A stretch of DNA of 64,000 bases. It comes from Candidatus Omnitrophota bacterium (lineage in GTDB: Bacteria; Omnitrophota; Gorgyraeia; Gygaellales; Profunditerraquicolaceae). The DNA lies in contig JAPLLX010000004.1 in assembly GCA_026387335.1 (NCBI GenBank), positions 255,045 to 319,044 of the forward strand, in the 5' to 3' direction. Made by a program: the position numbers and the translations under genes. Below the pieces are notes generated by a model that had not been told where the DNA came from, ran no database searches, and worked only from the letters and a program-made list of their open reading frames with translations. Shown here piece after piece: positions 1 to 64,000 of the stretch (positions are counted from its first letter, which is position 1; the number at the start of each line of letters is the position of its first letter).

Positions 1-655
1 GCTCTTTTTCTAACTCGGTATATTCTTCGTTGAGCTGAGCAAACTCGGCCTTAGGGACCCACTCGCTTATTTTTTCTTTTTTATTAAATTCCGTAATCTT
101 AGCTTCGTGAGCCTTAATCTCCTGAAGATGTTTTTCGATCTGATGTTTTTGTATCTCTATTTGTTCGGACTTCTCCCGGATGGTGTCTTCCAACTCCTTA
201 ATCCTGTTATTCAGCTCTCTTACGTCGCGCACGGCATTTACATTCTTGGTAAATTCACTCTGCAGCTCTTTTTCTTTTACGCCAAAGCTTTTTTTCAGCT
301 CGGCGTTTTCCGCCTTAACTTTATTCAGCATCTCCTCGGAGGTAGCCACCCACTCCTGCCTGCGCTTTAATTCTTGCTCCAGTTGCTCGTGTTTATTTAT
401 TGCCTCCTGAAACTGGGCCTTCTCTTTTTCATATTCGGATTTAGCCTTTTCAGCATCCACCTTTATGCTCTTGATTTCTTCCTCTAACCTTAATATTTTC
501 TTCTCTTTTAATTCGGACATGGGGCCATCCGCGGTAAGCCCGGCTTTCTTCTTGGCCTTCGGCGCTTGGCCCTGGCTCCCGGTAGAAAAGACCGAAAGGA
601 GGGCGTAGATAACCAGTCCCACTCCTGATACAAAGAGTATTATTATTAAAATCAT
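1..655 (-). CDS. membrane-anchored coiled-coil protein, N-terminus complete (ATG at 655-653), 3' end runs off the window
   Basis: Own minus-strand translation: MILIIILFVSGVGLVIYALL (TM helix), then more than 190 aa of K/E-rich coiled-coil-like sequence with no stop down to position 1. Absent from the ORF track only because it is truncated by the window edge. Confidence 0.45.
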   Translation of the reverse strand, partial: MILIIILFVSGVGLVIYALLSVFSTGSQGQAPKAKKKAGLTADGPMSELKEKKILRLEEEIKSIKVDAEKAKSEYEKEKAQFQEAINKHEQLEQELKRRQEWVATSEEMLNKVKAENAELKKSFGVKEKELQSEFTKNVNAVRDVRELNNRIKELEDTIREKSEQIEIQKHQIEKHLQEIKAHEAKITEFNKKEKISEWVPKAEFAQLNEEYTELEKE

Positions 656-661
656 TTTAGA

Positions 662-1972
662 TCATCCTTGAGCCTTGCGTAACTTATCCAGGCGCTCTTT
701 AATTTTTGCTTCATACCCTATTTGCGTCGGCTCATAGTAACGGACCCTTTTCCGGGTATACTTTTGTTTCACGTAATGGCCCGGATAATCATGGGCATAT
801 TTATAACCCTTACCGTGCCCCAGGGCTTCCTCGTCCAAAGAAGCATCTTTAAGATGGTCCGGAACATCCTGAACCTTTTTATTCTCTATATCTTGTAAGG
901 CTTTGTCAATCGCTAAATAGCTGGCGTTGGATTTTGGCGCGCAGGAAACATAAATTACCGCCTGAGCCAAAGGAATACGCGCTTCAGGCAGGCCTACAAA
1001 TTCCGCGATTTGTAATGCGGCGTTGGCTAACACCAAAGCCAGCGGATCGGCATTACCTACATCCTCGGCTGCCAGGATACAGACCCGGCGGGCTATAAAC
1101 CTGGGGTCTTCTCCGGAATAAAGCATTTTCGCCATCCAGTAAATGGCCGCGTCCGGGTCAGAGCCGCGCATAGACTTAATGAAGGCGGAAGCGGTATCGT
1201 AATGGCCGTCTTCATCTTTATCATAGACAACAGCTTTTTTCTGAATGGATTCCTGGGCTACCTCTAAATTAAAATTAATATACCCATCCTTGGATTTAGG
1301 CGTGGTTAAAACCCCTACCTCCAAAGCGTTAAGGGCGCGCCGGGCGTCGCCTTCAGAAGTTTTAGCTAGAAACTCCAGGGCTTGCTTATCCGCGTTAACC
1401 TTTAAGTTGCCTAATCCCCGCTCTTTGTCTTTTAGCGCGGAATTTAAAATAACTAAAACTTCATTCTCTTTGAGGGATTTTAATTCACAGACCAGCGAGC
1501 GGGAAAGCAGCGGGGCAGCGAGAGAGAAAAAGGGATTATGGACAGTGGCTCCGATTAATATGGGATTGCCGTCTTCTACATCCGGCAAGAGAACATCCTG
1601 CTGGGCCTTGTTAAAACGGTGGATCTCGTCGATAAAAAGGATGGTTTTTTGTCCGGAATTCGACTCTCTTTGTTTTGCCGCCGAGATTACCTTCCTTAAT
1701 TCCTCGACATTAGAAGTAGTGGCGTTAATAGATATGTAATGCGCTTTAGTCAGGTTGGCGACGCACCAGGCCAGGGAGGTCTTCCCCACTCCCGGCGGGC
1801 CAAACAAAATCAAGGAGCTTAAACGGTCTGCCTCTATCGCCCGGCGCAGGAGCTTACCCTTGCCCAAAATATGGCTCTGGCCCCTAAATTCATCCAGGGT
1901 TTTTGGCCGCATGCGCACAGCCAGGGGTAATTTACTTAAGTCGGTTTTTTTGTCTTCAATAAAAAAGTCCAT
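662..1972 (-). CDS. rarA: replication-associated recombination protein A (AAA+ ATPase RarA/MgsA)
   Basis: Walker A LFGPPGVGKTSLA, Walker B ILFIDEIHRFNKAQQD, conserved MgsA C-terminal region; 436 aa. Confidence 0.9.
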   Translation of the reverse strand: MDFFIEDKKTDLSKLPLAVRMRPKTLDEFRGQSHILGKGKLLRRAIEADRLSSLILFGPPGVGKTSLAWCVANLTKAHYISINATTSNVEELRKVISAAKQRESNSGQKTILFIDEIHRFNKAQQDVLLPDVEDGNPILIGATVHNPFFSLAAPLLSRSLVCELKSLKENEVLVILNSALKDKERGLGNLKVNADKQALEFLAKTSEGDARRALNALEVGVLTTPKSKDGYINFNLEVAQESIQKKAVVYDKDEDGHYDTASAFIKSMRGSDPDAAIYWMAKMLYSGEDPRFIARRVCILAAEDVGNADPLALVLANAALQIAEFVGLPEARIPLAQAVIYVSCAPKSNASYLAIDKALQDIENKKVQDVPDHLKDASLDEEALGHGKGYKYAHDYPGHYVKQKYTRKRVRYYEPTQIGYEAKIKERLDKLRKAQG

Positions 1973-2168
1973 AAAATGAAAATCCCCGCGTAAGTGCCGT
2001 TGGAATGAATAGTCTGAACCATTTGCTTTCAGGTGGGCGCCCTATTGGGCTCCCTTGAAATTAGTGTTGGTTCAACAATTATCAAATTTCCAACGAGCAC
2101 TGCAGGGATATCTAAAAGAACGTTTCTTTCCAATTAAAAGTATAGCACATACCGCAGGAAAATCAAGA

Positions 2169-4187
2169 TTACCTCATCTTGACCCCAAAGGTTTGCATAA
2201 GCGTCCCGCAAAGTAAATCCTGAATCGGTTGAATCTCTTTCTCGGTCAAAGTGCGTTCATTAGAACTATAGAAACAGGATAAAGTTAACCCCCTAAAGCC
2301 CGCGGGTATCTGCTTACCTTTATAATAATCCGTGATCCGGATATCGTTTAATAAGGGCTGGCCCTTCTGTCTTAATGCCAATAGTATATCTTTTACTGAA
2401 AGATCGTCTTTTAAAACAAAACTGATATCCCTGGTGATACCGGGATACTTAGGAAGTGGCGTAAATTTCTTATCCGGCCGGACAAAGGAAAAGAGTTTAT
2501 CCAGTGAAACCTCAAGCGCGAAAACTTCCCGGTTCTTTATGTTCAACCCCTCCAGCGCTTTAGGGCTAAGGCCTAACATTAAACCTACTTTTTCATTTTG
2601 GATACGGATTGCGCAGTTTAAGGCGCCTTGGTTATTAAATTCATAGCCCTGAATACCCAACCTAAGGAAGATTGTTTCTAATATACCTTTTAGATTGAGC
2701 AAACCTGCCTCATCCTTGACTAAACCCTGCTCAAGCAGAAAAGAATTTGTGCCGCTTAAGGCTAAACCTAAAACAAGCTCTTCTTTTGGCTTGGTTTCAC
2801 CGAGGAAGATATTGCCGATTTCGAAAATAGAAACATAATCCTGCTTCTGATTAATATTAAAGCTGACCGCCCGGCCCAATCCGGGTATAAGGGTAGGCCT
2901 GAGGATCTCCTGGTCCTGGCTTAAAGGATTCAGGATCTCTATGGGTTTAGTTAGATTCAGGTCTAAATTATTTAATACCGCCTTATCCAAGAGGCTATAA
3001 GTAGCTACCTCATTTACTCCTAAACCAACCAGAATCGCTTTGATAGCGGAAACCAAATCCCTTTTCTCTCTTACGGTTATCTCGGGTTTTACCGCCGGCT
3101 GGCTAGCCGGAATATTATCATAACCAAAAACCCGGGCCACCTCTTCAATCAAATCCACCTGCAGCTTTATATCCTGCCTAAAAGACGGAACCCCTACTTT
3201 AAAAACTTCCTTGGATTTTTGTCTGACCTTAAACCCCAACCCGCAGAGAATCTGTTTAATCTTAGGCCGCGTTATCTTTACCCCTAATATCTTGGCAACA
3301 TAAACTGTGTCTAAATCCACCCGTATTTCTTTGGGCTTGGTTAACCCACTAGATAAAAATAAAATATCTCCTCCCCCGCAAATTTCTTGGATTAACTGCG
3401 CTGCTCGGAGAGAAGCTTTTTCGACTATAGTTAAATCTACCCCCCGCTCAAACCTGTAACTTGCTTCGCTCTGTAAACCCAGCGCCTGCCTGCCGCGACG
3501 GACCACCACCGGATCAAAAATCGCAGCCTCTAATAAAACATTCCGGGTACTGGTAGTAACTTCAGTCTCTTTACCGCCCATGACTCCGGCAATAGCCACC
3601 GGTTTATTTCTATCGGCAATAACCAAAACCTTGCTTTTTAAATTTCTCTCTTCTTCATCTATGGCCAATAACTTCTCGCTATCTTTCGCCCGGCGCACGA
3701 TTATTTTATCCTGGCTCAGCTTATCCAGGTCAAAGGCGTGCAATGGCTCGCCCAATTCAAATAATACATAATTTGTGATATCCACGACATTATTCACGCT
3801 GCGGCAACCAATCAGTTCCAACCTTTTTCTTAGCCATTCCGGCGAGGGGGCCACCCGCACATTTCTGATTATCCTTGCGCTATAAAGAGGGCAATCTTTC
3901 TTATCTTCAATTTCAATTTTAAAATTGCCTTTGGCTGACCGGACTTTGCCTTTTGGATTCTGGATTTTAAGTTTTGTATTTGTTATCGCGGCTATTTCCC
4001 GGGCCACGCCTAAAACACTTAACCAATCCGGCCGGTTAGGGGTAATTTCGATCTCTAAAACAAAATCCCCGGCCTTTTCTTCCAAGGCTACTACCTCTAA
4101 TCCGGCCATGGTCAATTTAGCGGCCAGTTCTTTAGCCGGTATTTTAATATCTACAAAGTCCTTTAGCCAATTATAGGTTATTTTCAT
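2169..4187 (-). CDS. pheT: phenylalanine--tRNA ligase beta subunit
   Basis: MKITYNWLKDFVD N-terminus, 672 aa, directly downstream of pheS. Confidence 0.93.
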   Translation of the reverse strand: MKITYNWLKDFVDIKIPAKELAAKLTMAGLEVVALEEKAGDFVLEIEITPNRPDWLSVLGVAREIAAITNTKLKIQNPKGKVRSAKGNFKIEIEDKKDCPLYSARIIRNVRVAPSPEWLRKRLELIGCRSVNNVVDITNYVLFELGEPLHAFDLDKLSQDKIIVRRAKDSEKLLAIDEEERNLKSKVLVIADRNKPVAIAGVMGGKETEVTTSTRNVLLEAAIFDPVVVRRGRQALGLQSEASYRFERGVDLTIVEKASLRAAQLIQEICGGGDILFLSSGLTKPKEIRVDLDTVYVAKILGVKITRPKIKQILCGLGFKVRQKSKEVFKVGVPSFRQDIKLQVDLIEEVARVFGYDNIPASQPAVKPEITVREKRDLVSAIKAILVGLGVNEVATYSLLDKAVLNNLDLNLTKPIEILNPLSQDQEILRPTLIPGLGRAVSFNINQKQDYVSIFEIGNIFLGETKPKEELVLGLALSGTNSFLLEQGLVKDEAGLLNLKGILETIFLRLGIQGYEFNNQGALNCAIRIQNEKVGLMLGLSPKALEGLNIKNREVFALEVSLDKLFSFVRPDKKFTPLPKYPGITRDISFVLKDDLSVKDILLALRQKGQPLLNDIRITDYYKGKQIPAGFRGLTLSCFYSSNERTLTEKEIQPIQDLLCGTLMQTFGVKMR

Positions 4188-4188
4188 T

Positions 4189-5202
4189 TTAGAATTGTTT
4201 CAAAAACCTGAGGTCATTCTCAAAAAATAATCTTATATCGTTGATACCGTATTTAAGCATGGCTATCCTTTCTACCCCCAGGCCAAAGGCAAACCCCGTA
4301 TATTTTTTAGCATCAATCCCCACATGTTTAAAAACATGCGGGTGGATCATGCCTGAACCCAGAATTTCCAGCCAGCCCTTTCTTCCGCAAACAGAACAAC
4401 CCTTACCTTTACAGATTATGCAGGATATATCTACTTCTGCCGAAGGCTCGGTAAAAGGGAAAAAGTGCGGGCGAAAACGCATATTTATGGTATTGCCAAA
4501 AATAGCCTTAGCGAATTTTTCCAAAACGCCCTTGAGGTCAGAAAACTTTATCCCCGCGTCTACCATAAAACCTTCTATCTGATGAAACATAAAAGAGTGC
4601 GAGGCGTCCACCGCGTCAGGCCTGTACACCCGGCCAGGGACCACTATCGCTAACGGCGGTTTACGCTCTTGCATCGCGCGCACCTGCACCGGAGAGGTAT
4701 GGCTGCGCAAAAGTAATTTAGCGTAATCTTTAAGGTAAAAAGTATCAAATGCCTCCCGGGAAGGATGTTCCAGCGGTATATTTAATCCGGTAAAATTATT
4801 ATATTCGGTTTCTATCTCCGGGCCGTCGACAATAGAAAAACCTAGGCGGCTGAATATGGAGCAGATTTCATCGGTTATTTGGGTAACCGGATGCAAGTGG
4901 CCTAAGCCTTGAGCAATGCCGGGCATGCCAATATCAAAAGAAGTGTAGGTTGTATTTTCGGATTGAACAGAAAGAGTCTTTTGCTTATCTTCAACTAGCG
5001 CCAGCAGCCTGTTCTTAAGCGAGTTAACCTGCTGGCCAAACGCGGCCCGTTCATCTTTAGATAAAGACGGTATGGTGCTGGTCAATTCGGCGATTACCCC
5101 TTTTCTTCCTAAATATTTCAGGCGGAATTCTTCCAGTCCTTCAGAGGAATGCACGCCCTGAATATCCAGGTCTATCTGGGTAGAAATAGCGTTAATATCC
5201 AT
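4189..5202 (-). CDS. pheS: phenylalanine--tRNA ligase alpha subunit
   Basis: Class II aaRS motifs (FRPHFFPFTEPS, GSGMIHP), 337 aa, pheS-pheT adjacency. Confidence 0.93.
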   Translation of the reverse strand: MDINAISTQIDLDIQGVHSSEGLEEFRLKYLGRKGVIAELTSTIPSLSKDERAAFGQQVNSLKNRLLALVEDKQKTLSVQSENTTYTSFDIGMPGIAQGLGHLHPVTQITDEICSIFSRLGFSIVDGPEIETEYNNFTGLNIPLEHPSREAFDTFYLKDYAKLLLRSHTSPVQVRAMQERKPPLAIVVPGRVYRPDAVDASHSFMFHQIEGFMVDAGIKFSDLKGVLEKFAKAIFGNTINMRFRPHFFPFTEPSAEVDISCIICKGKGCSVCGRKGWLEILGSGMIHPHVFKHVGIDAKKYTGFAFGLGVERIAMLKYGINDIRLFFENDLRFLKQF

Positions 5203-5205
5203 AAC

Positions 5206-5553
5206 TTATTTTTTGGCCAGGCTGACTATTTTCTTAAAAGCCGCGTTATCTCTCACTGCCAAATCCGCTAAAATCTTGCGGTCCAGGTTTATTTTGGCTT
5301 TTTTAAGCCCATTCATAAAAACGCTGTAACTTAGGCCTTCGGCGCGGGCCGCAGCGTTAATCCGCGCGATCCAAAGGGCGCGTATCTCTCTTTTTTTATT
5401 GCGCCTGTCGCGATAAGCGTATTTTAATGCATGTAGAAGGGCGCGGCGGGCCTGCTGGAACTGCTTGGACCTATCTCCAAAAAAACCTTTAGCCTTTTTT
5501 AATACTCTCTTCTTTCTTCTGCGTGTAGCTGTGCTGTGTTTAATCTTGGCCAT
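5206..5553 (-). CDS. rplT: 50S ribosomal protein L20
   Basis: [26 protein letters not shown]... is canonical L20. The true start is taken at the internal ATG (5553), preceded by a GGAGA SD. The ORF-track N-terminal extension overlaps a palindromic element. Confidence 0.9.
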
Positions 5554-5570
5554 TGTATCTCCTTTTAAAT

Positions 5571-5634
5571 AAATAGGGACAGCGACCATTTTTCTCTTCT
5601 AGGCGACCAAGAAAAATGGTCGCTGTCCCTATTT
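5571..5634. repeat. family A palindromic element, copy 1. Perfect 25-bp inverted repeat AAATAGGGACAGCGACCATTTTTCT ... AGAAAAATGGTCGCTGTCCCTATTT with 14-nt centre, centre in flipped orientation
   Basis: Seen directly; near-identical copies at 26448, 56866, 59328 and 61776. Fills the rpmI-rplT intergenic space. Confidence 0.9.
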
Positions 5635-5635
5635 A

Positions 5636-5836
5636 TTAACCATACGGTAACATCCGCTTAAGGTATTTTGTTTCTTTTTTGTTATCTAAAATATCTCTTT
5701 TTCTCAACTTCCTGATCCTCTTCATCTTCTTGCTGGAAGCAAGATGGCTCTTGCCGCCGCGAGAATATTTGATCTTACCTCTTTTGGTAAGCTTGAATCT
5801 TTTGGAAACACTTTTTTTGGTTTTTAATTTTCCCAT
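5636..5836 (-). CDS. rpmI: 50S ribosomal protein L35
   Basis: MGKLKTKKSVSKRFKLTKRGKIKYSRGGKSHL is typical L35; 66 aa. Confidence 0.9.
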   Translation of the reverse strand: MGKLKTKKSVSKRFKLTKRGKIKYSRGGKSHLASSKKMKRIRKLRKRDILDNKKETKYLKRMLPYG

Positions 5837-5850
5837 TTTTATCCTTTCAA

Positions 5851-6366
5851 CTATTTGGGCGCCACTACAAAAGACATAATTCTGCCTTCCATCATTGGCG
5901 GCTTCTCCACCTGTCCGTCGGTTTGCACATCCTGAATGAATTTATCTAAAACCTTTCTTCCTAAGTCCACATGCTCCATCTGCCTTCTGCGGAAAAAAAG
6001 GTTGATCCTGACTTTATCTTTTTTCTTTAAAAAACTAACCGCCTGTTTTACTTTGGTCTCAAAGTCATGGTCGTCAATATTAGGCTTTAGCCGGATCTCT
6101 TTCAACTTACCCTGCTTCTGGTGTTTCTTGGCCTCGCGCTCCTTCTTCTCCTCGTCGTATTTAAATTTACTGTAGTCAACTATGCGGCAGACCGGAGGAT
6201 TGGCGGAAGGCGCGACCTCCACTAAATCCAACTCCGACTGATTGGCTAAATCTAAAGCCCTTTGTATTGCCATTACCCCTAATTGATTACCGTCCGGGCC
6301 GACAACCCTGACCTGCGGAACCCTGATCCTATCGTTAGTGCGGATAAACTTTTTTATAGCAACCAC
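5851..6366 (-). CDS. infC: translation initiation factor IF-3
   Basis: VRVVGPDGNQLGVM...PPVCRIVDYSKFKYDE matches IF-3; infC-rpmI-rplT operon order. Confidence 0.9.
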   Translation of the reverse strand: MVAIKKFIRTNDRIRVPQVRVVGPDGNQLGVMAIQRALDLANQSELDLVEVAPSANPPVCRIVDYSKFKYDEEKKEREAKKHQKQGKLKEIRLKPNIDDHDFETKVKQAVSFLKKKDKVRINLFFRRRQMEHVDLGRKVLDKFIQDVQTDGQVEKPPMMEGRIMSFVVAPK

Positions 6367-6383
6367 CTCCTCTTTCTTGTTGG

Positions 6384-8117
6384 TTAAACAACTTTATCTT
6401 CTATTTCCTTTTTAGCCTTATTTATAAATTCATCCAGGCTCATTGTGCCCAGGTTCCCCTGGCCTTTTTTTCTTAACGCGACCGCGCCAGTTTTTTCCTC
6501 GCGCTCCCCCACCACCAGGCAATAAGGGACTTTGCTTAGCTCGGCATTGCGTATTCTTTTATCTAAGGTTTCATTGCGGCTATCTACTTCCACGCGGATA
6601 CCTTCAAGTTTGAGGGCTTGCTCTATTTTGGCGGCGTAATCCATCACCGTATCTTTAATCGGAATGACCAATACCTGCACCGGCGCCAGCCATAAAGGCA
6701 GATCCCCGTTATAATGCTCGACCAAGGCTCCCACAAAACGCTCCAGGCTCCCCAAGAGAACCCGGTGCAGCATTATTGGTTGCCGCTCTTTCCCTTCCTT
6801 ATCAATATAGGCTAAATTAAACCTCTTGGGAAGAGCAAAGTCGCATTGTATGGTGGCGCATTGCCAGGATCTTTTTAAGGCATCTTTTAATTTTATATCG
6901 ATCTTTGGCCCGTAAAAAGCTCCGTCCCCTTCATTAATATCATAGGCCAGGCCTTTTTCTTTCAGGGCCTCTTCCAGCGCTTGGGTCGCCAATTTCCAAT
7001 CTTCTTCTGAGCCGATATATTTTTCCGGCCGGGTGCTTAATTCAATGCTCACGTCATTGAACCCAAAGACTTTCATCGTCTCAAAAACAAAATCAATGAC
7101 TGCTTTTATCTCCGGCTTCAATTGCTCCGGCAAACAAAAAATATGGGCATCATCCTGGGTAAACCCGCGCACGCGTAAGAGCCCGTGTAAAACCCCGGCT
7201 TTTTCCCGGCGGTAAACTGTCCCCAACTCAAAATAGCGGATCGGTAAATCTTTGTAGCTTCTGGTCTTGGATTTATAAATTAAAATATGGCCCGGACAAT
7301 TCATCGGCTTTAAAACATATTCCTGTTCATCTACTTTGAGAGTAAACATATTATCTTTGTAGTAATCGTAGTGGCCGCTGGTCTTCCATAAGCCCGCCTG
7401 CATAATATGCGGAGTAATGACGATTGCGTAGCCGCGCTTAAGATGTTCTTTCCTTTCATAATCCTCAATAATAGTGCGTAAGAGCGCGCCTTTGGGATGA
7501 TAAAATACTAACCCCGCCCCTGCTTCTTCATGATAAATATCAAAGAGCTCTAAGCTAGGGCCCAATTTTCTATGGTCGCGTAATTTGGCTTCCTCTAAAT
7601 TCTTTAAATGCTCATCCAGTTCTTTTTTGCTCTCAAAACAAGTTCCGTAAATCCTCTGGAGCATCGGATTTGTTTCTATACCGTGCCAATACGCTCCGGC
7701 AACGGATAACAATTTAAAGGCCTTGATTCCTCCGGTGGACTCAATATGCGGGCCGCGGCATAGATCCAGGAAATCCTTACCTGTCCTATAAATTGAGACT
7801 TTTGTCTCGGGCAAGGCGTTGATTAACTCTATTTTATAAGGCTCATCCAGCTTCTTAAATAAATCTAAGGCTGACTTTTTATCCAGCTCTTCCCGGATAA
7901 ATGGCTCGTCTTTGGTGATGATTTCGGCCATCTTCTTTTCAATCCTGGCTAAATCCTCGTCGGTAAAAGCATCTTTTTTGTCAAAGTCATAGTAGAACCC
8001 GTCCTCTATCGCCGGCCCAATGGCTAACTTTACATCGGGCCAAAGCTCTTTGACAGCTTCTGCCATTACATGGGAACAAGAATGTCTTAAAATTTCCAAA
8101 TTCATTTTATCGTTCAT
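6384..8117 (-). CDS. thrS: threonine--tRNA ligase (short form lacking the N-terminal TGS/N1 domain)
   Basis: LEILRHSCSHVMAEAVKELWPDVKLAIGPAIEDGFYYDF and class II core. The ORF-track start (8165) overlaps tRNA-Val, so the start is placed at the internal ATG at 8117. Confidence 0.88.
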   Translation of the reverse strand: MNDKMNLEILRHSCSHVMAEAVKELWPDVKLAIGPAIEDGFYYDFDKKDAFTDEDLARIEKKMAEIITKDEPFIREELDKKSALDLFKKLDEPYKIELINALPETKVSIYRTGKDFLDLCRGPHIESTGGIKAFKLLSVAGAYWHGIETNPMLQRIYGTCFESKKELDEHLKNLEEAKLRDHRKLGPSLELFDIYHEEAGAGLVFYHPKGALLRTIIEDYERKEHLKRGYAIVITPHIMQAGLWKTSGHYDYYKDNMFTLKVDEQEYVLKPMNCPGHILIYKSKTRSYKDLPIRYFELGTVYRREKAGVLHGLLRVRGFTQDDAHIFCLPEQLKPEIKAVIDFVFETMKVFGFNDVSIELSTRPEKYIGSEEDWKLATQALEEALKEKGLAYDINEGDGAFYGPKIDIKLKDALKRSWQCATIQCDFALPKRFNLAYIDKEGKERQPIMLHRVLLGSLERFVGALVEHYNGDLPLWLAPVQVLVIPIKDTVMDYAAKIEQALKLEGIRVEVDSRNETLDKRIRNAELSKVPYCLVVGEREEKTGAVALRKKGQGNLGTMSLDEFINKAKKEIEDKVV

Positions 8118-8125
8118 TTTCTTAA

Positions 8126-8202
8126 TGGTGGGCTCAAGTGGACTCGAACCACCGACCTTCTCCATGTCAAGGAGACACTCTAACCAGCTGAGCTATGAGC
8201 CC
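8126..8202 (-). tRNA. tRNA-Val (anticodon GAC), CCA encoded
   Basis: Hand-folded cloverleaf: acceptor GGGCTCA/TGAGCCC, anticodon stem TCTCC-TTGACAT-GGAGA, T-arm GGTGG-TTCGAGT-CCACT. Confidence 0.85.
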
Positions 8203-8206
8203 TCAA

Positions 8207-8290
8207 TGCCGGGAGAGGGACTTGAACCCACAAGGTCTTGCGACCGCGAGATTTTAAGTCTCGTGCGTTTGCCAATTTCGCCATCCCGGC
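8207..8290 (-). tRNA. tRNA-Leu (anticodon TAA), long variable arm, CCA not encoded
   Basis: Acceptor GCCGGGA/TCCCGGC, anticodon stem-loop CGAGA-CTTAAAA-TCTCG, variable arm GGTCGCAAGACC, T-loop TTCAAGT. One T-T mismatch in the T-stem. Confidence 0.75.
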
Positions 8291-8296
8291 GCAATT

Positions 8297-8971
8297 TTAA
8301 TTAACAATCGTTTTGCTTTTACTCCAGCCCCTTGGAGCAATACAACAGTTATGTGCTATCTTTGATTTTCTTTCTAAACCAAATGCGCCCTTATAATAAC
8401 AGTTCTTTAAAATGCCCGCTGCGGCTAGTTTACCATATTTCAAAGTATACAATTGGTGTATCCTGTGAGGACCAAAATCAGAATGTATTCTTCCCTTGCA
8501 TCCAGTTAAGTCTTCTATGCGTGACTCAAGCCATTTAATAAAAACTTTAGAGCCAGAGAAAATACGCAATGACCACTGCTCATGGTTATTGCTTGGATGT
8601 ATCCAACGCCGCAAGCAGCCATCTCCATCTATTATGCCTCTTAAAAAATCATTAAAGAATTCTTCTGGAATACTGAGCTTTTTTAACTTTAATGATTTGT
8701 TGGGTAAAAGACCGACTGATAATAAAAACTCGTACAAATTCTTATTCGCTATCTGTATGCGATAGGCCTGGTTAACATTGCCTTTATTCTTAATACCTAT
8801 CTTATTCACTAAACCCATGGATATTATAATCTTTGCCAGAAATTGCTTATCTGCCGAAGTTATGTCTATGTGCCTACCATCCTTGGCTAGGCACCCATCT
8901 GTTGTAATCAATCCTACCAGATACCAAAGGTTCGGTCCTGAAATGTGTAATTCTTTTCTATGTGCCGGCAT
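8297..8971 (-). CDS. free-standing LAGLIDADG homing endonuclease (two-motif monomeric type)
   Basis: Two LAGLIDADG motifs, LVGLITTDGCL and LRGIIDGDGCL, about 100 aa apart; 224 aa. Sits 6 nt from tRNA-Leu and 12 nt from tRNA-Cys. Confidence 0.8.
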   Translation of the reverse strand: MPAHRKELHISGPNLWYLVGLITTDGCLAKDGRHIDITSADKQFLAKIIISMGLVNKIGIKNKGNVNQAYRIQIANKNLYEFLLSVGLLPNKSLKLKKLSIPEEFFNDFLRGIIDGDGCLRRWIHPSNNHEQWSLRIFSGSKVFIKWLESRIEDLTGCKGRIHSDFGPHRIHQLYTLKYGKLAAAGILKNCYYKGAFGLERKSKIAHNCCIAPRGWSKSKTIVN

Positions 8972-8983
8972 TTTAATATTCTA

Positions 8984-9054
8984 GGCGCGGAGCGGAATCG
9001 AACCGCTGAATAACTGTTTTGCAGACAGTCGCCTTTCCTCTTGGCTACCGCGCC
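8984..9054 (-). tRNA. tRNA-Cys (anticodon GCA)
   Basis: Acceptor GGCGCGG/CCGCGCC, anticodon stem-loop ACTGT-CTGCAAA-ACAGT, T-arm GCGG-TTCGATT-CCGC; 71 nt, no CCA. Confidence 0.8.
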
Positions 9055-9059
9055 AAAAA

Positions 9060-9602
9060 TTAAACCCTTAACTTTACCTCTTTTACTATTAAGTCGATCT
9101 CTGCCAAGCAGCCGACGCCCGTAGCACCGCAAGCCAGTTTTCCTTTTCGGGGCCCGATAAATTTATAACCTAATGATTTTAATTTTCCGATATTGGCCTG
9201 GGTAATCTTATTATTATACATATTTTCATTCATCGCCGGTGCGATTAACACGGGAGCTTTGGAGGCGCATATCACGCAAGTCAACAAATCATCGCAAATA
9301 CCGCAGGCGATTTTAGCGATAATATTGGCGGTTGCCGGAGCAATAAGAATTAGATCCGCCTTTGTAGCTAAAGAGATATGCTCAATATTCCAGGCCTGCG
9401 GGCCTGCAAATAATCCCCGGTAAACTTTATTCCCGGAAAGGCTCTCAAAGACAACCGGCCTTATAAGTTCTTCCGATTCCGGTGTCTGGATTACAGTAAC
9501 CGAGCAGCCTTCGTCTCTTAGCCGGCGGATTATATCGCAGGCTTTATAAATCGCGATACTGGCAGTTACGCCTAAAACAATATTTTTAACTTTTGCCGCC
9601 AT
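9060..9602 (-). CDS. coaC: phosphopantothenoylcysteine decarboxylase (flavoprotein CoaC domain only, no CoaB ligase domain)
   Basis: IVLGVTASIAIYKACDIIRRLRDEG...LILIAPATANIIAKIACGICDDLL...APAMNENMY matches the CoaBC N-terminal half; 180 aa. Confidence 0.85.
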   Translation of the reverse strand: MAAKVKNIVLGVTASIAIYKACDIIRRLRDEGCSVTVIQTPESEELIRPVVFESLSGNKVYRGLFAGPQAWNIEHISLATKADLILIAPATANIIAKIACGICDDLLTCVICASKAPVLIAPAMNENMYNNKITQANIGKLKSLGYKFIGPRKGKLACGATGVGCLAEIDLIVKEVKLRV

Positions 9603-9605
9603 AAA

Positions 9606-9815
9606 TTATTCTTTTCCTTTTATTTTTTTAGCTTCGATCTTGCCAGCGGAAATTTCATGCAAGGCAACAGTAGAAGGCTTAATATTCGCTTTGTCGTCTA
9701 CAAGTTTGGGCTGTCCTTCGGCTATTTCTAATGCCCTCTTGGCCGCTAAATTTACCAGCTTATAAATTGATTTTTCGCTTTTATCCAGCATCTTCTCTCT
9801 TTCCATGTATCCCAT
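9606..9815 (-). CDS. rpoZ: DNA-directed RNA polymerase subunit omega
   Basis: SIYKLVNLAAKRALEI core; 69 aa; gmk-rpoZ adjacency. Confidence 0.85.
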   Translation of the reverse strand: MGYMEREKMLDKSEKSIYKLVNLAAKRALEIAEGQPKLVDDKANIKPSTVALHEISAGKIEAKKIKGKE

Positions 9816-9818
9816 TCC

Positions 9819-10433
9819 TTATCCCCCCGCTATTGTCTTAAAACCAATTTCCTTTAATATAATCTCCTTTAGCCTCCCTGCGCTTTGCGACAAATTTTCA
9901 TTTTTCAAAACGTAATCGTATCTACGGGAATTTCTCAGCTCATCCCGGGCAAGTTTAATCCTCTTATTTACTTCCTCCTGTTTGGTCTTAGAACAACGGC
10001 CCTCTATCCTCTTGCGCAGCTCTTTTATAGACGGAGGAATAACGAATATCGTTACGGCGCTGTGCGGATATAGCTTCTTTAGTTTAAGCGCGCCTTTCAA
10101 GTCCAGGCAAAGAGCAAGATGCTTACCCTCTTTTAACCTCGCCTCCAGAAAGTCTTTTTTAGTGCCGTAATAATAACCTAAATACCGGGTCCATTCAAGG
10201 ATTTTTTTACCTTTATTCAGACGGTGGAAATCTTGCGGCTTAATAAAAAAATAGTCTTTGGAATGACGTTCCCCTGAACGCTTGGCCCGGGTAGTTACGG
10301 ATACGGATTTAGCCAGCTTGCCCTTTAACAACCGGTTAGCCAGGAGCCGTTTAAGCAGCGTGGTCTTCCCTGACCCTGAAGGCCCGGAAATAATAAAGAT
10401 TAAACCCCGTTTTTTATTCGCGTTGTCTTTCAC
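9819..10433 (-). CDS. gmk: guanylate kinase
   Basis: P-loop ISGPSGSGKTTL, SVSVTTRAKRSGE; 204 aa. Confidence 0.9.
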   Translation of the reverse strand: MKDNANKKRGLIFIISGPSGSGKTTLLKRLLANRLLKGKLAKSVSVTTRAKRSGERHSKDYFFIKPQDFHRLNKGKKILEWTRYLGYYYGTKKDFLEARLKEGKHLALCLDLKGALKLKKLYPHSAVTIFVIPPSIKELRKRIEGRCSKTKQEEVNKRIKLARDELRNSRRYDYVLKNENLSQSAGRLKEIILKEIGFKTIAGG

Positions 10434-11260
10434 TACTCTATATTCTGCGCCTGTTCGCGGATTTTCTCAATCAAACTTTTCATTTTCAGGACCTGCGCGG
10501 ATACGCGGATATCAAAGGTCTTGGCAGCCAAAGTATTCGCCTCCCTCTGCATCTCCTGCGCGATAAAATCCAGCTCTTTTCCGACTGAGCCGCCTAGCGA
10601 AAGCTTGTTTTTAAAATTCCGGATATGAAAAACCAGCCTATCTATCTCTTCAGTCGTATCTGTCTCTTTTATAAAATTAGCCCGCTCTTCATCGCAGGTA
10701 AGCGCTTTTAGTTTCTCCTTTAGGGCAGTTTTCAGCCGCAGCTTGATGCCTACCAGCGTTTCTTTGAGTTCATCCGCTTGTTTGCGTAAATAACCCTGCA
10801 GGGCCCTTCCTTCTTTTAGCCGCGTCTTGGCTAAATTATTCACCGCTTCCTCTACGGCTATTTTTAATTTCGGCCAGATGCTTTCCGGAGAAACCCGCTC
10901 TTCCTCCAGGGCCAACACGCCGGGCAAATGGATCAGGGTATTGATATTTAACCTCTCTTCGATTCTAAATTCTTTCTTGATGCCGTCTATCTTCGCCAAA
11001 TATTTCTTCAACAAGGCTTTGTTAATAAAAACATCCCCCGCTCTCCTGCTGCTTATATTCAGGCTGCAGGTAACCCTGCCCCTTTTAATCCTGGACTCAA
11101 CAGCCTTTTTAATCCTCTCTTCCAGCGATAATGATCCCTCGGGTAGATGCAATAATATCTCCAGGAACTTATGGTTGGTGCTTCTTAATTCCACCGATAC
11201 TTTACCCAACGCTGGAATTATTGTTTCGTAACTTCCAAAACCGGTCATACTTTGAATCAT
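10433..11260 (-). CDS. yicC: YicC family stress-induced protein
   Basis: N-terminal MTGFGSYE..., 275 aa, conserved yicC-gmk-rpoZ neighbourhood. Confidence 0.8.
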   Translation of the reverse strand: MIQSMTGFGSYETIIPALGKVSVELRSTNHKFLEILLHLPEGSLSLEERIKKAVESRIKRGRVTCSLNISSRRAGDVFINKALLKKYLAKIDGIKKEFRIEERLNINTLIHLPGVLALEEERVSPESIWPKLKIAVEEAVNNLAKTRLKEGRALQGYLRKQADELKETLVGIKLRLKTALKEKLKALTCDEERANFIKETDTTEEIDRLVFHIRNFKNKLSLGGSVGKELDFIAQEMQREANTLAAKTFDIRVSAQVLKMKSLIEKIREQAQNIE

Positions 11261-11277
11261 TTTAATTATCCTCTTTT

Positions 11278-11781
11278 TTAAGCCCAGGTTTTCACTTTGT
11301 GTTCTTTGTATAAGAGTTCTTTCTGGGGATACAGCTCCACGATTATCTCTCCCGGCTCAAACCAAAGTTTTATCTCCCTGTTCGCTTCAGGCTCGTTTGA
11401 AGACACGTGGATAACATTTTCATAAACCCCCGACGTAGTGATGCGGCCATAAGATCCGCGTATGGAAGTAGGCTCTGCCTCTTCGGGATTAGTAGCACCG
11501 GCCAGCTCCCGGCATTTTTTTATCGCGTCCTCTCCCCAATAAACCAAAGCCAGCACCTTTTTCCGGTCATGGATTTCGCCTTGCAGGTATTTAACCAGCT
11601 CATTAAAAAAAGGCTTCTCTTTCAAATGCTTGTAATGCTCTTGGGCTAATTCCCGGGAAACGCGGACAATTTTAGCCGCGACAATTTCCAGCTTGGTCTC
11701 GGATAAACGGGTTAAAATATTCCCGGTCAGAGATTTTATAAGCCCGTCGGGTTTAATAAGAATTAATACTGCCTGCTCCAT
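11278..11781 (-). CDS. ndk: nucleoside diphosphate kinase
   Basis: LILIKPDG, GATNPEEAEPTSIRGSYG, active-site His in NVIHVSS, C-terminal REIKLWF. Confidence 0.75.
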   Translation of the reverse strand: MEQAVLILIKPDGLIKSLTGNILTRLSETKLEIVAAKIVRVSRELAQEHYKHLKEKPFFNELVKYLQGEIHDRKKVLALVYWGEDAIKKCRELAGATNPEEAEPTSIRGSYGRITTSGVYENVIHVSSNEPEANREIKLWFEPGEIIVELYPQKELLYKEHKVKTWA

Positions 11782-12629
11782 TATTTGTTACCTCCTCTTA
11801 TGATTTTAGCGATTCTTTCTAAATCTTCCTGCGAATAAAATTCAATAAAAATGTGCCCCCGTTTTTTCATTTTGCTTATTCTCACCTTGGTGGACAAGGC
11901 ATGCTGCAATTCTTCCTCCAGAACTGCCAGGAACGGCTCGCGGCCGGAAGAAACCCTGCGCCTTAGCCCCTTAGGCCTATGCGTCTTAATTAAATTTTCC
12001 AGCTCCCTTACCGAAAGCCCTTTGGAAATTATCTCCTGAGTGAGCCTGCGCTGGGTGTTCGCGTCTTCTATTTCCAGAAGGGCCCGGCCATGCGCAAAAG
12101 AAATACGGCCCTTTTTTAACTCTTCCTGTATTTCGTGCGGAAGCTTAAGCAAGCGTAAAGTGTTGGCAATGGTTGTCCGAGCCTTACCCATCGCCTCACT
12201 TATTTTCTCCTGAGTCACTTGAAATTTATCTATCAGATGCTGATAGGCGTGCGCCTCTTCAATAGGGTTTAAACTCTCTCTTTGGATATTTTCTATTAAG
12301 GCGTATTCCAAGGCATCCCGGTCGTCAACATCTTTAACAATAAGTGGTATCTCTTTTAGCCCCAACAAGTTACAAGCACGTAACCTTCTCTCGCCGGCAA
12401 TTAATTCATAATTATCGCCTCTTCTCCTGACTAAAAGAGGCTGGATTACTCCTTTTTCCTTGATGGATTGAGCCAGCTCTGCAATATGCTCTTGGTTAAA
12501 CTCTTCCCGGGGCTGAAAAGGATTAGGTTTTATCTGATCAGATTGGACATAAAGTATCTCATTTTTAGCAGCTGCTTCTTTTTCTGGGATTAACGCGGTA
12601 ATGCCTTTACCTAAGGCTTTTCTCTCCAT
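11781..12629 (-). CDS. parB: chromosome partitioning protein ParB/Spo0J
   Basis: ParB box QPREEFNQEHIAELAQSIKEKGVIQPLLVRR, HTH LTQEKISEAMGKARTTIANTLRLLKL. Confidence 0.9.
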   Translation of the reverse strand: MERKALGKGITALIPEKEAAAKNEILYVQSDQIKPNPFQPREEFNQEHIAELAQSIKEKGVIQPLLVRRRGDNYELIAGERRLRACNLLGLKEIPLIVKDVDDRDALEYALIENIQRESLNPIEEAHAYQHLIDKFQVTQEKISEAMGKARTTIANTLRLLKLPHEIQEELKKGRISFAHGRALLEIEDANTQRRLTQEIISKGLSVRELENLIKTHRPKGLRRRVSSGREPFLAVLEEELQHALSTKVRISKMKKRGHIFIEFYSQEDLERIAKIIRGGNK

Positions 12630-13426
12630 TAAGACTCTCCTTTTGATTTAGCTGAATCCGGATCTAAGGGTAACCCCATAATCTCCCGGCATAATTCTTG
12701 ATATTTCTGCGCCCCCAATGAATCTTTATCGTAAAGGTAAATCGGCTTGCCAAAACTCGGCGCCTCGGTCAAGCGGATGTTGCGCGGAATTACGGTAGTA
12801 TAAACTTTATCTTTGAAATGCTTCCTCACTTCTTGGATGACTTCCTTAGTCAGATTCGTCCTAAAGTCAGCCATGGTTAAAAGAACGCCTTCAATAGTAA
12901 GCTGGGGATTAATATTATCTCTCACCAGCTTAATGGTGTTATTCAGTTGCGATAATCCTTCTAAGGCGTAATATTCGCACTGCACCGGTATAAGGACTGA
13001 ATCAGCCGCGCAGAGGCCATTAATCGTAAGCAGGCTCAGCGACGGCGGAGAATCAATAATGATGAAGTCAAATTCGGATTTGACTTTTTCCAACGCTTTT
13101 TTTAGCCGGTATTCTCTACCCAAAGAGCCAACAAGTTCCACCTCTGCTCCGGTAAGGTCCAAATTGGATGGCGCGATTAAAAGGTTTGGGATTGCGGTAG
13201 GTTGAAGAACATCTTTAATGTCCAATTCTTCCAGAAGAACATGATAAGTACTTTTTACAACATTATGTTTATTCAGGCCGCTGCCGCTAGTGGTATTTGC
13301 TTGGGGATCTAAATCTATAAGCATAACTCTCTTGCCGGCAACAGCAAGATATACAGCAATATTAATCGCCGAGGTAGTTTTACCTGTTCCACCCTTCTGA
13401 TTACAGATTGTAATTATCTTACCCAT
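12629..13426 (-). CDS. parA: chromosome partitioning ATPase ParA/Soj
   Basis: Deviant Walker A NQKGGTGKTT; 265 aa; start overlaps the parB stop. Confidence 0.9.
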   Translation of the reverse strand: MGKIITICNQKGGTGKTTSAINIAVYLAVAGKRVMLIDLDPQANTTSGSGLNKHNVVKSTYHVLLEELDIKDVLQPTAIPNLLIAPSNLDLTGAEVELVGSLGREYRLKKALEKVKSEFDFIIIDSPPSLSLLTINGLCAADSVLIPVQCEYYALEGLSQLNNTIKLVRDNINPQLTIEGVLLTMADFRTNLTKEVIQEVRKHFKDKVYTTVIPRNIRLTEAPSFGKPIYLYDKDSLGAQKYQELCREIMGLPLDPDSAKSKGES

Positions 13427-13529
13427 TGGTATTTATATAGTTACAAATTGTTGGACGCGGAACAATCCAATTTGAGATGTCTATTTTTGATTAATCTTAT
13501 TATCTTAAATTTGCTGAGATTGTCAAGCA

Positions 13530-13721
13530 TTATTTGTCTTTAATCACACTTACGCGCACCATAGCTGGCTTTGCGCCGGGCATACCAAAAAGCCCCTTCT
13601 CTTCATCAGTAAGAATCTCTATTTTTACTTTATTGCGGGGAAGTTGCAATTGGTGAAGGGCCTTCTTAATCGCCTCTTCTACAGTATTACCTTCTATCTC
13701 TATGCTTTTTCTGCCGGTCAT
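13530..13721 (-). CDS. Jag/KhpB N-terminal domain protein (Jag_N only, lacks KH and R3H domains)
   Basis: IEIEGNTVEEAIKKALHQLQLPRNKVKIEIL...GLFGMPGAKPAMVRV matches the Jag N-domain; located after yidC as in the canonical locus; 63 aa. Confidence 0.6.
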   Translation of the reverse strand: MTGRKSIEIEGNTVEEAIKKALHQLQLPRNKVKIEILTDEEKGLFGMPGAKPAMVRVSVIKDK

Positions 13722-15241
13722 TTTGCCCTATTCATCCGGAGTTGGAATAACAACATAAGAATACTATTAATAAGCCAGTATAAAACTAGGCCAGAAGGCA
13801 TACGATAAAAGATAAAACCAAACATAACCGGCATAATAATAAGCATCATCTTTTGCTGTTCTGCGGAAGCTCCGCCGGATGCTGCTGAAGAAATCTTCTG
13901 CTGGAAGAACATACCGATAGCCATTATTATGGGTAAAATATTCAATTCATTACCTAATACCGGTAAAGATACCGGCAAGGTGAACAAGCGATCTGGTTCG
14001 GATAAATCCTTAATCCAGAGGAACTTGGCTCCTCTTAAAGCTACAGAGCGCATCAGAGCATTATACAAAGCAAAGAATATGGGCATTTGCAATATTAAGG
14101 GTAAGCATCCCCCAAAAGGATTAACCTTATGCAGTTTATAAAGTTCCATTATTTCTTTATTCATTTTCTGCGGGTTATCCTTATATTGCTTCCTAATCGC
14201 CTCTACTTTTGGCTGAATAGCCTGCATTTCCTTCATCGAGCGCATTTGTTTCAAGGAAAGCGGGTAAAGCAGTAAATAGACCAAGATACTTAAGATGATT
14301 ATGGCTAAACCCCAATTATGAAATAGGCGATATAAGAATTCCAGCGCCTGTAAAAGTATTTGCGAAATAAAGTCAAATGTTCCAAAATTGATAATACCGG
14401 CCCAATTTGGATTAACCTGGTTTATTGCTTTTAAGTCTTGGGGTCCCAGGTAAATATGAAATAAATGTCCAATCTGAGCTCCAGGTTGCAAAGTCAGAGC
14501 ATCTGTGCTTAACCCGACTTCAGATTCGACATTGCCAAGTTTTTTAATAAAACCGGAATAAGAATTACTTTCCGGCTCAACAATCAGACAAAAATAACGG
14601 TCTCTTAAACCCATTACTTTTAACTTATCTGATTTGTATTCTTTGGCTGCGGGCTTATGAAAAGATTTTTCTGGCGCGGAGAAATAGATATCTTGATAAC
14701 GGAGTTGCTCATTCTTGCTCGATAAATCCATAATTCCCAGAATAAGGGGGGAGTCGATGACAATGGGAGAGGAAGAAATATTTTGAATTTTAATCTGTAA
14801 GTCTAAGGCATAATTAGAGTTAGAGAATAAAAAATTCTTGGTGACCTTCTTTGCGCCATTCTGAGCAACAAAAGTAATTTCATTCTGGTTACTATTTACT
14901 TTTACATACTTTAGACTTCCATCATCAACCAAAAATCCCAATTTAAGAGGGAAGGGCTCATCGCGTTCCATTTTGAAAACTACTTTATTAATGGCGGCGC
15001 GCTGCTCATTAAAAAAGATCTCGGTATTCTTACGGCTTAGCTGAAGTAATGCCTGTTTCGGTTCTTCAACAGGCAGCCCCGGATTAACAATTTCTTGTTT
15101 AACCTGAACAGGTTCTTTTTGTTCCGTATAATTTGATGTAACTACTTTCTTATCAACTACTTGTGTCTTGGACACCAGGGCGGACCAACTCAACAAGACT
15201 ACCAAAGAAATTCCTATCGCCAGCAATAAACGTTTTTCCAT
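13718..15241 (-). CDS. yidC: membrane protein insertase YidC
   Basis: Periplasmic domain followed by the conserved TM core (PLSLKQMRSMKEMQAIQPKVEAIRKQYKDNPQKMNKEIMELYKLHKVNP); 507 aa. Confidence 0.9.
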   Translation of the reverse strand: MEKRLLLAIGISLVVLLSWSALVSKTQVVDKKVVTSNYTEQKEPVQVKQEIVNPGLPVEEPKQALLQLSRKNTEIFFNEQRAAINKVVFKMERDEPFPLKLGFLVDDGSLKYVKVNSNQNEITFVAQNGAKKVTKNFLFSNSNYALDLQIKIQNISSSPIVIDSPLILGIMDLSSKNEQLRYQDIYFSAPEKSFHKPAAKEYKSDKLKVMGLRDRYFCLIVEPESNSYSGFIKKLGNVESEVGLSTDALTLQPGAQIGHLFHIYLGPQDLKAINQVNPNWAGIINFGTFDFISQILLQALEFLYRLFHNWGLAIIILSILVYLLLYPLSLKQMRSMKEMQAIQPKVEAIRKQYKDNPQKMNKEIMELYKLHKVNPFGGCLPLILQMPIFFALYNALMRSVALRGAKFLWIKDLSEPDRLFTLPVSLPVLGNELNILPIIMAIGMFFQQKISSAASGGASAEQQKMMLIIMPVMFGFIFYRMPSGLVLYWLINSILMLLFQLRMNRAK

Positions 15242-15243
15242 AA

Positions 15244-15459
15244 TTACTCCAATGGATCATATCCGGATCTGCCGGAAAAAGGGTGACAGGCTAATAATCT
15301 CCTAGACCCCTTAAATGATCCTCTCCAAAATCCGTATTTTAAAATTGCCTGCCGGGTATATTCCGAACAGGAGGGACTGAAGCGGCAAGAGGCAGGTAAA
15401 TAGCCTCTTAAATACACCTGATAGGCCTTAATCAGGCCAAGTGACACCCGGGTTAACAT
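15244..15459 (-). CDS. yidD: membrane protein insertion efficiency factor YidD
   Basis: YQVYLRGYLPASCRFSPSCSEYTRQAILKYGFWRGSFKGSRRLLACHPF is a YidD signature; start overlaps the rpmH stop by 1 nt. Confidence 0.85.
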   Translation of the reverse strand: MLTRVSLGLIKAYQVYLRGYLPASCRFSPSCSEYTRQAILKYGFWRGSFKGSRRLLACHPFSGRSGYDPLE

Positions 15460-15596
15460 TAAATAGTAAGCCTTTTTCTGCCTTTTTGCCGGCGCCTGGC
15501 CAATAGCTTACGGCCGTTCTTAGTAGCCATCTTACTGCGAAACCCATGGCGTCTTTTCCCGACAATATTTGTGGGGGTCTTAAGATTTTTCTTCAT
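15459..15596 (-). CDS. rpmH: 50S ribosomal protein L34
   Basis: Own translation: [45 protein letters not shown] (45 aa), with a GGAGTAATA SD. Below the ORF-track size cutoff. Confidence 0.85.
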
Positions 15597-15883
15597 TATA
15601 TTACTCCTTAAACAAGCGCAAAACGCCAGAGGCAACGCTTGTTTACTCCGTGCTATGCACGGAGCTATTGTTATCTAGAATGGTTTTTAATTATAACATA
15701 AACGCTTTTGCCGTCAACCAGTAATTTGGCCGGCCAGGAGAATTGCGCACATTTATTCAGGAGTTATCCCCAATTCCGTCGGGAAAACCATCCCCGGGAT
15801 TAACGGAAACGCAACGCCCGGCTGTAATTTTTTTATGGCATTATTTTTTGCCCGTACTTTCTTTTGGGCGATCTTCTTTCTTA

Positions 15884-15961
15884 TTGACGCGCTGACAAAT
15901 TATTGTATAATGATTGACGTTTATCTTTTTTACTTGCAAGTTGTTTCGCTTCTGCTATAAT
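15884..15961 (+). promoter_or_regulatory. two tandem sigma70-type promoters upstream of dnaA (TTGACG-16-TATAAT at 15884-15911; TTGCAA-16-TATAAT at 15934-15961), in the putative oriC region
   Basis: Near-consensus -35/-10 hexamers with 16-nt spacers, seen directly, about 150 nt upstream of the dnaA ATG. Confidence 0.6.
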
Positions 15962-16108
15962 TATTGGACCGGAGAAGGAAACGGCCATAGAGAAGACCTG
16001 TTGGTAAGGGAATTTTAGGCAAAAATTTAGCCTAAGCTATATCCGCAAAGATGAATTTAGTTTCCACAGATTTATTCAAGGTGTTAATAAACTGTTAATA
16101 ACGAGAAA

Positions 16109-17449
16109 ATGGCTGAAATCACTCAAGCATGGAAACAGGTTCAGGACCAGATTCAAGAAGCCCTTGGCTTGACTATCTTTGAAACTTGGATTTTACCACT
16201 TAAGGCAATATCTCTGAACCAGGACTTATTGGTTTTAGAGGCGCCGGATACTTTCTTTAGGGACTGGGTGAAGAAAAATTACAGCTCAATCATTGAGAAC
16301 GCCTTTAGCGCGGCGGGGTTGGGAAAAATTAAAGTGGAGGTAGAAGCCAGTAGCGCGGTGAGCGCTGAACCCGACCGGGAACTACCGGCTAAAACCCTAA
16401 CCCAGGCTACCCGCGATAATCAGTACGGTTTAAACTTAAACAGCCGCTACACGTTTGACAATTTTGTTATCGGGCCTTCTAACCGGCATGCCCACGCCTA
16501 CTCTATAGCCGTGGCGGATTCTCTGGCCAAAACCTATAATCCCTTATTTATCTACGGCGGGGTGGGGTTAGGCAAAACTCATTTAATCCAGGCCATCTGC
16601 CATCAAATAAAAAATAAACTGGGAGACAGTTTAAAAATTGCCTACCTGCCATCGGAACAATTTACCAATGAGCTTATTAGCGCCATACAGCGCCACTCCA
16701 CAGCGGCTTTCCGGCAAAAATACCGGAACACCGACGTCCTAGTTATTGATGATGTGCATTTTTTTGGCGGGAAAGATTCTACCCAGGAAGAATTCTTTAA
16801 TACCTTTAACGTGTTATATGACGCGCACAAGCAAATAATTTTATCGTCGGATAGGCCGCCCAAGGAAATCGCGGATTTACAGGACCGGCTGGTTTCGCGT
16901 TTTGGCTGGGGGCTGACTACAGATATACAACCTCCGGACCTGGAAACGCGAGTGGCGATATTAAAGAAAAAAATTGAGCGCGAGCCGGTCTCTGTACCCG
17001 ACGACGTTATATTTTTTATTGCCCAGTTAATTAAAACTAATATCCGGGAGCTGGAAGGCGCTTTAGTCAGGACCATGGCTTATTCTTTAATGGAAGAAAA
17101 ACCCATAACTCTGAATTTAACCAAAGAGGTCCTGAAAGACCTCTTGAAAGAACCGAAGAAATTAATAACCGTGGATTTTATTCAACGCTGCGTTGCCGAA
17201 GACTTCGGTATTGCTTTGGCAGAACTCAAAGCCAAAAAAAGAAATAAGACAATAGTCTTACCTCGGCAAATAGCTATGTATTTAAGCAGGGAGTTAACGG
17301 ATCTATCCTTGCCTGAGATTGGCCAGTTTTTTGGCGGGAAAGACCACACAACAGTCTTGCATTCTTATAATAAAATAAAAGGGGAGTTGGGGGAGAACCC
17401 ATCCTTACAGGAAAAGGTAGAACGTATTATACAAATAGTCAAACATTAA
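16109..17449 (+). CDS. dnaA: chromosomal replication initiator DnaA
   Basis: AAA+ motifs [25 protein letters not shown]-terminal DNA-binding domain; 446 aa. Confidence 0.95.
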
Positions 17450-17593
17450 ACCCCCAGGTTATTCAAGGTTATTTTTTGTTTTAGTTATGTTGAGTTGGAG
17501 TAGGTTGGGGGGTTTTGAACAGGTTGGTAAGTATCTTATTACTACTGCTTTTTAAGTATTATATTAAATAATGAATAGTAAGGAGAAAGAAAA

Positions 17594-18685
17594 ATGAAAC
17601 TTAAGGTGGATAAAAGTATTTTATTGGGAGGGATACAAACCGTACAAAACGTAATCATAACTAAAGCTACCTTGCCCATATTATCCAATATTTTAATTGA
17701 GGCTCAAAGTAGTAGTTTAAGGCTTACAGCTACGGATTTAGATATTGGGATAAGCTGTGTAATACCTGTTGATGTCCAGGAACAGGGGGCGATCACTCTT
17801 CCAGCTAAAAGGTTTAGTGATATTATTAAAGAATTACCCGCGGATAGCGTTACTATAACCACTAAAAAAAATAACCAGGTTAATATTGAAACCGACTTAT
17901 GCCAGTTTAAAATTATGGGGTTAGCTAAAGAAGAGTTTCCTAAGTTGCCGGAATTTAAAGATAAAGAGGTTATCAAACTAGATCAGGCATTATTAAAAGG
18001 GGCCCTAACCCTGACTTCCTTTTCCGTCTCTATTGATGAATCGCGCTATATTTTAAACGGGATACTTTTTAAGGTCAATAAAAACAATCTGACCCTGGTG
18101 GCTACCGACGGTAAGAGGTTAGCGATTATGGAAAAGAAGTTAAACTCTAACCCGGAAAGAGATATTAGTATAATTGTGCCGGTGAAAACCATCCATGAAT
18201 TAAACCGGAATTTAAAAGAAAGCGGAGAGGTGTCTTTGGTGTTGGGAAGTAATCAGGTGTTGTTTGACTTAGGTAGCGTGATAGTGATTTCGCGCTTAAT
18301 CGAGGGCGAATTTCCGGACTACAAACAAGTGATTCCTGTAGCATCTGAAAATAAGGTGCGCCTGAATAAAGAGCAGTTTTTATTAGCGGTCAAAAGAGCG
18401 GCCTTATTATCTACGCCGGATTATCAAGCGGTCAAGTTTGAAGTTTTTAAGAATAAATTAGTGGTTTCTAAGTCTACTCCCGATGTAGGAGAATCGCGGG
18501 AAGAATTAGCGGTTGTCTATCAAGGGAAAGAGTTGGCCATAGGTTTTAATCCCTCTTATTTAATAGATGTTTTAAAAAACTTAAACGTTGAGGAGATAGA
18601 CCTGGAATTGACTGACGCGGAAAAACCCGGGGTTATCCGGATTAACGGATATGTTTATATTGTGTTGCCTATGCGCCTGAGTTAA
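17594..18685 (+). CDS. dnaN: DNA polymerase III beta sliding clamp
   Basis: 363 aa, three-domain clamp, dnaA-dnaN synteny. Confidence 0.93.
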   Translation: MKLKVDKSILLGGIQTVQNVIITKATLPILSNILIEAQSSSLRLTATDLDIGISCVIPVDVQEQGAITLPAKRFSDIIKELPADSVTITTKKNNQVNIETDLCQFKIMGLAKEEFPKLPEFKDKEVIKLDQALLKGALTLTSFSVSIDESRYILNGILFKVNKNNLTLVATDGKRLAIMEKKLNSNPERDISIIVPVKTIHELNRNLKESGEVSLVLGSNQVLFDLGSVIVISRLIEGEFPDYKQVIPVASENKVRLNKEQFLLAVKRAALLSTPDYQAVKFEVFKNKLVVSKSTPDVGESREELAVVYQGKELAIGFNPSYLIDVLKNLNVEEIDLELTDAEKPGVIRINGYVYIVLPMRLS

Positions 18686-18697
18686 CGCGCTCATTTA

Positions 18698-21432
<2,735 letters not shown>

Positions 21433-21433
21433 T

Positions 21434-23866
21434 ATGTATACCCGCAACGAAAAAATAATTCCGGTTTATATTGAGGACGAAGTTAAAGACTCTTATTTGA
21501 ATTACGCGATGAGCGTTATCGTAGGCCGGGCCCTGCCGGATGTCCGCGATGGGTTAAAGCCCGTGCATCGCCGAATTCTTTATGCCATGCAAGATCTTAA
21601 CCTGGAACACTCTAAACCTTATAAGAAATGCGCGCGTATCGTCGGTGAAACCATGGGTAAGTATCATCCGCATGGCGATGTGGCTATCTATGATACCCTG
21701 GTGCGTATGGCGCAGGATTTTTCTTTGCGTTACCCCTTAGTCGATGGTCAGGGCAACTTTGGTTCGGTTGATGGAGACGCAGCCGCGGCGATGCGTTATA
21801 CCGAGGCGCGCCTGGCCGCGGTTTCTGAAGAGATGCTCGGTGATATTGAAAAAGAAACCGTTAATTTTGGCCCGAACTTTGACTCTTCTTTAAAGGAGCC
21901 GTTACTTTTACCAGCGAGTTTACCGAATCTGTTAGTGAACGGTTCAAGCGGTATTGCCGTAGGCATGGCCACCAATATACCGCCGCATAATTTAAATGAA
22001 GTTTGCGACGCTATTATTTATCTACTGGATCATCCCGAGGCAGAGATTAAGGACCTGATGCGTTATATCAAGGGGCCGGATTTTCCTACCGGAGGGTTAA
22101 TCTGCGGCAAGGCGGGGATTAAAGACGCGTATACTACCGGAAGAGGCAAGTTACTCATACGTTCCCGGGCAACCGTAGAGCATCAAAAGAATGGCAAAGA
22201 TTTAATTATTATTACTGAAATTCCTTACCAGGCGCAGAAATCCGGGCTTATTGAAGCTATCGCGGCTTTGGTCGATGATAAAAAAATTGAAGGCATATCG
22301 GATATCCGCGATGAATCGGATAAGGACGGTATGCGCATTGTGGTTGAGCTTAAGCGCGATATTGAATCCCAGATTGTCTTGAATCAACTTTTTAAACATA
22401 CCCAGCTGGAAACTACCTTTGGCATTATTATGCTGGCCTTGGTGGATAACCGGCCCAAGGTGTTAAATCTACGCCAGGTCTTAGATTGTTATATCGAGCA
22501 TCGTAAGATTGTGATCCGCCGGCGCACCCAGTTTGAATTAGACAAGGCTTTAAGGAGGGCGCATATTTTAGAAGGTCTCAAGATAGCCCTTAAATTTATT
22601 GACCGGATTATTAAGGTAATCAAAACATCAAAGAGCGTGGAAGCGGCCAAAGTAAATTTAATGAAGGAGTTTGAGCTTTCGGAGTTGCAGTCGCAGGCGA
22701 TTCTGGAAATGCAGTTGCAGCGCTTAACCGCCTTAGAGCGCGATAAAATTGACGCGGAGTATGCCGAGCTTTTAAAGAAAATCGAGATCTGCCGGTCGAT
22801 TTTAGCTTCGGAGAAAAAAATCGAAGGGATCATTAAGGAAGAGCTGGAGAATTTAAAGAAAAAATACGGCGATGAAAGGCGTACGGATATAGTGGGTGAA
22901 GCAGAGGAGTTAGAGGTAGAGGATTTAATTGCCGAAGAGGACGTGGTGGTGACGATCAGCCACGGCGGTTACATTAAGCGGCTTCCCGTAGGTTCATACC
23001 GCAAGCAAAAACGCGGGGGCACCGGGGCAACCGGAGCGGAGTTAAAAGAGGAAGATTTTAGCGAGCATCTTTTTGTGGCTTCCACCAAAGATTACCTTTT
23101 GATTTTTACGGACAAGGGGCAGGTGCATTGGTTAAAGGTTTATGAGATACCCCAAGCTAGTCGCGTTTCTAAGGGGAAGGCTATTGTGAATCTGGTGCAG
23201 ATGGAGCAGGTAGCGAAAATCAGTTCTACTATCCCGGTCAAAGATTTTTCACCGGATAAATATTTGGTCATGGTGACTAAACTCGGGCAAATCAAGAAAA
23301 CTAAGTTAGAGGCTTATGGTAATCCGCGTAAAGGCGGGATTATCGGGATTACCCTGGATAAGGATGATGCTTTGATCGGCGTCGAAATGACCGACGGTAA
23401 GCAAGAATTACTGATCGGGACCCGGCAGGGCAAAGCGGTGAGATTTTCCGAAGAGAACGTGCGCGATATGGGTAGAGGCGCGCACGGGGTACGCGCGATA
23501 TCTCTGGGTAAAAAGGACGAAGTTATTGATATGGTTGTCCCCCAAAAAGATTCCACTATCCTTACAGTGACTAGTTTAGGCTTTGCCAAGCGCACAACTA
23601 TAGACGAATATCGTTTAACCAGCCGCGGCGGCAAAGGCGTGATTAACATTAAAGTCACCGCTAAGAATGGCGAGGCAGTAAATTTAAAAAGTGTAAATGA
23701 TAATGATGAGCTGATGGTCATTACCCAAAATGGTATATTTTTACGCTGCGCGATAAAAGATATCCGAGAAACCGGGCGCTCTGCCCAAGGCGTACGCCTG
23801 ATAAAGCTGCAGGCTAAAGACCGGGTTGCCTGTGTTGCTCCGGTAATTGCCGAAGAGGAAGAATAA
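21434..23866 (+). CDS. gyrA: DNA gyrase subunit A
   Basis: [28 protein letters not shown], active-site region, C-terminal beta-pinwheel repeats; 810 aa. Confidence 0.95.
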
Positions 23867-23872
23867 CCTTAC

Positions 23873-23947
23873 GACCCCGTCGTCTAGCCTGGTCTAGGAC
23901 AAGAGCTTTTCAAGCTCTCGACACGGGTTCAAATCCCGTCGGGGTCA
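23873..23947 (+). tRNA. tRNA-Glu (anticodon TTC)
   Basis: Acceptor GACCCCG/CGGGGTC, anticodon stem-loop AGAGC-TTTTCAA-GCTCT, T-arm ACGGG-TTCAAAT-CCCGT. Confidence 0.85.
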
Positions 23948-23957
23948 CTGAATAATT

Positions 23958-25796
23958 ATGTGCGGAATAGTCGGATACGTCGGAGAGAGGGAAGCTCAGG
24001 GTATTTTGTTAAGCGGCCTGAAGCGCCTAGAATACCGTGGTTACGACTCAAGCGGTATCGCCGTAATTAACTCTAAGAAAAGCGCCATATCCTTAAGAAA
24101 ATCTCCCGGCAAAATCAGCGCGTTAGAAAGGTTAGTCAAAGCCAGGCCCTTATCCGGCACTGTTGGTATAGCCCATACCCGTTGGGCGACGCACGGCGCT
24201 CCCACCCAGCCTAATGCCCATCCCCACCAGGATTGTCAAGGCGAGATCGCCCTGGTGCATAACGGGATTATTGAGAATTTTGAGATCCTCAAAAACCGCC
24301 TGATTAAAGAAGGCCATACCTTCCGCAGCCAGACAGACACCGAAGTAATCGTCCATTTAATCGAAAAGTTTTATAAGAATATTCCGCTGGAAGAAGCAGT
24401 GCGGCGCAGCCTTAAACTACTGGTGGGTTCTTTCGCCATCGGGGTTATTTCATCAAGAGAACCGGGAAAGTTAGTCGGAGCGCGTTCCGGCAGCCCTTTA
24501 ATTTTAGGTTTAGGTAAGAATGAGAATTTTCTCGCTTCGGATGCGCCCGCGGTTTTAGAGTCAACCAAAGAAATTGTCTTTCTAGATGAAAACGAAGTAG
24601 TGGTTTTAACCAAGGAGGGCTTTCAGGTTACGGATCTGGAAGGCAGGCCAAGCGCTAAAAAATCCGTACGCATTAATTGGGATATTACCCAGGCTCAGAA
24701 AAACGGCTTTGCGCATTTTATGTTGAAAGAAATCAATGAGCAGCCGAAAATCCTGGAAAGCCTGATAAATTCCAGGATCAACAGGGAATCCGGCAAGATA
24801 GATTTTGAAGAACAAAACATCCCTGAAGAAAAGCTTAAAAATATCAAAAATATATTTATCGTCGCCTGCGGCACAGCGTATCACGCCGGTTTGGTGGGAA
24901 AGTATGTTTTAGAATCCCTCTGCGCTATCCCGACACAGATAGACGTTTCCAGCGAATTCCGCTATCGCGAACTTTTAATCGGTCCGGATACCCTGGTTAT
25001 GGCCATAAGTCAGTCCGGAGAGACCGCGGATACCCTGGCCGGGGTAAGGGAGGCCAAAAAACACGGCGCCAGCGTAATCTCTATCTGCAATGTTTTAGGT
25101 TCGACTTTGACCCGCGAATCCGACGGTATAATTTATACGCACGCCGGCCCGGAAATCGGGGTGGCCTCGACCAAGGCTTATACCGCCCAGTTAACCGCCC
25201 TGTATTTATTCGCTTTTTATCTTGCCGGTATCAGAAACGTTCTTCCCTCGGCTAAAATCAGGAAATACCTGGATGACCTGCGCAAAATTCCCCACCAGCA
25301 GGAGTTAATTCTGAAAGAGCAAAATAATATTGCCAGGCTGGCTCGAAAACATTCGCATTTGGGCTCATTTTTGTATTTGGGTAGGAACATTAATTATCCT
25401 TCAGCCCTGGAAGGAGCGCTTAAACTGAAAGAGATCTCTTATATCCCCGCTGAAGGCTATGCCGCCGGAGAGATGAAGCATGGGCCCATTGCCTTAATTG
25501 ATGAGTACCGGGCGGTAGTTTGTATTGCTCCTGCCTCTAAAGTTTATGAAAAGATGGTCTCTAATATCCAGGAGATCCGCTCCCGGCACGGAAAAATTAT
25601 CGCTATTGCCAGCGTAGGGGACAAAGAAATTACGGAGTTAACCAAAGAAGTCATTTATATCCCTAAGTCCGAAGAATTATTCTCTCCTCTTTTAGTGGCT
25701 TTTCCCCTGCAGTTGATAGCTTACCACATTGCCGTAAAACGCGGCTGCGACGTGGACCAGCCGCGCAATTTAGCTAAGTCCGTAACCGTTGAGTAA
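23958..25796 (+). CDS. glmS: glutamine--fructose-6-phosphate aminotransferase
   Basis: N-terminal MCGIVGY, two SIS domains, C-terminal ...NLAKSVTVE; 612 aa. Confidence 0.95.
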   Translation: MCGIVGYVGEREAQGILLSGLKRLEYRGYDSSGIAVINSKKSAISLRKSPGKISALERLVKARPLSGTVGIAHTRWATHGAPTQPNAHPHQDCQGEIALVHNGIIENFEILKNRLIKEGHTFRSQTDTEVIVHLIEKFYKNIPLEEAVRRSLKLLVGSFAIGVISSREPGKLVGARSGSPLILGLGKNENFLASDAPAVLESTKEIVFLDENEVVVLTKEGFQVTDLEGRPSAKKSVRINWDITQAQKNGFAHFMLKEINEQPKILESLINSRINRESGKIDFEEQNIPEEKLKNIKNIFIVACGTAYHAGLVGKYVLESLCAIPTQIDVSSEFRYRELLIGPDTLVMAISQSGETADTLAGVREAKKHGASVISICNVLGSTLTRESDGIIYTHAGPEIGVASTKAYTAQLTALYLFAFYLAGIRNVLPSAKIRKYLDDLRKIPHQQELILKEQNNIARLARKHSHLGSFLYLGRNINYPSALEGALKLKEISYIPAEGYAAGEMKHGPIALIDEYRAVVCIAPASKVYEKMVSNIQEIRSRHGKIIAIASVGDKEITELTKEVIYIPKSEELFSPLLVAFPLQLIAYHIAVKRGCDVDQPRNLAKSVTVE

Positions 25797-26449
25797 TGCT
25801 TTATATAGTCGCTACCCCTATAGGTAATCTAAAGGACATAACCTTTCGCGCTATCGAAGTATTCAAGAGCGTGGATTTGATTGCCTGTGAAGATACCCGG
25901 CATACCAAGATCCTTCTGGATCACTATGGTATTACTAAGCCCACCACGAGTTTCTTTCAGCATAATAGATTTACCAAGGCCGAATATCTGCTCGGGCTTT
26001 TAAAAGAAGGCAAAAACGTGGCCCTTGTTTCGGATGCCGGCACGCCCGGGATACTGGATCCCGGGTATAATCTGATTAATCTGGCTATCAAGAACGCTAT
26101 AGAGCTGACTTTTATTCCGGGGCCCGCAGCTTTTGTCAACGCTTTGGTGCTTTCGGGAAAACCCGCCCACGAATTCTATTTTGCCGGTTTCCTGCCGAAT
26201 AAAAAAATATCCCGCAAGAATAAGCTGAAAGCGTTAAGCGGCTTAAAATGCACGGTTATTTGCTACGAATCGAGCCATCGCATCTTAGCCAGCCTGGAAG
26301 ATTTAGCGGATGTTTTTGGCGATAGGCAAATCGTGGTTGCCCGGGAATTAACCAAGAAATTTGAAGAAGTTATCCGTTCTACCCCCCAGTTGATCCAGGA
26401 GAAGCTGCGTAATTCTAAGCCCCGCGGGGAATTTGTAATTGTAATTTAA
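25796..26449 (+). CDS. rsmI: 16S rRNA (cytidine1402-2'-O)-methyltransferase RsmI (short, ends inside a palindromic element)
   Basis: LYIVATPIGNLKDIT...ACEDTRHT, tetrapyrrole-methylase fold; 217 aa, ends at ...PRGEFVIVI with the stop codon inside the element. Confidence 0.85.
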   Translation: MLYIVATPIGNLKDITFRAIEVFKSVDLIACEDTRHTKILLDHYGITKPTTSFFQHNRFTKAEYLLGLLKEGKNVALVSDAGTPGILDPGYNLINLAIKNAIELTFIPGPAAFVNALVLSGKPAHEFYFAGFLPNKKISRKNKLKALSGLKCTVICYESSHRILASLEDLADVFGDRQIVVARELTKKFEEVIRSTPQLIQEKLRNSKPRGEFVIVI

Positions 26450-26511
26450 ATAGGGACAGCGACCATTTTTCTTGGTCGCCTAGAAGAGAAAAATGGTCGC
26501 TGTCCCTATTT
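26448..26511. repeat. family A palindromic element, copy 2
   Basis: 25-bp perfect inverted repeat identical to the other copies; overlaps the rsmI stop codon. Confidence 0.9.
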
Positions 26512-26519
26512 ATTTAGCC

Positions 26520-26670
26520 TTGACAAGAGAGGCAGATATGCTATACTTAAACAAATTCAAGATAACCTTTAAGCCCAAGCCCTTGAGAGGCTGGCAAGGT
26601 GAATAAAATGAAAAAAATTGCTGTAAAAAGTAAAGGAAACCCAACTGCAAATCACGCGGTTGGGTTTTTT
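26520..26670 (+). promoter_or_regulatory. pyr operon leader: promoter TTGACA-16-TATACT (26520-26547), PyrR-binding-loop-like motif CCTTGAGAGGCTGGCAAGG (26581-26599), intrinsic terminator/attenuator AACCCAAC...GTTGGGTTTTTT (26638-26670)
   Basis: Motifs seen directly; the architecture matches the PyrR attenuation leaders of Gram-positive bacteria; immediately upstream of pyrR. Confidence 0.6.
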
Positions 26671-26687
26671 GTCGCGGAGGGCGTGCC

Positions 26688-27236
26688 TTGCTACCTATGA
26701 AAGAAAAAGCCAAGATATTAGATAAAGACGCGATTGCCAGAATCGCGACGCGTATCTCCCATGAAATAGTCGAGAAGAATAAAGGCGTAGAAAATCTCTG
26801 CCTTATTGGGATACGGAACCGCGGGGTTTATTTAGCCCAGCGTTTAGCCAAATGTATTAAAAATATTGAAGGCGCGGATATTCCTACCGGAGCGCTGGAT
26901 ATAACTTTATACCGGGATGATCTGGCCCTGGCTTCCGGCCAGCCATTGGTGCGTAAGACCGAAATAGATTTTGATATTAACGGTAAAAACCTGATTTTGG
27001 TGGATGATGTTTTATATACCGGGCGCACGGTAAGGGCGGCTTTGGATGCGTTGATTGACTTCGGCCGGCCAAAATCCATATCGCTGGCGGTTTTGATTGA
27101 CCGTGGCCACCGGGAATTGCCGATCCGGGCGGATTACGCCGGTAAAAATATCCCGACTTCCAAGGATGAAGCAGTAGAGGTGCGCCTGCAGGAGACTGAA
27201 GGCGTAGACGAAGTCGTAATTGTTGAGAAAAATTAA
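26688..27236 (+). CDS. pyrR: bifunctional pyrimidine operon regulator / uracil phosphoribosyltransferase PyrR (TTG start)
   Basis: PRTase motif [19 protein letters not shown]; 182 aa. Confidence 0.88.
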
Positions 27237-28187
27237 ATGGGTTGGATAAGAAAAGACTTGTTGGGGCTGGAAGAACTAAGTCAAGAAGAATTAGAGCTGA
27301 TTCTTTCTACCGCCGAGAGTTTTAAAGAGGTTTCTAGCCGCGAGATCAAGAAAGTTCCGGCGTTACGCGGCAAGACCGTGGTAAATTTATTCTACGAACC
27401 CTCCACGCGTACCCGTGTTTCCTTTGAGGTGGCTGCCAAAAGGCTCTCCGCCGACGTAATTAATATCGCTACCGAAACCTCAAGTGTCAAAAAGGGCGAG
27501 ACCCTTATTGATACCGGCAGGAATATTGAAGCGCTGAAAGCCGATATTATAGTTATGCGCCATAATTTTAGCGGCGCGGCAGTCATGCTCGCTCGTCACG
27601 TTAATTTAAGCGTAGTCAATGCCGGAGACGGCTGGCATGAACATCCTACCCAGGCCCTCCTGGATATTTTTACCTTAAAGGAAAAGCTGGGTAAGCTTGA
27701 GGGTTTGAACGTAAGCATAGTAGGAGATATCGCGCATTCGCGGGTAGCCCGCTCAAATATATGGGGGTTGACTAAATTGGGAGTCAAGGTCACTGTCTGC
27801 GCGCCCAAGATGCTTATTCCGGTGGCGATAGAAAAGATGGGCGTAGCGGTTACCAGCGATATAGATGAGGCCTTAAGAAACGCGGACGCCGTAAATGTCT
27901 TAAGGATGCAGTTTGAACGCGACGGAGAAACCGCGTTCCCTAAGCAGTTGGAATATTTCAAGGAGTTTGGGATCACGCAAGAGAGATTGAAGAAAGCCAA
28001 AAAAGATATTATCGTAATGCACCCGGGGCCGATAAACCGCGGGATCGAGATGTCTAGCGATGTGGCGGATGGGGCAAATTCGGTAATATTGGAGCAGGTC
28101 ACCAATGGTATCGCGGTGAGAATGGCGGTTTTATTTTTGGTAGCCCAAGCCAACGAAAAAATAAAAAACAATGAAGACTTTAATTAA
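27237..28187 (+). CDS. pyrB: aspartate carbamoyltransferase catalytic subunit
   Basis: STRTRVSFE carbamoyl-phosphate binding motif, HPGP; 316 aa. Confidence 0.92.
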   Translation: MGWIRKDLLGLEELSQEELELILSTAESFKEVSSREIKKVPALRGKTVVNLFYEPSTRTRVSFEVAAKRLSADVINIATETSSVKKGETLIDTGRNIEALKADIIVMRHNFSGAAVMLARHVNLSVVNAGDGWHEHPTQALLDIFTLKEKLGKLEGLNVSIVGDIAHSRVARSNIWGLTKLGVKVTVCAPKMLIPVAIEKMGVAVTSDIDEALRNADAVNVLRMQFERDGETAFPKQLEYFKEFGITQERLKKAKKDIIVMHPGPINRGIEMSSDVADGANSVILEQVTNGIAVRMAVLFLVAQANEKIKNNEDFN

Positions 28188-29448
28188 GGGCGGCAGAGTA
28201 GTCGACCCGGCGAATAAAATTGATGCGCTAATGGATATATTAGTGGAAGATTCTAAGATATCCAAAGTAGCTAAAAATATTCAAGGCGCAGCGGATAAGA
28301 TAATTGATGCGTCGGGCAAAATTGTTCTGCCGGGACTTGTAGATATGCATGTGCATTTGCGGGAGCCGGGCAGGGAAGATAAAGAAACAATCTGCAGCGG
28401 CTCAAAGGCTGCTTTAGCCGGCGGAGTGACTAGTGTCCTGGCCATGCCCAATACCTCTCCGGCAATAGACTCAAAAGAAAATATTAAAATTATAAAAACA
28501 GCTATCCAAAAAAGCGCCAAGGCCAATTGTTTCATCTGCGCCGCTATTACTAAAGGAAGGCTAGGAGAAGAGTTAAGCGATTTCGCCAGCCTTAAAAAAG
28601 AAGGCGCGATTGCCCTCTCTGATGACGGCTCGTCGGTAGATAAGGACGCCCTTATGCTGGAGGCGTTTAAGCAAGCCAAAAAAGAGGATATTCTGGTAAT
28701 CTGCCATAGCGAAGATAAAAAGCTGGCAGCTGGCGGGGTAGTAAATTTAGGTTTTACTTCTACGCGTCTGGGGTTGCGCGGCATATCAACCGAGTCAGAA
28801 TATAAAAGGGTTGAGCGCGACATAAGGTTAGCTAAAGAAACCGGCGCCAGGGTGCATATTGCCCACGTAAGCTGCCAAGAATCGCTGGAAATTATTGCCC
28901 GGGCCAAAAAAAATAAGGTCAGGGTTACCTGCGAGAGTGCGCCGCATTATTTTACTTTTAATGAAGAAGCGGTCTTAGGTTATGATCCTAATTTTAAAAT
29001 GAACCCGCCGCTACGCTCTAAAGAGGATATGTTGGCTATCCGTAAAGGTTTGGCCGACGGTTTAATAGACGTGATCGCCTCAGATCACGCTCCGCATACT
29101 GAAAATGAAAAGGATATTGAGTTTGAACGCGCGGAATGCGGGGTAATCGGCTTAGAAACCGAATTAGCCGCAGCTATCACAGAGTTGATAGGCAATAACT
29201 TATTGGACTGGAGTAAACTGGTCCTCAAAATGTCGTTAAATCCCAGCCGGATTTTAGGCCTGAATAAAGGGACATTAAGCGTCGGCGCTGACGCGGATAT
29301 TATAGTAGTTGACCCTGAAAGAGAATGGGTAGTAAAAAAAGAAAATTTCTATTCCAAGTCTAAAAACTCATCTTTTATCGGCCGTTCGCTTAAGGGTTTT
29401 GTAGAATACACGCTTTGCCAAGGTAAGGTGCACAAATGGAATTCATAG
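28171..29448 (+). CDS. pyrC: dihydroorotase
   Basis: LPGLVDMHVHLREPG metal-binding motif, DHAPH; 425 aa. Confidence 0.9.
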   Translation: MKTLIKGGRVVDPANKIDALMDILVEDSKISKVAKNIQGAADKIIDASGKIVLPGLVDMHVHLREPGREDKETICSGSKAALAGGVTSVLAMPNTSPAIDSKENIKIIKTAIQKSAKANCFICAAITKGRLGEELSDFASLKKEGAIALSDDGSSVDKDALMLEAFKQAKKEDILVICHSEDKKLAAGGVVNLGFTSTRLGLRGISTESEYKRVERDIRLAKETGARVHIAHVSCQESLEIIARAKKNKVRVTCESAPHYFTFNEEAVLGYDPNFKMNPPLRSKEDMLAIRKGLADGLIDVIASDHAPHTENEKDIEFERAECGVIGLETELAAAITELIGNNLLDWSKLVLKMSLNPSRILGLNKGTLSVGADADIIVVDPEREWVVKKENFYSKSKNSSFIGRSLKGFVEYTLCQGKVHKWNS

Positions 29449-31757
29449 CCGATTTTCATGTCCATTCTAAATACTCGCGGGCTACCAGCCGCAATATGGA
29501 TGTCAAGAATTTAAGCGAATGGGCGAAGTTAAAAGGAATCACCCTTATAGGCACGGGAGATTTTACGCATCATTTGTGGCTGGAAGAACTAAAACACACC
29601 TTAGAAGATTGCGGGAATGGGTTATACCAGCATAATGGGGTCTATTTTATCCTGACTGCCGAGGTAAGCAGCATATATTCCAAAAAAAATAAAACCTACC
29701 GCATACACAATGTCATCATCGCTCCATCATTTAAAACCGTGGATAAAATAAATGACAAACTCGGCCGGCTGGGCAACCTGGCCAGCGACGGAAGGCCTAT
29801 CTTAGGGCTGGATGCCGCAGAACTGGCGCGGATTGTCTTTGGTATTGATGAAAACTGTATACTTGTCCCCGGGCATATCTGGACGCCCTGGTTTTCCCTC
29901 TTTGGCTCTATGTCAGGGTTTGACAGGATAGAAGATTGCTTTGAAGAGCAGACACCGAAAATATTTGCTTTGGAAACGGGCCTGTCTTGTTATGATGAAA
30001 AAACAGAGGTTTTAACTGAAAATGGCTGGAAGAAGTTCCCTGAAGTCAGCTATTCCGATAAAATTTGCACTTTGAATATTAAGACCGATAGAATTGAATT
30101 TCAAATTCCGCAAAGAATTTCTAATTATATTTATAAAGGGAAAATGTATAAACTCAGAACTAAAAGAGTAGATTTATTGGTAACCCCTAATCATAAGCTA
30201 CTATATAGCCCCTGCGATTTTAGAAACCGTAAGCCTTATTCTTTGAAAGAAGCAGAAAAGTTATTTAATAAATCCAAAATATTGAAAAAAGACGGTATCT
30301 GGATTGGAGAGAAACCAAAATATTTTACACTACCCGAAGTTAAAATGCAGCATGGTAGTAGATATTATTCCGGATTTCGTAATAAAAAAGAAAATCGCTT
30401 ACCTCTAAAACCCTGGCTAAAGTTTTTTGGTTTCTGGCTTGCAGAGGGCTGGACTAGCGAAGGCAAAGAGGGTGATTACAACGTTTGTGTATGTAACAAT
30501 GATGAAAATTTACTTAATGAAATGAAACAACTTCTTGAGTGCTTCGGTTATAAAGCTTATAAACGAGGTAACTTGGTTCGGGTGAGAGATTTTCAGTTAT
30601 TTCATTATTTAAGACAGTTTGGTAAATGTTATGATAAATTTATTCCATTGAATATTAAATCTCTCTCGAAAGAATTGTTAGAGATTCTATTACAATACTA
30701 TATTAAAGGGGACGGGCATATTTACGGAAGATCTGGAAAGGGTTTATCGGCAACAACCACCTCAATTCGTTTGCGTGACGATTTACAGGAGATAGCCCTA
30801 AAAATAGGGATTTCTGCGTATTACAAATTAGGCCAGAAAAAAGGTACCCCATTTTCTTCGCCCAGCACAAAAAAGATATACAAACAAAGAAACGATGCCT
30901 GGATTATTTATTTTATAAGGCGGAATAAACCAATAATTTTACCCTCAACAATAAAAAAACATAATTATACAGAAAAATGGGTAGATTACGAAGGATGGGT
31001 TTTCTGCGTTACTGTTCCTAATCATGTAATTTATATTCGCAGAAACGGTATTCCTCTTTGGTGCGGTAATTCCGACCCAGCAATGAATTGGCGCTTGAGC
31101 GCTTTAGATAAGTTTACCTTAATTTCCAATAGTGATGCACATTCACCGCAAAAAATTGGACGTGAGGGCAATGTCTTTGACTGCGAGCTTGATTATAAAA
31201 CAATAAGAGAAGTTTTAAAGACAAAAGATAAGAAACGGTTTTTATACACCATAGAGTTTTTCCCGGAAGAGGGGAAGTATCATTTTGACGGGCACCGGCT
31301 TTGCGGTATCCGTTGGTCGCCGAAGGAAACAAAAGAACACGCTGGCAAGTGCCCAAAATGCGGTAAGCCGGTTACTGTCGGGGTAGTGAACCGTGTAGAA
31401 AAATTAGCCGATAGGCCGCAAGGTTTTAAGCCCGAGAACGCCATACCTTTTAAACATTTAATACCTTTGGATGAAATAATCGCCGATGCCAAAGGCGTAG
31501 GCAAAACCAGTGTTGCGGTAGAAAGAGATTACCGGAGTTGCCTGAGTAAATTTGGGACAGAGTTTGAAATCCTGATGGCTGCTCCCAAGCAGGATCTGCT
31601 TAAAGGTTTACCTCCTAAAGTTGCGGAGGGGGTTCTAAGAGTACGTGAAGGTAAAGTCGATATTCAGGCTGGCTACGATGGCGAATATGGAATAATCTCT
31701 ATCTTTGGGAAGGAAGAGCCTGGCCAGAAAAACGAAGAACAATTGAGTTTATTTTAA
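29436..31757 (+). CDS. endonuclease Q (EndoQ-like PHP-domain DNA nuclease) interrupted by an intein. Host protein is residues 1-184 plus 546-773 (412 aa).
   Basis: N-extein DFHVHSKYSRATS...LIGTGDFTHHLW...ETGLS; C-extein SDPAMNWR...LISNSDAHSP...CGIRWSPKETKEHAGKCPKCG (Zn-ribbon), as in archaeal EndoQ; 773 aa in total. Confidence 0.8.
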   Translation: MEFIADFHVHSKYSRATSRNMDVKNLSEWAKLKGITLIGTGDFTHHLWLEELKHTLEDCGNGLYQHNGVYFILTAEVSSIYSKKNKTYRIHNVIIAPSFKTVDKINDKLGRLGNLASDGRPILGLDAAELARIVFGIDENCILVPGHIWTPWFSLFGSMSGFDRIEDCFEEQTPKIFALETGLSCYDEKTEVLTENGWKKFPEVSYSDKICTLNIKTDRIEFQIPQRISNYIYKGKMYKLRTKRVDLLVTPNHKLLYSPCDFRNRKPYSLKEAEKLFNKSKILKKDGIWIGEKPKYFTLPEVKMQHGSRYYSGFRNKKENRLPLKPWLKFFGFWLAEGWTSEGKEGDYNVCVCNNDENLLNEMKQLLECFGYKAYKRGNLVRVRDFQLFHYLRQFGKCYDKFIPLNIKSLSKELLEILLQYYIKGDGHIYGRSGKGLSATTTSIRLRDDLQEIALKIGISAYYKLGQKKGTPFSSPSTKKIYKQRNDAWIIYFIRRNKPIILPSTIKKHNYTEKWVDYEGWVFCVTVPNHVIYIRRNGIPLWCGNSDPAMNWRLSALDKFTLISNSDAHSPQKIGREGNVFDCELDYKTIREVLKTKDKKRFLYTIEFFPEEGKYHFDGHRLCGIRWSPKETKEHAGKCPKCGKPVTVGVVNRVEKLADRPQGFKPENAIPFKHLIPLDEIIADAKGVGKTSVAVERDYRSCLSKFGTEFEILMAAPKQDLLKGLPPKVAEGVLRVREGKVDIQAGYDGEYGIISIFGKEEPGQKNEEQLSLF
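29988..31070 (+). mobile_element. intein (361 aa) with LAGLIDADG homing-endonuclease domain, inserted in the EndoQ ETGLS|SDP motif
   Basis: Block A CYDEKTEVLTENGW, block B VTPNHKLLY, DOD motifs FFGFWLAEGWTS and LLQYYIKGDGHIYG, block G VFCVTVPNHVIYIRRNGIPLWCGN followed by +1 Ser. Removing it restores a contiguous EndoQ motif. Confidence 0.8.
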
Positions 31758-31758
31758 C

Positions 31759-31830
31759 GCGCCTGTGGCCCAACGGATAGGGCGCCAGCCTCCGGAGCTG
31801 GATGTGACAGTTCAATTCTGTCCAGGCGCA
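31759..31830 (+). tRNA. tRNA-Arg (anticodon CCG)
   Basis: Acceptor GCGCCTG/CAGGCGC, anticodon stem-loop CCAGC-CTCCGGA-GCTGG, T-arm GACAG-TTCAATT-CTGTC; starts 2 nt after the EndoQ stop. Confidence 0.85.
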
Positions 31831-31854
31831 TAAGAATAGTCTATAAGGAGTAAT

Positions 31855-32313
31855 ATGAAGAAAGTTATAAGTGTGATTGGAGGTAGAAATTGTACGCCTG
31901 AAGTGGAGATAATTGCCCAAGAATTAGGCAAAAAACTCTCAAAAGTGGCGGATATACTCGTTTGTGGGGGTCTAAGTGGAGTAATGGAGGCGGTTTGCTC
32001 GGGTTTTAAGGCTGGCGGAGGCCTAACTATAGGCATTATACCAAGTTACAATAAAAATGACGCCAATAAGTTCGTAGATATAGCCTTGCCTACAGGATTA
32101 GGATTAGCCAGAAATGTTTTAGTAGTTAAGGCCGCGGATGTAGTTATTGCTTTAGCGGGAAGGGCAGGAACCCTTTCGGAAATTGCTTATTGTATTCAAT
32201 TCGGGATACCGGTGATTACCCTGAATTCCTGGGATATTCCCGGGGTAATGAAATTAGATTCTGTAGATGAAGTAGTCAATAAAGTCCGGGAGTTGTTAAA
32301 GAAGGAGCAGTAA
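31855..32313 (+). CDS. LOG/TIGR00725-family Rossmann-fold protein (lysine-decarboxylase-like / SLOG)
   Basis: ISVIGGRNCTPE...VCGGLSGVMEAVCSGFKAGGGLTIGIIP...ALAGRAGTLSE pattern; 152 aa. Confidence 0.6.
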   Translation: MKKVISVIGGRNCTPEVEIIAQELGKKLSKVADILVCGGLSGVMEAVCSGFKAGGGLTIGIIPSYNKNDANKFVDIALPTGLGLARNVLVVKAADVVIALAGRAGTLSEIAYCIQFGIPVITLNSWDIPGVMKLDSVDEVVNKVRELLKKEQ

Positions 32314-33113
32314 TGCCGGAACTGCCGGAAGTGGAAACCATAAAACGCGATCTGGAAAAAGTAATCGTAGGTAAGAAGATTACCGAGGTTTGCGTGCGGA
32401 ATCGCGCGATTATCCGGGAGCCGGCGGTTTCTGTTTTTAAGAAGGGTCTGGAAGGCGTAGTTATCAAAAATATCTTACGCCGGGCCAAAGTTTTGATATT
32501 CGAGTTATCTAACGGCAAATCCTTAGTAATGCACCTTAAGATGACCGGGCAATTAGTTTATCCCGGAGGAGGCAAGAAGAGCCGGGTAGCCTTTCATTTC
32601 TCCGACGGCAAAATCCTGGATTTTAACGACCAGAGGCTCTTTGCTGAATTGCGCCTGTTGGATGATTGGCGGACCTTGAAATTCATTCAAAGCCTCGGGC
32701 CTGAGCCAGCGGATTTAAGTTTAAAGCAGTTTAAAGATATGTTAAAGGGAAAGAAAACCCGGATTAAGCCGTTATTAATGGACCAGTCGTTTATTGCAGG
32801 TATAGGCAACATCTATGCTTCAGAAATTTTATTCCGCGCCAAAATCAATCCTGAGCGCCGGGCGAATGCATTGACGGATAAAGAAAAAGAATTGCTCTTT
32901 AAGGCAATCAGTGATATTTTGAATGCGGCTGTGCGCCACGCCGGCTCCTCCGTTGACGATTATGTGCGACTTTCCGGAGAAAAAGGCGGATACGTGAAAT
33001 ATCATAAAGTCTATGGACGGCAAGGTAAGGCCTGCTTAGTCTGTAAGGCAATAATTAAGAAAATTAATCAGGGAGGAAGAGGCACCTATTTTTGCCCCAG
33101 GTGCCAAAAGTAA
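32313..33113 (+). CDS. mutM: formamidopyrimidine-DNA glycosylase
   Basis: N-terminal MPELPEVET catalytic Pro2/Glu3, C-terminal zinc finger CLVCKAIIKKINQGGRGTYFCPRCQ; 266 aa. Confidence 0.92.
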   Translation: MPELPEVETIKRDLEKVIVGKKITEVCVRNRAIIREPAVSVFKKGLEGVVIKNILRRAKVLIFELSNGKSLVMHLKMTGQLVYPGGGKKSRVAFHFSDGKILDFNDQRLFAELRLLDDWRTLKFIQSLGPEPADLSLKQFKDMLKGKKTRIKPLLMDQSFIAGIGNIYASEILFRAKINPERRANALTDKEKELLFKAISDILNAAVRHAGSSVDDYVRLSGEKGGYVKYHKVYGRQGKACLVCKAIIKKINQGGRGTYFCPRCQK

Positions 33114-33116
33114 GGA

Positions 33117-33689
33117 ATGAAGAAAAGAATAAAGATTAACGGAACAATTATGGCTTTGGCCATTATCCTGGTCGTGCTCTTCCGGGAAGCATTTTTCCGC
33201 CCGAGCAATCCGGGGTGGCTGGAAAATTCTCTAAGGGTAATAGGGCTGCTGGCTATATTTTTGGGCCAGCTTATCCGCGTTTCAGCCAGAGGTTACAAAG
33301 CCGAGCATTCTAAGAATAGCCATGCTTTGATTGAAGGCGGGCCCTATAAAATTGTGCGTAATCCTATGTATCTGGGGATCCTTTTAATCGGGCTGGGCGT
33401 AGTGCTTATGCTTTTTAACTGGTGGGTAGTCCTGCTATTTCTGTTAATTTTTGCTAGCCGCTACTTCCCGTTAATACTTAGCGAAGAGAAGAAATTGCAG
33501 AATATGTTCCCCGGGACTTATGAGGCGTATTGTCGCCGGGTTCCCCGAATGATCCCGCGGCTCGCTAGTTTAATTAAGGAAAGCGGCAGGGAATATTTAC
33601 CGCTAAAACCAGTTTGGTTTAAAAAAGAGATCAACTCGATAATCCCGCTTTTAATATTAATTGTGGCGTTTTTTCTCTGGAGAAGATGA
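33117..33689 (+). CDS. isoprenylcysteine carboxyl methyltransferase (ICMT)/phospholipid methyltransferase family membrane protein
   Basis: Multiple TM helices, LIEGGPYKIVRNPMYLG motif; 190 aa. Confidence 0.65.
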   Translation: MKKRIKINGTIMALAIILVVLFREAFFRPSNPGWLENSLRVIGLLAIFLGQLIRVSARGYKAEHSKNSHALIEGGPYKIVRNPMYLGILLIGLGVVLMLFNWWVVLLFLLIFASRYFPLILSEEKKLQNMFPGTYEAYCRRVPRMIPRLASLIKESGREYLPLKPVWFKKEINSIIPLLILIVAFFLWRR

Positions 33690-34450
33690 AAAATTTTCAA
33701 CTAAAAGCAAAAATATTGGCGCAAACCAAAATAAAGGATAACTACTGGCATTGTGAATTCAGCGCTCCGCAAATCGCTAAAAATGCCCTGCCCGGACAAT
33801 TTATCAATATCCGGGTAAGCGCTAATTTTGACCCGCTTTTAAGAAGGCCGATTAGCCTACACGGAGTAAGCGCAGCCAAGGTAAAGATTGTTTATGAAGT
33901 AGTGGGTAAGGCCACAGAAATCTTAGTGCGCAAGAAAAAAGGCGAGTTTTTGGATATTATCGGGCCTTTGGGCAATGGTTTTGATCTTGGGATGCAGAAG
34001 GCAGAAGGCAGAAGGCAAATATTAGTAGCGGGAGGAATGGGTGTCGCTCCGCTGATGTTTCTGGCGGAAAAATTAAAAGTCCCCAGCCTAGTCTTGATTG
34101 GAGCAAAGACAAAAAAAGACTTGCTCTGTGTCCAAGAATTTAAAAAATTGGGTTGTAGCGTAAAGATTTCTACCGATGATGGTTCGCTGGGATTCAAAGG
34201 CAGGGTAACCGAGTTATTAAGGAATAACTTAACTAAAAGTTGCGCGCTATACGCCTGTGGGCTTAAGCCCATGCTTAAGGTAATTTCAGATATTGCAAAT
34301 GAATATAATATCCCGGCGCAGGTATCCTTAGAAGAACATATGAGTTGCGGAATTGGCGCATGTTTAGGTTGCGTAGTGAAAACAAAAGAAGGTTTAAAGC
34401 GGGTTTGTCAAGAAGGCCCGGTTTTTAAGGCGCAGGATTTAATCTGGTAA
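33686..34450 (+). CDS. pyrK: dihydroorotate dehydrogenase electron transfer subunit
   Basis: FAD/NAD-binding fold plus C-terminal 2Fe-2S Cys cluster (MSCGIGACLGCVV); 254 aa; followed by pyrD. Confidence 0.85.
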   Translation: MKNFQLKAKILAQTKIKDNYWHCEFSAPQIAKNALPGQFINIRVSANFDPLLRRPISLHGVSAAKVKIVYEVVGKATEILVRKKKGEFLDIIGPLGNGFDLGMQKAEGRRQILVAGGMGVAPLMFLAEKLKVPSLVLIGAKTKKDLLCVQEFKKLGCSVKISTDDGSLGFKGRVTELLRNNLTKSCALYACGLKPMLKVISDIANEYNIPAQVSLEEHMSCGIGACLGCVVKTKEGLKRVCQEGPVFKAQDLIW

Positions 34451-34451
34451 A

Positions 34452-35372
34452 ATGATGAAACCCAAAATTTCCGTAGAAATAGGCAAACTTAAATTAAATA
34501 ACCCGGTCATGGTGGCCTCGGGCACTTTTGGTTACGCCGAAGAATTTAAGGATTTTATGGATGTAAAAAAACTCGGCGCCATTGTTACTAAAACTTTAAC
34601 TTTAAAACCGCGTAAAGGTAATCCTATGCCGCGCACCTGTGAGACGGCCGCAGGCATGCTTAATTCCATCGGATTAGAGAATCCGGGTTTGGCAATTTTT
34701 ATCCGGGAGAAACTTCCTTTCTTAAAAAAGACAGGCGTCCCGATAATCATTAGTGTAGCTTCCGAAGAAAAACCCGAAGAATTCCTGGAGTTAGTCGCGC
34801 AACTAAATATCATTGAAGAAGTCGCGGCAATTGAATTGAACATTTCTTGCCCTAATATTCAAGGGAAGGAGAGCTTGATTGCGCAGGATCCCGCGGCTAC
34901 TTATAAAATCGTTCAAGAAGTGCGCAAAATTACCGGCAAAACGCTTATTACCAAGCTTTCTCCCAATGTTACTTCTATCGGTGATATTGCTCAGGCTGCC
35001 GAAGACGCAGGGAGCGACGCGGTGGCCTTAATTAATACCTTAAGCGCGATGAGTATAGATGTAGATAAGAGAAGGCCCAAGATTGCCGCCGGAATAGCGG
35101 GTTTAAGCGGACCGGCAATCCGGCCGGTAGCCGTAAAGATGGTCTGGGAAGTTTTTAATAAGGTGAAGATCCCGATTATCGGTATGGGCGGGATAATGGA
35201 TACCGCAAGCGCCCTGGAATTTATTATTGCCGGAGCCAGCGCGGTAAGCGTCGGAACAGCGAATTTTATTAATCCGGGGGTAAGCCTAGAAATAATAGCC
35301 GGCTTAAAAGAATACCTGGTTAAAAACAAAATCAGCGATATCCGGGAACTTATGGGAGCCTTGAAAATATGA
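34452..35372 (+). CDS. pyrD: dihydroorotate dehydrogenase catalytic subunit (class 1B)
   Basis: NPVMVASGTFGYAEEF, TIM-barrel DHOD motifs; 306 aa. Confidence 0.9.
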   Translation: MMKPKISVEIGKLKLNNPVMVASGTFGYAEEFKDFMDVKKLGAIVTKTLTLKPRKGNPMPRTCETAAGMLNSIGLENPGLAIFIREKLPFLKKTGVPIIISVASEEKPEEFLELVAQLNIIEEVAAIELNISCPNIQGKESLIAQDPAATYKIVQEVRKITGKTLITKLSPNVTSIGDIAQAAEDAGSDAVALINTLSAMSIDVDKRRPKIAAGIAGLSGPAIRPVAVKMVWEVFNKVKIPIIGMGGIMDTASALEFIIAGASAVSVGTANFINPGVSLEIIAGLKEYLVKNKISDIRELMGALKI

Positions 35373-36031
35373 AATCCGAAATAATTCTGGCTTTGGATGT
35401 GGATAGTTTTAGTAAGGCAAAATATTTTGTCAATAAACTTTATCCTAAGATAAAAATATTTAAAGTTGGTATGCAGCTTTATACCGCCCTAGGCCCAAAA
35501 ATAATCCAAATGATCCATAAAAAAGGGGCACAGGTTTTTCTGGACTTAAAATTTCTCGATATTCCCAACACCGTGGCTAAGGCAGTGCGCGAGGCTGTCC
35601 GGCATAAAGTTAAGATGCTCACTCTGCATATTTCCGGCGGTGAAGAGATGCTTAAGGCCGCGGTATCTGCCGCTAAAGATGAAGCCAAAAAACTAAAAAT
35701 TAAAAAACCCTTATTAATCGGAGTTACGGTTTTGACCAGTAAAAAAACTAATCCCAGCGCCGTACTTAGCCTGGCCAAGGCCGGAATTCAGTCTGGGTTA
35801 GACGGAGTGGTTTGCTCGGCGCAAGAAGCCCGCAACCTAAGAAACAAAATCAAAAGAAAATTTGTGATAGTTACTCCCGGGATCAGGTTCCAAGGAGTAG
35901 CCAAGAACGACCAAAAACGGACCGCTACTGTAGACGAGGCGATTAAATCCGGAAGTAATTTTTTAGTCATTGGTCGGCCGATATTAGAGGCCAAAGACCC
36001 GCTTAAGGCGGCTTTAGAATTGCTGCGCTAA
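35369..36031 (+). CDS. pyrF: orotidine 5'-phosphate decarboxylase
   Basis: IILALDV...VFLDLKFLDIPNTV catalytic motifs; 220 aa. Confidence 0.9.
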   Translation: MKSEIILALDVDSFSKAKYFVNKLYPKIKIFKVGMQLYTALGPKIIQMIHKKGAQVFLDLKFLDIPNTVAKAVREAVRHKVKMLTLHISGGEEMLKAAVSAAKDEAKKLKIKKPLLIGVTVLTSKKTNPSAVLSLAKAGIQSGLDGVVCSAQEARNLRNKIKRKFVIVTPGIRFQGVAKNDQKRTATVDEAIKSGSNFLVIGRPILEAKDPLKAALELLR

Positions 36032-36084
36032 CGCCCGAACATATAGGATTGTTCGGCGTGCACTTGTGTGCAAGGAGATAACCC

Positions 36085-36522
36085 ATGTTTAAAAAAATCG
36101 CAGTGTTTATTGCTTCCGTTATATTATTGGTGAATATTTGCGGTTGTGTCGCGTTAATAGCCGGAGGCGCGGCCGGAGGAGCCGGGACAGCGGTTTGGCT
36201 TTCCGGAAAAATGACCCAATATGTAAACGCTCCTCTGGAACAGGTCACCAAAGTTGCTAAAGACTCGCTGCAATCCCGCAATATGGCCATAATGACCAAA
36301 GAAGTTTCTTCTTCAGGGCATGACGTAGTGCAGATAAGAAGCAGAGAGGCCAGCGGTGAAAAAATCCGGATAGACATCCATAAGATTACCGAAACCAGGT
36401 CCCGCATTGAAGTGAGGGTGGGCACAATCGTCAGCAATAAGGAAGCAGCGGATAGGATCTTAAAAGGCATTACCGAACGGCTGCAGCTTTCCTCTCTTGC
36501 GGAACTTAAGCATTTAAGCTAA
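36085..36522 (+). CDS. lipoprotein of unknown function
   Basis: Lipobox LVNICGC after a signal peptide; 145 aa. Confidence 0.5.
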   Translation: MFKKIAVFIASVILLVNICGCVALIAGGAAGGAGTAVWLSGKMTQYVNAPLEQVTKVAKDSLQSRNMAIMTKEVSSSGHDVVQIRSREASGEKIRIDIHKITETRSRIEVRVGTIVSNKEAADRILKGITERLQLSSLAELKHLS

Positions 36523-36525
36523 AAT
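36497..36525 (+). promoter_or_regulatory. promoter for tRNA-Val (TTGCGG-17-TAAAAT)
   Basis: Seen directly; shares the ATTTAAGCTAAAAT -10 region with the tRNA-Asp promoter. Confidence 0.45.
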
Positions 36526-36547
36526 AGATAACTAATTAAATCTCATC

Positions 36548-36625
36548 GGGCGGTTGGCGCAATTGGTTAGCGCGCCTGATTTACATTCAGGAGGTTTACA
36601 GGTTCAAGTCCTGTACCGCCCACCA
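36548..36625 (+). tRNA. tRNA-Val (anticodon TAC), CCA encoded
   Basis: Acceptor GGGCGGT/ACCGCCC, anticodon stem-loop CCTGA-TTTACAT-TCAGG, T-arm ACAGG-TTCAAGT-CCTGT. Confidence 0.85.
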
Positions 36626-36646
36626 TGAATTTAGAAGAAAAACTTG

Positions 36647-36675
36647 TTGCAAGTTAGCTGTATTTAAGCTAAAAT
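36647..36675 (+). promoter_or_regulatory. promoter for tRNA-Asp (TTGCAA-17-TAAAAT)
   Basis: Seen directly. Confidence 0.45.
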
Positions 36676-36693
36676 TTACATCCTTATGTTCGT

Positions 36694-36772
36694 GGGGTCG
36701 TAGCTTAGCCTGGTTTAAAGCGCCTCCCTGTCACGGAGGAGATCGCGAGTCCGAATCTCGTCGGCCCCGCCA
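36694..36772 (+). tRNA. tRNA-Asp (anticodon GTC), CCA encoded
   Basis: Acceptor GGGGTCG/CGGCCCC (one G-U pair), anticodon stem-loop CCTCC-CTGTCAC-GGAGG, T-arm GCGAG-TCCGAAT-CTCGT. Confidence 0.8.
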
Positions 36773-36814
36773 CTTAAAATCCGCCTTTGGCGCAGCGCAG
36801 GATAGAGTAAAATT

Positions 36815-36842
36815 ACTCCGTAAGCACTTTACGGAGTTTTTT
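36815..36842 (+). terminator. intrinsic terminator after tRNA-Asp
   Basis: Hairpin ACTCCGTAA-gcactt-TTACGGAGT followed by TTTTTT. Confidence 0.6.
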
Positions 36843-36884
36843 ATTGTGGTACAATATAAACATTTAGAACTAAAAGGAGGAAAC

Positions 36885-37205
36885 ATGGCTACTATTGAAG
36901 ATTTCCGGAAATTAGAGTTAAAAATAGCTCAAATTAAAGAGGTTAACGAACATCCTAACGCGGAAAAACTTTTGGTCCTGACCGTGGATTTGGGGGATAA
37001 GACCAAGCAGGTAGTTGCCGGGATAAAAAATTTTTATACCAAAGAGACGCTTTTAGGTAAATATGTGGTGGTAGTAGATAATCTTGACCCCGCGGTTTTA
37101 AGGGGAGTAGAAAGCCAAGGGATGGTTTTGGCTGGTTCGGATGAGTCAGGTCTTACTATTATAATTCCCGAGAGGCCGTTAAAATTAGGGAGCGTAGTCA
37201 AGTGA
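36885..37205 (+). CDS. tRNA-binding domain protein (Trbp111/CsaA/EMAP-like OB-fold)
   Basis: KIAQIKEVNEHPNAEKLLVLTVDLGDKTKQVVAGIKNFY...VDNLDPAVLRGVESQGMVL is the Myf/tRNA-binding domain. Start taken at the ATG of MATIED; the ORF-track GTG start is at 36846. Confidence 0.75.
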   Translation: MATIEDFRKLELKIAQIKEVNEHPNAEKLLVLTVDLGDKTKQVVAGIKNFYTKETLLGKYVVVVDNLDPAVLRGVESQGMVLAGSDESGLTIIIPERPLKLGSVVK

Positions 37206-37708
37206 TCAAGCAATTTGTCCCGGAGGTCGCCTGCCTTAAATGCCAGGGCTGCTGCAGATTTAAGGAAATTGACTCAGTCTGGACGCCTTGCCTGTTAGAA
37301 GAAGAGGTCCAGGATCTACTGGATAAGGATATCCCCGCGGCGTATATAAATATGCAAAGAAAGATCCAGCCGGTCCCCAATCCTAAAGGAGAAGGGTTTC
37401 TCTGCGCTTTTCTAGAAAACCAGAGCAATAAATGCAAGATTTATAACCTGCGGCCTTTCGAGTGCCAGCTTTATCCTTTCCTGATTAACCTGCGGAATAA
37501 AAAAGTAGTGCTGACGGTAGATTTAAATTGTCCCTACATAAAAGAGGCTATTAATAAAAAGGAATTTAAGGAGTACGCGGAGTATTTAGCCGCTTACCTT
37601 AATTCCAAAGAGCAGTTAGAGATGTTGATGGATAACCCCCAGATTATCCAGGCCTATGAGGATGTTACGGATTTGATAGAACTTAAGTTTCCCGATGCGC
37701 CTAAATAA
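37202..37708 (+). CDS. YkgJ-family (UPF0153) Cys-cluster protein, putative Zn/Fe-S binding
   Basis: CLKCQGCCRF plus downstream CxxxxxC motifs; start overlaps the upstream stop by 4 nt; 168 aa. Confidence 0.6.
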   Translation: MIKQFVPEVACLKCQGCCRFKEIDSVWTPCLLEEEVQDLLDKDIPAAYINMQRKIQPVPNPKGEGFLCAFLENQSNKCKIYNLRPFECQLYPFLINLRNKKVVLTVDLNCPYIKEAINKKEFKEYAEYLAAYLNSKEQLEMLMDNPQIIQAYEDVTDLIELKFPDAPK

Positions 37709-38633
37709 ACTCTTCCTGCGCGATAAGAATAAATTTAGTTCTTATTTAAACCTGGAAAGACACGCGTTAGCGGTCTATGCCTTCGCCAATATTTATATCT
37801 GGAGAAGATTCTTTGATATACGCTGGGCGGAAATTGCCGGCAGTCTGTGCGTATTTTTTCAGGATAAGATAGGCTCTTTTTTATATATCCCGCCCTTAGG
37901 AAAAACCCGGGATCCGCAGGTAGTGCAGGAAAATTTCAAAATCCTGGAACGTTTGAATAAGAATCCGGAGTTTGCGCATATAGAAAATATTGAGGAGAAA
38001 GATAAAGGGTTTTACGAAGGCTTAGGGTTAGAATGCGCGTTTAAATCATATGATTATCTTTGCCGCAGAACGGAACTGGCGCAGTTACGCGGGAATAAAT
38101 TTAAATCTAAACGCTCCAGCTGCAATTTTTTTACCAAGCGCTACGATTTCAGTTACGCCAAGCTTACTTTAAAAGAGAGGGGTAGCTGTTTTAAATTATA
38201 TAACCTCTGGGCTCAACAGCGTAACTTGGGTAACCCGGATCATATTTATCAGGGTATGTTATCCGATAGCCGGGTTTCCTTAAAAGAAGCGTTGGTTAAT
38301 TACGCGGATTTAGGCTTTCAGGGTGCGGTAGTAAAAATAGATAAAGAGGTAAAGGGCTTTACTTTCGGGTTTCCTTTAAGCCCGGATACCTTTTGTATAT
38401 TATACGAGATAACCGATTTATCCGTAAAAGGCCTGGCCCAATTTATCTTCCGCTCCTTCGCCCAGGAACTTAAGAGTTACAAATATATTAATATAATGGA
38501 TGACTCTGGGCTAGAAAATTTAAAGAAAGTAAAATTATCGTATCACCCGGAGAAATTGGTTCCGGCGTATATTGCTAGAAGAAAACCAACTTCAGGGACG
38601 GTTCTCAACTCAAAGCAAAAGTGTCCCCATTAA
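37695..38633 (+). CDS. DUF2156 (MprF C-terminal-like, aminoacyl-tRNA-dependent transferase fold) stand-alone protein. The last 13 codons and the stop are supplied by a family B palindromic element.
   Basis: C-terminal NLKKVKLSYHPEKLVPAYIA resembles the MprF/LPG-synthase C-terminal motif GLxxFKxKFxPxWxPxY; 312 aa; overlaps the upstream gene by 14 nt. Confidence 0.6.
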   Translation: MRLNKLFLRDKNKFSSYLNLERHALAVYAFANIYIWRRFFDIRWAEIAGSLCVFFQDKIGSFLYIPPLGKTRDPQVVQENFKILERLNKNPEFAHIENIEEKDKGFYEGLGLECAFKSYDYLCRRTELAQLRGNKFKSKRSSCNFFTKRYDFSYAKLTLKERGSCFKLYNLWAQQRNLGNPDHIYQGMLSDSRVSLKEALVNYADLGFQGAVVKIDKEVKGFTFGFPLSPDTFCILYEITDLSVKGLAQFIFRSFAQELKSYKYINIMDDSGLENLKKVKLSYHPEKLVPAYIARRKPTSGTVLNSKQKCPH

Positions 38634-38668
38634 GGGGACACTTTAAGATTGGCTCGAGAACCGTCCCT
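38594..38668. repeat. family B palindromic element, copy 1. Nested inverted repeats: outer AGGGACGGTTCTC...GAGAACCGTCCCT, inner AAAGTGTCCCC-loop-GGGGACACTTT.
   Basis: Seen directly; the copy at 59969-60043 is its near-exact reverse complement. Confidence 0.9.
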
Positions 38669-38676
38669 AATCTGAT

Positions 38677-39522
38677 ATGAATATAGATGAAATAGAATTT
38701 GTAATTTTTGACACTGAAACCACCGGCCTTGATCCGTCTTCCGGGGATAGGATAGTGGAGTTGGCGGCTTTAAAATTTAAAGGCCTGGAAAAAATATCTG
38801 AGTTTCAGGCGTTGGTCAACCCGGGTAAGCCTGTATCCGAGGCAGCCTTTGCGGTCAATAAAATCAGCGCCGAGATGCTCAAAGACGCGCCCCAGCCCGA
38901 AACAGTAATCCCTAAATTTCTAGATTTTATTCAGGGTTCTTGCGTTTGTTCTTACAATGCCTGTTTTGACCTGGAATTTTTAAATAATGAATTAAAAGTT
39001 TTAAACCTGCCGGCGTTAAAAGATATCCTGATAATTGACGCGCTGAAGATGGCCAAGCGCGTTCTTCCGGGCTTAGAGCGTTACGCGCTCTGGTTTGTCG
39101 CGGATACCCTGGGTATAAAAATAAAGCAACAGCATCGGGCGTTCTCCGACGTAGAACTGACCTTAGCTGTCTTTAATAAATTAAAGGATATCCTTAAGAC
39201 CAAGGGCATAACAGATTTCAATAAATACCTTGGGTTATTTAGCGTTAATCCCGCGTTGCTGGAAAATATTAATAACCAAAAGATCGCCCAGATCCAGGAA
39301 GCTTTAAACTTAAGGGCGCAGATTAAAATTGAATATATTTCTGTTTCCAGCGCCCAGGTTACCCGGCGCGAGGTGGTCCCGAAAGAAATTAAACGCGAGA
39401 ACGGCAAAGACTATTTAGTGGGTTACTGCTGCCTGAAGCGCCAGGAGCGCTCGTTTCGGGTTGATAATATATTGCATATAGAGATCGTTAATGAAAACAC
39501 TGGAAATCAAGCTTCCTTTTAA
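38677..39522 (+). CDS. DnaQ-like DEDD 3'-5' exonuclease fused to a C-terminal WYL-like domain
   Basis: Exo I FVIFDTETTGL, Exo III HRAFSDVELT; C-terminal ~90 aa contain ERSFRVDNILHIEI, resembling the WYL motif. Confidence 0.7.
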   Translation: MNIDEIEFVIFDTETTGLDPSSGDRIVELAALKFKGLEKISEFQALVNPGKPVSEAAFAVNKISAEMLKDAPQPETVIPKFLDFIQGSCVCSYNACFDLEFLNNELKVLNLPALKDILIIDALKMAKRVLPGLERYALWFVADTLGIKIKQQHRAFSDVELTLAVFNKLKDILKTKGITDFNKYLGLFSVNPALLENINNQKIAQIQEALNLRAQIKIEYISVSSAQVTRREVVPKEIKRENGKDYLVGYCCLKRQERSFRVDNILHIEIVNENTGNQASF

Positions 39523-40564
39523 GCTTAAAAAATCGGTTTTGGCCTTAGGCCCGCAGACCAAGAATACGATTTGTTGGGCTAAGGCGGATAGAGCCTGGGT
39601 CAGTCCGCTACACGGAGATTTAAGTATACACAAAAGCCTATCTGATTTTGAAAGATGCGCAAAGTATTTTCTAAAAAAACGCCCTAAAATTATTGCCTGC
39701 GATTTACATCCGGAGTATCAGTCAACCCGCTACGCTTTTTCCCTACAGAATAGATACCTCATCCGGCCTATCCAACACCACCACGCCCATATCGCTTCCT
39801 GCATGGCGGAAAATGGGTTAAAGAACCAAAAGATAATCGGCGTAGCTTTTGACGGGACCGGCTTAGGCGTGGACAACACTATATGGGGAGCGGAATTTTT
39901 ACTCTGTGATTATAAAAATTTTTCCCGCGGGGCGCATTTAAAAGAAATCCCACTCGTGGGAGGAGAACGCGCCATATTAGAGCCGAGAAGGTTGGTGGCG
40001 GCCTGGCTTAATTTTGATCAGGCAATAGATAAAAAGCAGTTATTCCGGAAAATATACCTCTGCGGGATAAATTCTCCCTTAGCTAGCAGCATGGGCCGGT
40101 TATTTGATGCTGCCGGGAGCCTTATTTTAGGTAAAGAAAAAGCAAAATTTGAGGCAGAATTGGCGATTGAGCTGGAAAAACTAGCCGCCAAAAATTATCT
40201 TAAAACTGCAGGTTATAAGTTTAAAATTAGCAAATCCCCAGAGGGCTATATTTTAGACCCGTCCGGCATTTTTAAACAGATAGTCAGGGATTTAAAAGCG
40301 AAGAAACCCCGGGAGCAGATCGCCCAAAAGTTTCACGCGACAGTAGCGCAAATGATTTTAAAGACCTGTTTAATCTTAAGGCGGCAAAGTAAGATCAATA
40401 AGGTTGTTTTATCCGGAGGGGTATTCCAAAATAAACTTTTACTTAGTATCTGTTTAGACTTATTATATAAGCAAGGTTTTAAAGTTTTTACGCATCAGCA
40501 GTTGTCTTGTAATGACGCGGGCGTTTCTTTGGGACAGGCCGTTATTAGCGGCTATAGAGGTTAA
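39491..40564 (+). CDS. hypF: HypF-like carbamoyltransferase, Kae1/YgjD-like C-terminal domain only (no acylphosphatase, Zn-finger or YrdC domains)
   Basis: IQHHHAHIASCMAENG and VAFDGTGLGVDNTIWGAEFL are HypF Kae1-domain motifs; followed by hypC and hypD; only 357 aa. Confidence 0.7.
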   Translation: MKTLEIKLPFKLKKSVLALGPQTKNTICWAKADRAWVSPLHGDLSIHKSLSDFERCAKYFLKKRPKIIACDLHPEYQSTRYAFSLQNRYLIRPIQHHHAHIASCMAENGLKNQKIIGVAFDGTGLGVDNTIWGAEFLLCDYKNFSRGAHLKEIPLVGGERAILEPRRLVAAWLNFDQAIDKKQLFRKIYLCGINSPLASSMGRLFDAAGSLILGKEKAKFEAELAIELEKLAAKNYLKTAGYKFKISKSPEGYILDPSGIFKQIVRDLKAKKPREQIAQKFHATVAQMILKTCLILRRQSKINKVVLSGGVFQNKLLLSICLDLLYKQGFKVFTHQQLSCNDAGVSLGQAVISGYRG

Positions 40565-40567
40565 ACT

Positions 40568-40777
40568 ATGTGTTTAGGCATACCCATGAAGATCAGAAAG
40601 ATCAACGCTGATTTTGCCGAGGTTGAATCCGGTAGGCTCTTGCGTAATATCAATATCCAGATGCTCTCCGGGTTAAAATTGGGGGATTATGTCTTGGTTC
40701 ACGCCGGTTTTGCCATCCAAAAAGTTGACCCGGCCCGGGCCAAAGAAACTTTGAGGATAGTCGATGAAATACGTTGA
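40568..40777 (+). CDS. hypC: hydrogenase maturation factor HypC
   Basis: N-terminal MCLGIP, GDYVLVHAGFAIQKVD; 69 aa. Confidence 0.85.
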   Translation: MCLGIPMKIRKINADFAEVESGRLLRNINIQMLSGLKLGDYVLVHAGFAIQKVDPARAKETLRIVDEIR

Positions 40778-41852
40778 TGAATTCCGTTCTCCCCGGCTGG
40801 TTGAGAAAATCGCCGCTAAGATTACCGCGCTAAACCCCGGGAAGAATATTAATATTATGGAAGTCTGCGGAACGCATACGCATAATTTCTTCCGTTTCGG
40901 GTTAAATAAGCTCTTACCTAAAAATATAAGATTAATTTCCGGGCCGGGTTGCCCGGTTTGCGTAAGCCCGCAGGCCTACATTGATGCCGCTATTGAACTA
41001 GCCAAAAACAAAAATATCATTATCGCTACTTTCGGCGATATGCTGCGCATACCCGGAAGCGCGTCCAGCCTGGAAAAAGAAAAAGCGAAATCCGGAAACG
41101 TGGTTGTGGTATACTCTCCACTGGACGCGGTTAGATTGGCTGCCGCTAATCCGGATAAAAAAATAGTATTTTTAGCGGTAGGGTTTGAGACTACCGCTCC
41201 GGCAATAGCCTTAAGCGTCCTGGCCGCCAAAAATGGTAAGCTCAAGAATATCTCTTTTTTTTCCGCGTTAAAACTGATCCCGGCGGCTATTGCTTATTTA
41301 TTGCTGGATAAACGGCTTAAAATAGACGGCTTTTTGTGCCCCGGGCATGTCTCAGCAATCATCGGGACAAAAGATTACGCATTTATCCCGAAAAAATACC
41401 AGATAGCTTGTTGCGTTACGGGATTTGAGCCGGTGGATATTTTGGAAGGGGTATATATGATCCTTGAGCAGATAGTCCGGCATAAACCCTATGTCGCCAA
41501 TCAATATTTGCGCATAGTCACTAAGGCGGGGAATACAAAAGCCAAGAAAATAATGAAGAGGGTTTTTAAAATAAGCGATTCTAACTGGCGCGGTTTTGGG
41601 ATAATAGCGGATAGCGGCCTGGAGTTAAGAAAAGAATTTGCGAGCTTGAACACCGCGCAAGTTTTTCCTCTCCGCTTAAAGAGCAAATCAAAATTCGCCA
41701 GGCTTTGCAGATGCGCGGATATCTTAAAGGGGCTTATTTCCCCGACCAGCTGCTTATTGTTTGCTCGCCGCTGCAGACCGGATAGCCCAATAGGCCCGTG
41801 TATGGTTTCAAGTGAGGGCGCGTGTAATGCTTATTACAGGTTCAGGAACTAA
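40764..41852 (+). CDS. hypD: hydrogenase maturation factor HypD
   Basis: CGTHTH, GPGCPVCV, FETTAP motifs; 362 aa. Confidence 0.88.
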   Translation: MKYVDEFRSPRLVEKIAAKITALNPGKNINIMEVCGTHTHNFFRFGLNKLLPKNIRLISGPGCPVCVSPQAYIDAAIELAKNKNIIIATFGDMLRIPGSASSLEKEKAKSGNVVVVYSPLDAVRLAAANPDKKIVFLAVGFETTAPAIALSVLAAKNGKLKNISFFSALKLIPAAIAYLLLDKRLKIDGFLCPGHVSAIIGTKDYAFIPKKYQIACCVTGFEPVDILEGVYMILEQIVRHKPYVANQYLRIVTKAGNTKAKKIMKRVFKISDSNWRGFGIIADSGLELRKEFASLNTAQVFPLRLKSKSKFARLCRCADILKGLISPTSCLLFARRCRPDSPIGPCMVSSEGACNAYYRFRN

Positions 41853-41868
41853 GAAAGGTAACTAAGGT

Positions 41869-43839
41869 ATGCCTAAAAGCGACTATTTAGGAAAAGAAAA
41901 ACGCCGGTACGTACGTTTAGATACGGTCTTTCCGGTACAATTCTATTTGATTAGCCTTGATGGAAAAAGCACTTTATCCGCAGAGTTGCAGGGCTTTACT
42001 AACAATTTGAGTAAGGGCGGGATATGTTTGTCTGTGCATAACCTGGATTCCCAATCAGCGCAATTGCTCAAAGAACACAAGGCAAATATCTCTTTAATCA
42101 TAGATATACCTATTGCCAAAAAACCTATCCGCGCGGTAGCTTGCGCGGCCTGGTTAAAAGAAGATCTTACGAGCGGCAATAAATGTTACATCGGTCTGCA
42201 TTATGAGTTTATTGATAAGGCCGCTAATAGCAAGCTGATGCGTTATGCTTGGGGCAGGAAGTTATTTATCCCGGTTGCTTTAACGGCGATTATTTTATTA
42301 GGGTTGGTCCTGGCCTTAAACAGTTTTATAAATAATAAACTGGAAGAAGGGAATAGGGCTCTGGTCCGCAAGCTCGCCAGTGTTATCCAGGAGGCCGGTC
42401 TAGCCAAGCAAAAAATAAAGGATGTCAGCCAGGAGAAAGAAAGTTTACAGGGTCAGATCCAGGGGTTAGAGTCGCGGATTAAGGCAACCGAAGATGAGCG
42501 GGCTAAGTTTAAGGATAATACCAGCGTTGAAATCACCGAGCAATCCCGGAAGATATCGGAAAAATCCCAGAAGATAAATGAATTTAATATCTTGCTCCGG
42601 CAGTTATCTCAGGAAAAAGAGAGCCTTAAACAACAGCTGGCCTCGGTTAAGATCAAAGAGAGCGTTATATCCGAAGAGCTTTTTCTAATAGATAAAAAGA
42701 AAGCGACATTAGAAAAGGCGAATCTGGATAATATGTACCAATGGATAAAGGTGCATCAGAATCCGCGCACCGGGTTAGTCATGAGCTTTGAGGGTGACAG
42801 CGATATAAGCGAATGGGCGTTTATATATGACCAATCCCTGGCTGCGCAGGCTTTTACCAACTTCGGAGATTTTGAGCGCGCGCAAAAAATGCTGGATTTT
42901 TTTAGTAACAAGGCCAAGAGAAAAGACGGTTTATTGATGAACGCTTATTATGTTAATGACGGCACTCCCGCGGAATTTATAGTGCATAGCGGGCCCAACC
43001 TGTGGCTGGGTATTGCCATAGCCCAGTATACCCATAAGACTAAGGATAGAAAATATCTTAATCTGGCCGAAGATATCGCCGGAGGTATTATTAGCCTGCA
43101 GAACCAGGATAAAGACGGTGGCCTGCGCGGCGGCCCGAGCGTAGAGTGGTATGCTACGGAGCATAACCTGGATGCCTATGCGTTTTTTAATATGCTATAT
43201 AGCCTGACGAATAATCAAAAATATCTTGCTGCGCGCGATAAGATCCTTGGTTGGTTAGTCAAGCATACCTATGATAAAATGGATATACCGGTTAAACGCG
43301 GCAGGGGTGATTCCACTATAGCTACAGATACTTATGCCTGGTCGATTGCGGCTATAGGCCCACAGAAGCTCAAAGATTTAGGAATGAGCCCGGAGAGGAT
43401 TATGGAGTTTGCCGAAAATACCTGCGTAGCCGAGGTTGCTTATACCAAGCCCGATGGCCAGAGAGTCAGGATAAAGGGTTTTGATTTCGCGCCTCAAAAG
43501 CACGTGGCCCGCGGCGGGGTGGTTTCGTCAGAATGGACCGCGCAAATGGTCATTTCGTTTAAGATAATGGCGGATTATTACCTAAAGAAAGGAATGAGCG
43601 CTAAAGGGAATGATTATCAGCTGAAAGCGGATGAATACCTTTCTTCTTTAGGGAATATGATTATATCCAGCCCTTCTCCGTCGGGCCAGGGGGAGAGCTG
43701 CCTTCCTTACGCCAGCCAGGATTTCGTAGATACGGGGCACGGCTGGTTTACTCCCAAGGGTAAAGATACCGGTTCGGTTTCCGGGACCGCGTACACGATT
43801 TTCGCCTACTATAACTACAATCCCCTGGAATTTAAGTGA
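41869..43839 (+). CDS. PilZ-domain membrane protein with coiled coil and a C-terminal (alpha/alpha)-toroid-like domain
   Basis: N-terminal PilZ (RRYVRLDTVFPVQF ... DLSKGGICL), TM helix LFIPVALTAIILLGLVLAL, ~170 aa coiled coil, C-terminal ~330 aa domain (WAFIYDQSLAAQAF..., six-hairpin glycosidase-like); 656 aa. Confidence 0.55.
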   Translation: MPKSDYLGKEKRRYVRLDTVFPVQFYLISLDGKSTLSAELQGFTNNLSKGGICLSVHNLDSQSAQLLKEHKANISLIIDIPIAKKPIRAVACAAWLKEDLTSGNKCYIGLHYEFIDKAANSKLMRYAWGRKLFIPVALTAIILLGLVLALNSFINNKLEEGNRALVRKLASVIQEAGLAKQKIKDVSQEKESLQGQIQGLESRIKATEDERAKFKDNTSVEITEQSRKISEKSQKINEFNILLRQLSQEKESLKQQLASVKIKESVISEELFLIDKKKATLEKANLDNMYQWIKVHQNPRTGLVMSFEGDSDISEWAFIYDQSLAAQAFTNFGDFERAQKMLDFFSNKAKRKDGLLMNAYYVNDGTPAEFIVHSGPNLWLGIAIAQYTHKTKDRKYLNLAEDIAGGIISLQNQDKDGGLRGGPSVEWYATEHNLDAYAFFNMLYSLTNNQKYLAARDKILGWLVKHTYDKMDIPVKRGRGDSTIATDTYAWSIAAIGPQKLKDLGMSPERIMEFAENTCVAEVAYTKPDGQRVRIKGFDFAPQKHVARGGVVSSEWTAQMVISFKIMADYYLKKGMSAKGNDYQLKADEYLSSLGNMIISSPSPSGQGESCLPYASQDFVDTGHGWFTPKGKDTGSVSGTAYTIFAYYNYNPLEFK

Positions 43840-44474
43840 GAAACAGATTAGGCTTAATTTACAGTAAGCTGCATTCCCATTTCGGGCCGCAACATTGGTG
43901 GCCGGCAGAGAGCCCTTTTGAGGTCATGGTCGGCGCGATCCTTACCCAGAATACCAGCTGGCAAAATGTAGAGAAGGCGATAGCCAATTTAAAAAAACAC
44001 CAAGTATTAAACCCGCGTAAAATTTATAATTTACCGCAGGCTAAACTCGCTCGCTTAATACGCAGCACCGGCTACTATAATCTAAAAGCCAGGCGCCTGA
44101 AAGAGTTCTTGAAGTTTTTTATCAATGAATATGCTGCGAGCGTAAAAAAAATTTCTCAGGCCAAGTCCGGTTCTCTGCGTAAAGAGCTGCTTATGGTAAA
44201 AGGAATAGGCCCGGAAACAGCGGATTCAATCTTGCTTTATGCTTTAAACAAACCCGTTTTTGTCATTGACGCCTACACTAAAAGGATATTCTCCCGCCAT
44301 AAATTACTGCCGCCGGACTGCGCTTATCCGCAAGCGCAAGGTTTATTTATGTCGGGGTTAAAAAAGGACGCGCGATTATTTAATGAATACCACGCTCTTC
44401 TGGTAGCGTTGGCCAAAGCCTATTGCCGTAAGTCCAAACCCAAATGTTCTGTTTGCCCACTGGATTTTCTCTGA
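43836..44474 (+). CDS. HhH-GPD superfamily DNA glycosylase (endonuclease III-like)
   Basis: VMVGAILTQNTSWQNVEKAI, LMVKGIGPETADSILLYAL (HhH-GPD), C-terminal CRKSKPKCSVCP partial Cys cluster; 212 aa. Confidence 0.7.
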   Translation: MRNRLGLIYSKLHSHFGPQHWWPAESPFEVMVGAILTQNTSWQNVEKAIANLKKHQVLNPRKIYNLPQAKLARLIRSTGYYNLKARRLKEFLKFFINEYAASVKKISQAKSGSLRKELLMVKGIGPETADSILLYALNKPVFVIDAYTKRIFSRHKLLPPDCAYPQAQGLFMSGLKKDARLFNEYHALLVALAKAYCRKSKPKCSVCPLDFL

Positions 44475-44507
44475 TATTTTGTTATAATAAGATTAGAGTA
44501 ATTTAAG

Positions 44508-45614
44508 ATGATTAATAAAACACGCCTTATCAGTCTTACCCGTAAGCTTATCCGGATAAATTCTGAAAATCCTCTCCGTGATGAACGTAGAATAGCTGAG
44601 TTTGTGCAGGCCTATCTTAAAAGGCTAGGGTTTAAGACCAGGATTTATGAATTTAAGGCCAGGCGCTCTAACGTGGTGGCGTATTTAGAGAGCCCCGGAA
44701 GCAAGCATGCGTTGCTTATTACGCCGCACCTGGATACTGTCCCCGCCGGAAAGAATTGGAAATTCAATCCTTTTACGGGCAAGATAGCCAACGGCAGGAT
44801 TTACGGCTTAGGCGCGACCGATTGTAAAGGTAATCTGGCTTGCGCTATGGAAGCGATAAACAGCCTAGTTCAAGACGGAAGAGTTTTGGGTTATAACCTT
44901 ATATTTGCGGCTACTGCCGATGAAGAGAGCGGCTCAGGCTTAGGGTTGATCCCGCTTTTGGATAAGAAGATCTTAAAGCCCGACGCCGCGTTAGTCTTGG
45001 ACTGCGAAGATTTTGAAATCATTGTTGCGCAGAAAGGTCTTATACATCTTAAAGTTAAGATAGAGGGCAAAAGAGCTCACGGTGCCTATCCTCATCTGGG
45101 TACTAATGCCATTGACCTGGCCCTGGAAGTTATAAGACAGATAAAAAACTACAAAAAAAACCCTACGGTCAATGTTGGCACAATCAGGGGAGGAGATAAG
45201 GTGAATGTTGTGGCTGACTGGTGCGAATTTGAACTGGATTTCAGGTTCTTGCCGGGAATGCGGCCGAAAGATATAATAAGCCGGCTTAAAAGTATTTTAA
45301 AGAAATACACAAAAAAATACAAAATAGAAATTGCCGGGATCCAGCAGCCTTATCAAATATCCGAAAAGCACCCTTTAGTCGGTTATTTAAAAAAGGCGAT
45401 GGCCAGCCAAAAAATTACGCCGGCCATAGAAGGCTCCGCGGGAGCGACGGTAATCACCTTTTTTCAGCATAAAAACATTCCGGCAATCGCCTCGGGATTC
45501 GGCTCAAGCGGGCAGGCGCATACCCGTAATGAATATGTAAAGATTGATAATCTTTACCGGGGCGCGCAAGTTTTAGAAAAATTTCTTACGGACTATTTAT
45601 CAAAGGAGCGATGA
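44508..45614 (+). CDS. M20-family metallopeptidase (ArgE/DapE-type deacylase)
   Basis: HLDTVP, GATDCKGNLA, ATADEESGS metal-binding motifs; 368 aa. Confidence 0.8.
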   Translation: MINKTRLISLTRKLIRINSENPLRDERRIAEFVQAYLKRLGFKTRIYEFKARRSNVVAYLESPGSKHALLITPHLDTVPAGKNWKFNPFTGKIANGRIYGLGATDCKGNLACAMEAINSLVQDGRVLGYNLIFAATADEESGSGLGLIPLLDKKILKPDAALVLDCEDFEIIVAQKGLIHLKVKIEGKRAHGAYPHLGTNAIDLALEVIRQIKNYKKNPTVNVGTIRGGDKVNVVADWCEFELDFRFLPGMRPKDIISRLKSILKKYTKKYKIEIAGIQQPYQISEKHPLVGYLKKAMASQKITPAIEGSAGATVITFFQHKNIPAIASGFGSSGQAHTRNEYVKIDNLYRGAQVLEKFLTDYLSKER

Positions 45615-46582
45615 TGGAAGGGATTAAAATTCTTAAAAGGCCGCGCTTAAAAAAACCGTATCTTATTGTTGCTTGGCCGGGGATGGGAGAAGTAGCTTTT
45701 AAGGCCGCCTCTTACCTTGTAGAGCAATTAAAGGCGCAGGAGTTCGCTTCTATAAACCCTGAGGATTTCTTTTATCTGGCCGGAAGCGTAGTCAAGGATG
45801 GTTTATTAAACGTGCCGCTTCTTCCGGAGAGTAAATTTTATTTCTGGAAGAATAAAGAAGGCAAAAATGACCTGATTATCTTTTTAAGCAATGCCCAGCC
45901 GGATTTAGCCCGGGCGGAAAGCTATTCCAAGATAATTATCCAGGTAGCTAAGAATCTGAAGACGGAGAAGGTGATTAGTTTTGCTTCTATGCCCCTGGCT
46001 GTTGACCATACTCAGGATTCCGGAGTATGGTTTGCCGCTACTTCGCCGGATTTAAACAATAGCCTTAAAAAATTACATCTGAATAGTTTAAAAGAGGGCC
46101 AAATCAGCGGCATGAACGGTCTCTTTTTGGGTATGGCTAAGAGAGAGGGGCTGGAGGGCGTCTGCCTTTTAGGCGAAATCCCGCTTTATACCATTCAGAT
46201 TGAAAATCCTAAAGCATCTGCCGCCGTCCTAAGCGCCTTAGCCATGATCATAGGTATACATATTGAGACATCCGGACTTATCGCGCAGGCGCAGACTATG
46301 GAAGAAGAGATCAATAAACTTTTAGAATTTTTAAAACTCGCTCCCGCCGCCGCGCAGCCGATCGGCGAAGAGGATATAGAAAAAATAAAAAAGACCTTAA
46401 ACCAGCTTACCAAGCTGCCTGTTTCCATAAAGGAGAGAATAGAGCAGCTTTTCTCTGAGGCCAAGACAGAGATCTCCAAGGCCAGAGAGTTAAAAGTTGA
46501 GCTGGATAAGTGGAGTGTTTATAAAGAATATGAAGACAGGTTTCTGGATTTGTTTAAAAAGACCGGCGAAAAAAATAATTGA
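45611..46582 (+). CDS. PAC2-family (proteasome assembly chaperone 2-like) protein
   Basis: N-terminal KPYLIVAWPGMGEVAFKAASYLVEQL is typical of PAC2/DUF75; 323 aa. Confidence 0.55.
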   Translation: MMEGIKILKRPRLKKPYLIVAWPGMGEVAFKAASYLVEQLKAQEFASINPEDFFYLAGSVVKDGLLNVPLLPESKFYFWKNKEGKNDLIIFLSNAQPDLARAESYSKIIIQVAKNLKTEKVISFASMPLAVDHTQDSGVWFAATSPDLNNSLKKLHLNSLKEGQISGMNGLFLGMAKREGLEGVCLLGEIPLYTIQIENPKASAAVLSALAMIIGIHIETSGLIAQAQTMEEEINKLLEFLKLAPAAAQPIGEEDIEKIKKTLNQLTKLPVSIKERIEQLFSEAKTEISKARELKVELDKWSVYKEYEDRFLDLFKKTGEKNN

Positions 46583-47205
46583 TGGCTGAGAGCATAGAAG
46601 TAGTTTTGTTGGATTTAGGCAATGTCCTGGTTGATTTTGATTATAGAATCAGCGCTAAAAGAATTTCGCATTTTTGCGCCAAGTCCCCGGAAGATATCAT
46701 TAAACTCTTTTTTTCATCCGCGGCCACGCTTTCTTTTGAAAAGGGTGAGATCTCTCCTCAAGATTTTTTTGGCCAGGTCAAAGAGATGTTGGGTCTAAAA
46801 CTCTCTTACGAAGCCTTTGTCCCGATCTGGAACGAGGTTTTTTTCTTAAGCGCGAAAAACCGCGGTGTTTTTAGCCTGGTTAACTATTTAAGAGAGTATT
46901 ATAAGGTAGCCCTGATTTCTAATACCAATATTTTGCACTACGAGTATTTAAAAAAACATTTTCCCGTATTTAATATTTTTCATAATGTATTTGTATCCTG
47001 CGAATTAGGATTAATTAAGCCGGACCATTTGATTTATCAAAAAGTGCTCCAAACTCTGAATGTCCCGGCGCAGAGAGTATTTTATACCGACGATAGAATA
47101 GACCTGGTCCAAAGCGCTAAAGAATTGGGGATTAAGGCTTTTGTTTTTAGCGGAGTCCGGCGGCTTAAGGCCGATTTGTTAAGCTTGAATATTACCGTTA
47201 ACTAA
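46579..47205 (+). CDS. HAD-superfamily hydrolase
   Basis: Motif I LLDLGNVLVDFD, C-terminal motif IV region; 208 aa. Confidence 0.7.
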   Translation: MMAESIEVVLLDLGNVLVDFDYRISAKRISHFCAKSPEDIIKLFFSSAATLSFEKGEISPQDFFGQVKEMLGLKLSYEAFVPIWNEVFFLSAKNRGVFSLVNYLREYYKVALISNTNILHYEYLKKHFPVFNIFHNVFVSCELGLIKPDHLIYQKVLQTLNVPAQRVFYTDDRIDLVQSAKELGIKAFVFSGVRRLKADLLSLNITVN

Positions 47206-47206
47206 T

Positions 47207-48214
47207 ATGCTGACCAAAAGAATATTGCTTGGGCACGGAAGCGGCGGAAGACTGACCCATAACCTCATAAAAGAGGTCTTGCTTAAGAAGTTAAATAATC
47301 CCATCCTTAGGGAACTCTCCGATAGCGCCGTCATCGACTATAAAGAAAAAATCGCTTTTACCACGGATTCTTTTGTAGTCAGCCCGTTATTTTTCCCCGG
47401 CGGGGATATTGGAAAACTGGCGGTAACCGGCACGCTAAATGACCTGGTCATGCTGGGGGCTATCCCGGAGTATCTTTCTTTAGCTTTAATTATGGAAGAA
47501 GGGCTTGATCAGGCTATTTTAGAAAAGATAATTTCTTCCATATCTTTTTACGCCAAAAAATCCGGGGTCAGCATTGTTACCGGAGATACGAAAGTAGTAG
47601 AGAGAGGCGCCGTAGATAAATTATTTATCAACACCTCCGGGATAGGCCGGCTTGTATCCACGAAAAGGCTTTGTTTAAAAAATATCGCGCCGCGGGATTT
47701 AATCATCATCACCGGTAATATCGCCGAGCACGGCTTAAGCGTGTTGGCTAAAAGAAAGGAACTGGATTTAGGATTTAACATTAAAAGCGATTGCAATCCT
47801 TTAAACGGATTAATCATCCCGCTTTTAAAAAAATGCCCGGGAGTAAAATTTATGCGCGACCCCACCCGCGGAGGTGTCGCTACAACCTTAAATGAAGTCG
47901 CCGAGGGTACAAATCTGGGCGTAGTCATCAACGAGAAAGATATTCCGGTTTCCGCAAAGGTCAGGGTTGCCTGCGAGCTATTAGGCATAGACCCCTTATA
48001 TGTCGCTAACGAAGGAAAAGCGTTATTAGTGGTTGATCCTAAAGAGGCCGCTAGAATCGTCCGTTTTTTACGAAGGCACCCGTTAGGCCGCCGCTCAAAA
48101 ATCATCGGCGAAATAGTCAAAGAACCCCAGGGCAGGTTATTACTGCGTACTGTTTTTAACGCGGAACGCGTTTTAGATATGTTGACCGCGCAAACTTTAC
48201 CGAGGATATGTTAA
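47207..48214 (+). CDS. hypE: hydrogenase maturation carbamoyl dehydratase HypE
   Basis: LLGHGSGG N-terminus, PurM-like fold, C-terminal PRIC (the cysteine that carries the carbamoyl/cyano group); 335 aa. Confidence 0.88.
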   Translation: MLTKRILLGHGSGGRLTHNLIKEVLLKKLNNPILRELSDSAVIDYKEKIAFTTDSFVVSPLFFPGGDIGKLAVTGTLNDLVMLGAIPEYLSLALIMEEGLDQAILEKIISSISFYAKKSGVSIVTGDTKVVERGAVDKLFINTSGIGRLVSTKRLCLKNIAPRDLIIITGNIAEHGLSVLAKRKELDLGFNIKSDCNPLNGLIIPLLKKCPGVKFMRDPTRGGVATTLNEVAEGTNLGVVINEKDIPVSAKVRVACELLGIDPLYVANEGKALLVVDPKEAARIVRFLRRHPLGRRSKIIGEIVKEPQGRLLLRTVFNAERVLDMLTAQTLPRIC

Positions 48215-48215
48215 A

Positions 48216-48953
48216 ATGAAATCATCCAGATATATGCGGCGATTCTATCGTGATTGGGCCAAGGCCAAAGAACTTTATTCTACGCGGGTGACTGCGAAAG
48301 AAACAGACTTGCAGATTTTTACCAATAAGCCCTTAAAACCGGATTTTGTTGAAGAGAGGATACGCTCTTACCGCTGGGATATAGAAAATTACATCAACAA
48401 AGACCACCGCTTCCTTACCGCCTTAAAACCTATCCCCGTTGAAATCAACGCCGCCTTAATCGTAAAAGATATGAGCAAGCAGGCGCAAATGGCGAATGTC
48501 GGTCCGATGAGCACCGTTGCCGGAGCAATCGCCGAATTTCTGGGCAAGGATTTATTAAAAGCCGGATACAAAGAAGTGATTATAGAAAACGGAGGGGACA
48601 TCTTCTTAAAAACCCGTAAGACCCGTCGGGTCGGCGTATATGTGGGCCGTTCAAAATTGTGGAACAAGTTGCAGTTAGAGATAAAACCCAAAGATACGCC
48701 TTTAGGTATTTGCACGTCTTCGGGTACGATCGGCCATTCTTTAAGCTTTGGTTGCGCTGACAGCGTAGTGATTATTTCTAAGAGCGCTTCATTAGCTGAT
48801 GCCGTAGCTACCGCGACAGCTAACCGCATAAATTCTAAAGAAGATTTACAGAGGGCTTTGGACTTTGCGCGCTCCATTAAAGGAGTTTTAGGAGTAGTCA
48901 TTATTTTAAAGAATAATCTGATGACCTGGGGAAAGGTGGAATTTGTCCGTTAA
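48216..48953 (+). CDS. UPF0280/ApbE-like protein
   Basis: GPMSTVAGAIAEF...IENGGDIF resembles the ApbE FAD-transferase core; 245 aa. Confidence 0.5.
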   Translation: MKSSRYMRRFYRDWAKAKELYSTRVTAKETDLQIFTNKPLKPDFVEERIRSYRWDIENYINKDHRFLTALKPIPVEINAALIVKDMSKQAQMANVGPMSTVAGAIAEFLGKDLLKAGYKEVIIENGGDIFLKTRKTRRVGVYVGRSKLWNKLQLEIKPKDTPLGICTSSGTIGHSLSFGCADSVVIISKSASLADAVATATANRINSKEDLQRALDFARSIKGVLGVVIILKNNLMTWGKVEFVR

Positions 48954-49065
48954 ATTTCTTGACAAGTACAGTATATTGTGATAAAAAAACATTATAAATA
49001 CAATATTTAGCGTAATCTTTTAGGAGGTATTAAACTTAAATTGGAAAAATAGGCGTAAGTAGGAG

Positions 49066-49095
49066 GGCTCTTTAGCAGATTAAGAGCCTTTTTTT
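49066..49095 (+). terminator. intrinsic terminator-like hairpin 8 nt upstream of the Ddl-like operon start codon (possible attenuator)
   Basis: GGCTCTT-tagcagatt-AAGAGCC followed by TTTTTTT; a sigma70-like promoter TTGACA-16-ATAAAA lies at 48959-48986. Confidence 0.5.
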
Positions 49096-49103
49096 ATAAT
49101 AAT

Positions 49104-50090
49104 ATGAAAATAGTCGGATTAACCTACGATTTAAGGACAGATTACCAGTTTAAAGAAGGCGATCCTCTGGATGCCAACGCCGAATTTGACCATCCTTCAA
49201 CTATCGACGTTATTGCTGACGCCATTGCGGCCAACGGTTTTAAAGTAGAACGCATCGGGAATGCCGGAAATCTTCTGGATAAGATCTCTTCTTTAAAAGT
49301 AGATATAGTCTTTAATATTTCCGAAGGTCTTACCGGAAGGAACCGGGAATCACAGGTCCCTATTCTGCTGGAAATGGCCGGTATCCCATTTGTGGGAGCA
49401 GACGCCTTGACCCTGGGCCTGACTTTAGATAAGGTGATGGCCAAGAAGATTTTTATCTCCGAGAAGATTCCCACCCCGAAATTTTTTGAAGTCAGTTCGG
49501 TCGGCGAGCTGACCAATCTTAACCATCATAAGTTCCCGTTAATAGTCAAGCCGCGCTTTGAGGGTTCTTCCAAGGGTTTAAGCGAGAGTTCCCGGGTAGA
49601 AACCAGAGAAGAGTTGGCTAAGCAGGTTGAGTATGTTATAAGCGCCTATAAACAACCGGCATTAGTGGAAGAATTTATCTCCGGCCAGGAGTTCACCGTA
49701 GCTTTAGTCGGAAACGATCCGGTTGAAGTCCTTCCGATTGTCCAGATCAAGATTGACGGGAGGTTAAAATTAAACGACAAGTTCTATACTTTTGCCCGGA
49801 TCACTTCGGATAGATTAGAATATATCTGTCCCGCGAAGATCTCCAAGGAGTTAAAGAAAACAATCGACAAGTTGGCCCTAAAGACTTATAAGTCGGTAGA
49901 GTGCCGGGATTTCGGCCGGGTGGATTTCCGCGTGGATAATGAAGGCAATCCTTATGTCTTAGAGATTAACCCTCTGCCCTCACTTTCTACGGAAGATGTA
50001 TTTATGCTGTTGGCGAAAAATATCGGCATAACTTATGAGCAGATGATCGGGAAAATCTTAAACAGCGCGATCAAGAGGCATAATCTTTAA
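49104..50090 (+). CDS. D-alanine--D-alanine ligase family ATP-grasp enzyme (short, atypical), paralogue 1
   Basis: VDIVFNISEGLTGRNRESQVPILLEMAGIPFVGADALTLGLTLDKVMAKKIF aligns with the Ddl N-terminal/central domain; ATP-grasp C-domain ...EINPLPSL; 328 aa. Confidence 0.7.
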   Translation: MKIVGLTYDLRTDYQFKEGDPLDANAEFDHPSTIDVIADAIAANGFKVERIGNAGNLLDKISSLKVDIVFNISEGLTGRNRESQVPILLEMAGIPFVGADALTLGLTLDKVMAKKIFISEKIPTPKFFEVSSVGELTNLNHHKFPLIVKPRFEGSSKGLSESSRVETREELAKQVEYVISAYKQPALVEEFISGQEFTVALVGNDPVEVLPIVQIKIDGRLKLNDKFYTFARITSDRLEYICPAKISKELKKTIDKLALKTYKSVECRDFGRVDFRVDNEGNPYVLEINPLPSLSTEDVFMLLAKNIGITYEQMIGKILNSAIKRHNL

Positions 50091-50094
50091 TAAA

Positions 50095-51096
50095 ATGAAA
50101 ATAGCTTTGACTTATAACCTGAAGCAAAAAGACGAAAGCAAACCGGCGGATTATTTTTCGGAGTGCGACAGCGCGGATACGATCAACGCGATTACCAACG
50201 CTATCCGAAAAAAAGGCCATGATGTTGAAGCTATAGACGTGGAATACCCAAAGCTGCTCTCTTATTTCCGAAAAAATTCCGTGGATATGGTTTTTAATAT
50301 TGCCGAGGGCAAATCCGGGAAGTTCCGCGAATCGGAAGTGCCGGCAATCCTGGATTATCTGAATATCCCCTATACAGGCTCGGATACCTTCTCCCTAGCT
50401 TTAGCTTTAAATAAAGCCATTACCAAAAAAATCCTCAAAGCGGAAAATATCCCCACGCCGAATTTTCAACTTTTCATAAAAGGAAACGAAGAGCTGGATC
50501 CAGCGTTAAGGTTCCCATTAATAGTCAAGCCGAATTGCGAGGGTTCCGCCAAAGGTATCTCTAAGGCCAATGTGGTGAGTAATTCTAAGGACCTGTATAA
50601 GAGGGTGAGAGAGACGTTAGAAGTTTATAATCAGGAGGCCTTAGCCGAAGAATTTATTGAAGGCAAAGAGCTTACTGTCGGGATATTAGAAAACGGCAAG
50701 ACAAAAGCCCTGCCGATTTTAGAGATAGATTTCTCTACCTGTAAGAATAGCGGAGAATATTTTTATTCCTGGAAGATGAAGGAGTATCAGGGGGATAAAG
50801 ATCTAGGGTTAGTCCCGGCCTTTCATTGCCCGGCGCGGCTGGATAAAGATATTGAGGAGCGGGTTAAAGAAGTGGCGCTGAGGACTCACCGCGCGATTGG
50901 CTGCGCGGACATCTCGCGCACCGATATCCGTTTGGATAAATTTAATGTTCCGTATGTGTTAGAGATAAACCCCTTGCCGGGATTAGACCCCAAAGAATCC
51001 AACTTTCCGATTATGGCTTACGCCGCCGGGATGAAATATGAAGATCTTATTGAGGCAATAATCTTGAGCGCCTCAGAAAGGAAAGGGCTAAATTGA
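50095..51096 (+). CDS. D-alanine--D-alanine ligase family ATP-grasp enzyme, paralogue 2
   Basis: Same architecture as the upstream gene (VDMVFNIAEGKSGKFRESEVPAILDYLNIPYTGSD ... EINPLPGL); 333 aa. Confidence 0.7.
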   Translation: MKIALTYNLKQKDESKPADYFSECDSADTINAITNAIRKKGHDVEAIDVEYPKLLSYFRKNSVDMVFNIAEGKSGKFRESEVPAILDYLNIPYTGSDTFSLALALNKAITKKILKAENIPTPNFQLFIKGNEELDPALRFPLIVKPNCEGSAKGISKANVVSNSKDLYKRVRETLEVYNQEALAEEFIEGKELTVGILENGKTKALPILEIDFSTCKNSGEYFYSWKMKEYQGDKDLGLVPAFHCPARLDKDIEERVKEVALRTHRAIGCADISRTDIRLDKFNVPYVLEINPLPGLDPKESNFPIMAYAAGMKYEDLIEAIILSASERKGLN

Positions 51097-52280
51097 GTAA
51101 CGTACAGGCAATTGAAAACCAGAAATTGCAGCAGGAGAGTTCTCCTGTAGTACGCAGTACCAAGAAACCGCGCGATTATCAGCAGATAGCAATTTATAAA
51201 GATGTCAATCCTCTGGATTGGGAAGATTGGCATTGGCAGATAAAAAACAGGATTTGTTCTAAAGATATTTTAGCGCAGATTATAAATTTAACTCCCGATG
51301 AGGAGAAAGGTATTGATAAGGCCAAAGGAAGATTATCCATGGCCATAACTCCTTATTGGGGAACGTTGCTTGATCCGGAAGACGCCGATTGCCCTCTAAG
51401 GCGCCAGGCTGTCCCGGTGGTCCAGGAATTAATGATTTCTCCCCATGAAATGACTGATCCTTGCGCGGAAGACCGGGATTCTCCGGCCCCGCACCTGGTG
51501 CATCGTTACCCGGACAGGGTTCTATTATTGGCTACAGACCACTGCGCAATGTACTGCCGCCACTGCACGCGCCGGCGCCTGGTCGGAGACCATGGAGAAA
51601 AAGATTCTAATTCTCCGGATAGGTTTGATGCCGCTATAGAATATATAAAAGCTAACCGTAAAATAAGGGACGTGTTAATATCCGGAGGCGACCCGTTAAC
51701 CCTGGAAGACGAGGAATTGGATGATCTGCTCGGAAAAATCCGCTCTATATCCCACATAGAATTCTTACGGCTGGGTACGCGCATACCCGTCACGCTTCCG
51801 CAGCGCATTACGGAAAACTTGGTGAATATAATGAAAAAATATTCGCCGCTTTGGGTAAGCATTCATTTTAACCATCCGAAAGAGATAACCAAACGCGCTA
51901 AGATCGCCTGCGATATGTTAGCGGAAGCCGGGATTCCTTTGGGCAGCCAGACTGTGCTTTTAAAAGGGATTAACGACCGGCCGTATATAATGAAAAAACT
52001 GGTCCACGAATTACTGCAGATTAGAGTCAGGCCGTATTATATTTATCAATGCGATCCTGTGCGGGGGACCCAGCATTTCCGGACCCCGGTTGCCGTCGGG
52101 ATCAATATTATGGAAAAATTACGCGGGCATACTTCCGGCTACGCTGTCCCGACTTATGTCATTGACGGTCCGGGAGGCGGCGGGAAAATACCCGTCGGGC
52201 CGAATTATATTCTTTCCCAGGCCAAGGGAAAGTACGTCCTGCGTAACTACAAAGGCAAGATCTATACCTACCTGGAATAA
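51093..52280 (+). CDS. kamA: lysine 2,3-aminomutase family radical SAM enzyme (KamA/EpmB-like)
   Basis: CAMYCRHCTRRR radical-SAM cluster motif in KamA context, PLP-binding region; 395 aa; start overlaps the upstream stop. Confidence 0.8.
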   Translation: MSNVQAIENQKLQQESSPVVRSTKKPRDYQQIAIYKDVNPLDWEDWHWQIKNRICSKDILAQIINLTPDEEKGIDKAKGRLSMAITPYWGTLLDPEDADCPLRRQAVPVVQELMISPHEMTDPCAEDRDSPAPHLVHRYPDRVLLLATDHCAMYCRHCTRRRLVGDHGEKDSNSPDRFDAAIEYIKANRKIRDVLISGGDPLTLEDEELDDLLGKIRSISHIEFLRLGTRIPVTLPQRITENLVNIMKKYSPLWVSIHFNHPKEITKRAKIACDMLAEAGIPLGSQTVLLKGINDRPYIMKKLVHELLQIRVRPYYIYQCDPVRGTQHFRTPVAVGINIMEKLRGHTSGYAVPTYVIDGPGGGGKIPVGPNYILSQAKGKYVLRNYKGKIYTYLE

Positions 52281-52334
52281 ACTGTTCGTTTTTTGTCCAT
52301 TAATCTTAGGAATCTCTTCGGAGAGTAGAGAGCT

Positions 52335-54290
52335 ATGGATGTCAGGAATAAACGAAATTTTATCCTTTTAGGGCATGCTCAGTCCGGCAAGACCACACTC
52401 GCGGAGAGCATGCTTTATTTCTCTAAGGCCACCACCCGTAAAGGCAAAGTTGAAGATGGGACGACTGTCAGTGACTACAGCTTTGACGAGATAGAAAAGA
52501 AAAATTCCATCAATTTAAGCCTGCTCTTTTGTGAATATCAGGGTAACCAGATCCAGATTGTGGATACACCCGGTTACGCGGATTTCTTCGGTGAGGTTGT
52601 CGCCGGGGCCCGCGCGGTAGATAGCGCTCTTATTGTGGTGGACGCCACAGCCGGTGTCCAGGTAGGGACTGAGCGCGCCTGGGATATCGCCCAGGAAAAT
52701 AACCTTCCCTGCATGATTTTTATCAATAAGATGGATAAAGAAGGCGCGGATGTGAATAAGGTTTTAGCGGACCTAAAATCCAGCCTTTCCAAAAATTGCG
52801 TAATCATAGAATCTTTGGAAGACCCGCTTTTAATGGAAGCAATCGCTGAGAGCGACGACAGCCTTTTGGAAAAATACCTGGCGGTTTTAAGGCTCTCCCT
52901 GGAAGAGATAAAAAGCGGTCTGGCTCAGGCAGTTATGCAACGTAAGCTCTTCCCCGTTGTGGTTGGTTCGGCGCTTACCGATAAAGGGATTAAAGATTTG
53001 CTGGACGATGTTTTACAATATCTGCCCAGTCCTCTGGATAGGGCTCCCGTAATAGCGGATAATCCGTTAAAAACGGGTGAGAAAAAAGAAGTTATTTTAA
53101 AAGAAGAGGCGTCTTTCTCAGCGTTTGTCTTTAAGAATATTTCAGACCCTTTTGTCGGCCAGCTTACGTTGTTGCGCGTTTTTTCCGGCATGCTTGCGGC
53201 AAATTCGGGTTTTTACAACGTAAGCCGCAGTCTTAAAGAAAGAATAGGACCGATATATTTTCTGCAGGGCAAGGGTGAACGCCAAGTGGACAGCGCGCAT
53301 TGCGGGGATATTGTCGCTATCGCTAAATTAAAGAATACGGGAGTCTCGGATTCGCTGGCGCAGGAAAAAGAGCAGTTTTTATTTGAGCCGATTGTTTTCC
53401 CCGAGCCGGCGATATCAGCGTCGGTCAAGCCCAAATCCCGCGAGGACGAAGAAAAAATTTCTGACGCCTTGCATAAACTGGCGGCGGAAGACCATACGTT
53501 CGGGGTCAGGCACGACCCGCAGACCAAAGAGTTGGTTGTTTCCGGGCTGGGCGACTTGCACTTAGCGGTTATGGTCGGCAGGATGAAAAAAAGATTTAAT
53601 GTCGCGGTGGATTTAGGCACGCCGAAAGTATCCTATAAAGAGACGATCTCTAAAAGCGCTAAGGTGCAGGGTAAATTCAAGCGCCAATCCGGCGGTCGCG
53701 GCCAATACGGAGATTGCTGGTTAGAGGTAAGCCCTTTAGGACGGGGCAAGGGCCTGGAGTTCGTAGATAAGATAGTCGGAGGGGCAATACCGCGCAATTT
53801 TATTCCTTCGGTGGAAAAAGGCGTGCGCCAGGCTTCCTTAGAAGGCGCGGTCGCGGGTTACCCCATTGAAGATATCCGGGTGACTTTAGTTGACGGTTCA
53901 TACCATGAGGTGGACTCTTCGGATATGGCTTTTCAAATCGCCGGGGCGATGGCTTTACGCAAGGCGGTTATGGAAGCCGGCCCGGTATTATTAGAGCCGA
54001 TAATGGATATTGAGATATATATTCCGGAAGAATGCCTGGGAACGATTTCCGGAGATATTAATTCCCGCCGGGGCAGGATCATGGGTATGGAGATAAAAGG
54101 CAAACAACAGGTAGTCAAAGTGCAGGCGCCGCTAGCGGAGATGTTTAAGTACGCCAATGACCTGCGTTCAATAACCGCGGGCAAAGGCTCTTACACAATG
54201 CGTTTTTCGCATTACGAAGAAGTGCCGCATAAGTTTGCCGCATCAATAATCACTCAATATCAAGCCACCAAAAAACAGGAAGAACAATAA
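52335..54290 (+). CDS. elongation factor G paralogue with Tyr in place of the switch II catalytic His
   Basis: G1 GHAQSGKTTL, G3 DTPGYADF (canonical DxPGHxDF), G4 NKMD; full five-domain EF-G length of 651 aa. Confidence 0.75.
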   Translation: MDVRNKRNFILLGHAQSGKTTLAESMLYFSKATTRKGKVEDGTTVSDYSFDEIEKKNSINLSLLFCEYQGNQIQIVDTPGYADFFGEVVAGARAVDSALIVVDATAGVQVGTERAWDIAQENNLPCMIFINKMDKEGADVNKVLADLKSSLSKNCVIIESLEDPLLMEAIAESDDSLLEKYLAVLRLSLEEIKSGLAQAVMQRKLFPVVVGSALTDKGIKDLLDDVLQYLPSPLDRAPVIADNPLKTGEKKEVILKEEASFSAFVFKNISDPFVGQLTLLRVFSGMLAANSGFYNVSRSLKERIGPIYFLQGKGERQVDSAHCGDIVAIAKLKNTGVSDSLAQEKEQFLFEPIVFPEPAISASVKPKSREDEEKISDALHKLAAEDHTFGVRHDPQTKELVVSGLGDLHLAVMVGRMKKRFNVAVDLGTPKVSYKETISKSAKVQGKFKRQSGGRGQYGDCWLEVSPLGRGKGLEFVDKIVGGAIPRNFIPSVEKGVRQASLEGAVAGYPIEDIRVTLVDGSYHEVDSSDMAFQIAGAMALRKAVMEAGPVLLEPIMDIEIYIPEECLGTISGDINSRRGRIMGMEIKGKQQVVKVQAPLAEMFKYANDLRSITAGKGSYTMRFSHYEEVPHKFAASIITQYQATKKQEEQ

Positions 54291-54308
54291 GATAAGGAGT
54301 AGTGTATA

Positions 54309-55010
54309 GTGAAGATTAGTGTAATCGGACTGCCCGGCTTAAACCCCGGAAAACATAATATTAAGGATTCTCGTCTTGATCAAGTGGATAGCATAACTAA
54401 AGCCAAGAAGAGGACCTACATTCAAGTTGAAGTCGTTTCCGAAAACGGGGCAATAGACGCGGACGCGATTTTAGTCGTCAAAAATTCATCCTCGGACGTA
54501 ATCTTAAAAGACCTGGAATTTGTGGAGACGCGGCTGGCGCGGGCCACCGAGGAAGCGGAAAAGAATTTATTTAACAAACTAAAGGGCATACTGGAAAAAG
54601 AGGAATTTATCTCCCGCGCGGCTTTAAACCCCGACGAGAAAAAAGAATTGGTTAAATACGGTTTACTTAGCGCTAAACCGGTTATTGTCGCTAGCGAGCA
54701 AGACCTGGAAGACCAAAACAGTTTATTACTCAGGGCCTTAAAAGAGGGAGGCTTTCTGAGCTTTTTTACAACCGGCGAAAAAGAGACCCGGGCCTGGCTT
54801 ATAAGATGTGGAGATACTGCCTGGGTCGCTTCGGGCGCGATACATTCGGATATACAGCAGGGTTTTATCCGGGCCGAAATTATCGCTTTCCAGGATTTTA
54901 TGGAATGCGGTGGTGAATCCAAGGCTAAGCAGGCGGGTAAAATGCGCCTTGAGCCCAAAGAATACATCATGCAGGACTGTGATCTGGCAAACTTTCGGTT
55001 TAATAAATAG
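54309..55010 (+). CDS. YchF/Obg-like ATPase paralogue with degenerate P-loop and truncated G domain but intact C-terminal TGS domain
   Basis: N-terminal ISVIGLPGLNPGKHN versus canonical GIVGLPNVGKST; DSRLDQVDSI aligns with YchF DPRLDQLAEI; C-terminal TGEKETRAWLIRCGDTAWVASGAIHSDIQQGFIRAEI...GKMRLEPKEYIMQDCDLANFRFN matches the YchF TGS domain; 233 aa versus about 360 for YchF. Confidence 0.65.
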   Translation: MKISVIGLPGLNPGKHNIKDSRLDQVDSITKAKKRTYIQVEVVSENGAIDADAILVVKNSSSDVILKDLEFVETRLARATEEAEKNLFNKLKGILEKEEFISRAALNPDEKKELVKYGLLSAKPVIVASEQDLEDQNSLLLRALKEGGFLSFFTTGEKETRAWLIRCGDTAWVASGAIHSDIQQGFIRAEIIAFQDFMECGGESKAKQAGKMRLEPKEYIMQDCDLANFRFNK

Positions 55011-55022
55011 GGAGAGATTATA

Positions 55023-56537
55023 ATGGTGAAGATTAAACGGGCGTTGATCAGCGTATCGGATAAAACAGGAATATTAGATTTCGCGAAAGAGTTAAATAAA
55101 TTCGGCGTGGAAATCCTCTCTACGGGTGGCACGGCAAAATTATTGCGCGAAAATAATATTCCGGTAAAAGAAGTATCCGAATATACGGGATTTCCGGAGA
55201 TGCTTGACGGCCGGGTTAAAACGCTGCATCCCAAAATACACGGCGGGCTTCTGGCTTTGCGGGATAACCCCGAGCATATGGCTACGCTCAAAGATCATGG
55301 TATCGGTTTAATCGATATGGTAGCGGTAAATCTTTATCCGTTTGAAAAAACCACCCAAAAACCCGGGGTAGCGATAGAAGAGGTGATTGAAAATATTGAT
55401 ATCGGCGGGCCGTCCATGCTGCGCTCCGCCGCTAAAAATCACCGCTCAGTAGCGGTTATCTGTAATCCGGGAAGGTACCCCCAGGTCATCGAAGAATTAA
55501 AGAAAAATAACGGCTGCCTGCCGGATAGCCTTTTACGCGATTTAGGCATTGAAGTTTTTAGCCGCACATCCCAATACGATGGAGCGATATTTGCGTATCT
55601 TAACAAATGGAATAACGGCTCTAAAACAGCAGCAATAGGCATTTTCCCCGATACGCTTACTTTATCTTTTGAAAAAATTCAGGATTTACGTTACGGCGAG
55701 AATCCCCATCAAAAAGCAGCCTTCTACAAAGAAAAAGGGAAGTCGGTAGGGTTGATAAACCTTAAGCAATTACAGGGTAAAGAGTTATCTTTTAATAATA
55801 TATTGGATTTAAATGCCGCTTTGGAATTAGTGCGGGAATTCAGCCAACCAGCTGCGGTAATCGTCAAACATAATAATCCCTGCGGAGTGGCTGAAGATAA
55901 AACTCTGGAAAAAGCATTTTTATACGCCTGGAAGTGTGACCCGCTCTCCGCTTTCGGCGGAATTGTCGCTTTAAACCGTAAGCTGGATTTAAAAACCGCT
56001 AAAGTGATAGCTAAAAGTGGATTCTTAGAATGTATTATCGCTCCCGGGTTTGAACAGGAAACGCTAGAGTTATTTAAAGAAAAAAAGAATTTACGCATTT
56101 TGGAATTTTATGGCTTAGAGCCGATAAACGAGCCGGAGTTTAAACGCGTAAGCGGCGGGTTGTTACTCCAGGATAAAGATTTGGCGACCCTGGATTTAAA
56201 TAACCTGAAAGTGGTTACTAAAAGAAAGCCGACCAAGCAAGAGATGACTAGTTTGATTTTTGGTTGGAAAGTAGCCAAGCATGTAAAATCCAACGCCATT
56301 ATTTTAACCAAGGGGACTAGGGCCGTCGGCATCGGCGCGGGGCAGATGTCCCGGGTGGATTCAGTTATGATTGCTAAGAAAAAATCCGGCAAGTTAAGCG
56401 CCAATTCCTGTTTAGCTTCCGACGCCTTCTTCCCTAAGCCGGACGCTATTTCCTGGGCCCATAAAGCCGGCGCTAAAGCGATAATCCAGCCCGGCGGCTC
56501 AATCGCCGACCAGAATCCAGGCCTGCGACAAATATAA
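55023..56537 (+). CDS. purH: bifunctional AICAR formyltransferase / IMP cyclohydrolase
   Basis: MGS-like N-terminal domain (ALISVSDKTGI) plus AICARFT domain; 504 aa. Confidence 0.92.
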   Translation: MVKIKRALISVSDKTGILDFAKELNKFGVEILSTGGTAKLLRENNIPVKEVSEYTGFPEMLDGRVKTLHPKIHGGLLALRDNPEHMATLKDHGIGLIDMVAVNLYPFEKTTQKPGVAIEEVIENIDIGGPSMLRSAAKNHRSVAVICNPGRYPQVIEELKKNNGCLPDSLLRDLGIEVFSRTSQYDGAIFAYLNKWNNGSKTAAIGIFPDTLTLSFEKIQDLRYGENPHQKAAFYKEKGKSVGLINLKQLQGKELSFNNILDLNAALELVREFSQPAAVIVKHNNPCGVAEDKTLEKAFLYAWKCDPLSAFGGIVALNRKLDLKTAKVIAKSGFLECIIAPGFEQETLELFKEKKNLRILEFYGLEPINEPEFKRVSGGLLLQDKDLATLDLNNLKVVTKRKPTKQEMTSLIFGWKVAKHVKSNAIILTKGTRAVGIGAGQMSRVDSVMIAKKKSGKLSANSCLASDAFFPKPDAISWAHKAGAKAIIQPGGSIADQNPGLRQI

Positions 56538-56584
56538 AATCGCCATGGTTACTACCGGCATAAGGCACTTCAGGCACTAATGAA

Positions 56585-57958
56585 ATGTCCTACCCAGAAG
56601 CTCTCCGATACCTGGAATCTTTTGTCAACTACGAAAAGTTTTCCAGCTACCCTTATCAAGAAGCCTTAAACTTAAAACGCGTTCAGGGTTTTTTAAATTT
56701 AGTCAAGAATCCCGAGCGTTCCTTAAGATTTATCCACGTAGCCGGAACAAAAGGCAAAGGCTCAACCTGCGCTTTTATTACCTATATATTAAGGGAAGCC
56801 GGGTTTAAAACCGGCTTATATACTTCTCCGCACCTAATTGATTTTAGAGAACGCATCAGGATTTTAAATAGGGACAGCGACCATTTTTCTTGGTCGCATA
56901 GACAGAAAAATGGTCGCTGTCCCTATTTAAGTGACTTTGAAGGAATGATCTCTAAGCGCAAACTGGCCAGCTTAGTGGATAGATTAAAACCCGCGCTAGA
57001 AAAATATAACCGCGTTTCAATTTACGGCGCGCTTTCCTTTTTTGAAATATGCACAGTTTTAGCTTTTATGTATTTCAAAGACGAAGGGGTAGACTTAGCG
57101 GTTTTAGAGACCGGATTAGGCGGGAGGCTGGACGCCACTAATATTGTTGAGCCTAAAGTGTGCGTTCTTACCCCCATAAGTTATGAGCATATGGATAAAT
57201 TAGGTCATACCTTAAAGAAGATAGCGGCGGAGAAAGCCGGGATTATTAAAAGAAATTCAATTGTTATTTCCGCGCCGCAAGTGAAAGAAGCAGGAAGAGT
57301 TATCAGTGATAAATGTAAGCAAGAAAATGCCAAACTATTCCTGGTAGGAAAAGATATAAAATATAGCGGCTCGGAGAATAAATTCAGAGTCACTACCCCT
57401 TACGCAGACTACAAAGATTTAAAGATAAGATTATGCGGCCGGCATCAAGTGCTGAACGCCGCAATGGCCCTGGCCGCAGTTAGCGCTCTCGGTAAGTGTA
57501 ATATCAAAGTCCGGATTGATTCTATCAAGAAAGGGCTCTATAATACTTTATGGCCGGGTAGATGCGAGGTCGTGGCTAAAAATCCTCTCATAATCCTGGA
57601 TGGCGCGCAAAACGCCGCTTCGGCAAAGGTTTTAAAAAAAGCGGTTCAAGAAAGGTTTCGTTACCGCAAGCTTATCCTTATACTCGGAGTTTCTAACGAT
57701 AAAGATATAAAAGGGATCGCGGATGAGCTTTATGCTTTAGCCGGTACAGTTATATTAACCAAAGCGAATAATTCGCGCGCAACTGATCCGAGAATCCTCG
57801 CCGGATATTTTAGAAAAAAAGATAAATATATCACTAATGGCCTAGCCGAAGCTAAAATATTGGCCCAGAAGCTGGCTAAAAAGGAAGACCTGATATTAGT
57901 TACCGGCTCTCTTTTTGTGGTAGGCGAATTCAAAAATGATAAATCACGACTTAACTGA
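56585..57958 (+). CDS. folC: folylpolyglutamate synthase / dihydrofolate synthase carrying an in-frame 21-codon palindromic-element insertion
   Basis: Mur-ligase P-loop HVAGTKGKGST, SPHLIDFRERIRI, LETGLGGRLDATNIV; the insertion [21 protein letters not shown] is encoded by a family A element. Confidence 0.85.
   Translation: MSYPEALRYLESFVNYEKFSSYPYQEALNLKRVQGFLNLVKNPERSLRFIHVAGTKGKGSTCAFITYILREAGFKTGLYTSPHLIDFRERIRILNRDSDHFSWSHRQKNGRCPYLSDFEGMISKRKLASLVDRLKPALEKYNRVSIYGALSFFEICTVLAFMYFKDEGVDLAVLETGLGGRLDATNIVEPKVCVLTPISYEHMDKLGHTLKKIAAEKAGIIKRNSIVISAPQVKEAGRVISDKCKQENAKLFLVGKDIKYSGSENKFRVTTPYADYKDLKIRLCGRHQVLNAAMALAAVSALGKCNIKVRIDSIKKGLYNTLWPGRCEVVAKNPLIILDGAQNAASAKVLKKAVQERFRYRKLILILGVSNDKDIKGIADELYALAGTVILTKANNSRATDPRILAGYFRKKDKYITNGLAEAKILAQKLAKKEDLILVTGSLFVVGEFKNDKSRLN
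56866..56928. repeat. family A palindromic element, copy 3, inside the folC coding sequence (63 bp, in frame)
   Basis: Perfect 25-bp inverted repeat identical to the intergenic copies. Confidence 0.9.
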
Positions 57959-59318
57959 TACAATCGCGGCGATTGCCACCCCTGTCGGTGAGGGCGGGAT
58001 AGGGATAGTGCGTATTAGCGGTAAGCTGGCGTTAGCTATCGCGGATAAGATATTTATTTCTCCCGCCGGAAAATTACCATCAACGCTTAAAACTTATACT
58101 ACGCATTATGGGACAATCGTCAAGGGCAAAAAGGTGATTGATGAAGTCATCCTTACGATTATGCGCTCCCCCAAGTCTTACACAAGAGAAGATATAGTTG
58201 AAATAAATTGCCACGGCGGAATAGTCGCTTTGCGGGGAGTGCTGGACCTGGTTTTAGCCAGCGGCGCGCGTATGGCTAGGCCGGGAGAATTTACCAAACG
58301 CGCGTTTCTAAACGGCAGGATTGATCTTACTCAGGCCGAGGCGGTCTTAGATATAATCCGGGCTAAAACCGATTCCGCTTTAAAGACGGGAATTGAGCAG
58401 CTAAAAGGCTCGCTCTCTAAGCAGATAAATAAATACAGGGAACTTTTATTAAACATACTCGCGCAATTAGAGGCAGGTATTGATTTTCCGGAAGAGTTAG
58501 TTTCTACGGAGGATTTAAAAACCATATCCAGAAAACTAGATGAGGTTCATAATGGCTTGGAGGGGTTGATTAAAGATTCCCGCCTGGCCAGGATATTACG
58601 CGAAGGAATACATGTGGTTATCTGCGGAAAACCCAACGTCGGAAAATCATCCCTTTTAAACGCGCTGCTTAAAGAGGAGCGCTCAATAGTCACTCCTATT
58701 GCCGGGACTACCCGCGACACGATAGAAGAGGTAATAGATATTCAAGGAATACCGGTTAGGATAGTGGATACTGCCGGGATATTGGAGCCGCGGGATTTAG
58801 TGGAAAAAGAAGCGGTCAAGCGCTCAAAGGAACAGATTGCCGCTGCGGATTTAATAATTATTTTATTTGACGCTAGCAAGAAGCTCTCCCCGGAAGACCT
58901 CTTTCTTATCCGGAAATTAAAGAAAAAAAAGGTTATCGCTTTAATAAATAAGTCCGACCTTAAGCAGAAAATTGAAAAAGGAAGGTTAGAAAAGATATTT
59001 AAGAGCGTAGTAGATATATCGGCTAAAAAACTGATCAATATAGATCTTTTGGAAAAGGCTATCGCGGATTTAGTTTACGGCGGCTCAGTTGCCCAGGCTG
59101 AATCATTACTGGTGGCTAATTTAAGGCACAGAAATATGATTCAAAAGGCGAAGATTATTATTGCGCAAGCCCGCGAATCGTTAGATAATAGCTTGCCAGC
59201 GGAATTTATTGCTCAGGATTTAAAAGAGGCGTTAGGGCATCTGGATGAAGTATCCGGCAGGAAGTTTTCCGAGGATTTATTGGATAAGATATTCTCGGAA
59301 TTTTGTATCGGTAAATAA
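57936..59318 (+). CDS. mnmE: tRNA modification GTPase MnmE/TrmE
   Basis: N-terminal TIAAIATP, G-domain GKPNVGKSSLLNAL, C-terminal CIGK; 460 aa. Confidence 0.92.
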   Translation: MINHDLTDTIAAIATPVGEGGIGIVRISGKLALAIADKIFISPAGKLPSTLKTYTTHYGTIVKGKKVIDEVILTIMRSPKSYTREDIVEINCHGGIVALRGVLDLVLASGARMARPGEFTKRAFLNGRIDLTQAEAVLDIIRAKTDSALKTGIEQLKGSLSKQINKYRELLLNILAQLEAGIDFPEELVSTEDLKTISRKLDEVHNGLEGLIKDSRLARILREGIHVVICGKPNVGKSSLLNALLKEERSIVTPIAGTTRDTIEEVIDIQGIPVRIVDTAGILEPRDLVEKEAVKRSKEQIAAADLIIILFDASKKLSPEDLFLIRKLKKKKVIALINKSDLKQKIEKGRLEKIFKSVVDISAKKLINIDLLEKAIADLVYGGSVAQAESLLVANLRHRNMIQKAKIIIAQARESLDNSLPAEFIAQDLKEALGHLDEVSGRKFSEDLLDKIFSEFCIGK

Positions 59319-59327
59319 ATAGGATAT

Positions 59328-59390
59328 AAATAGGGACAGCGACCATTTTTCTTGGTCGCCTAGACAGAAAAACGGTCGCTGTCCCTATTT
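59328..59390. repeat. family A palindromic element, copy 4 (mnmE-folE intergenic)
   Basis: Inverted repeat with one arm mismatch (ATGG/ACGG). Confidence 0.9.
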
Positions 59391-59404
59391 AATCAGGGAG
59401 AATT

Positions 59405-59962
59405 ATGAATAAGAAAAAGATTGAGAGAGCAGTGTACGATATATTGGAAGCGATAGGCGAGAACCCGAAGAAAAAGGACCTTCTGGAAACTCCTAAGCGC
59501 GTAGCTGAAATGTACGAAGAAATATTTTCCGGTATCAAGCAGGACCCCGAGAAAGAGTTAGAAGTTATTTTAGACCAGAAACATCATGAAATCATCCTAC
59601 TTAAAGGAATACCTCTCTACTCGATCTGCGAACATCATTTGCTTCCTTTTGTGGGTAAGGCCAGCATAGCTTATATCCCTAAGAGTGGCCGGGTTACGGG
59701 TTTGAGTAAATTAGCCCGGGTGGTAGATATTTTAGCCCACCGGCCGCAAGTACAGGAGCGCCTGACTACCCAGATAGCCGAGATTATTATGTCTAAATTA
59801 AGGCCCTTAGGGGTAATGGTGGTTATTGAGGCTGAACATATGTGCATGTCTTTGCGCGGAGTAAGGAAACCCGGGACGCTTACCATTACCTCAGCCGTGC
59901 GCGGTATATTTAAAGAGAATGAAAAGACGCGCTCAGAGGCCTTAGCTTTGATTAAATCTTAG
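59405..59962 (+). CDS. folE: GTP cyclohydrolase I
   Basis: [10 protein letters not shown] zinc-binding motif; 185 aa. Confidence 0.92.
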
Positions 59963-59968
59963 AATCTT

Positions 59969-60043
59969 AGGGACGGTTCTCAAGCCAATCTCAAAGTGTC
60001 CCCTAACAGGGGACACTTTTGCTTTGAGTTGAGAACCGTCCCT
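59969..60043. repeat. family B palindromic element, copy 2 (reverse orientation relative to copy 1)
   Basis: AGGGACGGTTCTCAAGCCAATCTCAAAGTGTCCCCTAACAGGGGACACTTTTGCTTTGAGTTGAGAACCGTCCCT; preceded by the tandem direct 8-mer AATCTTAGAATCTTAG. Confidence 0.9.
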
Positions 60044-60061
60044 GACTGATGGAGGAATATT

Positions 60062-60400
60062 ATGACGCATAAAAGCCAAGGTAAGTCATCACTAGGGATG
60101 GAAGCCAATATTGCCGCGCTCTTAAGCTACCTTTTGGGTTTTGTCTCCGGGATAATCTTTTACGCTTTAGAGAAAGAAAATAAGTTTGTGCGTTTCCACG
60201 CGATGCAATCGATCGTGGTTTTCGCGTTTTTATTTGTTTTAAACATGGTCGTAAAACTCTTACCTTTAATAGGTTGGACCATCTCCACTCTTTTGGGCAT
60301 AATAGGCATAGTCATCTGGGTTCTCCTTATGGTTAAAGCCTACAACGGAGAATATTTCAAACTGCCGGTTGCCGGAGAGATTGCCGAGAAAAACTCCTAA
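60062..60400 (+). CDS. DUF4870-family small membrane protein
   Basis: ANIAALLSYLLGFVSGIIFYALEKENKFVRFHAMQSIVVF pattern; 112 aa. Confidence 0.55.
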   Translation: MTHKSQGKSSLGMEANIAALLSYLLGFVSGIIFYALEKENKFVRFHAMQSIVVFAFLFVLNMVVKLLPLIGWTISTLLGIIGIVIWVLLMVKAYNGEYFKLPVAGEIAEKNS

Positions 60401-60518
60401 AGAAAGCGCTTTCTAAAACACTGGATATTCCCTTGAAACCCGTAGGAATCAAGGGCATACTAGTAATGCATAGTCAAACAGGCCATTATGCCTGCGCCAG
60501 ACAGGAGAGCGTTAACCG

Positions 60519-60860
60519 ATGCCCGGTAATTATCCTCAAGAAAAAAGGAAGCTAGTCCGTTTTCTCATCACTATACCCTTAAAACACATTAAGATCAGCA
60601 TGAGAAGTTTTAACTCCTCCTGCACTCATGACATAAGCGCGCAAGGCGTAGGCCTGATCACTCCCGAGGAGCTTCCCGTAAATACCCCTTTAATTTTATG
60701 CCTTAAGATTCCGGATAACGGAGAAGAGATATCTTTAGAGGCAGAGGTAGTCTGGTCAACGCGAATGTCTTCTGAGCAATACCGCTCCGGCCTTAAGCTT
60801 AAAAATAATCCGATCAAACCCATCCCCCTCGTATTAAGGACAATTTATTCCAAATTATAA
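60519..60860 (+). CDS. PilZ domain protein (c-di-GMP receptor-like)
   Basis: RKLVRF...DISAQGVGL PilZ signature; 113 aa. Confidence 0.6.
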   Translation: MPGNYPQEKRKLVRFLITIPLKHIKISMRSFNSSCTHDISAQGVGLITPEELPVNTPLILCLKIPDNGEEISLEAEVVWSTRMSSEQYRSGLKLKNNPIKPIPLVLRTIYSKL

Positions 60861-60935
60861 TCTTGATTGACATACCCCGCTGGAAGTAGTATCATATCTT
60901 TAATCGTCTAACTGACCCAATAATAAAAAACTAAG

Positions 60936-61751
60936 ATGACCAAAATTAAAACTCAAGTTTCCATAATCCTCGCGGTTATATTCCTGTCGGGTTGCGCCTG
61001 CTATAGTTTTAAAAAAGGCGAGTCTCCCTACAATAACGGTTTTGTAGCCTCAAGATACGGCAGAGTACTTCCTGAATATACCATCGGTAAAGACAATTCT
61101 GTCCCGGATGAAGCGGTAGCTAAGGAACGCTTCAAAAGGCGTAGGATTGAAGTCGAGGCTTATTATAAAAAAATGGGTTATATTAAAAACCGCTTTAGAC
61201 AGATGTTTATTGACCCGCCTTTTTTTATGATTCAGGCTGTATCCGGTGTGTTCTATATGCCATCAGTAGCTATCAATGATTACAAATATAATCACGATGC
61301 CGCATATAAAGAGAAGATAGACAAACAGGAAGATGCTGAGTATAGGGCTGAAAAAGAGCGGCTCAGGGTTTTAAAGGAGAAACTAAACTCTTACATTCAG
61401 AATGATTTACAGAAAGAAACGCCCGCAGTCGCGCCAACCGCAGAACCGGTTAAAAAAGAATCTTTGCCACCGGAAAAGGCCAAGCCAGTTGTTAGTGAAG
61501 AAGCTCTTGCGCCTAAGGCCGTAGAAGCTCCTGCCAAGGAAGTGGCTGCGAAGATTCCTAACGCGGTTATCGTTGCTAAACCCCTGAAAGGGGTTTCGCC
61601 TTTAACTGTGCAATTTTACGGTTCTAAATCTTCTTCTCCCAACGGCAGGATAATCTCTTATCTTTGGGATTTTGGCGACGGAGATACCTCTACAAAGAAG
61701 AATCCTATGAATACCTACTGGAGCACAACCTACGGCTCGCGTAAACATTGA
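60936..61751 (+). CDS. lipoprotein with Pro/Ala/Lys-rich linker and a C-terminally truncated PKD domain
   Basis: Lipobox LSGCA; PKD-like LTVQFYGSKSSSPNGRIISYLWDFGDGDTSTKKNPMNTY then stops mid-domain, 25 nt before a family A element; 271 aa. Confidence 0.5.
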   Translation: MTKIKTQVSIILAVIFLSGCACYSFKKGESPYNNGFVASRYGRVLPEYTIGKDNSVPDEAVAKERFKRRRIEVEAYYKKMGYIKNRFRQMFIDPPFFMIQAVSGVFYMPSVAINDYKYNHDAAYKEKIDKQEDAEYRAEKERLRVLKEKLNSYIQNDLQKETPAVAPTAEPVKKESLPPEKAKPVVSEEALAPKAVEAPAKEVAAKIPNAVIVAKPLKGVSPLTVQFYGSKSSSPNGRIISYLWDFGDGDTSTKKNPMNTYWSTTYGSRKH

Positions 61752-61775
61752 AGTACTTTCAAAATAAAACTCTTT

Positions 61776-61836
61776 AAATAGGGACAGCGACCGTTTTTTG
61801 TCTATGCGACCAAAAAAACGGTCGCTGTCCCTATTT
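61776..61836. repeat. family A palindromic element, copy 5 (variant arms ...CCGTTTTTT)
   Basis: Seen directly. Confidence 0.85.
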
Positions 61837-62114
61837 AATTCGATTTTTGAGTTTTAGCTGAAATAAAAGATATTGTAAATATTAGGGATACGTCAAAACC
61901 GCCTCTTACTTTCAAAACCCCGAAAATAGCTATTTTTAGCAAAATAAACCCTTCAAATTTATCAAATCCCAAAAATCTCCGCTTCCGACGGAAAAATCAA
62001 AGATTTTACTTGACAAAATGTATAATATGCTTTATCATTTGTTATTATATTATAGTACTTACTATAATACACTATATACTGCTATTTGTTCTGCATTTAA
62101 AAAAAGGAGCACTA

Positions 62115-62345
62115 ATGAACAAAACCTTAATCTCACCTATTGAAATCAGTAAAAAATACAACATCTCCTATCAAACAATAAATTATTACACTAATCTGGG
62201 TTTATTAAAAGTGCGCCGGCGCGAAGGAAATAACCGGTTGTATAACAACAGGGAAGTGCGCTCGGGGTTAAGCAGGATAACGAAATTAAAGAGCCAGGGT
62301 TATTCCTTGCATCTTATCCGCGGGATTGTCATGAAAGAACAATGA
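62115..62345 (+). CDS. MerR-like HTH transcriptional regulator (short)
   Basis: ISPIEISKKYNISYQTINYYTNLGLL resembles the MerR N-terminal HTH. Start placed at the internal ATG (MNKTLIS); the ORF-track start at 62010 adds an implausible hydrophobic leader. Confidence 0.5.
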   Translation: MNKTLISPIEISKKYNISYQTINYYTNLGLLKVRRREGNNRLYNNREVRSGLSRITKLKSQGYSLHLIRGIVMKEQ

Positions 62346-63166
62346 GCTATTACTCGGTATTAGGCCTGAATAAAGAACCTTTTTCCACCAGCCCCGACCC
62401 GGAGTTTTTCTACGAGTCCAACGAGCATAAAGCCTGTCTCCTGCGGGTATTGGTAGAAATACGGCTGCGCCGGGGCTTAAGCGTTATTTTAGGAGATGTA
62501 GGCGTTGGTAAGACCACACTTTCACGTAAGCTTTTTCAGATGCTTAAAGAAAGACCGGATATACTTTTTTATATGGTGTTGGACCCGACTACCCCCAACG
62601 AAGAACTATTTCTGGAGTCATTAGTGCGGACGTTTAATATCCAGGATGAGCTCAAAACTTCACCCAGCATACTGGATTATAAAGAGGCGATCAAAAAATT
62701 TCTTTTTCAAAAAGGCGTAGAGGAAAATAAAACAATAGTTTTTGTTATAGACGAAGCCCAAAAACTTAATCCGGCTGCTTTGGAGATGCTACGCGTTTTA
62801 TTAAATTATGAGACTAATGAATATAAATTATTGCAGCTGGTTTTATTCTCGCAGATGGAGCTTTTGCCCCGGATAAAAGAGATTAAAAACTTTTTTGACC
62901 GGATAGTGCTTAAATATGTTATTAACCCTCTGGATGAAAAAGAGACCAGGGACATGATTAATTTTCGGTTGCAGCAGTCGGGCTTTAACTCAGAGCTGAA
63001 ACTCTTTACCGATGAGGCAATTAGCGAGATCCATCATTATAGCCAGGGTTACCCGCGCAGGATCAACCTGATTTGCCATAACGCGCTAAGGAATCTGATC
63101 ACCTCTAACCGGACAGTGATCGACGCTACCTTAGTGCGGGACCTGATAGCCAGGAGCGCAGTATAA
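62342..63166 (+). CDS. ExeA/GspA/MshM-type AAA+ ATPase of type II secretion / type IV pilus systems
   Basis: Walker A LGDVGVGKTTL, Walker B IVFVIDEAQ; 274 aa. Confidence 0.7.
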   Translation: MSYYSVLGLNKEPFSTSPDPEFFYESNEHKACLLRVLVEIRLRRGLSVILGDVGVGKTTLSRKLFQMLKERPDILFYMVLDPTTPNEELFLESLVRTFNIQDELKTSPSILDYKEAIKKFLFQKGVEENKTIVFVIDEAQKLNPAALEMLRVLLNYETNEYKLLQLVLFSQMELLPRIKEIKNFFDRIVLKYVINPLDEKETRDMINFRLQQSGFNSELKLFTDEAISEIHHYSQGYPRRINLICHNALRNLITSNRTVIDATLVRDLIARSAV

Positions 63167-63168
63167 CA

Positions 63169-63825
63169 ATGGATAAAGGGACCTCCGACGAAAGACTGCT
63201 TAAATTGATTGAAGGTGGCGCCGCGGGCGAAGCTAAACGCAAACAAAATATCGGCATAAGCCCTAAAAAATCATTCTCCGAGCTTATGCAGACGTCTAAA
63301 TTTAATCTAAGTTTGAAGGCGATTAAGGAGTTTAAACCCAATATCGTCGTCCTGAATAAAGGGTTAATGGTGTTGGCGGCAATAGTCACGGTCATACTGA
63401 TCTATAGCCTTTTTAGCGGGCCGGTCTTTTCAGCCTCTAATGCAGCATATTTTACTTCTGCCGATGTCTCTGCCGTAGCCAAACAATTATCCGCGAAAGA
63501 AAATCCGGGTTTGCTCCGCAAAAATATATTAAGCCAGGACATTAAGCGGAATGTTTTCCTGGCTCCGGGAACCAAGCTCACCTCGCTTACAGAAGCCGCC
63601 TCCGCCAATGTAACCGAGGTCGCTAAAGACCTAAAATTAGTGGGGATTATCTGGTCAGCTAACCCGGAGGTAATGATCGAATACGGAAAAGATTCCCGGA
63701 CCTATACCTTAAAGAAAGGGGATTCTTTTAACGGAGATCAATTTAAGGTTAAAGATGTTGCGCGTAACTTTGCGGTCTTAGAAGTTTCTATTGACGGTAG
63801 AGTAAACGAGTATGTGTTAAGATGA
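63169..63825 (+). CDS. bitopic membrane protein, possible GspB/PilP-like partner of the ExeA ATPase
   Basis: Single TM helix LMVLAAIVTVILIYSLF, C-terminal beta-rich domain; 218 aa; sits between the ATPase and the secretin. Confidence 0.4.
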   Translation: MDKGTSDERLLKLIEGGAAGEAKRKQNIGISPKKSFSELMQTSKFNLSLKAIKEFKPNIVVLNKGLMVLAAIVTVILIYSLFSGPVFSASNAAYFTSADVSAVAKQLSAKENPGLLRKNILSQDIKRNVFLAPGTKLTSLTEAASANVTEVAKDLKLVGIIWSANPEVMIEYGKDSRTYTLKKGDSFNGDQFKVKDVARNFAVLEVSIDGRVNEYVLR

Positions 63826-64000
63826 GCCGGCTGCGTTCTTTCTTTATATTTACGGTCATCTGTTTATTGAGTTTTAACTTCCTGTTGGCCCAGGACGCTA
63901 AAGAAGCTAAAATGAACGAACTACTGGAAAAACCTCTGCCAACAGAAGAAAAAAAGATTTCGCTGGATTTAAAAGGCATAGACATCAATGAGCTCTTTAA
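63822..64000 (+). CDS. secretin (PilQ/GspD-like) N-terminus, partial
   Basis: Own translation: MSRLRSFFIFTVICLLSFNFLLAQ (signal peptide) ... KISLDLKGIDINELF (secretin N-terminal motif); runs off the window. Confidence 0.45.
   Translation, partial: MSRLRSFFIFTVICLLSFNFLLAQDAKEAKMNELLEKPLPTEEKKISLDLKGIDINELF

Follow-up and report, generated by a model that had tools for sequence, protein, structure and literature searches.

How does an open reading frame for a 224-aa protein come to lie between two tRNA genes of a tRNA-thrS operon in an Omnitrophota chromosome? In the window (the whole 64,000-nucleotide stretch of DNA analysed), the gene order on the minus strand is tRNA-Cys(GCA), the open reading frame, tRNA-Leu(UAA), tRNA-Val(GAC) and thrS, and the locus is made up of the following parts:

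8983 to 9054, minus strand: tRNA-Cys(GCA), upstream neighbour of the endonuclease gene (ARAGORN; Rfam tRNA, 65.3 bits)
8972 to 8982, minus strand: A/T-rich leader AGAATATTAAA, 11 nt, from the tRNA-Cys 3' end to the ATG (sequence)
8297 to 8971, minus strand: putative LAGLIDADG endonuclease open reading frame, 224 aa plus stop codon, ATG start (open reading frame list, Pfam PF14528, PDB, AlphaFold2, Foldseek)
8894 to 8920, minus strand: LAGLIDADG motif 1, LVGLITTDG, residues 18-26; Asp25 is predicted to be catalytic
8618 to 8644, minus strand: LAGLIDADG motif 2, LRGIIDGDG, residues 110-118; Asp117 is predicted to be catalytic
8291 to 8296, minus strand: spacer AATTGC, 6 nt, from the stop codon to the 5' end of tRNA-Leu (sequence, ARAGORN, open reading frame list)
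8207 to 8290, minus strand: tRNA-Leu(UAA), 'GCCGGGA' allele type (ARAGORN; Rfam, 58 bits)
8126 to 8202, minus strand: tRNA-Val(GAC), last gene within the diverged tract (ARAGORN, Rfam)
8125 to 9050, minus strand: putative replacement (co-conversion) tract of ~930 bp, comprising tRNA-Cys, the endonuclease gene, tRNA-Leu and tRNA-Val (sliding nucleotide identity against the relative L130)

Organisation and expression of the locus

The first-pass annotation had placed a 224-aa frame between two co-oriented tRNA genes of the tRNA-thrS operon, and this arrangement was confirmed by ARAGORN, Rfam and the open reading frame list. The three tRNAs are complete, each spanning positions 1-71 of the 71 in the Rfam tRNA model at 58-68 bits, and thrS starts 8-20 nt after tRNA-Val(GAC). 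The gaps flanking the gene had been given as 12 and 6 nt; the 6-nt gap (8291-8296) was correct but the upstream gap is 11 nt (8972-8982), and only 17 nt of the tRNA-Cys/tRNA-Leu spacer are non-coding. Across the endonuclease family the stop codon precedes the tRNA by a median of ~9 nt, and in about one fifth of the copies no stop codon occurs ahead of the tRNA.

A consensus scan of the minus strand from 9602 to 8100 found neither a sigma-70-like promoter nor an intrinsic terminator, in agreement with the earlier statement that the gene has none of its own, although this is weak evidence, since the sigma-70 consensus may not suit Omnitrophota. A Shine-Dalgarno-like motif was not found in the 11-nt leader. 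Such motifs precede only 15 of 37 long open reading frames in the window and occur in 15 of 60 leaders of the endonuclease family, so that their absence here is not unusual and the analysis is uninformative. Expression from the tRNA precursor would fit the close spacing of the genes and the lack of promoter and terminator matches. The endonuclease gene would be transcribed within a coaBC-tRNA-thrS precursor without a promoter of its own, and an mRNA with the 11-nt leader would be set free by tRNA end-processing.

The encoded protein and its predicted fold

The 224-aa protein matches Pfam LAGLIDADG_3 (PF14528) with E=3.6e-8 and 34 bits, against a cut-off of 22.5. Its best sequence match in the PDB is 2dch (I-Tsp061I; E=2.8e-9), and 1mow was also matched. 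Motif 1 aligns with LCGLIAADG of I-Tsp061I and LLGLIWGDG of I-DmoI, and motif 2 with IIGFIDGDG of I-Tsp061I. The AlphaFold2 model (pLDDT 85.4, pTM 0.85) consists of two repeats of a helix, four strands and helices, and shows the pseudo-dimeric alpha-beta-beta-alpha-beta-beta-alpha fold. The top Foldseek match is I-Tsp061I (E=3e-12, TM 0.66/0.72), and the matches listed all have the LAGLIDADG fold, among them endonucleases, inteins containing homing endonucleases, one maturase and WhiA. A weak NCBIfam match to an intein-containing RNA polymerase subunit was set aside as spurious.

With 465 homologues found, 146 cluster representatives at E<=1e-30 (the endonuclease family) and dN/dS of 0.06-0.28 (0.09-0.11 against the nearest homologues), the open reading frame is not a product of chance but an intact gene subject to purifying selection. 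D25 and D117 are invariant in the 30 homologues aligned. The catalytic acidic residues, whose loss the first-pass annotation had recognised as fatal to its reading, are therefore retained, and its description of a double-motif LAGLIDADG protein is upheld by the sequence, the predicted fold and both conserved Asp residues. The protein is predicted to be a single-chain, two-motif LAGLIDADG homing endonuclease capable of cleavage.

A second LAGLIDADG domain lies elsewhere in the window, in a 773-aa open reading frame (29436-31757) that matches TIGR00375, an intein N-terminal region and LAGLIDADG_3. Its similarity to the 224-aa protein is at the level of the motifs only (BLASTP E=0.029 over 55 aa). 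The proposal that the window holds two independent homing endonuclease lineages is fair by this pairwise measure, but both proteins fall within Pfam LAGLIDADG_3.

A fixed site across phyla

The insertion site was surveyed in 80 species genomes that carry the endonuclease family, from Omnitrophota, Patescibacteria and MAGs labelled Elusimicrobia and Armatimonadota; all sequences compared were metagenome assemblies. Directly downstream of the endonuclease gene is tRNA-Leu(UAA) in 78 of the 80 loci, the exceptions being one contig end and one locus, L059, whose tRNA-Leu has a group I intron. The upstream neighbour varies (tRNA-Cys in 67, tRNA-Val in 4, tRNA-Thr in 1, none in 6), which identifies the downstream tRNA as the constant partner. 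In the E. coli glyW-cysT-leuZ operon, Cys(GCA) and Leu(UAA) are separated by 12 nt; the Gly-Cys-Leu(UAA) tRNA operon is ancient, and its Cys/Leu(UAA) junction has been kept from E. coli to Omnitrophota. A sister LAGLIDADG family is always found 5' of tRNA-Cys, in six different contexts. A phage origin of the endonuclease gene was also considered and was dropped, as a scan of viral contigs found no relative.

Empty sites and remnants

Occupancy was determined in a thrS-anchored sample of 65 informative Omnitrophota loci, unbiased for the presence of the endonuclease. Five loci hold the full gene, two a contig-truncated gene and three a remnant (L131, L116 and L115) in which only the 3' end of the gene is kept. 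Empty Cys-Leu spacers in this sample range from 0 to 321 nt. The site is also empty in the nearest relative of the window genome, L130, whose thrS is 98% identical and whose Cys-Leu spacer is 15 nt. The empty junction (L130:4271-4350) reads:

5'-GGTTCGAATCCGCTCGTCGCCT ATAGGATAAGCATCG GGGCAAGTGGTGGAATGGCATACACGACAGACTTAAAATCTG-3'

This junction is the candidate substrate of the enzyme, whose class cuts DNA site-specifically at targets of 18-22 bp. The tRNA-Cys/tRNA-Leu spacer of related genomes, where the first-pass annotation had expected an empty homing target, is thus empty in L130 and in 55 of the 65 loci (85%), with 7 occupied and 3 bearing remnants. An empty site in the closest relative, together with occupation of the same junction in several phyla, argues that the endonuclease gene in the window is a real, recently acquired homing element.

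Probable replacement tracts and horizontal exchange

Sliding nucleotide identity between the window and L130 is 95-100% in both flanks, and the sequences are diverged across tRNA-Cys, tRNA-Leu and tRNA-Val. The coaBC-like gene just upstream is 95-100% identical and tRNA-Cys ~80%; tRNA-Leu is 55-72% and tRNA-Val ~75-85% identical, and identity returns to ~100% at ~8120. Among relatives that carry the endonuclease, the nearest are L164 and L161; they match the window at 85-95% identity in the gene but at only 70-85% in the backbone. From these comparisons we infer that the ~930-bp tract came from a diverged donor into an L130-like backbone.

Exchange at the locus recurs across the family. In the pair L089/L094, thrS, tRNA-Val and tRNA-Cys are identical while the endonuclease gene and tRNA-Leu have been replaced, and in L056/L087 the breakpoint falls within tRNA-Leu. 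L001 and L008 have endonuclease genes of 95-97% identity set in flanks of only 75-85% identity, and L001 and L006 are 91% identical in host genes and 68% in the endonuclease. Overall, endonuclease distances correlate with host distances at r=0.50, whereas each host gene correlates with the remaining host genes at 0.69-0.89. In any one pair, mosaicism could be an artefact of chimeric assembly at conserved tRNAs, but it is seen in three independent pairs. Incongruent distances, the fixed site, sporadic occupancy and the empty site of L130 all support the free-standing homing endonuclease that the first-pass annotation had proposed.

The tRNA-Leu types differ in the samples, 'GCCG' prevailing among carriers by 48 to 20 and 'GGGC' among empty loci by 47 to 12, and tRNA-Leu is among the replaced genes in all three near-isogenic pairs (window/L130, L089/L094 and L056/L087). 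Partial Mantel tests revealed no long-term linkage of tRNA-Leu and endonuclease distances, and at depth tRNA-Leu tracks neither the endonuclease nor the host. Moreover, in the occupied loci L022/L086, L031 and L041 the 5' half of tRNA-Leu resembles its counterpart in empty alleles. A tight cassette of endonuclease and tRNA-Leu was rejected because of the lack of linkage and these 'empty-type' carriers, and for the same reasons only variable co-conversion is claimed.

Proposed mechanism of homing

The open reading frame probably encodes a selfish LAGLIDADG homing endonuclease; this free-standing gene would have reached the Omnitrophota chromosome by horizontal transfer and homologous replacement, and would be neither a host gene nor an intron open reading frame nor an intein. 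The spacer 5' of tRNA-Leu is unconserved in empty alleles, in contrast to the strongly conserved first 27 nt of tRNA-Leu. Since the latter is the only conserved sequence beside the insertion point, the homing site would lie mainly in the 5' part of tRNA-Leu(UAA). A fixed target spanning the tRNA-Cys 3' and tRNA-Leu 5' ends was judged unlikely on account of the 0-321-nt range of empty spacers and the varying upstream neighbour. We propose a model whereby the enzyme would make a double-strand break at this site in alleles lacking the endonuclease, and repair from an endonuclease-bearing donor would copy the gene along with variable lengths of the flanking tRNA genes, a form of intronless homing as in SegB. 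The occupied allele would be protected by replacement of the upstream half-site through the insertion and/or by differences in the co-converted tRNA-Leu; a resistant tRNA allele cannot be the general protection mechanism, as L022/L086, L031 and L041 carry an empty-like tRNA-Leu 5' half. Homing is inferred here from population patterns, which ordinary recombination of transformed DNA could also yield.

Alternative explanations

It is exceedingly improbable that the endonuclease is encoded by an intron (of group I or archaeal type, in tRNA-Leu or tRNA-Cys) or an intein, and for the window locus this reading is refuted. It draws on the location of the closest solved relatives, I-Tsp061I and I-DmoI, in archaeal rRNA introns, on the standing of tRNA-Leu(UAA) as a classic group I intron host and on the group I intron in tRNA-Leu of L059; the L059 intron, however, lies downstream of the endonuclease open reading frame and does not contain it. 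In the window, Rfam gave no match to a group I or other intron at E<=1 between 7500 and 9700, and both tRNAs flanking the gene are uninterrupted according to ARAGORN and Rfam. The 224-aa frame encodes an endonuclease domain only, with its own ATG and no flanking extein. The first-pass annotation had put the gene outside any intron or intein, which these results and the 17 nt of non-coding spacer bear out, and the unrecognised intron in tRNA-Leu that it had allowed for was not found in what is a complete tRNA.

Several features favour a domesticated host protein with a cellular role, for example in expression or processing of the tRNA operon, inherited vertically with that operon in Omnitrophota and Patescibacteria: the protein is 55-66% identical and of uniform length (219-226 aa) across many Omnitrophota, the synteny ndk-yicC-gmk-rpoZ-coaBC-tRNAs-thrS is strict, endonuclease divergence is comparable to that of gmk and yicC, and dN/dS is low. 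These data, however, come from a sample chosen for gene presence, and the phylum-wide conserved host gene suggested by the first homologue and synteny data is an ascertainment bias, as shown by the thrS-anchored sample, in which the gene is missing from most loci, the 98%-identical L130 included. The existence of remnants, a phylogeny incongruent with that of the host, the mosaic structure of the gene and the retention of catalytic Asp residues, unlike in WhiA or pure maturases, also argue against domestication, which we consider very unlikely and which the empty sites have already largely refuted. A second possibility is that the endonuclease once homed but is now inactive in the window lineage, its spread being due to DNA uptake followed by ordinary recombination at the tRNA operon and not to breaks induced by the endonuclease. 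The activity of the enzyme is predicted from sequence, breakpoints fall in conserved tRNA segments and the 3' segment of the open reading frame, as plain homologous recombination predicts, and at depth tRNA alleles shuffle independently of the endonuclease. Against this stand the invariant catalytic residues, dN/dS values that stay within 0.06-0.28 even between recently exchanged copies, the identical position across phyla and operon contexts and the parallel sister family at the tRNA-Cys flank. Such constraint, a fixed position and a parallel family would be hard to keep without selection for site-specific cleavage, and passive spread is accordingly regarded as unlikely.

Relation to known systems

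The window protein resembles I-Tsp061I and I-DmoI (PDB 2dch, 2vs7) in being a monomer of ~200-220 aa with two LAGLIDADG motifs, each with an acidic catalytic residue, and in sharing the same predicted fold. These enzymes are only ~20% identical to it; their genes lie within archaeal rRNA introns and their targets are rRNA genes, whereas the window endonuclease is bacterial and lies free between tRNA genes, with no intron. WhiA is not known to have catalytic acidic residues; it carries an extra HTH domain and is vertically conserved. This domesticated regulator (DUF199; PDB 3hyi) is, like the window protein, bacterial and chromosomal and has the same fold (Foldseek E=2.8e-8), but the window protein keeps both Asp residues, has no added domain and is sporadically distributed. 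Free-standing LAGLIDADG open reading frames of fungal mitochondria are intergenic, often lie near tRNA genes and show presence/absence polymorphism. Some of the literature matches were of this fungal mitochondrial type, which is organellar, occupies varied sites and frequently degenerates, in contrast to the one defined site of the window family across bacterial phyla.

The closest functional counterpart is SegB of phage T4, a homing endonuclease of the GIY-YIG type whose free-standing gene lies in the tRNA gene cluster of the phage. Its recognition site is reported to include a conserved tRNA motif, and SegB is reported to drive the preferred inheritance of itself and the surrounding tRNA genes (PMC2330249). 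The window element is likewise free-standing among tRNA genes and appears to have replaced flanking tRNA genes with itself; it differs in belonging to the LAGLIDADG rather than the GIY-YIG nuclease superfamily, in residing in a bacterial chromosome rather than a phage, and in that homing, shown by experiment for SegB, is putative here. LAGLIDADG enzymes are also found in insertions of 16S and 23S rRNA genes of CPR/Patescibacteria (PMC11270868). Both these enzymes and the window family take advantage of highly conserved RNA genes, in similar ultrasmall bacteria; the window family differs in sitting at a tRNA junction and not within a gene, and a term search showed that 'tRNA' and 'free-standing' do not occur in the text of PMC11270868.

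Implications

In the literature, no paper was found that joins LAGLIDADG with Omnitrophica, and none that describes the present endonuclease family at its tRNA junction. The window element belongs to a known general type of homing element and sits at a target without earlier description, and it leaves the current understanding of how homing works unchanged. Tentatively, the window endonuclease and the tRNA-Cys sister family might together form an undescribed class of chromosomal bacterial homing endonucleases, each specific for the 5' region of a single, universally conserved tRNA gene in the ancient Gly-Cys-Leu(UAA) operon. This specificity would allow passage between phyla and make the enzymes natural gene drives, which would overwrite essential tRNA alleles time and again in the ultrasmall Omnitrophota and Patescibacteria; their mRNAs would be carved from tRNA precursors by RNase P and 3' processing. 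With compact monomeric scaffolds and predictable natural substrates, the 146 clusters of the family and the sister family are candidate meganucleases.

From invasion and co-conversion to decay and loss, the locus would offer a clean natural example in bacterial chromosomes of a homing life cycle known until now chiefly from organelles, phages and rRNA introns, and it points to the tRNA-Cys/tRNA-Leu(UAA) junction as a cross-phylum landing site. By implication, a selfish element can exchange essential tRNA genes as it inserts itself, which would matter for tRNA allele diversity and wherever tRNA loci serve to mark strains or phylogenetic groups in metagenomes.

The endonuclease gene and its surroundings

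On the minus strand of the window, the spacer between tRNA-Cys and tRNA-Leu is occupied by a single ORF; the window's other LAGLIDADG domain lies on the plus strand.

LAGLIDADG genes of the window and neighbouring features
9602..9060, minus: coaBC-like flavoprotein gene (Pfam Flavoprotein)
9054..8983, minus: tRNA-Cys(GCA) (Rfam tRNA, full model 1-71/71)
8971..8297, minus: LAGLIDADG ORF, 224 aa, ATG start, 11 nt after tRNA-Cys
8290..8207, minus: tRNA-Leu(UAA), 6 nt after the ORF (Rfam full model 1-71/71)
8202..8126, minus: tRNA-Val(GAC), 4 nt after tRNA-Leu (Rfam full model 1-71/71)
Next after tRNA-Val, minus: thrS (gene order)
29436-31757, plus: 773-aa ORF, TIGR00375 (EndoQ-like)

The 224-aa ORF contains the motifs LVGLITTDG and LRGIIDGDG, matches Pfam LAGLIDADG_3 above threshold, and finds I-Tsp061I (2dch, E=2.8e-9) and the I-DmoI half of 1mow in the PDB; family members are already named "LAGLIDADG family homing endonuclease" in public annotation. 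AlphaFold2 with 30 homologues gave a confident model (pLDDT 85.4, pTM 0.85), for which Foldseek returned I-Tsp061I first (E=3e-12), then inteins, I-AniI, I-OnuI and I-DmoI. Motifs, Pfam match, and sequence and fold matches to I-Tsp061I all agree with the two-motif protein described in the first-pass annotation, and in structure the protein is a monomeric LAGLIDADG enzyme of the I-Tsp061I/I-DmoI type. The loss of catalytic Asp that would speak against such an enzyme was not seen: D25 and D117 show no variation in the alignment of 30 homologues. The downstream gap is as first proposed, while the upstream one is one nucleotide off. The three full-model tRNAs, and the lack of any Rfam intron family at E<=1 in window 7500-9700, bear out the claim that no intron surrounds the gene. 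The EndoQ-like ORF, with an intein N-terminal splicing block at residues 185-256 and LAGLIDADG_3 at ~330-470, resembles the 224-aa endonuclease at the motif level only, as had been claimed.

Distribution of full, remnant and empty sites

A search with the window endonuclease retrieved 465 proteins of 219-226 aa, 55-66% identical to the query; those with an annotated source were all named Omnitrophota. A genome-collection scan matched 187 species genomes, and 80 of these were retrieved and examined. Essentially all 80 have the gene in the spacer that separates tRNA-Cys(GCA) from tRNA-Leu(UAA), in the same orientation as both, and in Omnitrophota carriers it sits inside a conserved ndk-yicC-gmk-rpoZ-coaBC-tRNAs-thrS block, with a divergence resembling that of gmk or yicC in these gene-selected loci. 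Synteny and divergence at first suggested a vertically inherited, domesticated gene; this appearance is misleading because the loci had been chosen for carrying it.

An unbiased sample was obtained by a metagenome scan anchored on thrS (80 loci, thrS 63-98% identical to that of the window), with enough upstream sequence at 65 loci. The endonuclease is full-length in five of the 65, cut by the contig end in two, and reduced to a 3'-end remnant adjoining tRNA-Leu in three (42 aa in L131, E=3e-16; 34 aa in L116, E=6e-10; about 17 nt in L115). The remaining 55 sites are empty, with 0-321 nt between the upstream tRNA (tRNA-Cys in 51, tRNA-Val in 4) and tRNA-Leu. Empty Cys-Leu sites, which the first-pass annotation expected in related genomes, therefore exist, including in L130, the window's nearest relative. 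This pattern matches the cycle of invasion, decay and loss expected of a homing element. In one species genome (L077:1475-2002), a copy truncated to 175 aa, with a 158-nt gap before tRNA-Leu, is probably decaying. No relatives were found in a scan of viral contigs.

Replacement tracts and horizontal exchange

The 476-kb L130 contig encodes proteins 95-100% identical to those of the window (thrS 98%, gmk 98.5%, rpoZ 100%, coaBC 95%), and its site reads tRNA-Cys, 15 nt, tRNA-Leu. At the nucleotide level, L130 matches the window at 95-100% until the first bases of tRNA-Cys are reached, and from about 8120 on the two are as close again; for the shared tRNAs in between, identity drops to about 80% for tRNA-Cys, 55-72% for tRNA-Leu and 75-85% for tRNA-Val. 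This diverged tRNA block between near-identical flanks points to a foreign segment of ~930 bp, comprising tRNA-Cys, the endonuclease gene, tRNA-Leu and tRNA-Val, within a backbone like that of L130. The most similar endonuclease genes, in L164 (89% aa) and L161 (86% aa), share the synteny, and both backbones diverge more from the window than the endonuclease gene does. Two further near-isogenic pairs repeat the replacement with different tract ends: between L089 and L094, thrS and tRNA-Val are identical and tRNA-Cys differs by one indel, with the endonuclease gene and tRNA-Leu replaced, and the breakpoint between L056 and L087 falls mid tRNA-Leu.

Across 29 Omnitrophota loci, endonuclease and concatenated host-protein distances correlate at r=0.50; for each host protein against the remaining ones the value is 0.69-0.89. 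L001 and L006 have host proteins 91% identical and endonucleases 68% identical; L001 and L008 share endonuclease DNA at 95-97% identity with flanks at only 75-85%. In this pair the exchange covers ~500 nt at the 5' end of the ORF, and its final ~150 nt are backbone-like. The protein is kept functional, since dN/dS is 0.06-0.28 in all pairs with dS estimable. Patescibacteria endonucleases form their own clade (53-64% identical among themselves) and the copies in MAGs that bear an Armatimonadota or Elusimicrobia label are closest to those of Omnitrophota; between-phylum transfer is therefore rare and old, and within-phylum spread more frequent. The comparative evidence that the endonuclease is mobile is clear.

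What defines the site

tRNA-Leu(UAA) lies directly downstream in 78 of 80 loci (median gap about 9 nt); the exceptions are one contig end and L059, whose tRNA-Leu(UAA) is intron-split. The upstream neighbour varies among the 80 (tRNA-Cys 67, tRNA-Val 4, tRNA-Thr 1, none 6), and the downstream tRNA-Leu(UAA) gene is the sole constant of the site. The L059 group I intron (4669-4960; MAG 'bacterium SKS1.bin41'; Rfam Intron_gpI RF00028, 74.5 bits, E=1e-18) occupies the anticodon loop and was missed by ARAGORN; the endonuclease ORF lies upstream of tRNA-Leu, outside the intron. In cyanobacteria, a group I intron likewise splits tRNA-Leu(UAA) at the anticodon loop.

Among empty alleles, sequence conservation is absent from the spacer preceding tRNA-Leu and almost complete over the first 27 nt of the tRNA itself; we infer a recognition site that would be made mainly of the tRNA gene's 5' part. 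The glyW-cysT-leuZ cluster of E. coli has the same Gly-Cys-Leu(UAA) order, with a Cys-Leu distance of 12 nt, which marks the junction as an ancient landing site that is widely shared. A variant tRNA-Leu as the sole protection of occupied alleles was ruled out, because some carriers share the tRNA-Leu 5' half with empty alleles and because tRNA and endonuclease distances do not go together at deeper divergence.

Omnitrophota tRNA-Leu(UAA) genes (L001-L160) come in two strongly divergent allele types, one with a GCCGGG.. acceptor stem and one with GGGCA[AG]G.., spread without regard to host relatedness; the former prevails in endonuclease carriers (48 vs 20) and the latter in empty loci (47 vs 12). 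In longer Cys-Leu spacers (L123:819-1139, L116:3360-3545, L140:3911-3995, L031:2888-2988), short palindromic units recur, such as AAATTTTGCGACAAGCAAAATT then GGCACT[CA]AAGCGAGCG; they may represent a small repeat element or a structured RNA.

A sister LAGLIDADG family, for which 757 homologues score E<=1e-10, shares 29-30% identity with the window protein and lies directly 5' of tRNA-Cys(GCA) in 6/6 contexts examined (L090:3537-4226, L091 and L166-L169), one of them between tRNA-Gly(GCC) and tRNA-Cys. It behaves like the window family, at the neighbouring junction. Its ORF often extends into the tRNA.

Relation to known systems

The closest functional parallel described is phage T4 SegB, a free-standing endonuclease encoded among tRNA genes. 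A conserved tRNA motif forms part of its site, and SegB drives the inheritance of the tRNA genes around it (PMC2330249); SegB is, however, a GIY-YIG nuclease, unlike the LAGLIDADG enzyme of the window. For Patescibacteria, published work on LAGLIDADG enzymes concerns insertions in rRNA genes (PMC11270868); a term search of that paper for 'tRNA' and 'free-standing' gave no match, and a literature search found no published description of this tRNA-junction endonuclease family. The original reading as a free-standing homing endonuclease is supported: the gene belongs to this known kind, with putative cleavage activity and a new target locus.

Probable expression from the tRNA operon

In keeping with the claim that the gene has no promoter or terminator of its own, no such match was found in the tRNA/endonuclease cluster on the minus strand, using a sigma-70 consensus that may not be the host's. 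Given this and the tiny gaps, the simplest reading is that the gene would be transcribed together with the operon, as predicted, and its message freed by tRNA processing. Operon-embedded tRNAs are common in this window; examples besides the tRNA-thrS cluster are:

23873-23948: tRNA-Glu(UUC), flanked by gyrA (ending at 23866) and a glmS-like gene (starting at 23958)
31759-31830: tRNA-Arg(CCG), starting 2 nt past the stop codon of the EndoQ-like ORF

Tight packing of tRNAs within protein-coding operons appears to be a general trait of this genome. About one in five family ORFs (~20%) have no stop codon before tRNA-Leu. In L020:4001-4777, checked directly, the frame continues through tRNA-Leu into tRNA-Val; further stopless copies are in L005, L007, L013, L025, L035, L037, L039, L041, L048, L051 and L057. 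Should RNase P cleave the precursor, such stopless copies would be non-stop mRNAs.

Follow-up and report, generated by a model that had tools for sequence, protein, structure and literature searches.

A predicted LAGLIDADG-bearing intein in the lesion-pocket motif of an endonuclease Q homologue of Candidatus Omnitrophota

The window, a 64-kb stretch of Candidatus Omnitrophota DNA, contains a 773-aa ORF (29436..31757, ATG start) that very likely encodes an endonuclease Q (EndoQ) precursor interrupted by a 361-aa class 1 intein, which carries a two-motif LAGLIDADG endonuclease and would both splice and home. On sequence evidence the exteins are an EndoQ homologue, and the intein is real and probably active. 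The insertion is in frame in a conserved host protein that is contiguous in intein-free homologues. The precursor has a predicted mass of 89 kDa, and the ORF, its parts and the adjoining tRNA gene lie on the forward strand. The N-extein (29436..29987, residues 1-184) ends with the lesion-pocket motif ETGLS (E167-S171 of Pyrococcus furiosus EndoQ, hereafter Pfu), the intein (29988..31070, precursor residues 185-545) runs from Cys1 to ...WCGN, and the C-extein (31071..31757) comprises residues 546-773 plus the stop codon. The ORF and the motifs quoted for it in a preliminary description of this DNA were all recovered in the translation (DFHVHSKYS, GTGDFTHH, ETGLS, NSDAHSP, CYDEKTEVLTENGW, VTPNHKLLY, FFGFWLAEGW, YIKGDGHIY and NGIPLWCGN|S).

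The host protein and the insertion site

The spliced extein (412 aa) aligns end to end with P. furiosus EndoQ (PDB 5zb8, 7k30-7k33), a member of the TIGR00375 / MJ0043_C family; in the comparison with 5zb8/7k30, residues 5-395 match residues 5-382 with an E value of 1.7e-58 and without a gap across the junction. The preliminary description had proposed this alignment as a check on the EndoQ identity of the exteins, which is borne out by it. The PHP-domain metal ligands H8, H10, E76, H91 and H147 correspond to Pfu H8, H10, E76, H84 and H139, and the window protein has the complete set of two-metal ligands (Pfu H8, H10, E76, H84, H139 and D193), which its homologues conserve as well. The lesion pocket (Pfu H139, T142, E167, L168, G169, L170, N191 and D193) and the W144 wedge are likewise conserved, except that L168 is replaced by Thr. 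The roles of these metal ligands, pocket residues and wedge were established for the Pfu enzyme, in which the lesion pocket is built from E167, L168, G169 and L170 and activity is lost on mutation to G169A or L170A (PMC5961232). Like P. furiosus EndoQ, the window protein also has zinc-ribbon and C-terminal helical domains, and its C-terminal domain is Pfam PF27218 MJ0043_C; unlike it, the window protein has Thr at L168 and His as the first zinc ligand, and the PCNA-binding tail of the archaeal enzyme finds no alignment. The ribbon, earlier given as CxxC...CxxC, in fact reads HxxC...CxxC with His as the first ligand in 120/121 homologues, and is probably still a zinc site. The score against NCBIfam TIGR00375 (199.3 bits) lies below the equivalog cut-off (326.6 bits), so the window protein ranks as a homologue within the family and not as a certified equivalog. 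It is predicted to nick DNA 5′ of dU, dI or AP sites, the activity by which the EndoQ host family is defined.

The insertion point is ETGLS|SDP, after the equivalent of Pfu Ser171 and adjoining the pocket residues E167-L170. The proposed placement in a conserved catalytic-region motif agrees with the structural data, as the site falls within the catalytic or lesion-recognition region (PMC5961232). Eleven intein-free alleles were translated; each encodes 412 aa and shows no alignment gap at ETGLS|SDP, and a motif scan found the junction uninterrupted in 40 Omnitrophota loci. Because the break coincides exactly with ETGLS|SDP in all 11 alleles and the 40 loci are uninterrupted there, the reading as an insertion is far beyond chance. 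The intein-free alleles are 78% to 91% identical to the window exteins (86-91% for the closest). The intein boundaries initially assigned, residues 185-545 (nt 29988-31070), match these empty alleles exactly, and the expectation that excision restores ETGLS-SDP and a host of normal size likewise held, the 412-aa product being collinear with natural intein-free alleles.

The EndoQ gene lies downstream of pyrR, pyrB and pyrC, with a 13-nt overlap between its 5′ end and the 3′ end of pyrC, and is followed by genes for a TIGR00725 protein, fpg, an ICMT-like protein, pyrK and pyrD. A tRNA-Arg gene (anticodon CCG, 31759-31830) abuts it, separated from the stop codon by a single base, in line with the earlier placement of this tRNA close to the 3′ end. 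The pyr-operon gene order is the same in the single empty-site locus compared (L041), and tRNA-Arg directly follows the EndoQ gene in all four empty-site loci compared; since intein-free alleles share this juxtaposition, the tRNA lies outside the mobile element. The position of the gene within the pyr operon is thus as first reported, where it was said to interrupt the operon, but the arrangement is conserved in the lineage, with or without the intein.

Splicing and endonuclease domains of the insert

The N-terminal splicing (HINT) half (29988..30320) contains block A (CYDEKTEVLTENGW) and block B (VTPNH, nt 30180-30194), and the C-terminal splicing half (30888..31070) contains block F (VFCVTVPNH) and block G (NGIPLWCGN), the last two placed by motif alignment to a canonical EndoQ intein at another site, site c (VYDLTIPN...ITHN|S). 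Among 121 homologous sequences that are 57-90% identical, Cys185 (intein position 1), Asn252 and His253 of block B and the whole WCGN|Ser+1 end, with Asn545 and Ser546, are invariant (121/121 each). The block-B TxxH is T250-P-N-H253, of which Thr and Pro are invariant in a 21-sequence alignment (A1). The penultimate residue is Gly544 rather than His, again in 121/121, and Cys524 occupies the place of the usual block-F Asp, this position being Cys in 93 and Ser in 28 of the 121 sequences. The HINT fold is found in the AF2 model and in the top Foldseek matches, which are inteins over both halves, and TIGR01445 (intein_Nterm) just reaches its cut-off with 24.5 bits; Pfam Intein_splicing, at 17.8-20.2 bits against a gathering score of 35.8, stays sub-threshold. 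A profile of the intein family matches the AceL NrdHF intein (E 2.9e-5). The geometry of Cys1, terminal Asn and Ser+1 and the intein blocks are thus present, and a lineage-specific domain lacking them, the contrary outcome named in the preliminary description, was not encountered.

The penultimate His (G:6) is missing in ~5% of functional inteins (PMC4031507), and among the inteins in which a non-His residue there impairs splicing is Ceu ClpP (cited in PMC4031507). The Gly in place of His that had been singled out beforehand is correctly read, but it is constant across the family and lies within the known variation of inteins. The weak point of the predicted splicing may be that two helper positions, the penultimate Gly and the block-F Cys, are non-canonical. 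Two related classes were considered and rejected. The class 3 triplet is Trp(B:12)/Cys(F:4)/Thr(G:5), whereas the window intein has Cys1, Leu at B:12 and Cys at G:5, so that only the F:4 Cys fits, and this is Ser in 28/121. Class 3 inteins have no position-1 nucleophile and a conserved Cys at F:4, along with two more conserved positions that the source leaves unnamed (PMC4031507). A bacterial intein-like (BIL) domain is likewise excluded by the invariant Ser+1 and the insertion in the EndoQ pocket motif, as BIL domains are without a +1 nucleophile and do not occur in conserved sites of housekeeping enzymes (PMC4031507).

Between the splicing halves lies the LAGLIDADG homing-endonuclease domain (30321..30887), recognised by Pfam LAGLIDADG_3 (E 7e-16, two stretches), by its fold and by its catalytic acids. 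The two LAGLIDADG helices are LKFFGFWLAEG in motif 1 (LKFFGFWLAEGW, nt 30417-30452, catalytic Glu337) and LLQYYIKGDG in motif 2 (LLQYYIKGDGHIY, nt 30687-30725, catalytic Asp426), and the acidic residues are kept in 119/121 sequences. The AF2 model of the intein (pLDDT 81, pTM 0.82) has the duplicated alpha-beta-beta-alpha-beta-beta-alpha fold, as seen in the model secondary structure and by Foldseek. All of the top 16 Foldseek matches in the PDB are endonuclease-bearing inteins, headed by TliVMA (6.7e-16) and followed by PI-PkoII, PhoVMA, PI-SceI and PI-PfuI; I-DmoI, I-SceI and I-Tsp061I are also matched, with TM(target) of 0.46-0.65. A PDB search with the single intein sequence gave no match, and only the family profile did so, with PI-PkoII best (5.8e-8). 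Taken together, the Pfam, profile and fold matches uphold the original description of the insert as an intein with a LAGLIDADG endonuclease.

The window intein resembles its top structural matches, TliVMA and PhoVMA (PDB 7qsu, 7qss, 7qst), PI-PkoII (2cw7), PI-PfuI (1dq3) and PI-SceI (1vde) (Foldseek E 7e-16 to 1e-10), in a HINT domain split by a two-motif LAGLIDADG endonuclease, in Cys1 and the terminal Asn, and in insertion at a conserved active-site motif of an enzyme that acts on nucleic acids or ATP. Unlike them, it resides in EndoQ, shares just 10-18% identity with them, and has Gly rather than His as the penultimate residue and Cys or Ser for the block-F Asp; the invariant WCGN end of its family is absent from all five.

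From this geometry and conservation, the HINT domain would fold after translation, Cys185 would undergo an N-S acyl shift, and attack by Ser546 (+1) would give a branched intermediate. Cyclisation of Asn545 would free the 42.8-kDa intein, and an O-N shift would yield the 46.4-kDa EndoQ with the ETGLS-SDP loop restored. Since this loop lines the damaged-base pocket beside the two-metal site, EndoQ should stay inactive until spliced.

Probable mobility and distribution of EndoQ inteins

The intein is the lowest-GC 1083-nt stretch of the window (GC 33.6%, GC3 29.6%), against 44-45% for the exteins and 44% for the window, and in 31 of 36 loci the intein is poorer in GC than the exteins. In comparison with the intein-bearing locus L082, the intein DNA is 89.6% identical and the exteins 72.5% and 66.5%, the identity dropping at the intein ends; more generally, hosts that are 62-73% identical in their exteins have intein DNA of 86-90% identity. 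At synonymous sites the intein gives a dS of 0.36-0.97, whereas the exteins are saturated. The endonuclease domain (dN/dS 0.06-0.08) and the host (extein dN/dS 0.03-0.06, against the intein-bearing allele L081) are, judged by these sequence ratios, under purifying selection. In pairs of a bacterium and an archaeon, the inteins are 63.5% and the exteins 47.7% identical, and the intein is the more similar in 298/304 pairs; this higher conservation could in part reflect strong constraint, not recent transfer. Ser+1 is encoded by TCN in 39/39 alleles with the intein and by AGY in 28/40 empty alleles, a contrast significant within Omnitrophota-type alleles (Fisher p = 1.4e-4, phylogenetic non-independence ignored) and possibly a signature of target resistance or co-conversion. 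These comparative data suggest that the free intein or the precursor would act as a site-specific DNA endonuclease on intein-free EndoQ alleles, cleaving at roughly GAAACNGGNYTNTCN|TCNGAYCCN, and that repair from an intein-bearing copy would copy the intein in (homing).

The allele at this site, here called site b, is present in no fewer than 120 protein clusters and in 39 species-level genomes, which belong, as far as the partly unreliable MAG taxon labels allow, to CPR bacteria, Omnitrophota and several archaeal phyla; near-identical Omnitrophota loci differ in whether they carry it. Inteins occupy four or five different positions in EndoQ genes: besides b there is site a, following the equivalent of His139, site c, following that of His195, site e, within the zinc-ribbon CxxC, and a tentative site d. 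Sites a and b are occupied together in two proteins (P0041 and P0067). These other inteins share with site b the host family, a location in functional motifs and a sporadic distribution; their insertion points are unrelated to it, and at the clean-junction sites a, c and e they end ...HN|C or ...HN|S, in contrast to GN|S in the site-b family. In a search of representatives with the N-extein, the intein-bearing proteins fell into few 50% clusters. Long N-extein matches, considered as further inteins, were mostly EndoQ-UvrD fusions.

The best 120 matches of a PfuEndoQ search aimed at Methanocaldococcus were all Thermococcales relatives, and all were intein-free (120/120). Methanocaldococcus jannaschii MJ0043, the namesake of the PF27218 MJ0043_C domain also found in the window protein, probably carries the 'Mja Hyp-1' intein of InBase and the TIGR00375 comment; if so, an EndoQ-family intein has presumably been on record since 1996. 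No EndoQ intein was met in the literature searched (inteins with EndoQ, Omnitrophica, CPR, DPANN or MJ0043), and the main text of a 2016 intein survey is silent on the subject. The rarity at first assumed for an EndoQ intein allele is not supported by the cluster and site counts given above.

Alternative readings and implications

It is improbable that the intein splices but is vertically inherited with a dead endonuclease, at a late or 'fixed' stage of the homing cycle. Many full-size inteins do have decayed endonucleases, and most sampled relatives in the lineage are intein-free, many with an AGY +1 codon and so maybe without a target. Against this stand the two catalytic acids kept in 119/121 sequences, the low endonuclease dN/dS, an intein dS well below that of the exteins, the 86-90% DNA identity between inteins of hosts with far more divergent exteins, and a foreign GC content that has yet to ameliorate. 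Still less probable is an intein that serves mainly as a conditional switch, with redox, temperature or DNA damage triggering the putative splicing and the cysteines near the splice junctions (Cys1, the block-F Cys and the one before Gly-Asn) acting as sensors. Disulfide-controlled splicing is known in other inteins, and a position in the lesion pocket of a precursor that should be inactive, the invariant WCGN and the block-F Cys of 93/121 homologues would suit such a role. Conditional splicing of inteins is among the subjects treated in PMC4031507. The block-F position is Ser in 28/121 homologues, however, regulation by the intein is dispensable, as close relatives function in its absence, and the signs of mobility suffice to account for its being there.

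The penultimate Gly, the missing block-F Asp and the sub-threshold Pfam splicing score might also point to a non-splicing domain insertion, an inactivated gene or an assembly chimera with no functional EndoQ, but this is scarcely credible. The frame is intact, the splice residues are invariant, and the same architecture on >100 independent contigs dismisses an assembly artefact. Moreover, exteins under purifying selection (dN/dS 0.03-0.06) with all EndoQ catalytic residues intact make sense only if mature enzyme is produced. A splicing and homing intein in EndoQ remains the preferred reading.

The window element is an ordinary kind of intein, already common in public metagenome data. As it is a textbook intein when taken alone, its main use lies in annotation: the gene should be annotated as giving a 412-aa EndoQ and a free homing endonuclease, and the labels 'hypothetical protein' or 'LAGLIDADG endonuclease' for a 773-aa product should be avoided. 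To our knowledge, EndoQ has so far been studied only in the intein-free Thermococcales, Methanosarcina and Bacillus. In uncultivated lineages EndoQ is a multi-site intein host and a natural system for homing dynamics. The site-b intein, with a similarity between bacteria and archaea above that of the host gene, is a possible vector of inter-domain transfer, and its Gly-Asn junction, which by nature lacks His throughout a large family, is a possible tool for intein engineers. It is tempting, if rather unlikely, that the site-b family is actively homing across CPR, Omnitrophota and DPANN/other archaea in shared groundwater and sediment, with splicing that is conditional (for example on redox) through its unusual Cys-rich, His-less junction (Cys1, Cys or Ser at F:4, WCGN|S). 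If this were true, the element would also serve as a post-translational switch for a nuclease that repairs uracil and hypoxanthine.

The host enzyme and its locus

An open reading frame on the forward strand at 29436–31757, translated as 773 aa, is interrupted by a 361-aa insert (nt 29988–31070, residues 185–545) that begins with CYDEKTEV and ends with LWCGN; removal of the insert leaves 412 aa. The joined exteins align over residues 5 to 395 with endonuclease Q (EndoQ) of Pyrococcus furiosus (PfuEndoQ; PDB 5zb8, 7k30; E 1.7e-58), and the alignment is gap-free at the junction (...ALETGLS-SDPAMNW versus ...FLELGLS-ADSDMAD), which bears out the assignment of the host as an EndoQ homologue in the preliminary description. 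The full-length match to TIGR00375 scores 199 bits, short of the equivalog cut-off of 326.6 bits, and the Pfam domain MJ0043_C is found in the protein. Counted along the alignment, the insertion point lies after Pfu Ser171. Pfu Glu167, Leu168, Gly169, and Leu170 line the deaminated-base pocket adjoining the two-zinc site, and the PfuEndoQ mutants G169A and L170A lost activity (PMC5961232). Every Pfu metal ligand and every pocket residue except Leu168, which is Thr here, is present in the window protein and also conserved in its intein-bearing relatives. The C-terminal zinc ribbon (31293–31361, precursor residues 620–642), initially written as CxxC...CPKC, needs a small correction: its first ligand is His, not Cys (HxxC...CxxC), as in 120 of 121 homologues. 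The ribbon of this EndoQ clade is of the His-Cys3 type, as opposed to the C4 site of PfuEndoQ, and probably still binds zinc.

When genomes were scanned, one for each species, 40 Omnitrophota loci were uninterrupted at the ETGLS|SDP site, most of them matching the window exteins over 1,236 nt (412 codons), with identities of 78–91% (86–91% for the closest). The 11 empty alleles that were translated are 412 aa long and show no gap at ETGLS|SDP, precisely the contiguous host protein that excision had been proposed to restore. Upstream of the EndoQ gene lie pyrR, pyrB, and pyrC, the last of which overlaps its start codon; downstream, tRNA-Arg(CCG) (31759–31830) is followed by genes for a TIGR00725 protein, fpg, an ICMT-like methyltransferase, pyrK, and pyrD (NCBIfam). 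In each of the four empty-site loci examined the tRNA abuts the EndoQ gene, and one empty-site locus, L041, has the gene order of the window. Given these uninterrupted relatives and the shared gene order and tRNA, the insert represents a clean presence/absence polymorphism, and the locus that harbours it is conserved. It had been remarked that the gene interrupts the pyr operon; the arrangement is real, but is a lineage trait independent of the intein, since L041 shares it.

Within 26688–35372, the EndoQ gene, tRNA-Arg(CCG), the TIGR00725 (LOG-like) gene, fpg/MutM, and the ICMT-like gene are thus placed between pyrR-pyrB-pyrC and pyrK-pyrD, a layout that is kept in related Omnitrophota (L041 and the intein-bearing locus L081, the latter with an additional carbamoyl-phosphate-synthase-like gene inserted before fpg). 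Because of this conserved layout and the overlap of the EndoQ start with pyrC, two base-damage repair genes, EndoQ and fpg/MutM, appear to share a transcript with genes of pyrimidine biosynthesis.

Identity of the intein

Pfam LAGLIDADG_3 matches the insert in two stretches (E 7e-16); Intein_splicing gives only sub-threshold matches, and the TIGR01445 intein_Nterm score is exactly the cut-off. A profile built from 21 family members (alignment A1) matches PI-PkoII (5.8e-8), the N-terminal half of an NrdHF intein (2.9e-5), and VMA inteins. The 16 best PDB matches of an AlphaFold2 model computed from A1 (pLDDT 81, pTM 0.82) are all endonuclease-bearing inteins (TliVMA, 6.7e-16; PI-PkoII; PhoVMA; PI-SceI; PI-PfuI), and free LAGLIDADG enzymes such as I-DmoI rank after them. 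Conservation was scored over 121 sequences (57–90% identical). None of them departs from Cys1, the Asn-His of block B, WCGN at the C terminus, or Ser+1; within the A1 subset the same holds for Thr and Pro of the TPNH motif, and the LAGLIDADG catalytic acids E337 and D426 are retained in 119 of 121. The domain match, the intein-like fold of the model, and the invariant splice residues together uphold the original reading of an intein with a LAGLIDADG endonuclease.

The penultimate Gly, singled out earlier as a departure from the usual His, is present and invariant in all 121 sequences; it is therefore a constant feature of the family and does not mark a damaged intein. Roughly 5% of functional inteins have a residue other than His at this position, and at block F:4 Cys ranks second in frequency (PMC4031507); the atypical Gly-Asn junction thus lies within known intein variation. 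Membership of class 3 was rejected on the presence of Cys1 and the absence of the Trp/Cys/Thr triplet, and a BIL domain on the invariance of Ser+1. By sequence and model, the element is best described as a typical class-1 endonuclease-bearing intein at the catalytic-site motif of a DNA-repair enzyme, and the earlier structural interpretation holds in all essentials.

EndoQ inteins and fusions in public data

The preliminary description knew of no EndoQ intein allele. In agreement, no description of an EndoQ intein was found in the literature, and inteins are unmentioned in the EndoQ literature examined; in public data, however, the architecture is abundant, being carried by at least 120 clusters at 90% identity, some of which NCBI annotates as “LAGLIDADG family homing endonuclease” or “PHP domain-containing protein.” The MJ0043_C domain takes its name from MJ0043, which is presumably listed in InBase as the host of the “Mja Hyp-1” intein. 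The window intein belongs to a well-known kind, in a host allele that is new or at any rate undescribed.

Another intein site in EndoQ, unrelated to the first, directly follows the His that acts as a zinc ligand (Pfu H139; ...PAH|CLLP...VVHN|CWTPW). It is occupied in two Omnitrophota genomes whose window site is empty (L059:6001–8475 and L069:6001–8478; Intein_splicing 40.1 bits, above the cut-off) and in the proteins P0246, P0268, P0354, P0041, and P0067, of which P0041 and P0067 (about 1200 aa) carry two inteins each, at this and the window site. Among P0253, P0248, and P0339 there are also a 520-aa intein after the His195 equivalent (SDAH|CVHPD...ITHN|SPAK), one inside the zinc-ribbon CxxC whose +1 nucleophile is a zinc-ligand Cys (GICPV|CVKGD...ALVHN|CGKPL), and, tentatively, a further one before GKYH whose terminal residue appears to be Gln instead of Asn. 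The 120 best PfuEndoQ relatives, all from Thermococcales, contain no inteins. In a comparison at the 50% cluster level, most of the nearest relatives of the N-extein, many of them 1000–1270 aa long, appear from their length to be fusions of EndoQ to a C-terminal UvrD/REP-type helicase. The four long ones scanned (P0244, P0247, P0251, P0260) are such fusions, which are unmentioned in the EndoQ literature examined (including PMC5961232).

Spread, probable mobility, and maintenance

The allele occurs in CPR bacteria, Omnitrophota, and Pacearchaeota (one complete 711-kb genome), as well as in Woese-, Micr-, Aenigm-, Bathy-, Thaum-, and Brockarchaeota. Four loci on MAG contigs labelled “uncultured Planctomycetales” (L001, L058, L073) or Paceibacterota (L047) carry Omnitrophota-type EndoQ alleles that are 79–87% identical to the window exteins, in L001 also with the adjacent tRNA-Arg; these labels look wrong or the bins contaminated, and taxon counts for the host range of the intein therefore need caution.

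In bacterium-archaeon pairs, identity is 63.5% for the intein and 47.7% for the exteins, and the intein is the more similar part in 298 of 304 pairs (74.9% versus 45.1% in the closest). The mean protein identity to the 120 homologues is 70% for the window intein and 60% for its exteins. At the DNA level, intein identity to the window is 89.6% in L082 (exteins, 72.5% and 66.5%) and 85.5% in L001 (71.4% and 62.4%), falling at the intein ends and most sharply at the C-terminal junction; synonymous divergence has reached saturation in the exteins but is 0.36–0.97 in the intein. The intein (GC 33.6%, GC3 29.6%; exteins, 44–45% and 42–51%) is the lowest-GC 1083-nt stretch of the 64-kb window (mean 43.8%), and in 31 of 36 loci the intein has a lower GC than the exteins. 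The only other 1083-nt stretches of the window at or below 37% GC, at about 17000–18500 and about 61750–62830, could likewise be foreign or AT-rich.

All 39 intein-bearing alleles have TCN as the Ser+1 codon (31071–31073), and 28 of the 40 empty Omnitrophota alleles have AGY, including all of the nearest, empty, relatives of the window (Omnitrophota-type alleles, Fisher p = 1.4e-4, uncorrected for phylogeny). This pattern would fit either co-conversion of the flank during homing or resistance of AGY targets to cleavage. Taken together, these comparisons provide good evidence that the intein is, or recently was, mobile and has recently spread horizontally. The dN/dS ratio is 0.06–0.08 in the endonuclease domain, 0.03–0.14 in the splicing halves, and 0.03–0.06 in the exteins (measured against L081); the low values in the endonuclease domain and the exteins indicate that endonuclease and host enzyme are both maintained, which would imply that the intein splices productively.

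Follow-up and report, generated by a model that had tools for sequence, protein, structure and literature searches.

A YkgJ-family cysteine-cluster protein and a soluble DUF2156 transferase were shown to form one functional unit, as their genes are translationally coupled in the Omnitrophota locus analyzed here and as about 40% of the related sequence clusters carry them fused into one protein (59 of 150 cluster representatives, from Omnitrophota and Nitrospirota). The locus, located in a 64,000-nt stretch of DNA termed the window, holds four genes in an operon that is conserved within one Omnitrophota clade. The universal unit consists of YkgJ and DUF2156 only, with YkgJ as the obligate partner of the transferase. 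The donor may be either a charged tRNA or acetyl-CoA. The features of the locus are as follows.

36548..36625, + strand: tRNA-Val, anticodon UAC (tac); ARAGORN; Rfam RF00005, 68.8 bits
36694..36772, + strand: tRNA-Asp, anticodon GUC (gtc); ARAGORN; Rfam RF00005, 61.3 bits
36815..36845, + strand: intrinsic-terminator-like hairpin (36815-36837) with T run; consensus level only
36828..36880, + strand: promoter-like site and Shine-Dalgarno sequence for gene 1; consensus matches only
36885..37205, + strand: gene 1, 106-aa Trbp111/MetRS-C-terminal-type tRNA-binding OB-fold protein (PF01588)
37202..37708, + strand: gene 2, 168-aa YkgJ-family CxxCxxCC protein (PF03692)
37695..38633, + strand: gene 3, 312-aa soluble dual-GNAT DUF2156 (LPG_synthase_C) transferase (PF09924)
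38594..38668, no strand assigned: nested palindromic repeat element (hairpin) of about 75 nt across the gene 3 stop codon
38677..39522, + strand: gene 4, 281-aa DEDDh (DnaQ/RNase T-like) 3'-5' exonuclease with WYL (PF00929, PF13280)

The four-gene block and its surroundings

All features named in the initial annotation were found at their positions, among them two tRNA genes followed by a terminator of their own, the latter recognizable at consensus level. A consensus scan gave a 10-bp stem followed by TTTTTATT, and the same hairpin was obtained in the fold; on this consensus-level evidence it would close the tRNA transcription unit. The promoter scan yielded TTTACG-16-TACAAT with TG upstream, and the Shine-Dalgarno sequence AAGGAGG was read from the sequence at 36874-36880, both being consensus matches only. 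As the ATG at 36885 follows the Shine-Dalgarno sequence after 4 bases and gives a protein of 106 aa like the orthologues, it is most likely the start of gene 1, and the GTG at 36846 is probably not. Using Rfam on the leader, the two tRNAs were the sole matches, with no riboswitch, T-box or other known RNA.

Genes 1 and 2 overlap by 4 nt (GTGA, 37202-37205) and genes 2 and 3 by 14 nt (37695-37708), as read from the sequence, in agreement with the translational coupling described for these three genes. Their family assignments also held, all with scores above the Pfam cut-offs: gene 1 matched PF01588 tRNA_bind with 103 bits (cut-off 27), gene 2 PF03692 CxxCxxCC with 39 bits (cut-off 23), and gene 3, for which a profile search had been proposed as a check, was assigned to PF09924 LPG_synthase_C with 98.5 bits (cut-off 27.5, E 5e-28, model positions 11-297 of 298). 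The triad was right as far as it had been described, and it is kept in 67 of 70 Omnitrophota loci and around the fused lineage L088; a fourth gene of the block, the DEDDh exonuclease-WYL gene, had been overlooked. Gene 4 matched PF00929 with 125.6 bits and PF13280 with 47.7 bits, its best NCBIfam matches were PolC/DnaQ exonuclease models, and PADLOC returned for it generic DEDDh and WYL models only. The repeat at the end of gene 3 forms a hairpin with a dG of -31.6 (z -5.4), and a second copy lies in inverse orientation at about 59969-60043. The copy inserted at gene 3 supplies the last 13 aa of the encoded protein and is not part of the system.

Comparing genomes, tRNA_bind was found to adjoin YkgJ upstream in 67 of the 70 Omnitrophota loci, with the 4-nt overlap in 57 of these 67. 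YkgJ lies directly 5' of DUF2156 in 78 of 80 genome loci, typically with the 14-nt overlap, and the exonuclease gene follows downstream on the same strand in 74 of the 80, at a distance of 250 nt or less in 71. These 80 loci all come from one phylum. Dozens of genomes with differing flanking genes show the same order and the same overlaps, far beyond what chance would give. The block is kept whole where pyrD/pyrF and an inserted gene of about 504 aa vary upstream and hypF/hypD vary downstream; it also surrounds a fused core that is 46% identical (L088), and an exonuclease gene follows a 32%-identity relative as well. Outside the clade tRNA_bind and the exonuclease gene are either both present or both missing, and the set that has them is phylogenetically restricted, the pattern expected from clade-level synteny.

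The tRNA-Val and tRNA-Asp genes, which had been proposed as part of the system, lie upstream in 40 of 66 loci of the Omnitrophota clade, often with the gene of about 504 aa inserted between them and the block, but tRNA genes were found near the core in only 0 of 9 and 4 of 80 loci outside the clade, the 80 being a mostly fused metagenomic set. They were rejected as components, being missing near the core outside this clade. As the fused genes usually stand alone and tRNA genes are rarely near them, tRNA-Val and tRNA-Asp are probably syntenic neighbors by descent and not functional components. Further candidates were discarded as well. HypF-C and HypD downstream belong to a separate hydrogenase-maturation module, and an ArfB-like RF-1 gene precedes tRNA_bind in L088 and at no other locus. 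A defence system was rejected, with no PADLOC match for genes 1-3 and nothing useful from PHROGs.

The YkgJ and DUF2156 pair

The initial annotation had correctly placed YkgJ and DUF2156 as neighbors and had overlooked the strongest evidence for the pair, the natural fusions. Besides the 59 cluster representatives mentioned above, the CxxCxxCC-LPG_synthase_C fusion was present in 9 of 10 long relatives and as a single ORF in 74 of 80 metagenomic loci, and such fusions are known from Nitrospira. Over its full length, the YkgJ protein of the window shares 33% identity with the fused N-domain (E 3e-27). About 29 changes between fused and split forms were counted on an NJ tree, and fusion and fission have taken place repeatedly; distant split relatives retain the pair with a 4-nt overlap. 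Among DUF2156 fusions CxxCxxCC was the sole partner, and no other, in particular no tRNA_bind-DUF2156 protein, was found. A search of the literature yielded no paper on the YkgJ-DUF2156 pairing.

Eight cysteines are conserved in gene 2 (C11, C14, C17, C18, C68, C78, C88, C110). Like R84 and P85, they are invariant in both split and fused proteins, in an N-terminal CxxCxxCC and a C-terminal Cys/RPxxC motif. The AF2 model (pLDDT 89.5) had no relative among solved structures and none in the viral library, and searching for homologues of YkgJ brought up orthologues alone, without any new architecture. Small YkgJ proteins form a very widespread family, of which the only characterized relatives are unusual [4Fe-4S] methyltransferases. 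From the analogy to FliB we infer Fe-S or Zn binding. FliB and DpdM, the latter homologous to YkgJ and a candidate preQ1 methyltransferase, carry a similar Cys-rich motif but are without a DUF2156 partner, whereas gene 2 of the window encodes a separate protein of 168 aa with its eight conserved cysteines and no sign of SAM binding.

Gene 3 encodes, as described before, a DUF2156 protein without a flippase domain. It is a soluble protein in which the DUF2156 domain starts at residue 1, so that it differs from MprF proper, with its N-terminal flippase/membrane domain. On the AF2 model (pLDDT 88.3) the dual-GNAT fold and the alpha(+) segment typical of DUF2156 were both found. The basic alpha(+) segment (residues 128-150) holds 7 K/R and no D/E at a local pLDDT of only about 63, its invariant residues are G133, K137, R140, N144 and F146, and the C-terminus carries the motif K-x-K-L-S-Y-x-P. 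DUF2156 proteins of the window's subclade are uniformly basic (median pI 9.3). A basic pI was rejected as an indicator of RNA binding for the family as a whole, holding in this subclade only. By far the best match was 2HQY (phmmer 4.6e-27, profile E 4.8e-41, TM 0.82-0.86, 25% identity), and gene 3 belongs to the BT_3689/2HQY subgroup. The MprF C-domains were the second-best structural matches (TM 0.55-0.62), while the MprF, ErdS and Fem structures gave no sequence-profile match to gene 3 even at E<=10. Gene 3 is not a FemABX protein, with no Pfam FemAB match and FemX/FemA as distant folds (TM 0.46-0.59).

Candidate donors and the accessory genes

The evidence for YkgJ plus DUF2156 as a unit is strong, and that for an aminoacyl-tRNA donor is moderate. 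In the reading that we favor, if tentatively, the pair would be an aminoacyl-tRNA transferase of ATE1-like build, assisted by a metal cluster. The GNAT-II lobe, the basic alpha(+) helix and the K-x-K-L-S-Y-x-P motif would take the 3' end of the charged tRNA, and the aminoacyl group would pass to an acceptor bound in the space between both GNAT lobes; this acceptor may be a lipid, a small molecule, a protein or a nucleic acid. The Fe-S or Zn center of YkgJ may be part of the acceptor site or a gate, e.g., for redox or oxygen sensing, and the Trbp111-like protein would aid tRNA capture in this clade. All PF09924 members for which biochemistry was found use aminoacyl-tRNA (MprF, ErdS, ErgS, VlmA/Ady7), and the alpha(+) helix has been implicated in aminoacyl-tRNA binding in DUF2156 enzymes. 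The 4-nt coupling to tRNA_bind and its retention beside the fused lineage L088 also point to a tRNA donor, as do the membership of gene 3 in PF09924, the invariant residues of its alpha(+) segment and the basic character of DUF2156 in this subclade. Behind 2HQY, the following 20 or so Foldseek hits were aminoacyl-tRNA transferases (MprF, Sba18/Sbb17), with the acetyl-CoA tandem GNATs placed lower.

The close rival is an acyl-CoA-dependent acyltransferase, possible as well, if with somewhat less confidence. Here GNAT-II would bind acetyl- or acyl-CoA and N-acylate a lysine side chain of a protein or a small amine, YkgJ would serve as metal-cluster accessory or second catalytic module, and charged tRNA would not be the donor. 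Most family members are without tRNA-related neighbors, and beside one fused lineage a KamA-family aminomutase is located (24 of 80 loci), an arrangement reminiscent of the AblA/AblB system of beta-lysine acetylation. BT_3689 (2HQY) and H. pylori HPB8_1270, free-standing DUF2156 proteins of about 300 aa, are full-length homologues of the same size, soluble and of dual-GNAT fold; in GNAT-II, gene 3 and 2HQY show conservation around the beta4-alpha3 loop. Acetyl-CoA has been reported in the active site of 2HQY, and deletion of HPB8_1270 partly lowers the acetylation of four RNase J lysines, although the latter evidence is genetic and partial and comes without an in-vitro assay (both points from PMC10700544 only). 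With gene 3 in this branch, where the sole experimental hints point to acetyl-CoA, its dependence on aminoacyl-tRNA had been overstated. As 2HQY shares both the basic helix (G-x-K-F-x-x-K-R-x-x-x-N-x-F) and the K-x-K-L-S-Y-x-P motif, these do not discriminate between the donors. However, 2HQY is only 25% identical to gene 3, and it lies together with its nearest sampled relative, P0266, which has no YkgJ neighbor, outside the YkgJ-associated clade. Both are acidic (pI 5.4-5.5, 5.4 for 2HQY, versus 9.3). Acyl-CoA dependence also leaves the coupled tRNA-binding gene in 67 of 70 loci unexplained and does not fit the order of the fold search.

Independent of the donor question, genes 1 and 4 might stand beside the enzyme by inherited order and co-expression without shared biochemistry, gene 1 as a split MetRS beta-subunit or general Trbp111 and gene 4 as a DnaQ-like proofreading or repair exonuclease, a view which we regard as rather unlikely. 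Gene 1 is a typical member of a family of solved tRNA-binding OB-fold dimers, with PDB matches to 1MKH (3e-30), Trbp111 1PYB (3e-26) and 8VTZ (3.5e-26), the best being MetRS C-domains. It just passed TIGR00399 metG_C_term (NCBIfam 'methionine--tRNA ligase subunit beta') with a borderline 117.6 at a cut-off of 116.65, and could be a housekeeping protein. The PolC/DnaQ matches of gene 4, the all-or-none occurrence of both genes in a restricted set and the origin of all 80 loci from one phylum are in line with this. Against it stand the 4-nt stop/start overlap in 57 of 67 loci and the persistence of the whole block where the flanks change and around the fused core of 46% identity, with an exonuclease gene also 3' of a relative of 32% identity. 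A MetRS gene was found neither in the 64-kb window nor among the fetched loci. Characterized Trbp111-like relatives bind tRNA by its shape. Gene 1 is an ordinary member of the Trbp111/MetRS-C/MetRS beta-subunit family, but in contrast to Trbp111 and the MetRS beta-subunit its translation is coupled to that of an enzyme pair outside the synthetases. The proposed pairing of a free tRNA-binding module with the transferase applies to the 67 of 70 clade loci but rarely to the fused core, which tRNA_bind adjoins in only 7 of 68 metagenomic loci. The tRNA-binding gene is a clade-level accessory.

Quite improbable is an RNA-directed modification or repair, in which tRNA or another RNA would be the acceptor, recruited by the Trbp111-like protein, processed by an Fe-S step of YkgJ, given an acyl or aminoacyl group by DUF2156 and trimmed at its 3' end by the exonuclease: plausible nucleic-acid links of all four clade genes (tRNA_bind, an RNase T/DnaQ-type DEDDh protein and a basic DUF2156), DpdM among the YkgJ relatives and the GNAT-fold Mom, which modifies DNA using Gly-tRNA, speak for it, but the fused core is usually without tRNA_bind or exonuclease, YkgJ resembles no solved structure or viral library entry, and DpdM is related to it no more closely than by family.

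Relation to known systems and significance

Returning to the metal-cluster-assisted aminoacyl-tRNA transferase, the closest architectural parallel is ATE1, in which an N-terminal Cys-rich module precedes a GNAT-fold aminoacyl-tRNA transferase and the 4-Cys domain binds an oxygen-sensitive [4Fe-4S] cluster. The likeness is one of architecture only: the gene products match PF03692 and PF09924 and neither ATE_N nor ATE_C of Pfam, and ATE1 was not among the top 50 fold matches of gene 3. As YkgJ lacks detectable homology to the ATE1 N-domain, the parallel is to be read as an analogy. The C-domain of the MprF aaPG synthase (4V34/4V36, 5VRV, 7DUW) shares PF09924, the dual-GNAT fold and the alpha(+) helix with gene 3, but is 9-15% identical to it and not detectable by profile. 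MprF is also without a Cys-cluster partner.

Stand-alone PF09924 proteins using aminoacyl-tRNA from the cellular pool are VlmA/Ady7, of azoxy natural product pathways, and the fungal ErgS, here compared to gene 3 by description only. They differ in their context of biosynthetic clusters or fungi and have no YkgJ partner, tRNA_bind or exonuclease. VlmA/Ady7 act on a hydroxylamine and ErgS on ergosterol, neither being a phospholipid, and they provide a precedent for the earlier idea, with VlmA/Ady7 as the existing case for non-lipid acceptors. The conclusion drawn from the missing flippase to a non-lipid acceptor does not follow, as the free-standing ErgS aminoacylates ergosterol.

By means of DUF2156 enzymes, charged tRNAs are withdrawn from translation and used in lipid remodeling and antibiotic synthesis. 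For a sizeable part of the large BT_3689-like branch of soluble bacterial proteins, a YkgJ module with eight cysteines is the obligate partner, and often the fusion partner. The broader proposal, that YkgJ-DUF2156 might represent a widespread bacterial class of metal-cluster-dependent aminoacyl-tRNA transferases, a prokaryotic functional analogue of ATE1 with a protein, nucleic acid or metabolite and not a lipid as target, coupled to redox state or oxygen by an Fe-S cluster and equipped in Omnitrophota with a tRNA-capturing subunit and an exonuclease, is speculative and in this full form unlikely. The pair gives a defined two-component enzyme, whose expression is eased by the natural Nitrospira fusions, and the pairing would give small YkgJ proteins their first biochemical context. 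If the donor is aminoacyl-tRNA, a new bacterial tRNA-dependent and possibly redox-gated aminoacylation route would result; if it is acetyl-CoA, the branch would mark where the GNAT-to-tRNA donor switch took place within one Pfam family.

The operon and its conservation in Omnitrophota

In this window from a Candidatus Omnitrophota MAG, the three overlapping genes proposed by the initial annotation, downstream of a tRNA-Val and a tRNA-Asp gene with their own terminator, were recovered with overlaps of exactly 4 nt and 14 nt, and all three family assignments were supported by Pfam matches. The layout held overall, but the start of gene 1 had to be corrected and a fourth gene had been overlooked.

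Features of the locus (window positions)
36548-36625, tRNA-Val(UAC), found by ARAGORN and Rfam
36694-36772, tRNA-Asp(GUC), found by ARAGORN and Rfam
36815-36845, terminator-like hairpin with T run, 3' of tRNA-Asp
36885-37205, gene 1, 106 aa, tRNA_bind (PF01588, 103 bits)
37202-37708, gene 2, 168 aa, YkgJ, CxxCxxCC (PF03692, 39 bits)
37695-38633, gene 3, 312 aa, DUF2156, LPG_synthase_C (PF09924, 98.5 bits, nearly the entire model covered)
38594-38668, copy 1 of a nested palindromic repeat of about 75 nt, over the stop codon of gene 3
38677-39522, gene 4, same strand as genes 1-3, DEDDh exonuclease fused to a WYL domain

The terminator-like hairpin is followed by a promoter-like site and the Shine-Dalgarno sequence AAGGAGG. 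The gene 1 product, originally described as Trbp111/CsaA-type, is of the MetRS-C/Trbp111 type but not of the CsaA type according to its PDB matches, and scored narrowly above the cutoff of the NCBIfam MetRS beta-subunit model. The gene 3 product is identical (100%) to an NCBI entry annotated as [quoted passage not shown]. By its insertion over the stop codon, repeat copy 1 gives this protein a disordered tail of 13 aa.

The genome scan returned 80 loci, all from Omnitrophota or bins labelled near Omnitrophota, with DUF2156 proteins 52-74% identical to that of the window. The operon is conserved and its YkgJ-DUF2156 unit is obligate: YkgJ was found immediately 5' of DUF2156 in 78 of the 80 loci, mostly with the same 14-nt overlap, and of 70 loci testable for tRNA_bind, 67 had it next to YkgJ on the upstream side, 57 of these with the identical 4-nt stop/start overlap. 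The triad is thus conserved in other genomes, a point on which the initial annotation had called for a check. The exonuclease-WYL gene followed DUF2156 on the same strand in 74/80 loci, at a distance of at most 250 nt in 71. The flanks of this four-gene block vary, with pyrD/pyrF upstream in the closest relatives only, hypF-C/hypD 3' of the block present in some loci and absent from others, and the tRNA-Val/tRNA-Asp pair at most 2.5 kb upstream in 40 of 66 loci. In 28 Omnitrophota loci (e.g., L017:2362-3894, also L020 and L021), tRNA-Asp and gene 1 are separated by an inserted ORF of about 504 aa that the window lacks; it looks secreted, its N-terminus resembling a signal peptide, and is beta-barrel-like in composition.

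The YkgJ-DUF2156 unit and its accessories

An exhaustive representative search yielded 3,691 relatives, and the architecture of the best 150 was analyzed. Many of these are 450-545 aa in length, and 9 of 10 such long relatives tested were CxxCxxCC-LPG_synthase_C fusions. With a YkgJ HMM, 59 of the 150 representatives were identified as fusions, including all 57 of at least 400 aa. The fused N-terminal domain aligned with the window YkgJ over its full length (33% identity, E 3e-27). Other Omnitrophota have such fusions, and so do Nitrospirota, among them Nitrospira defluvii; CxxCxxCC was the only fusion partner found for the DUF2156 family. Split and fused YkgJ share the invariant residues C11, C14, C17, C18, C68, C78, C88 and C110 plus R84 and P85. 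On a crude neighbor-joining tree rooted on 2HQY (the structure of the free-standing DUF2156 protein BT_3689 of B. thetaiotaomicron), fused and split states were intermixed with about 29 changes; the existing overlap of the split genes makes such repeated switching plausible. As classical Rosetta-stone evidence, the fusions argue that the two proteins work as a single enzyme. Our literature search found no paper mentioning this fusion or pairing.

The surroundings of nine relatives, either fused or distant and split, were inspected: YkgJ was part of the protein or its neighbor in eight cases, tRNA_bind was a neighbor in one and an RNase_T-type exonuclease in two, and none had tRNA genes near the core. 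A metagenome scan that used the fusion as its anchor yielded 80 loci, of which 74 had single-ORF fusions. Here tRNA_bind was adjacent in only 7/68 testable loci, so the enzyme generally needs no neighboring tRNA-binding gene, and the exonuclease in 8/64. Both genes always co-occurred, and five of the seven loci with both were of the split, window type. tRNA_bind and the exonuclease are clade-level accessories of the core. The tRNA-Val and tRNA-Asp genes could not be upheld as components of a system, tRNA genes lying within 2.5 kb of the core in only 4 of the 80 metagenomic loci.

One fused Omnitrophota lineage (L088) has kept tRNA_bind, the fused core and exonuclease-WYL, with overlaps. In this locus, and in no other one examined, a 136-aa RF-1-domain gene (ArfB-like peptidyl-tRNA hydrolase; L088:4274-4684) overlaps the tRNA_bind start. 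In another fused lineage (L104-L168, 24/80 metagenomic loci; e.g., L148:2242-3762(-), L153:750-2099(-)) the fused gene is divergent from a neighboring 474-aa protein that matched nothing in Pfam, NCBIfam or the PDB. In 16 of the 24 loci this protein is followed by a KamA-family radical-SAM aminomutase, a possible substrate lead hinting at amino-acid or beta-amino-acid chemistry.

Other features of the window

Further features (window positions)
29436-31757, 773-aa ORF with two LAGLIDADG_3 matches
39491-40564, HypF C-terminal half
40764-41852, HypD
47207-48214, HypE
49104-54290, cluster of two ATP-grasp genes, a KamA-family aminomutase and an EF-G-like GTPase
about 59969-60043, copy 2 of the palindromic repeat, orientation opposite to copy 1

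The repeat, with conserved outer arms AGGGACGGTTCTCAA...TTGAGAACCGTCCCT and the inner stem AAGTGTCCCC-N5-GGGGACACTT, resembles REP or MITE elements. The 357-aa HypF-type protein comprises only the Kae1-like C-terminal half, the acylphosphatase, Zn-finger and YrdC domains being absent; HypD comes next and HypE further along. In this genome HypF seems to exist in a split or truncated form. Within the 49104-54290 cluster, the two paralogous D-Ala-D-Ala-ligase-like ATP-grasp genes scored under the Ddl cutoffs and the aminomutase just below that of AblA (520.5 versus 525.4). The cluster may encode a beta-amino-acid ligation pathway; its distance from the operon is 13 kb, and the window shows no linkage between the two. 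The 773-aa ORF ends 2 nt ahead of tRNA-Arg(CCG) and may be a gene that contains an intein or bears a homing endonuclease.

Donor, acceptor and the Cys cluster

By sequence, 2HQY was the sole PDB match to gene 3 (phmmer 5e-27, profile 5e-41), with nothing else at E of 10 or below. The AF2 model (pLDDT 88.3) matched 2HQY with a TM of 0.82-0.86, followed by MprF C-domains, 5VRV and the aa-tRNA-dependent peptide synthases Sba18/Sbb17 (0.54-0.62), FemX (0.55-0.59) and acetyl-CoA tandem GNATs, including 2WPW (about 0.5). The family retains a C-terminal K-x-K-L-S-Y-x-P motif and an invariant basic segment (G133, K137, R140, N144, F146; seven K/R and no acidic residue at 128-150), the counterpart of the alpha(+) helix to which a role in aa-tRNA binding has been ascribed in DUF2156 enzymes. 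Both are also present in 2HQY. Proteins of the window subclade are all basic (median pI 9.3), and 2HQY is acidic (pI 5.4); both kinds occur in the wider YkgJ-associated family. Of the relatives sampled, the one closest to 2HQY (P0266 in L090) has no YkgJ neighbor and lies in a translation-associated neighborhood, with the genes for ribosomal protein bL25 and YchF to one side and that for trigger factor to the other.

The YkgJ fold was predicted with confidence (pLDDT 89.5), and no structural relative was found among solved structures. Among CxxCxxCC-like proteins, FliB carries a [4Fe-4S] cluster essential to SAM-dependent lysine methylation, and DpdM is a candidate preQ1 methyltransferase. An architectural parallel to YkgJ-DUF2156, without detectable homology, is offered by ATE1, a GNAT-fold aa-tRNA-protein transferase in which four Cys of the N-terminal domain bind an oxygen-sensitive [4Fe-4S] cluster.

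We tentatively favor an aminoacyl transferase with aa-tRNA as donor, to which YkgJ would contribute a metal-cluster module, shaping the acceptor site or gating activity by redox, while in the window's clade the Trbp111-like protein might help to hold the tRNA. An acyl-CoA acyltransferase, somewhat doubtful in our judgment, is suggested by 2HQY: acetyl-CoA was stated to occupy its active site, and deletion of its H. pylori homologue partly lowered acetylation of four RNase J lysines, which is genetic evidence (PMC10700544). Independently of the donor, we consider it unlikely that genes 1 and 4 are mere housekeeping neighbors. An RNA-directed modification module is quite improbable.

From the lack of a flippase domain, the initial annotation had suggested a non-lipid acceptor. 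This step fails because ErgS is a free-standing DUF2156 protein acting on ergosterol; non-lipid acceptors are already established for VlmA/Ady7. The locus merits more than plain annotation, though for another reason than originally given: what it defines is a Cys-cluster/dual-GNAT enzyme family made of two parts that are often fused, not a system around two tRNA genes.

Follow-up and report, generated by a model that had tools for sequence, protein, structure and literature searches.

Organization of the repeat-bearing loci

The window, i.e. the whole 64-kb stretch of DNA that was analyzed, carries two copies of a palindromic repeat, here termed family B, each lodged between two genes. Copy 1 (38593..38669) reads from its left half (LE) to its right half (RE) on the plus strand, as CA-GGGACGGTTCTC...GAGAACCGTCCC-TA, and joins a DUF2156 / LPG_synthase_C gene of 312 aa (37695..38633, plus strand) to an RNase_T + WYL gene (38677..39522, plus strand), the ATG of which is found 7 nt past the repeat. 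Copy 2 (59968..60044) reads LE to RE on the minus strand and separates folE, encoding GTP cyclohydrolase I (59405..59962, plus strand), from a DUF4870 gene (60062..60400, plus strand), with a GGAGG and the ATG of the latter both located within 18 nt after the repeat. A sequence-only reading of this DNA had described the two as 75-bp, near-exact reverse complements of each other with distinct outer arms and an inner hairpin. This description was borne out by a repeat search, which returned 38592-38670 and 59967-60045 (79 nt, 94% complementary), and was refined by the copy census presented below, in which the conserved unit was 77 nt, YA-GGGAC...GTCCC-TR. The proposed outer arms contain a 13-mer, AGGGACGGTTCTC, whose four exact occurrences in the window coincide with the four arms, while shuffled sequence gave about one match even with 2 mismatches permitted. 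Similarly, the four inner arms account for every exact occurrence of the inner-hairpin 11-mer AAAGTGTCCCC in the 64 kb.

In copy 1, LE (38593..38628, plus strand) is made up of an outer core (GGGACGGTTCTC), a spacer (AACTCAAAGC) and a core-like inner arm (AAAAGTGTCCCC); it is followed by a central loop, ATTAA (38629..38633, plus strand), which includes the present stop codon of the DUF2156 gene (TAA, 38631-38633), and by RE (38634..38669, plus strand), GGGGACACTTT..CGAGAACCGTCCC-TA. Each window copy was predicted to fold into a single long hairpin as RNA (-46 to -54 kcal/mol, z -9.7 to -12.5), with predicted DNA folds of -27 to -30 kcal/mol (z about -10), and halves of the window's subfamily folded singly were weak (-4 to -6 kcal/mol, z about -1 to -1.5). 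A scan of the window against Rfam 15 at the gathering threshold returned tRNAs and a 6S RNA only and nothing at family B, and an intrinsic terminator scan called neither copy, both of which are without a T-tract; the 3' flank of family B copies was A-rich across the census. No Y1 transposase gene was found among the open reading frames of the window.

Copy 2 begins 7 nt past the folE stop, in line with the sequence-only reading, and is preceded by the tandem 8-mer AATCTTAG noted there (59955..59970, plus strand; units 59955-59962 and 59963-59970). Unit 1 contains the folE stop TAG (59960-59962), and unit 2 runs into the end of the element. A relative syntenic with window positions 55659-64000 at 76% identity (L140) also carries family B after folE, in flipped orientation, with AATCTTAG in single copy and the TAG of the element serving as the folE stop. 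The same locus is without all three copies of a second repeat family, family A, present in this part of the window. A terminal TAGGGAC, from which the sequence-only reading had suggested that the two families may be mobilized in the same way, was the only feature common to families A and B, and no Y1 gene adjoining family A ends was found in the loci examined. One family A copy lies in frame inside folC. A second type of Y1 gene, associated with unrelated 26-nt terminal inverted repeats (TIRs), was observed in L150.

A repeat-derived C-terminus in the DUF2156 gene

Copy 1 covers the last 40 nt of the DUF2156 reading frame, as had been proposed, such that the protein ends in ...AYIARRKPT-SGTVLNSKQKCPH-stop, with codons 38592-38630 (SGTVLNSKQKCPH) and the stop contributed by the repeat. 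A database search yielded 1338 homologues, the best of which were Candidatus Omnitrophota proteins of 298-299 aa covering 95% of the query. Comparison of the C-termini of 28 aligned orthologues, a check that the sequence-only reading had called for, revealed that most stop at ...AYIVRRKxx, 11-14 residues earlier, and the rare long tails among them had no mutual sequence similarity. The gene order tRNA_bind, CxxCxxCC, DUF2156, RNase_T-WYL, HypF_C, HypC, HypD is kept in relatives. In the closest syntenic relative (L121, 77% nucleotide identity), the DUF2156 gene ends in RRKLA-stop and is followed by an unrelated 178-nt spacer with no element, and L119 and L122 have different hairpins, based on GGGGACAC, at this junction. 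A more distant relative (L134, 66% identity) does carry family B at the DUF2156 junction, with the opposite internal orientation, and there the repeat gives the orthologue a tail of QGRFSRQS-stop in another frame. Conservation of the tail as protein had been named as an outcome that would speak against a repeat origin; the tail is not conserved as protein, because orthologues end earlier and the L134 tail differs and is read in another frame. These comparisons indicate that the 13-aa tail and the stop codon of the DUF2156 gene are repeat-derived, the stop codon having been replaced by copy 1. This replacement was probably neutral; an added protein tail or replaced stop is a known side-effect of such repeats.

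Distribution and consensus of family B

Species-representative genomes were scanned for the two outer arms, yielding at least 118 loci, about 20 of which had the architecture seen in the window; these belonged to Omnitrophota and a few Planctomycetales-labelled metagenome-assembled genomes (MAGs). A scan of metagenomes for the window architecture yielded at least 120 loci. The proposal of a dispersed repeat family is upheld by at least 126 further distinct copies in Omnitrophota-type contigs. The opposite outcome, no further copies in the genome, had been put forward as evidence against it, and the copies counted here all lie outside the window in Omnitrophota-type contigs. Elements were short and uniform in size, with a mode of 73 nt from GGGAC to GTCCC (a 73+4 nt element; at least 126 copies). 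Copies were aligned in a common orientation, initially 20 and then at least 126, and gave the consensus YA-GGGACGGTTCTC-AACTCAAAGC-[A(A/G)AA(G/C)TGTCCCC]-loop 4-6 nt-[GGGGACA(C/G)TTT]-variable 9-11 nt-TTGAGAACCGTCCC-TR, with the right outer core also written as GAGAACCGTCCC. The outer cores do not vary among these copies because the search pattern required them.

Each inner arm is a degenerate version of the outer 12-mer, most often CAGAACTGTCCC or GGGACAGTTTTC. A family B element thus comprises four core-like units that alternate +,-,+,-, and each half is an imperfect hairpin in which the core and the core-like arm form about 8.9/12 Watson-Crick pairs, which accounts for the nested palindrome look. 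No compensatory covariation was found in the inner arms across the 126-copy census; compensatory changes in the inner stem had been considered and were rejected on counting, the variants of arm 2 and arm 3 combining almost independently. The termini, YA and TR, are often unequal (CA...TA). A GT[AG]G head is absent: the ends read N-Y-A-G, with G at position -3 in 20/126 copies.

Genomic placement and signs of mobility

Family B copies sit predominantly at tight gene junctions. Two flanking genes were called for 102 copies, and in 96 of these both genes run in the same direction. The stop codon of the upstream gene falls inside the element in 39/101 copies and within 20 nt of it in 47 more (median 3 nt), and the next start codon lies at a median of 9.5 nt. 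In many copies the terminal TAG of the element is itself the stop codon. Of the unambiguous copies, 40 run LE to RE in the direction of the genes and 17 against it (p = 0.003).

No target-site duplication was detected above permutation expectation in the census copies for lengths of 2-8 nt at four boundary offsets. Orthologous sites empty of the repeat were identified in three comparisons (L184 vs L156/L196/L154; L143 vs L123 and L186; L146 vs L157), and the empty sites are stop/start junctions of 0-5 nt. Both junctions occupied in the window are also occupied in relatives at 66-76% nucleotide identity (L134 and L140), by flipped copies, which could reflect an old insertion followed by inversion rather than repeated insertion.

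A RAYT-like Y1 transposase gene between LE and RE

Clustering of open reading frames over the at least 118 genome loci gave one informative small cluster, Y1_Tnp proteins of 249-260 aa in L054 (Mesobacillus persicus), L061 and L062, the genes of which are each flanked by the 12-mer; the other clusters were generic (ABC ATPases, response regulators and similar). A profile of the Y1_Tnp proteins run against the metagenome loci identified six Y1 reading frames. The sequence-only reading had suggested a search for an associated transposase, and this was answered in L208 and L223, where a 158-aa Y1_Tnp gene lies exactly between the LE and RE halves. This protein had 1791 homologues, and every organism-named one was from Candidatus Omnitrophota. 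Four of the homologues were looked up, giving 10 loci (L243-L252) from at least four Omnitrophota assemblies and bringing the total of Y1 genes bracketed by LE and RE to 12 Omnitrophota loci (L208, L223, L243-L252), all in related genomes.

The order of the locus is a divergent mnmG/gidA, LE (YAGGGACGGTTCTCAACTCAAGGCAAAAGTGTCCCC), about 75 nt including AGGAGGTG, the Y1 gene, RE and the next genes, with the same LE located about 75 nt before the Y1 ATG in all 10 looked-up loci. RE (GGGGACACTTT...TTGAGAACCGTCCCTR) abuts the stop TAG of the Y1 gene in most loci, much as the terminal TAG of dispersed copies serves as a stop, and in L245 is separated from the stop by about 21 nt; on its 3' side follow a phosphomutase-like gene and/or a gene for ribonucleotide reductase (RNR). 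The two 35-nt locus ends are inverted repeats of each other. In nearly all loci LE ends in GTGTCCCC and RE begins with GGGGACAC; in L250-L252 LE reads GTGTCCCT. By sequence match, LE of copy 1 is the sequence 5' of the Omnitrophota Y1 gene and RE of copy 1 is the sequence abutting its stop codon, and the position of the ATTAA loop holds a Y1 gene region of about 550 nt in the gene-carrying form. Judged from these alignments, family B is LE plus RE without the gene, the gene region being shrunk to a loop of 4-6 nt, because the same halves bracket the Y1 gene in every locus.

Gene-carrying and dispersed forms occur together: in MAG UBA6233 (L246 with L103 and L117), on contig Ga0265297_10000299 (L243 with L171) and in L208, where the Y1 locus and a dispersed copy are 6 kb apart. 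The Y1 gene is single-copy, with one syntenic locus per genome (at least four assemblies, proteins differing by 25-30%), and the conserved synteny argues that it is vertically inherited, unlike an insertion sequence. The 158-aa protein scored 78.4 bits against the NCBIfam model REP_Tyr_transpos NF047646 (cut-off 80) and 24.7 bits against the IS200 model NF033573 (cut-off 55). Its only relative in the PDB is the E. coli TnpA-REP (4ER8), and it contains the motifs PNHVHLV, HLWQDRF and NYIEANP. Homologues from Bacillota scored 69-78 bits on NF047646 (cut-off 80), and the Omnitrophota protein is 42% identical to their catalytic domain (E = 1e-45).

The 12-mer outside Omnitrophota

The 12-mer GGGACGGTTCTC, or a one-mismatch variant of it, flanks all seven Bacillota Y1 homologues examined (7/7). 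The Bacillota loci comprise L054, L061, L062, L138, L253 (Syntrophocurvum), L255/L256 (Acetivibrio clariflavus) and L258 (Neobacillus cucumis), and the proteins are 249-276 aa in length with a C-terminal tail. There, the 12-mer lies in the loop of a short stem, A-core-A' ... A-core'-A', the stem sequence being genome-specific, and nested or tandem layers of these repeats are frequent. In Micropruina MAGs (Actinomycetota) the 12-mer forms mirrored arrays with a 20-nt period. Exact matches to both arms were assigned by record title to nine phyla among the matches listed (Bacillota, Actinomycetota, Bacteroidota, Chloroflexota, Planctomycetota, Omnitrophota, Nitrospirota, Myxococcota and Atribacterota), a list in which isolate genomes stand behind Bacillota only and which mis-binned MAG contigs could inflate. 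The viral contigs searched had no copy, and plasmids had only 34 distant homologues of the Y1 protein. In the searchable literature, the 12-mer matched only a C. elegans primer, which is unrelated. DNA uptake sequences, iterons or partition sites, and parS- or CIRCE-like operators were considered as identities for the 12-mer, as were Tn3- or IS6-type ends and restriction sites (GGGAC = BsmFI); all were dropped, as the 12-mer flanks a Y1 gene in every locus examined.

A broader reading, to which slightly less than even odds are given as a whole, is that GGGACGGTTCTC would be the cognate recognition core of the transposase group described as Bertels group 1, TnpAY1 2.1 or TIRYT, defining a near pan-bacterial, REPIN-like superfamily in about nine phyla by label. 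As part of this tentative reading, the 12-mer would be set in a loop in Bacillota, in a stem in Omnitrophota and in 20-nt mirrored arrays in Actinomycetota, and earlier surveys may have missed the superfamily since only the 12-mer is constant and its structural setting varies. The same reading would have the Omnitrophota enzyme anciently fixed as a single copy beside mnmG, with repeats specific to the stop/start junctions of operons.

Proposed origin and spread of family B

Taken together, we consider it probable (roughly 80%) that family B is a REPIN-like, non-autonomous palindromic repeat composed of the LE and RE of the Omnitrophota RAYT-like Y1 (HUH) locus, placed back to back without the gene, with the putative enzyme found in related genomes. 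The halves of the repeat have the same sequence as the two ends of this locus, its Y1 gene is single-copy and syntenic, copies are without target duplication, filled and empty sites coexist, and a stop codon has been replaced. The Y1 enzyme would recognize single-stranded LE and RE in trans via the 12-mer, and would cut and rejoin them, excising and reinserting (moving or copying) the doublet with no target duplication. The model is provided by the TnpA of IS200/IS605 and the E. coli TnpA-REP, which act on their hairpins as single strands (PMC6006769 and references therein). Surviving copies would then build up in the tiny stop-to-start spacers inside operons, where the TAG at the element end or the internal TAA would often turn into a stop codon, as with copy 1 for DUF2156.

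The orientation bias is compatible with strand-specific (replication-linked, lagging-strand) targeting. The accumulation of copies at operon junctions may stem from preferential insertion into the AT-rich surroundings of stop codons, from purifying selection elsewhere, or from both. Once transcribed, the predicted hairpin may alter how stable the upstream mRNA is or how well neighbouring genes are translated. E. coli REPs stabilize upstream mRNA and can stall terminating ribosomes.

Alternative explanations

A host function offers the most credible competing account, albeit an improbable one: family B would be mainly a regulatory hairpin (an intercistronic mRNA stabilizer, a modulator of translation or polarity, or an atypical terminator) kept by selection and not mobile. 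The very stable predicted hairpin is consistent with such a role, as are the co-directional setting (96/102 copies, with median distances of 3 nt from the upstream stop and 9.5 nt to the next start), the orientation bias of 40:17 (p = 0.003) and the filling of the same two junctions in relatives at 66-76% nucleotide identity. However, neither copy has a T-tract or a terminator call, no Rfam family was matched and the inner stem is without covariation. Furthermore, the element is found in either orientation, even at one and the same site, close relatives lack it or have unrelated inserts, the frame in which it is translated varies between copies, and the halves are identical to the ends of a transposase gene. 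Under the preferred reading of family B as gene-less ends of the Y1 locus, individual copies may have been exapted for host function.

Much less probable is a classical MITE, i.e. a deletion derivative of a DDE-type insertion sequence moved via its TIRs. The perfect outer inverted repeats of 13-15 nt and the short uniform size (modal 73+4 nt) would suit a MITE, and the terminal TA might be taken for a duplicated one, but direct duplication of 2-8 nt was never above chance at any offset and the YA/TR termini often differ (CA...TA), as they would not in a TA duplication or an exact repeat. The sole gene found between the ends encodes a Y1 HUH transposase, and no recurrent DDE gene emerged from the reading-frame clusters of the at least 118 loci. 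A genuine conserved C-terminal extension of DUF2156, with the second copy a chance likeness, has a negligible probability. The public record (P0001, 312 aa) does annotate the reading frame with the tail, yet orthologues covering 95% of the query mostly end 11-14 residues earlier, other long tails are unrelated in sequence, and the same DNA is found again behind folE, on the opposite strand, and at over 120 further sites. This candidate was therefore rejected, being refuted by the orthologue ends, the RRKLA-stop of L121 and the tail in another frame in L134.

Relation to known systems

TIRtrons are RAYT-like genes (TIRYTs) flanked by long TIRs with a common GGGGWSAS; the TIR families are "moderately abundant" and occur as dimers or clusters (Di Nocera et al. 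2013, PMC3733652). The TIRYT corresponds to TnpAY1 subclass 2.1 and to Bertels RAYT group 1, and subclass 2.1 genes were described as having no REP-like repeats nearby (Quentin et al. 2018, PMC6006769). Likewise, group 1 RAYTs had only about 12 occurrences of their flanking 16-mers, and REPIN association was restricted to groups 2 and 3 (Bertels et al. 2017, PMC5581495). The Omnitrophota system resembles TIRtrons in that the Y1 gene lies between long inverted repeats, not GTAG REPs, the gene-proximal GGGGACAC of LE and RE fits GGGGWSAS, and the ends are dispersed as repeats (two window copies and at least 126 dimers elsewhere), with nested and tandem clusters in other phyla. The protein motifs NHVH, WQDRF/FQDRF and YIEANP/YIHQNP also resemble those of subclass 2.1. 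In contrast, the Omnitrophota Y1 protein has 158 aa without a C-terminal HTH tail, whereas subclass 2.1 proteins are typically about 238 aa with an HTH, and TIRtrons are not reported from Omnitrophota.

With the REPIN-RAYT systems of Pseudomonas and Enterobacteria (Bertels and Rainey 2011; 4ER8), family B shares two inverted, imperfectly palindromic units forming one long hairpin, and a Y1 gene that is single-copy, syntenic, vertically inherited and flanked by its own units. Copies are mostly extragenic and near the 3' ends of genes, with the end TAG often a stop; REP termini likewise often supply TAG stops, and REPs can lie within ORFs (cf. GTAG REPs, PMC3733652). The determinant of family B is, however, a 12-mer and not a GT[AG]G head, and its Y1 protein falls just under the NCBIfam RAYT cut-off (78.4 vs 80). 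IS200/IS605 elements and their gene-less derivatives are similar in Y1 HUH chemistry (predicted for family B), absence of target duplication and structured ends; they differ in that the Omnitrophota Y1 gene is single-copy at one conserved locus, is without tnpB and has a weak IS200 match, and the two ends of its locus repeat each other in inverted form. Rickettsia palindromic elements (RPEs) and intragenic REPs share with the repeats described here the property of being translated without destroying the host gene, as seen for copy 1 in the DUF2156 tail and for the family A copy in folC. RPEs belong to other sequence families, and no transposase is known for them.

No REP/REPIN or RAYT system was linked to Omnitrophota in the searchable literature. 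On the sequence features compared, family B appears to share the structural and genetic properties of REPIN-RAYT and TIRtron systems while lacking the classical GT[AG]G head. Its closest known kinds are TIRtron/TIRYT and REPIN-RAYT, and in principle it is ordinary. What is added is the locus of a candidate enzyme, together with a putative 12-mer determinant common to distant phyla.

Significance

An anonymous palindrome can now be placed in a defined system within a candidate phylum, comprising a repeat, a probable enzyme and the conserved locus of that enzyme. In the DUF2156 genes, repeats have rewritten the C-terminus of a protein on two independent occasions within one gene family. In annotation, a gene end overlapping such a repeat is best regarded as element-derived. 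The common 12-mer offers a simple, testable candidate DNA determinant for a RAYT group that two surveys held to be essentially repeat-less, and would help in testing the role of these domesticated transposases. If GGGACGGTTCTC is indeed the recognition core, it would constitute a determinant for the largest and least understood group of RAYTs.

Family A repeats and other hairpins

Family A, the other repeat family of the window, was represented by five copies (5568-5637, 26446-26514, 56864-56931, 59326-59393 and 61774-61840) of the form TAAATAGGGACAGCGACCATTTTTCT...AGAAAAATGGTCGCTGTCCCTATTTA, with an additional internal TGGTCGC. An arm of the second copy holds the stop codon TAA of ORF 25796-26449. 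The third copy, which ends at about position 56930, lies in frame within a folC-like Mur-ligase gene (ORF 56585-57958), to which it contributes 22 additional codons placed after ...SPHLIDFRERIRI. At the matching folC-like position of L140, a locus syntenic with the end of the window, 10 codons unrelated to the family A insert were present, and L140 lacks all three family A copies of its syntenic stretch. Shorter versions of family A were observed in two other loci, L182 and L242. A Y1 (HUH tyrosine transposase domain) gene associated with family A was looked for and none was found.

In relatives, the same intergenic junctions are occupied by other hairpins of the GGGAC kind, located in L119 (3905-3965 and 3990-4025), in L122 (2130-2165) and, in L140, at the end of the PKD-domain gene. 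Two such hairpins start with GTAGGGGACAC and GTAGGGACAG, i.e. the classical REP head GTAG joined to a GGGAC stem. Directly 3' of the stop codon of the PKD-domain gene L140 carries GGGGACGGTTCT, while family A is found at that place in the window.

The window also encodes seven tRNA genes and, on the minus strand, a 6S RNA (1979-2111; Rfam RF00013, 64 bits), which adjoins ORF 2169-4187.

Y1-domain proteins and arrays in other loci

Two loci, L185 (5110-6111, plus strand) and L178 (3489-4550, minus strand), each encode a protein of 330-350 aa in which a degenerate Y1 domain, with ESH instead of HUH and F instead of the catalytic Y, is followed, in one polypeptide, by a long C-terminal extension that is charged/coiled and includes a hydrophobic segment. 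A family B copy is located approximately 450 nt from the gene. The protein is possibly a relative that has lost its activity and been repurposed. A Y1 gene of a second type was observed in an Omnitrophota-type contig (L150, ORF 3735-4460, 242 aa, motifs MPNHYHLVV and YVERNP), flanked by its own 26-nt inverted repeats CTTGTAGACAGTCTACGTAACCCTAT (3653-3678 and 4477-4502) of unrelated sequence.

Outside the Omnitrophota, mirrored tandem arrays of GGGGACGGTTCTC were present in Micropruina (Actinomycetota) MAGs and one Lachnospiraceae MAG (L026, 1-230; L109, 360-600; L071, 600-810), in which one side consists of four or five units repeating every 20 nt and the other of their complements. Acetivibrio clariflavus encodes the same 253-aa RAYT-like protein (REP-associated tyrosine transposase type) in at least two genomic contexts (L255 and L256), each with an adjoining DDE transposase gene, and nine contigs carry the protein in all. 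In this member of the Bacillota the RAYT-like gene may behave more as a mobile element than as a fixed gene.
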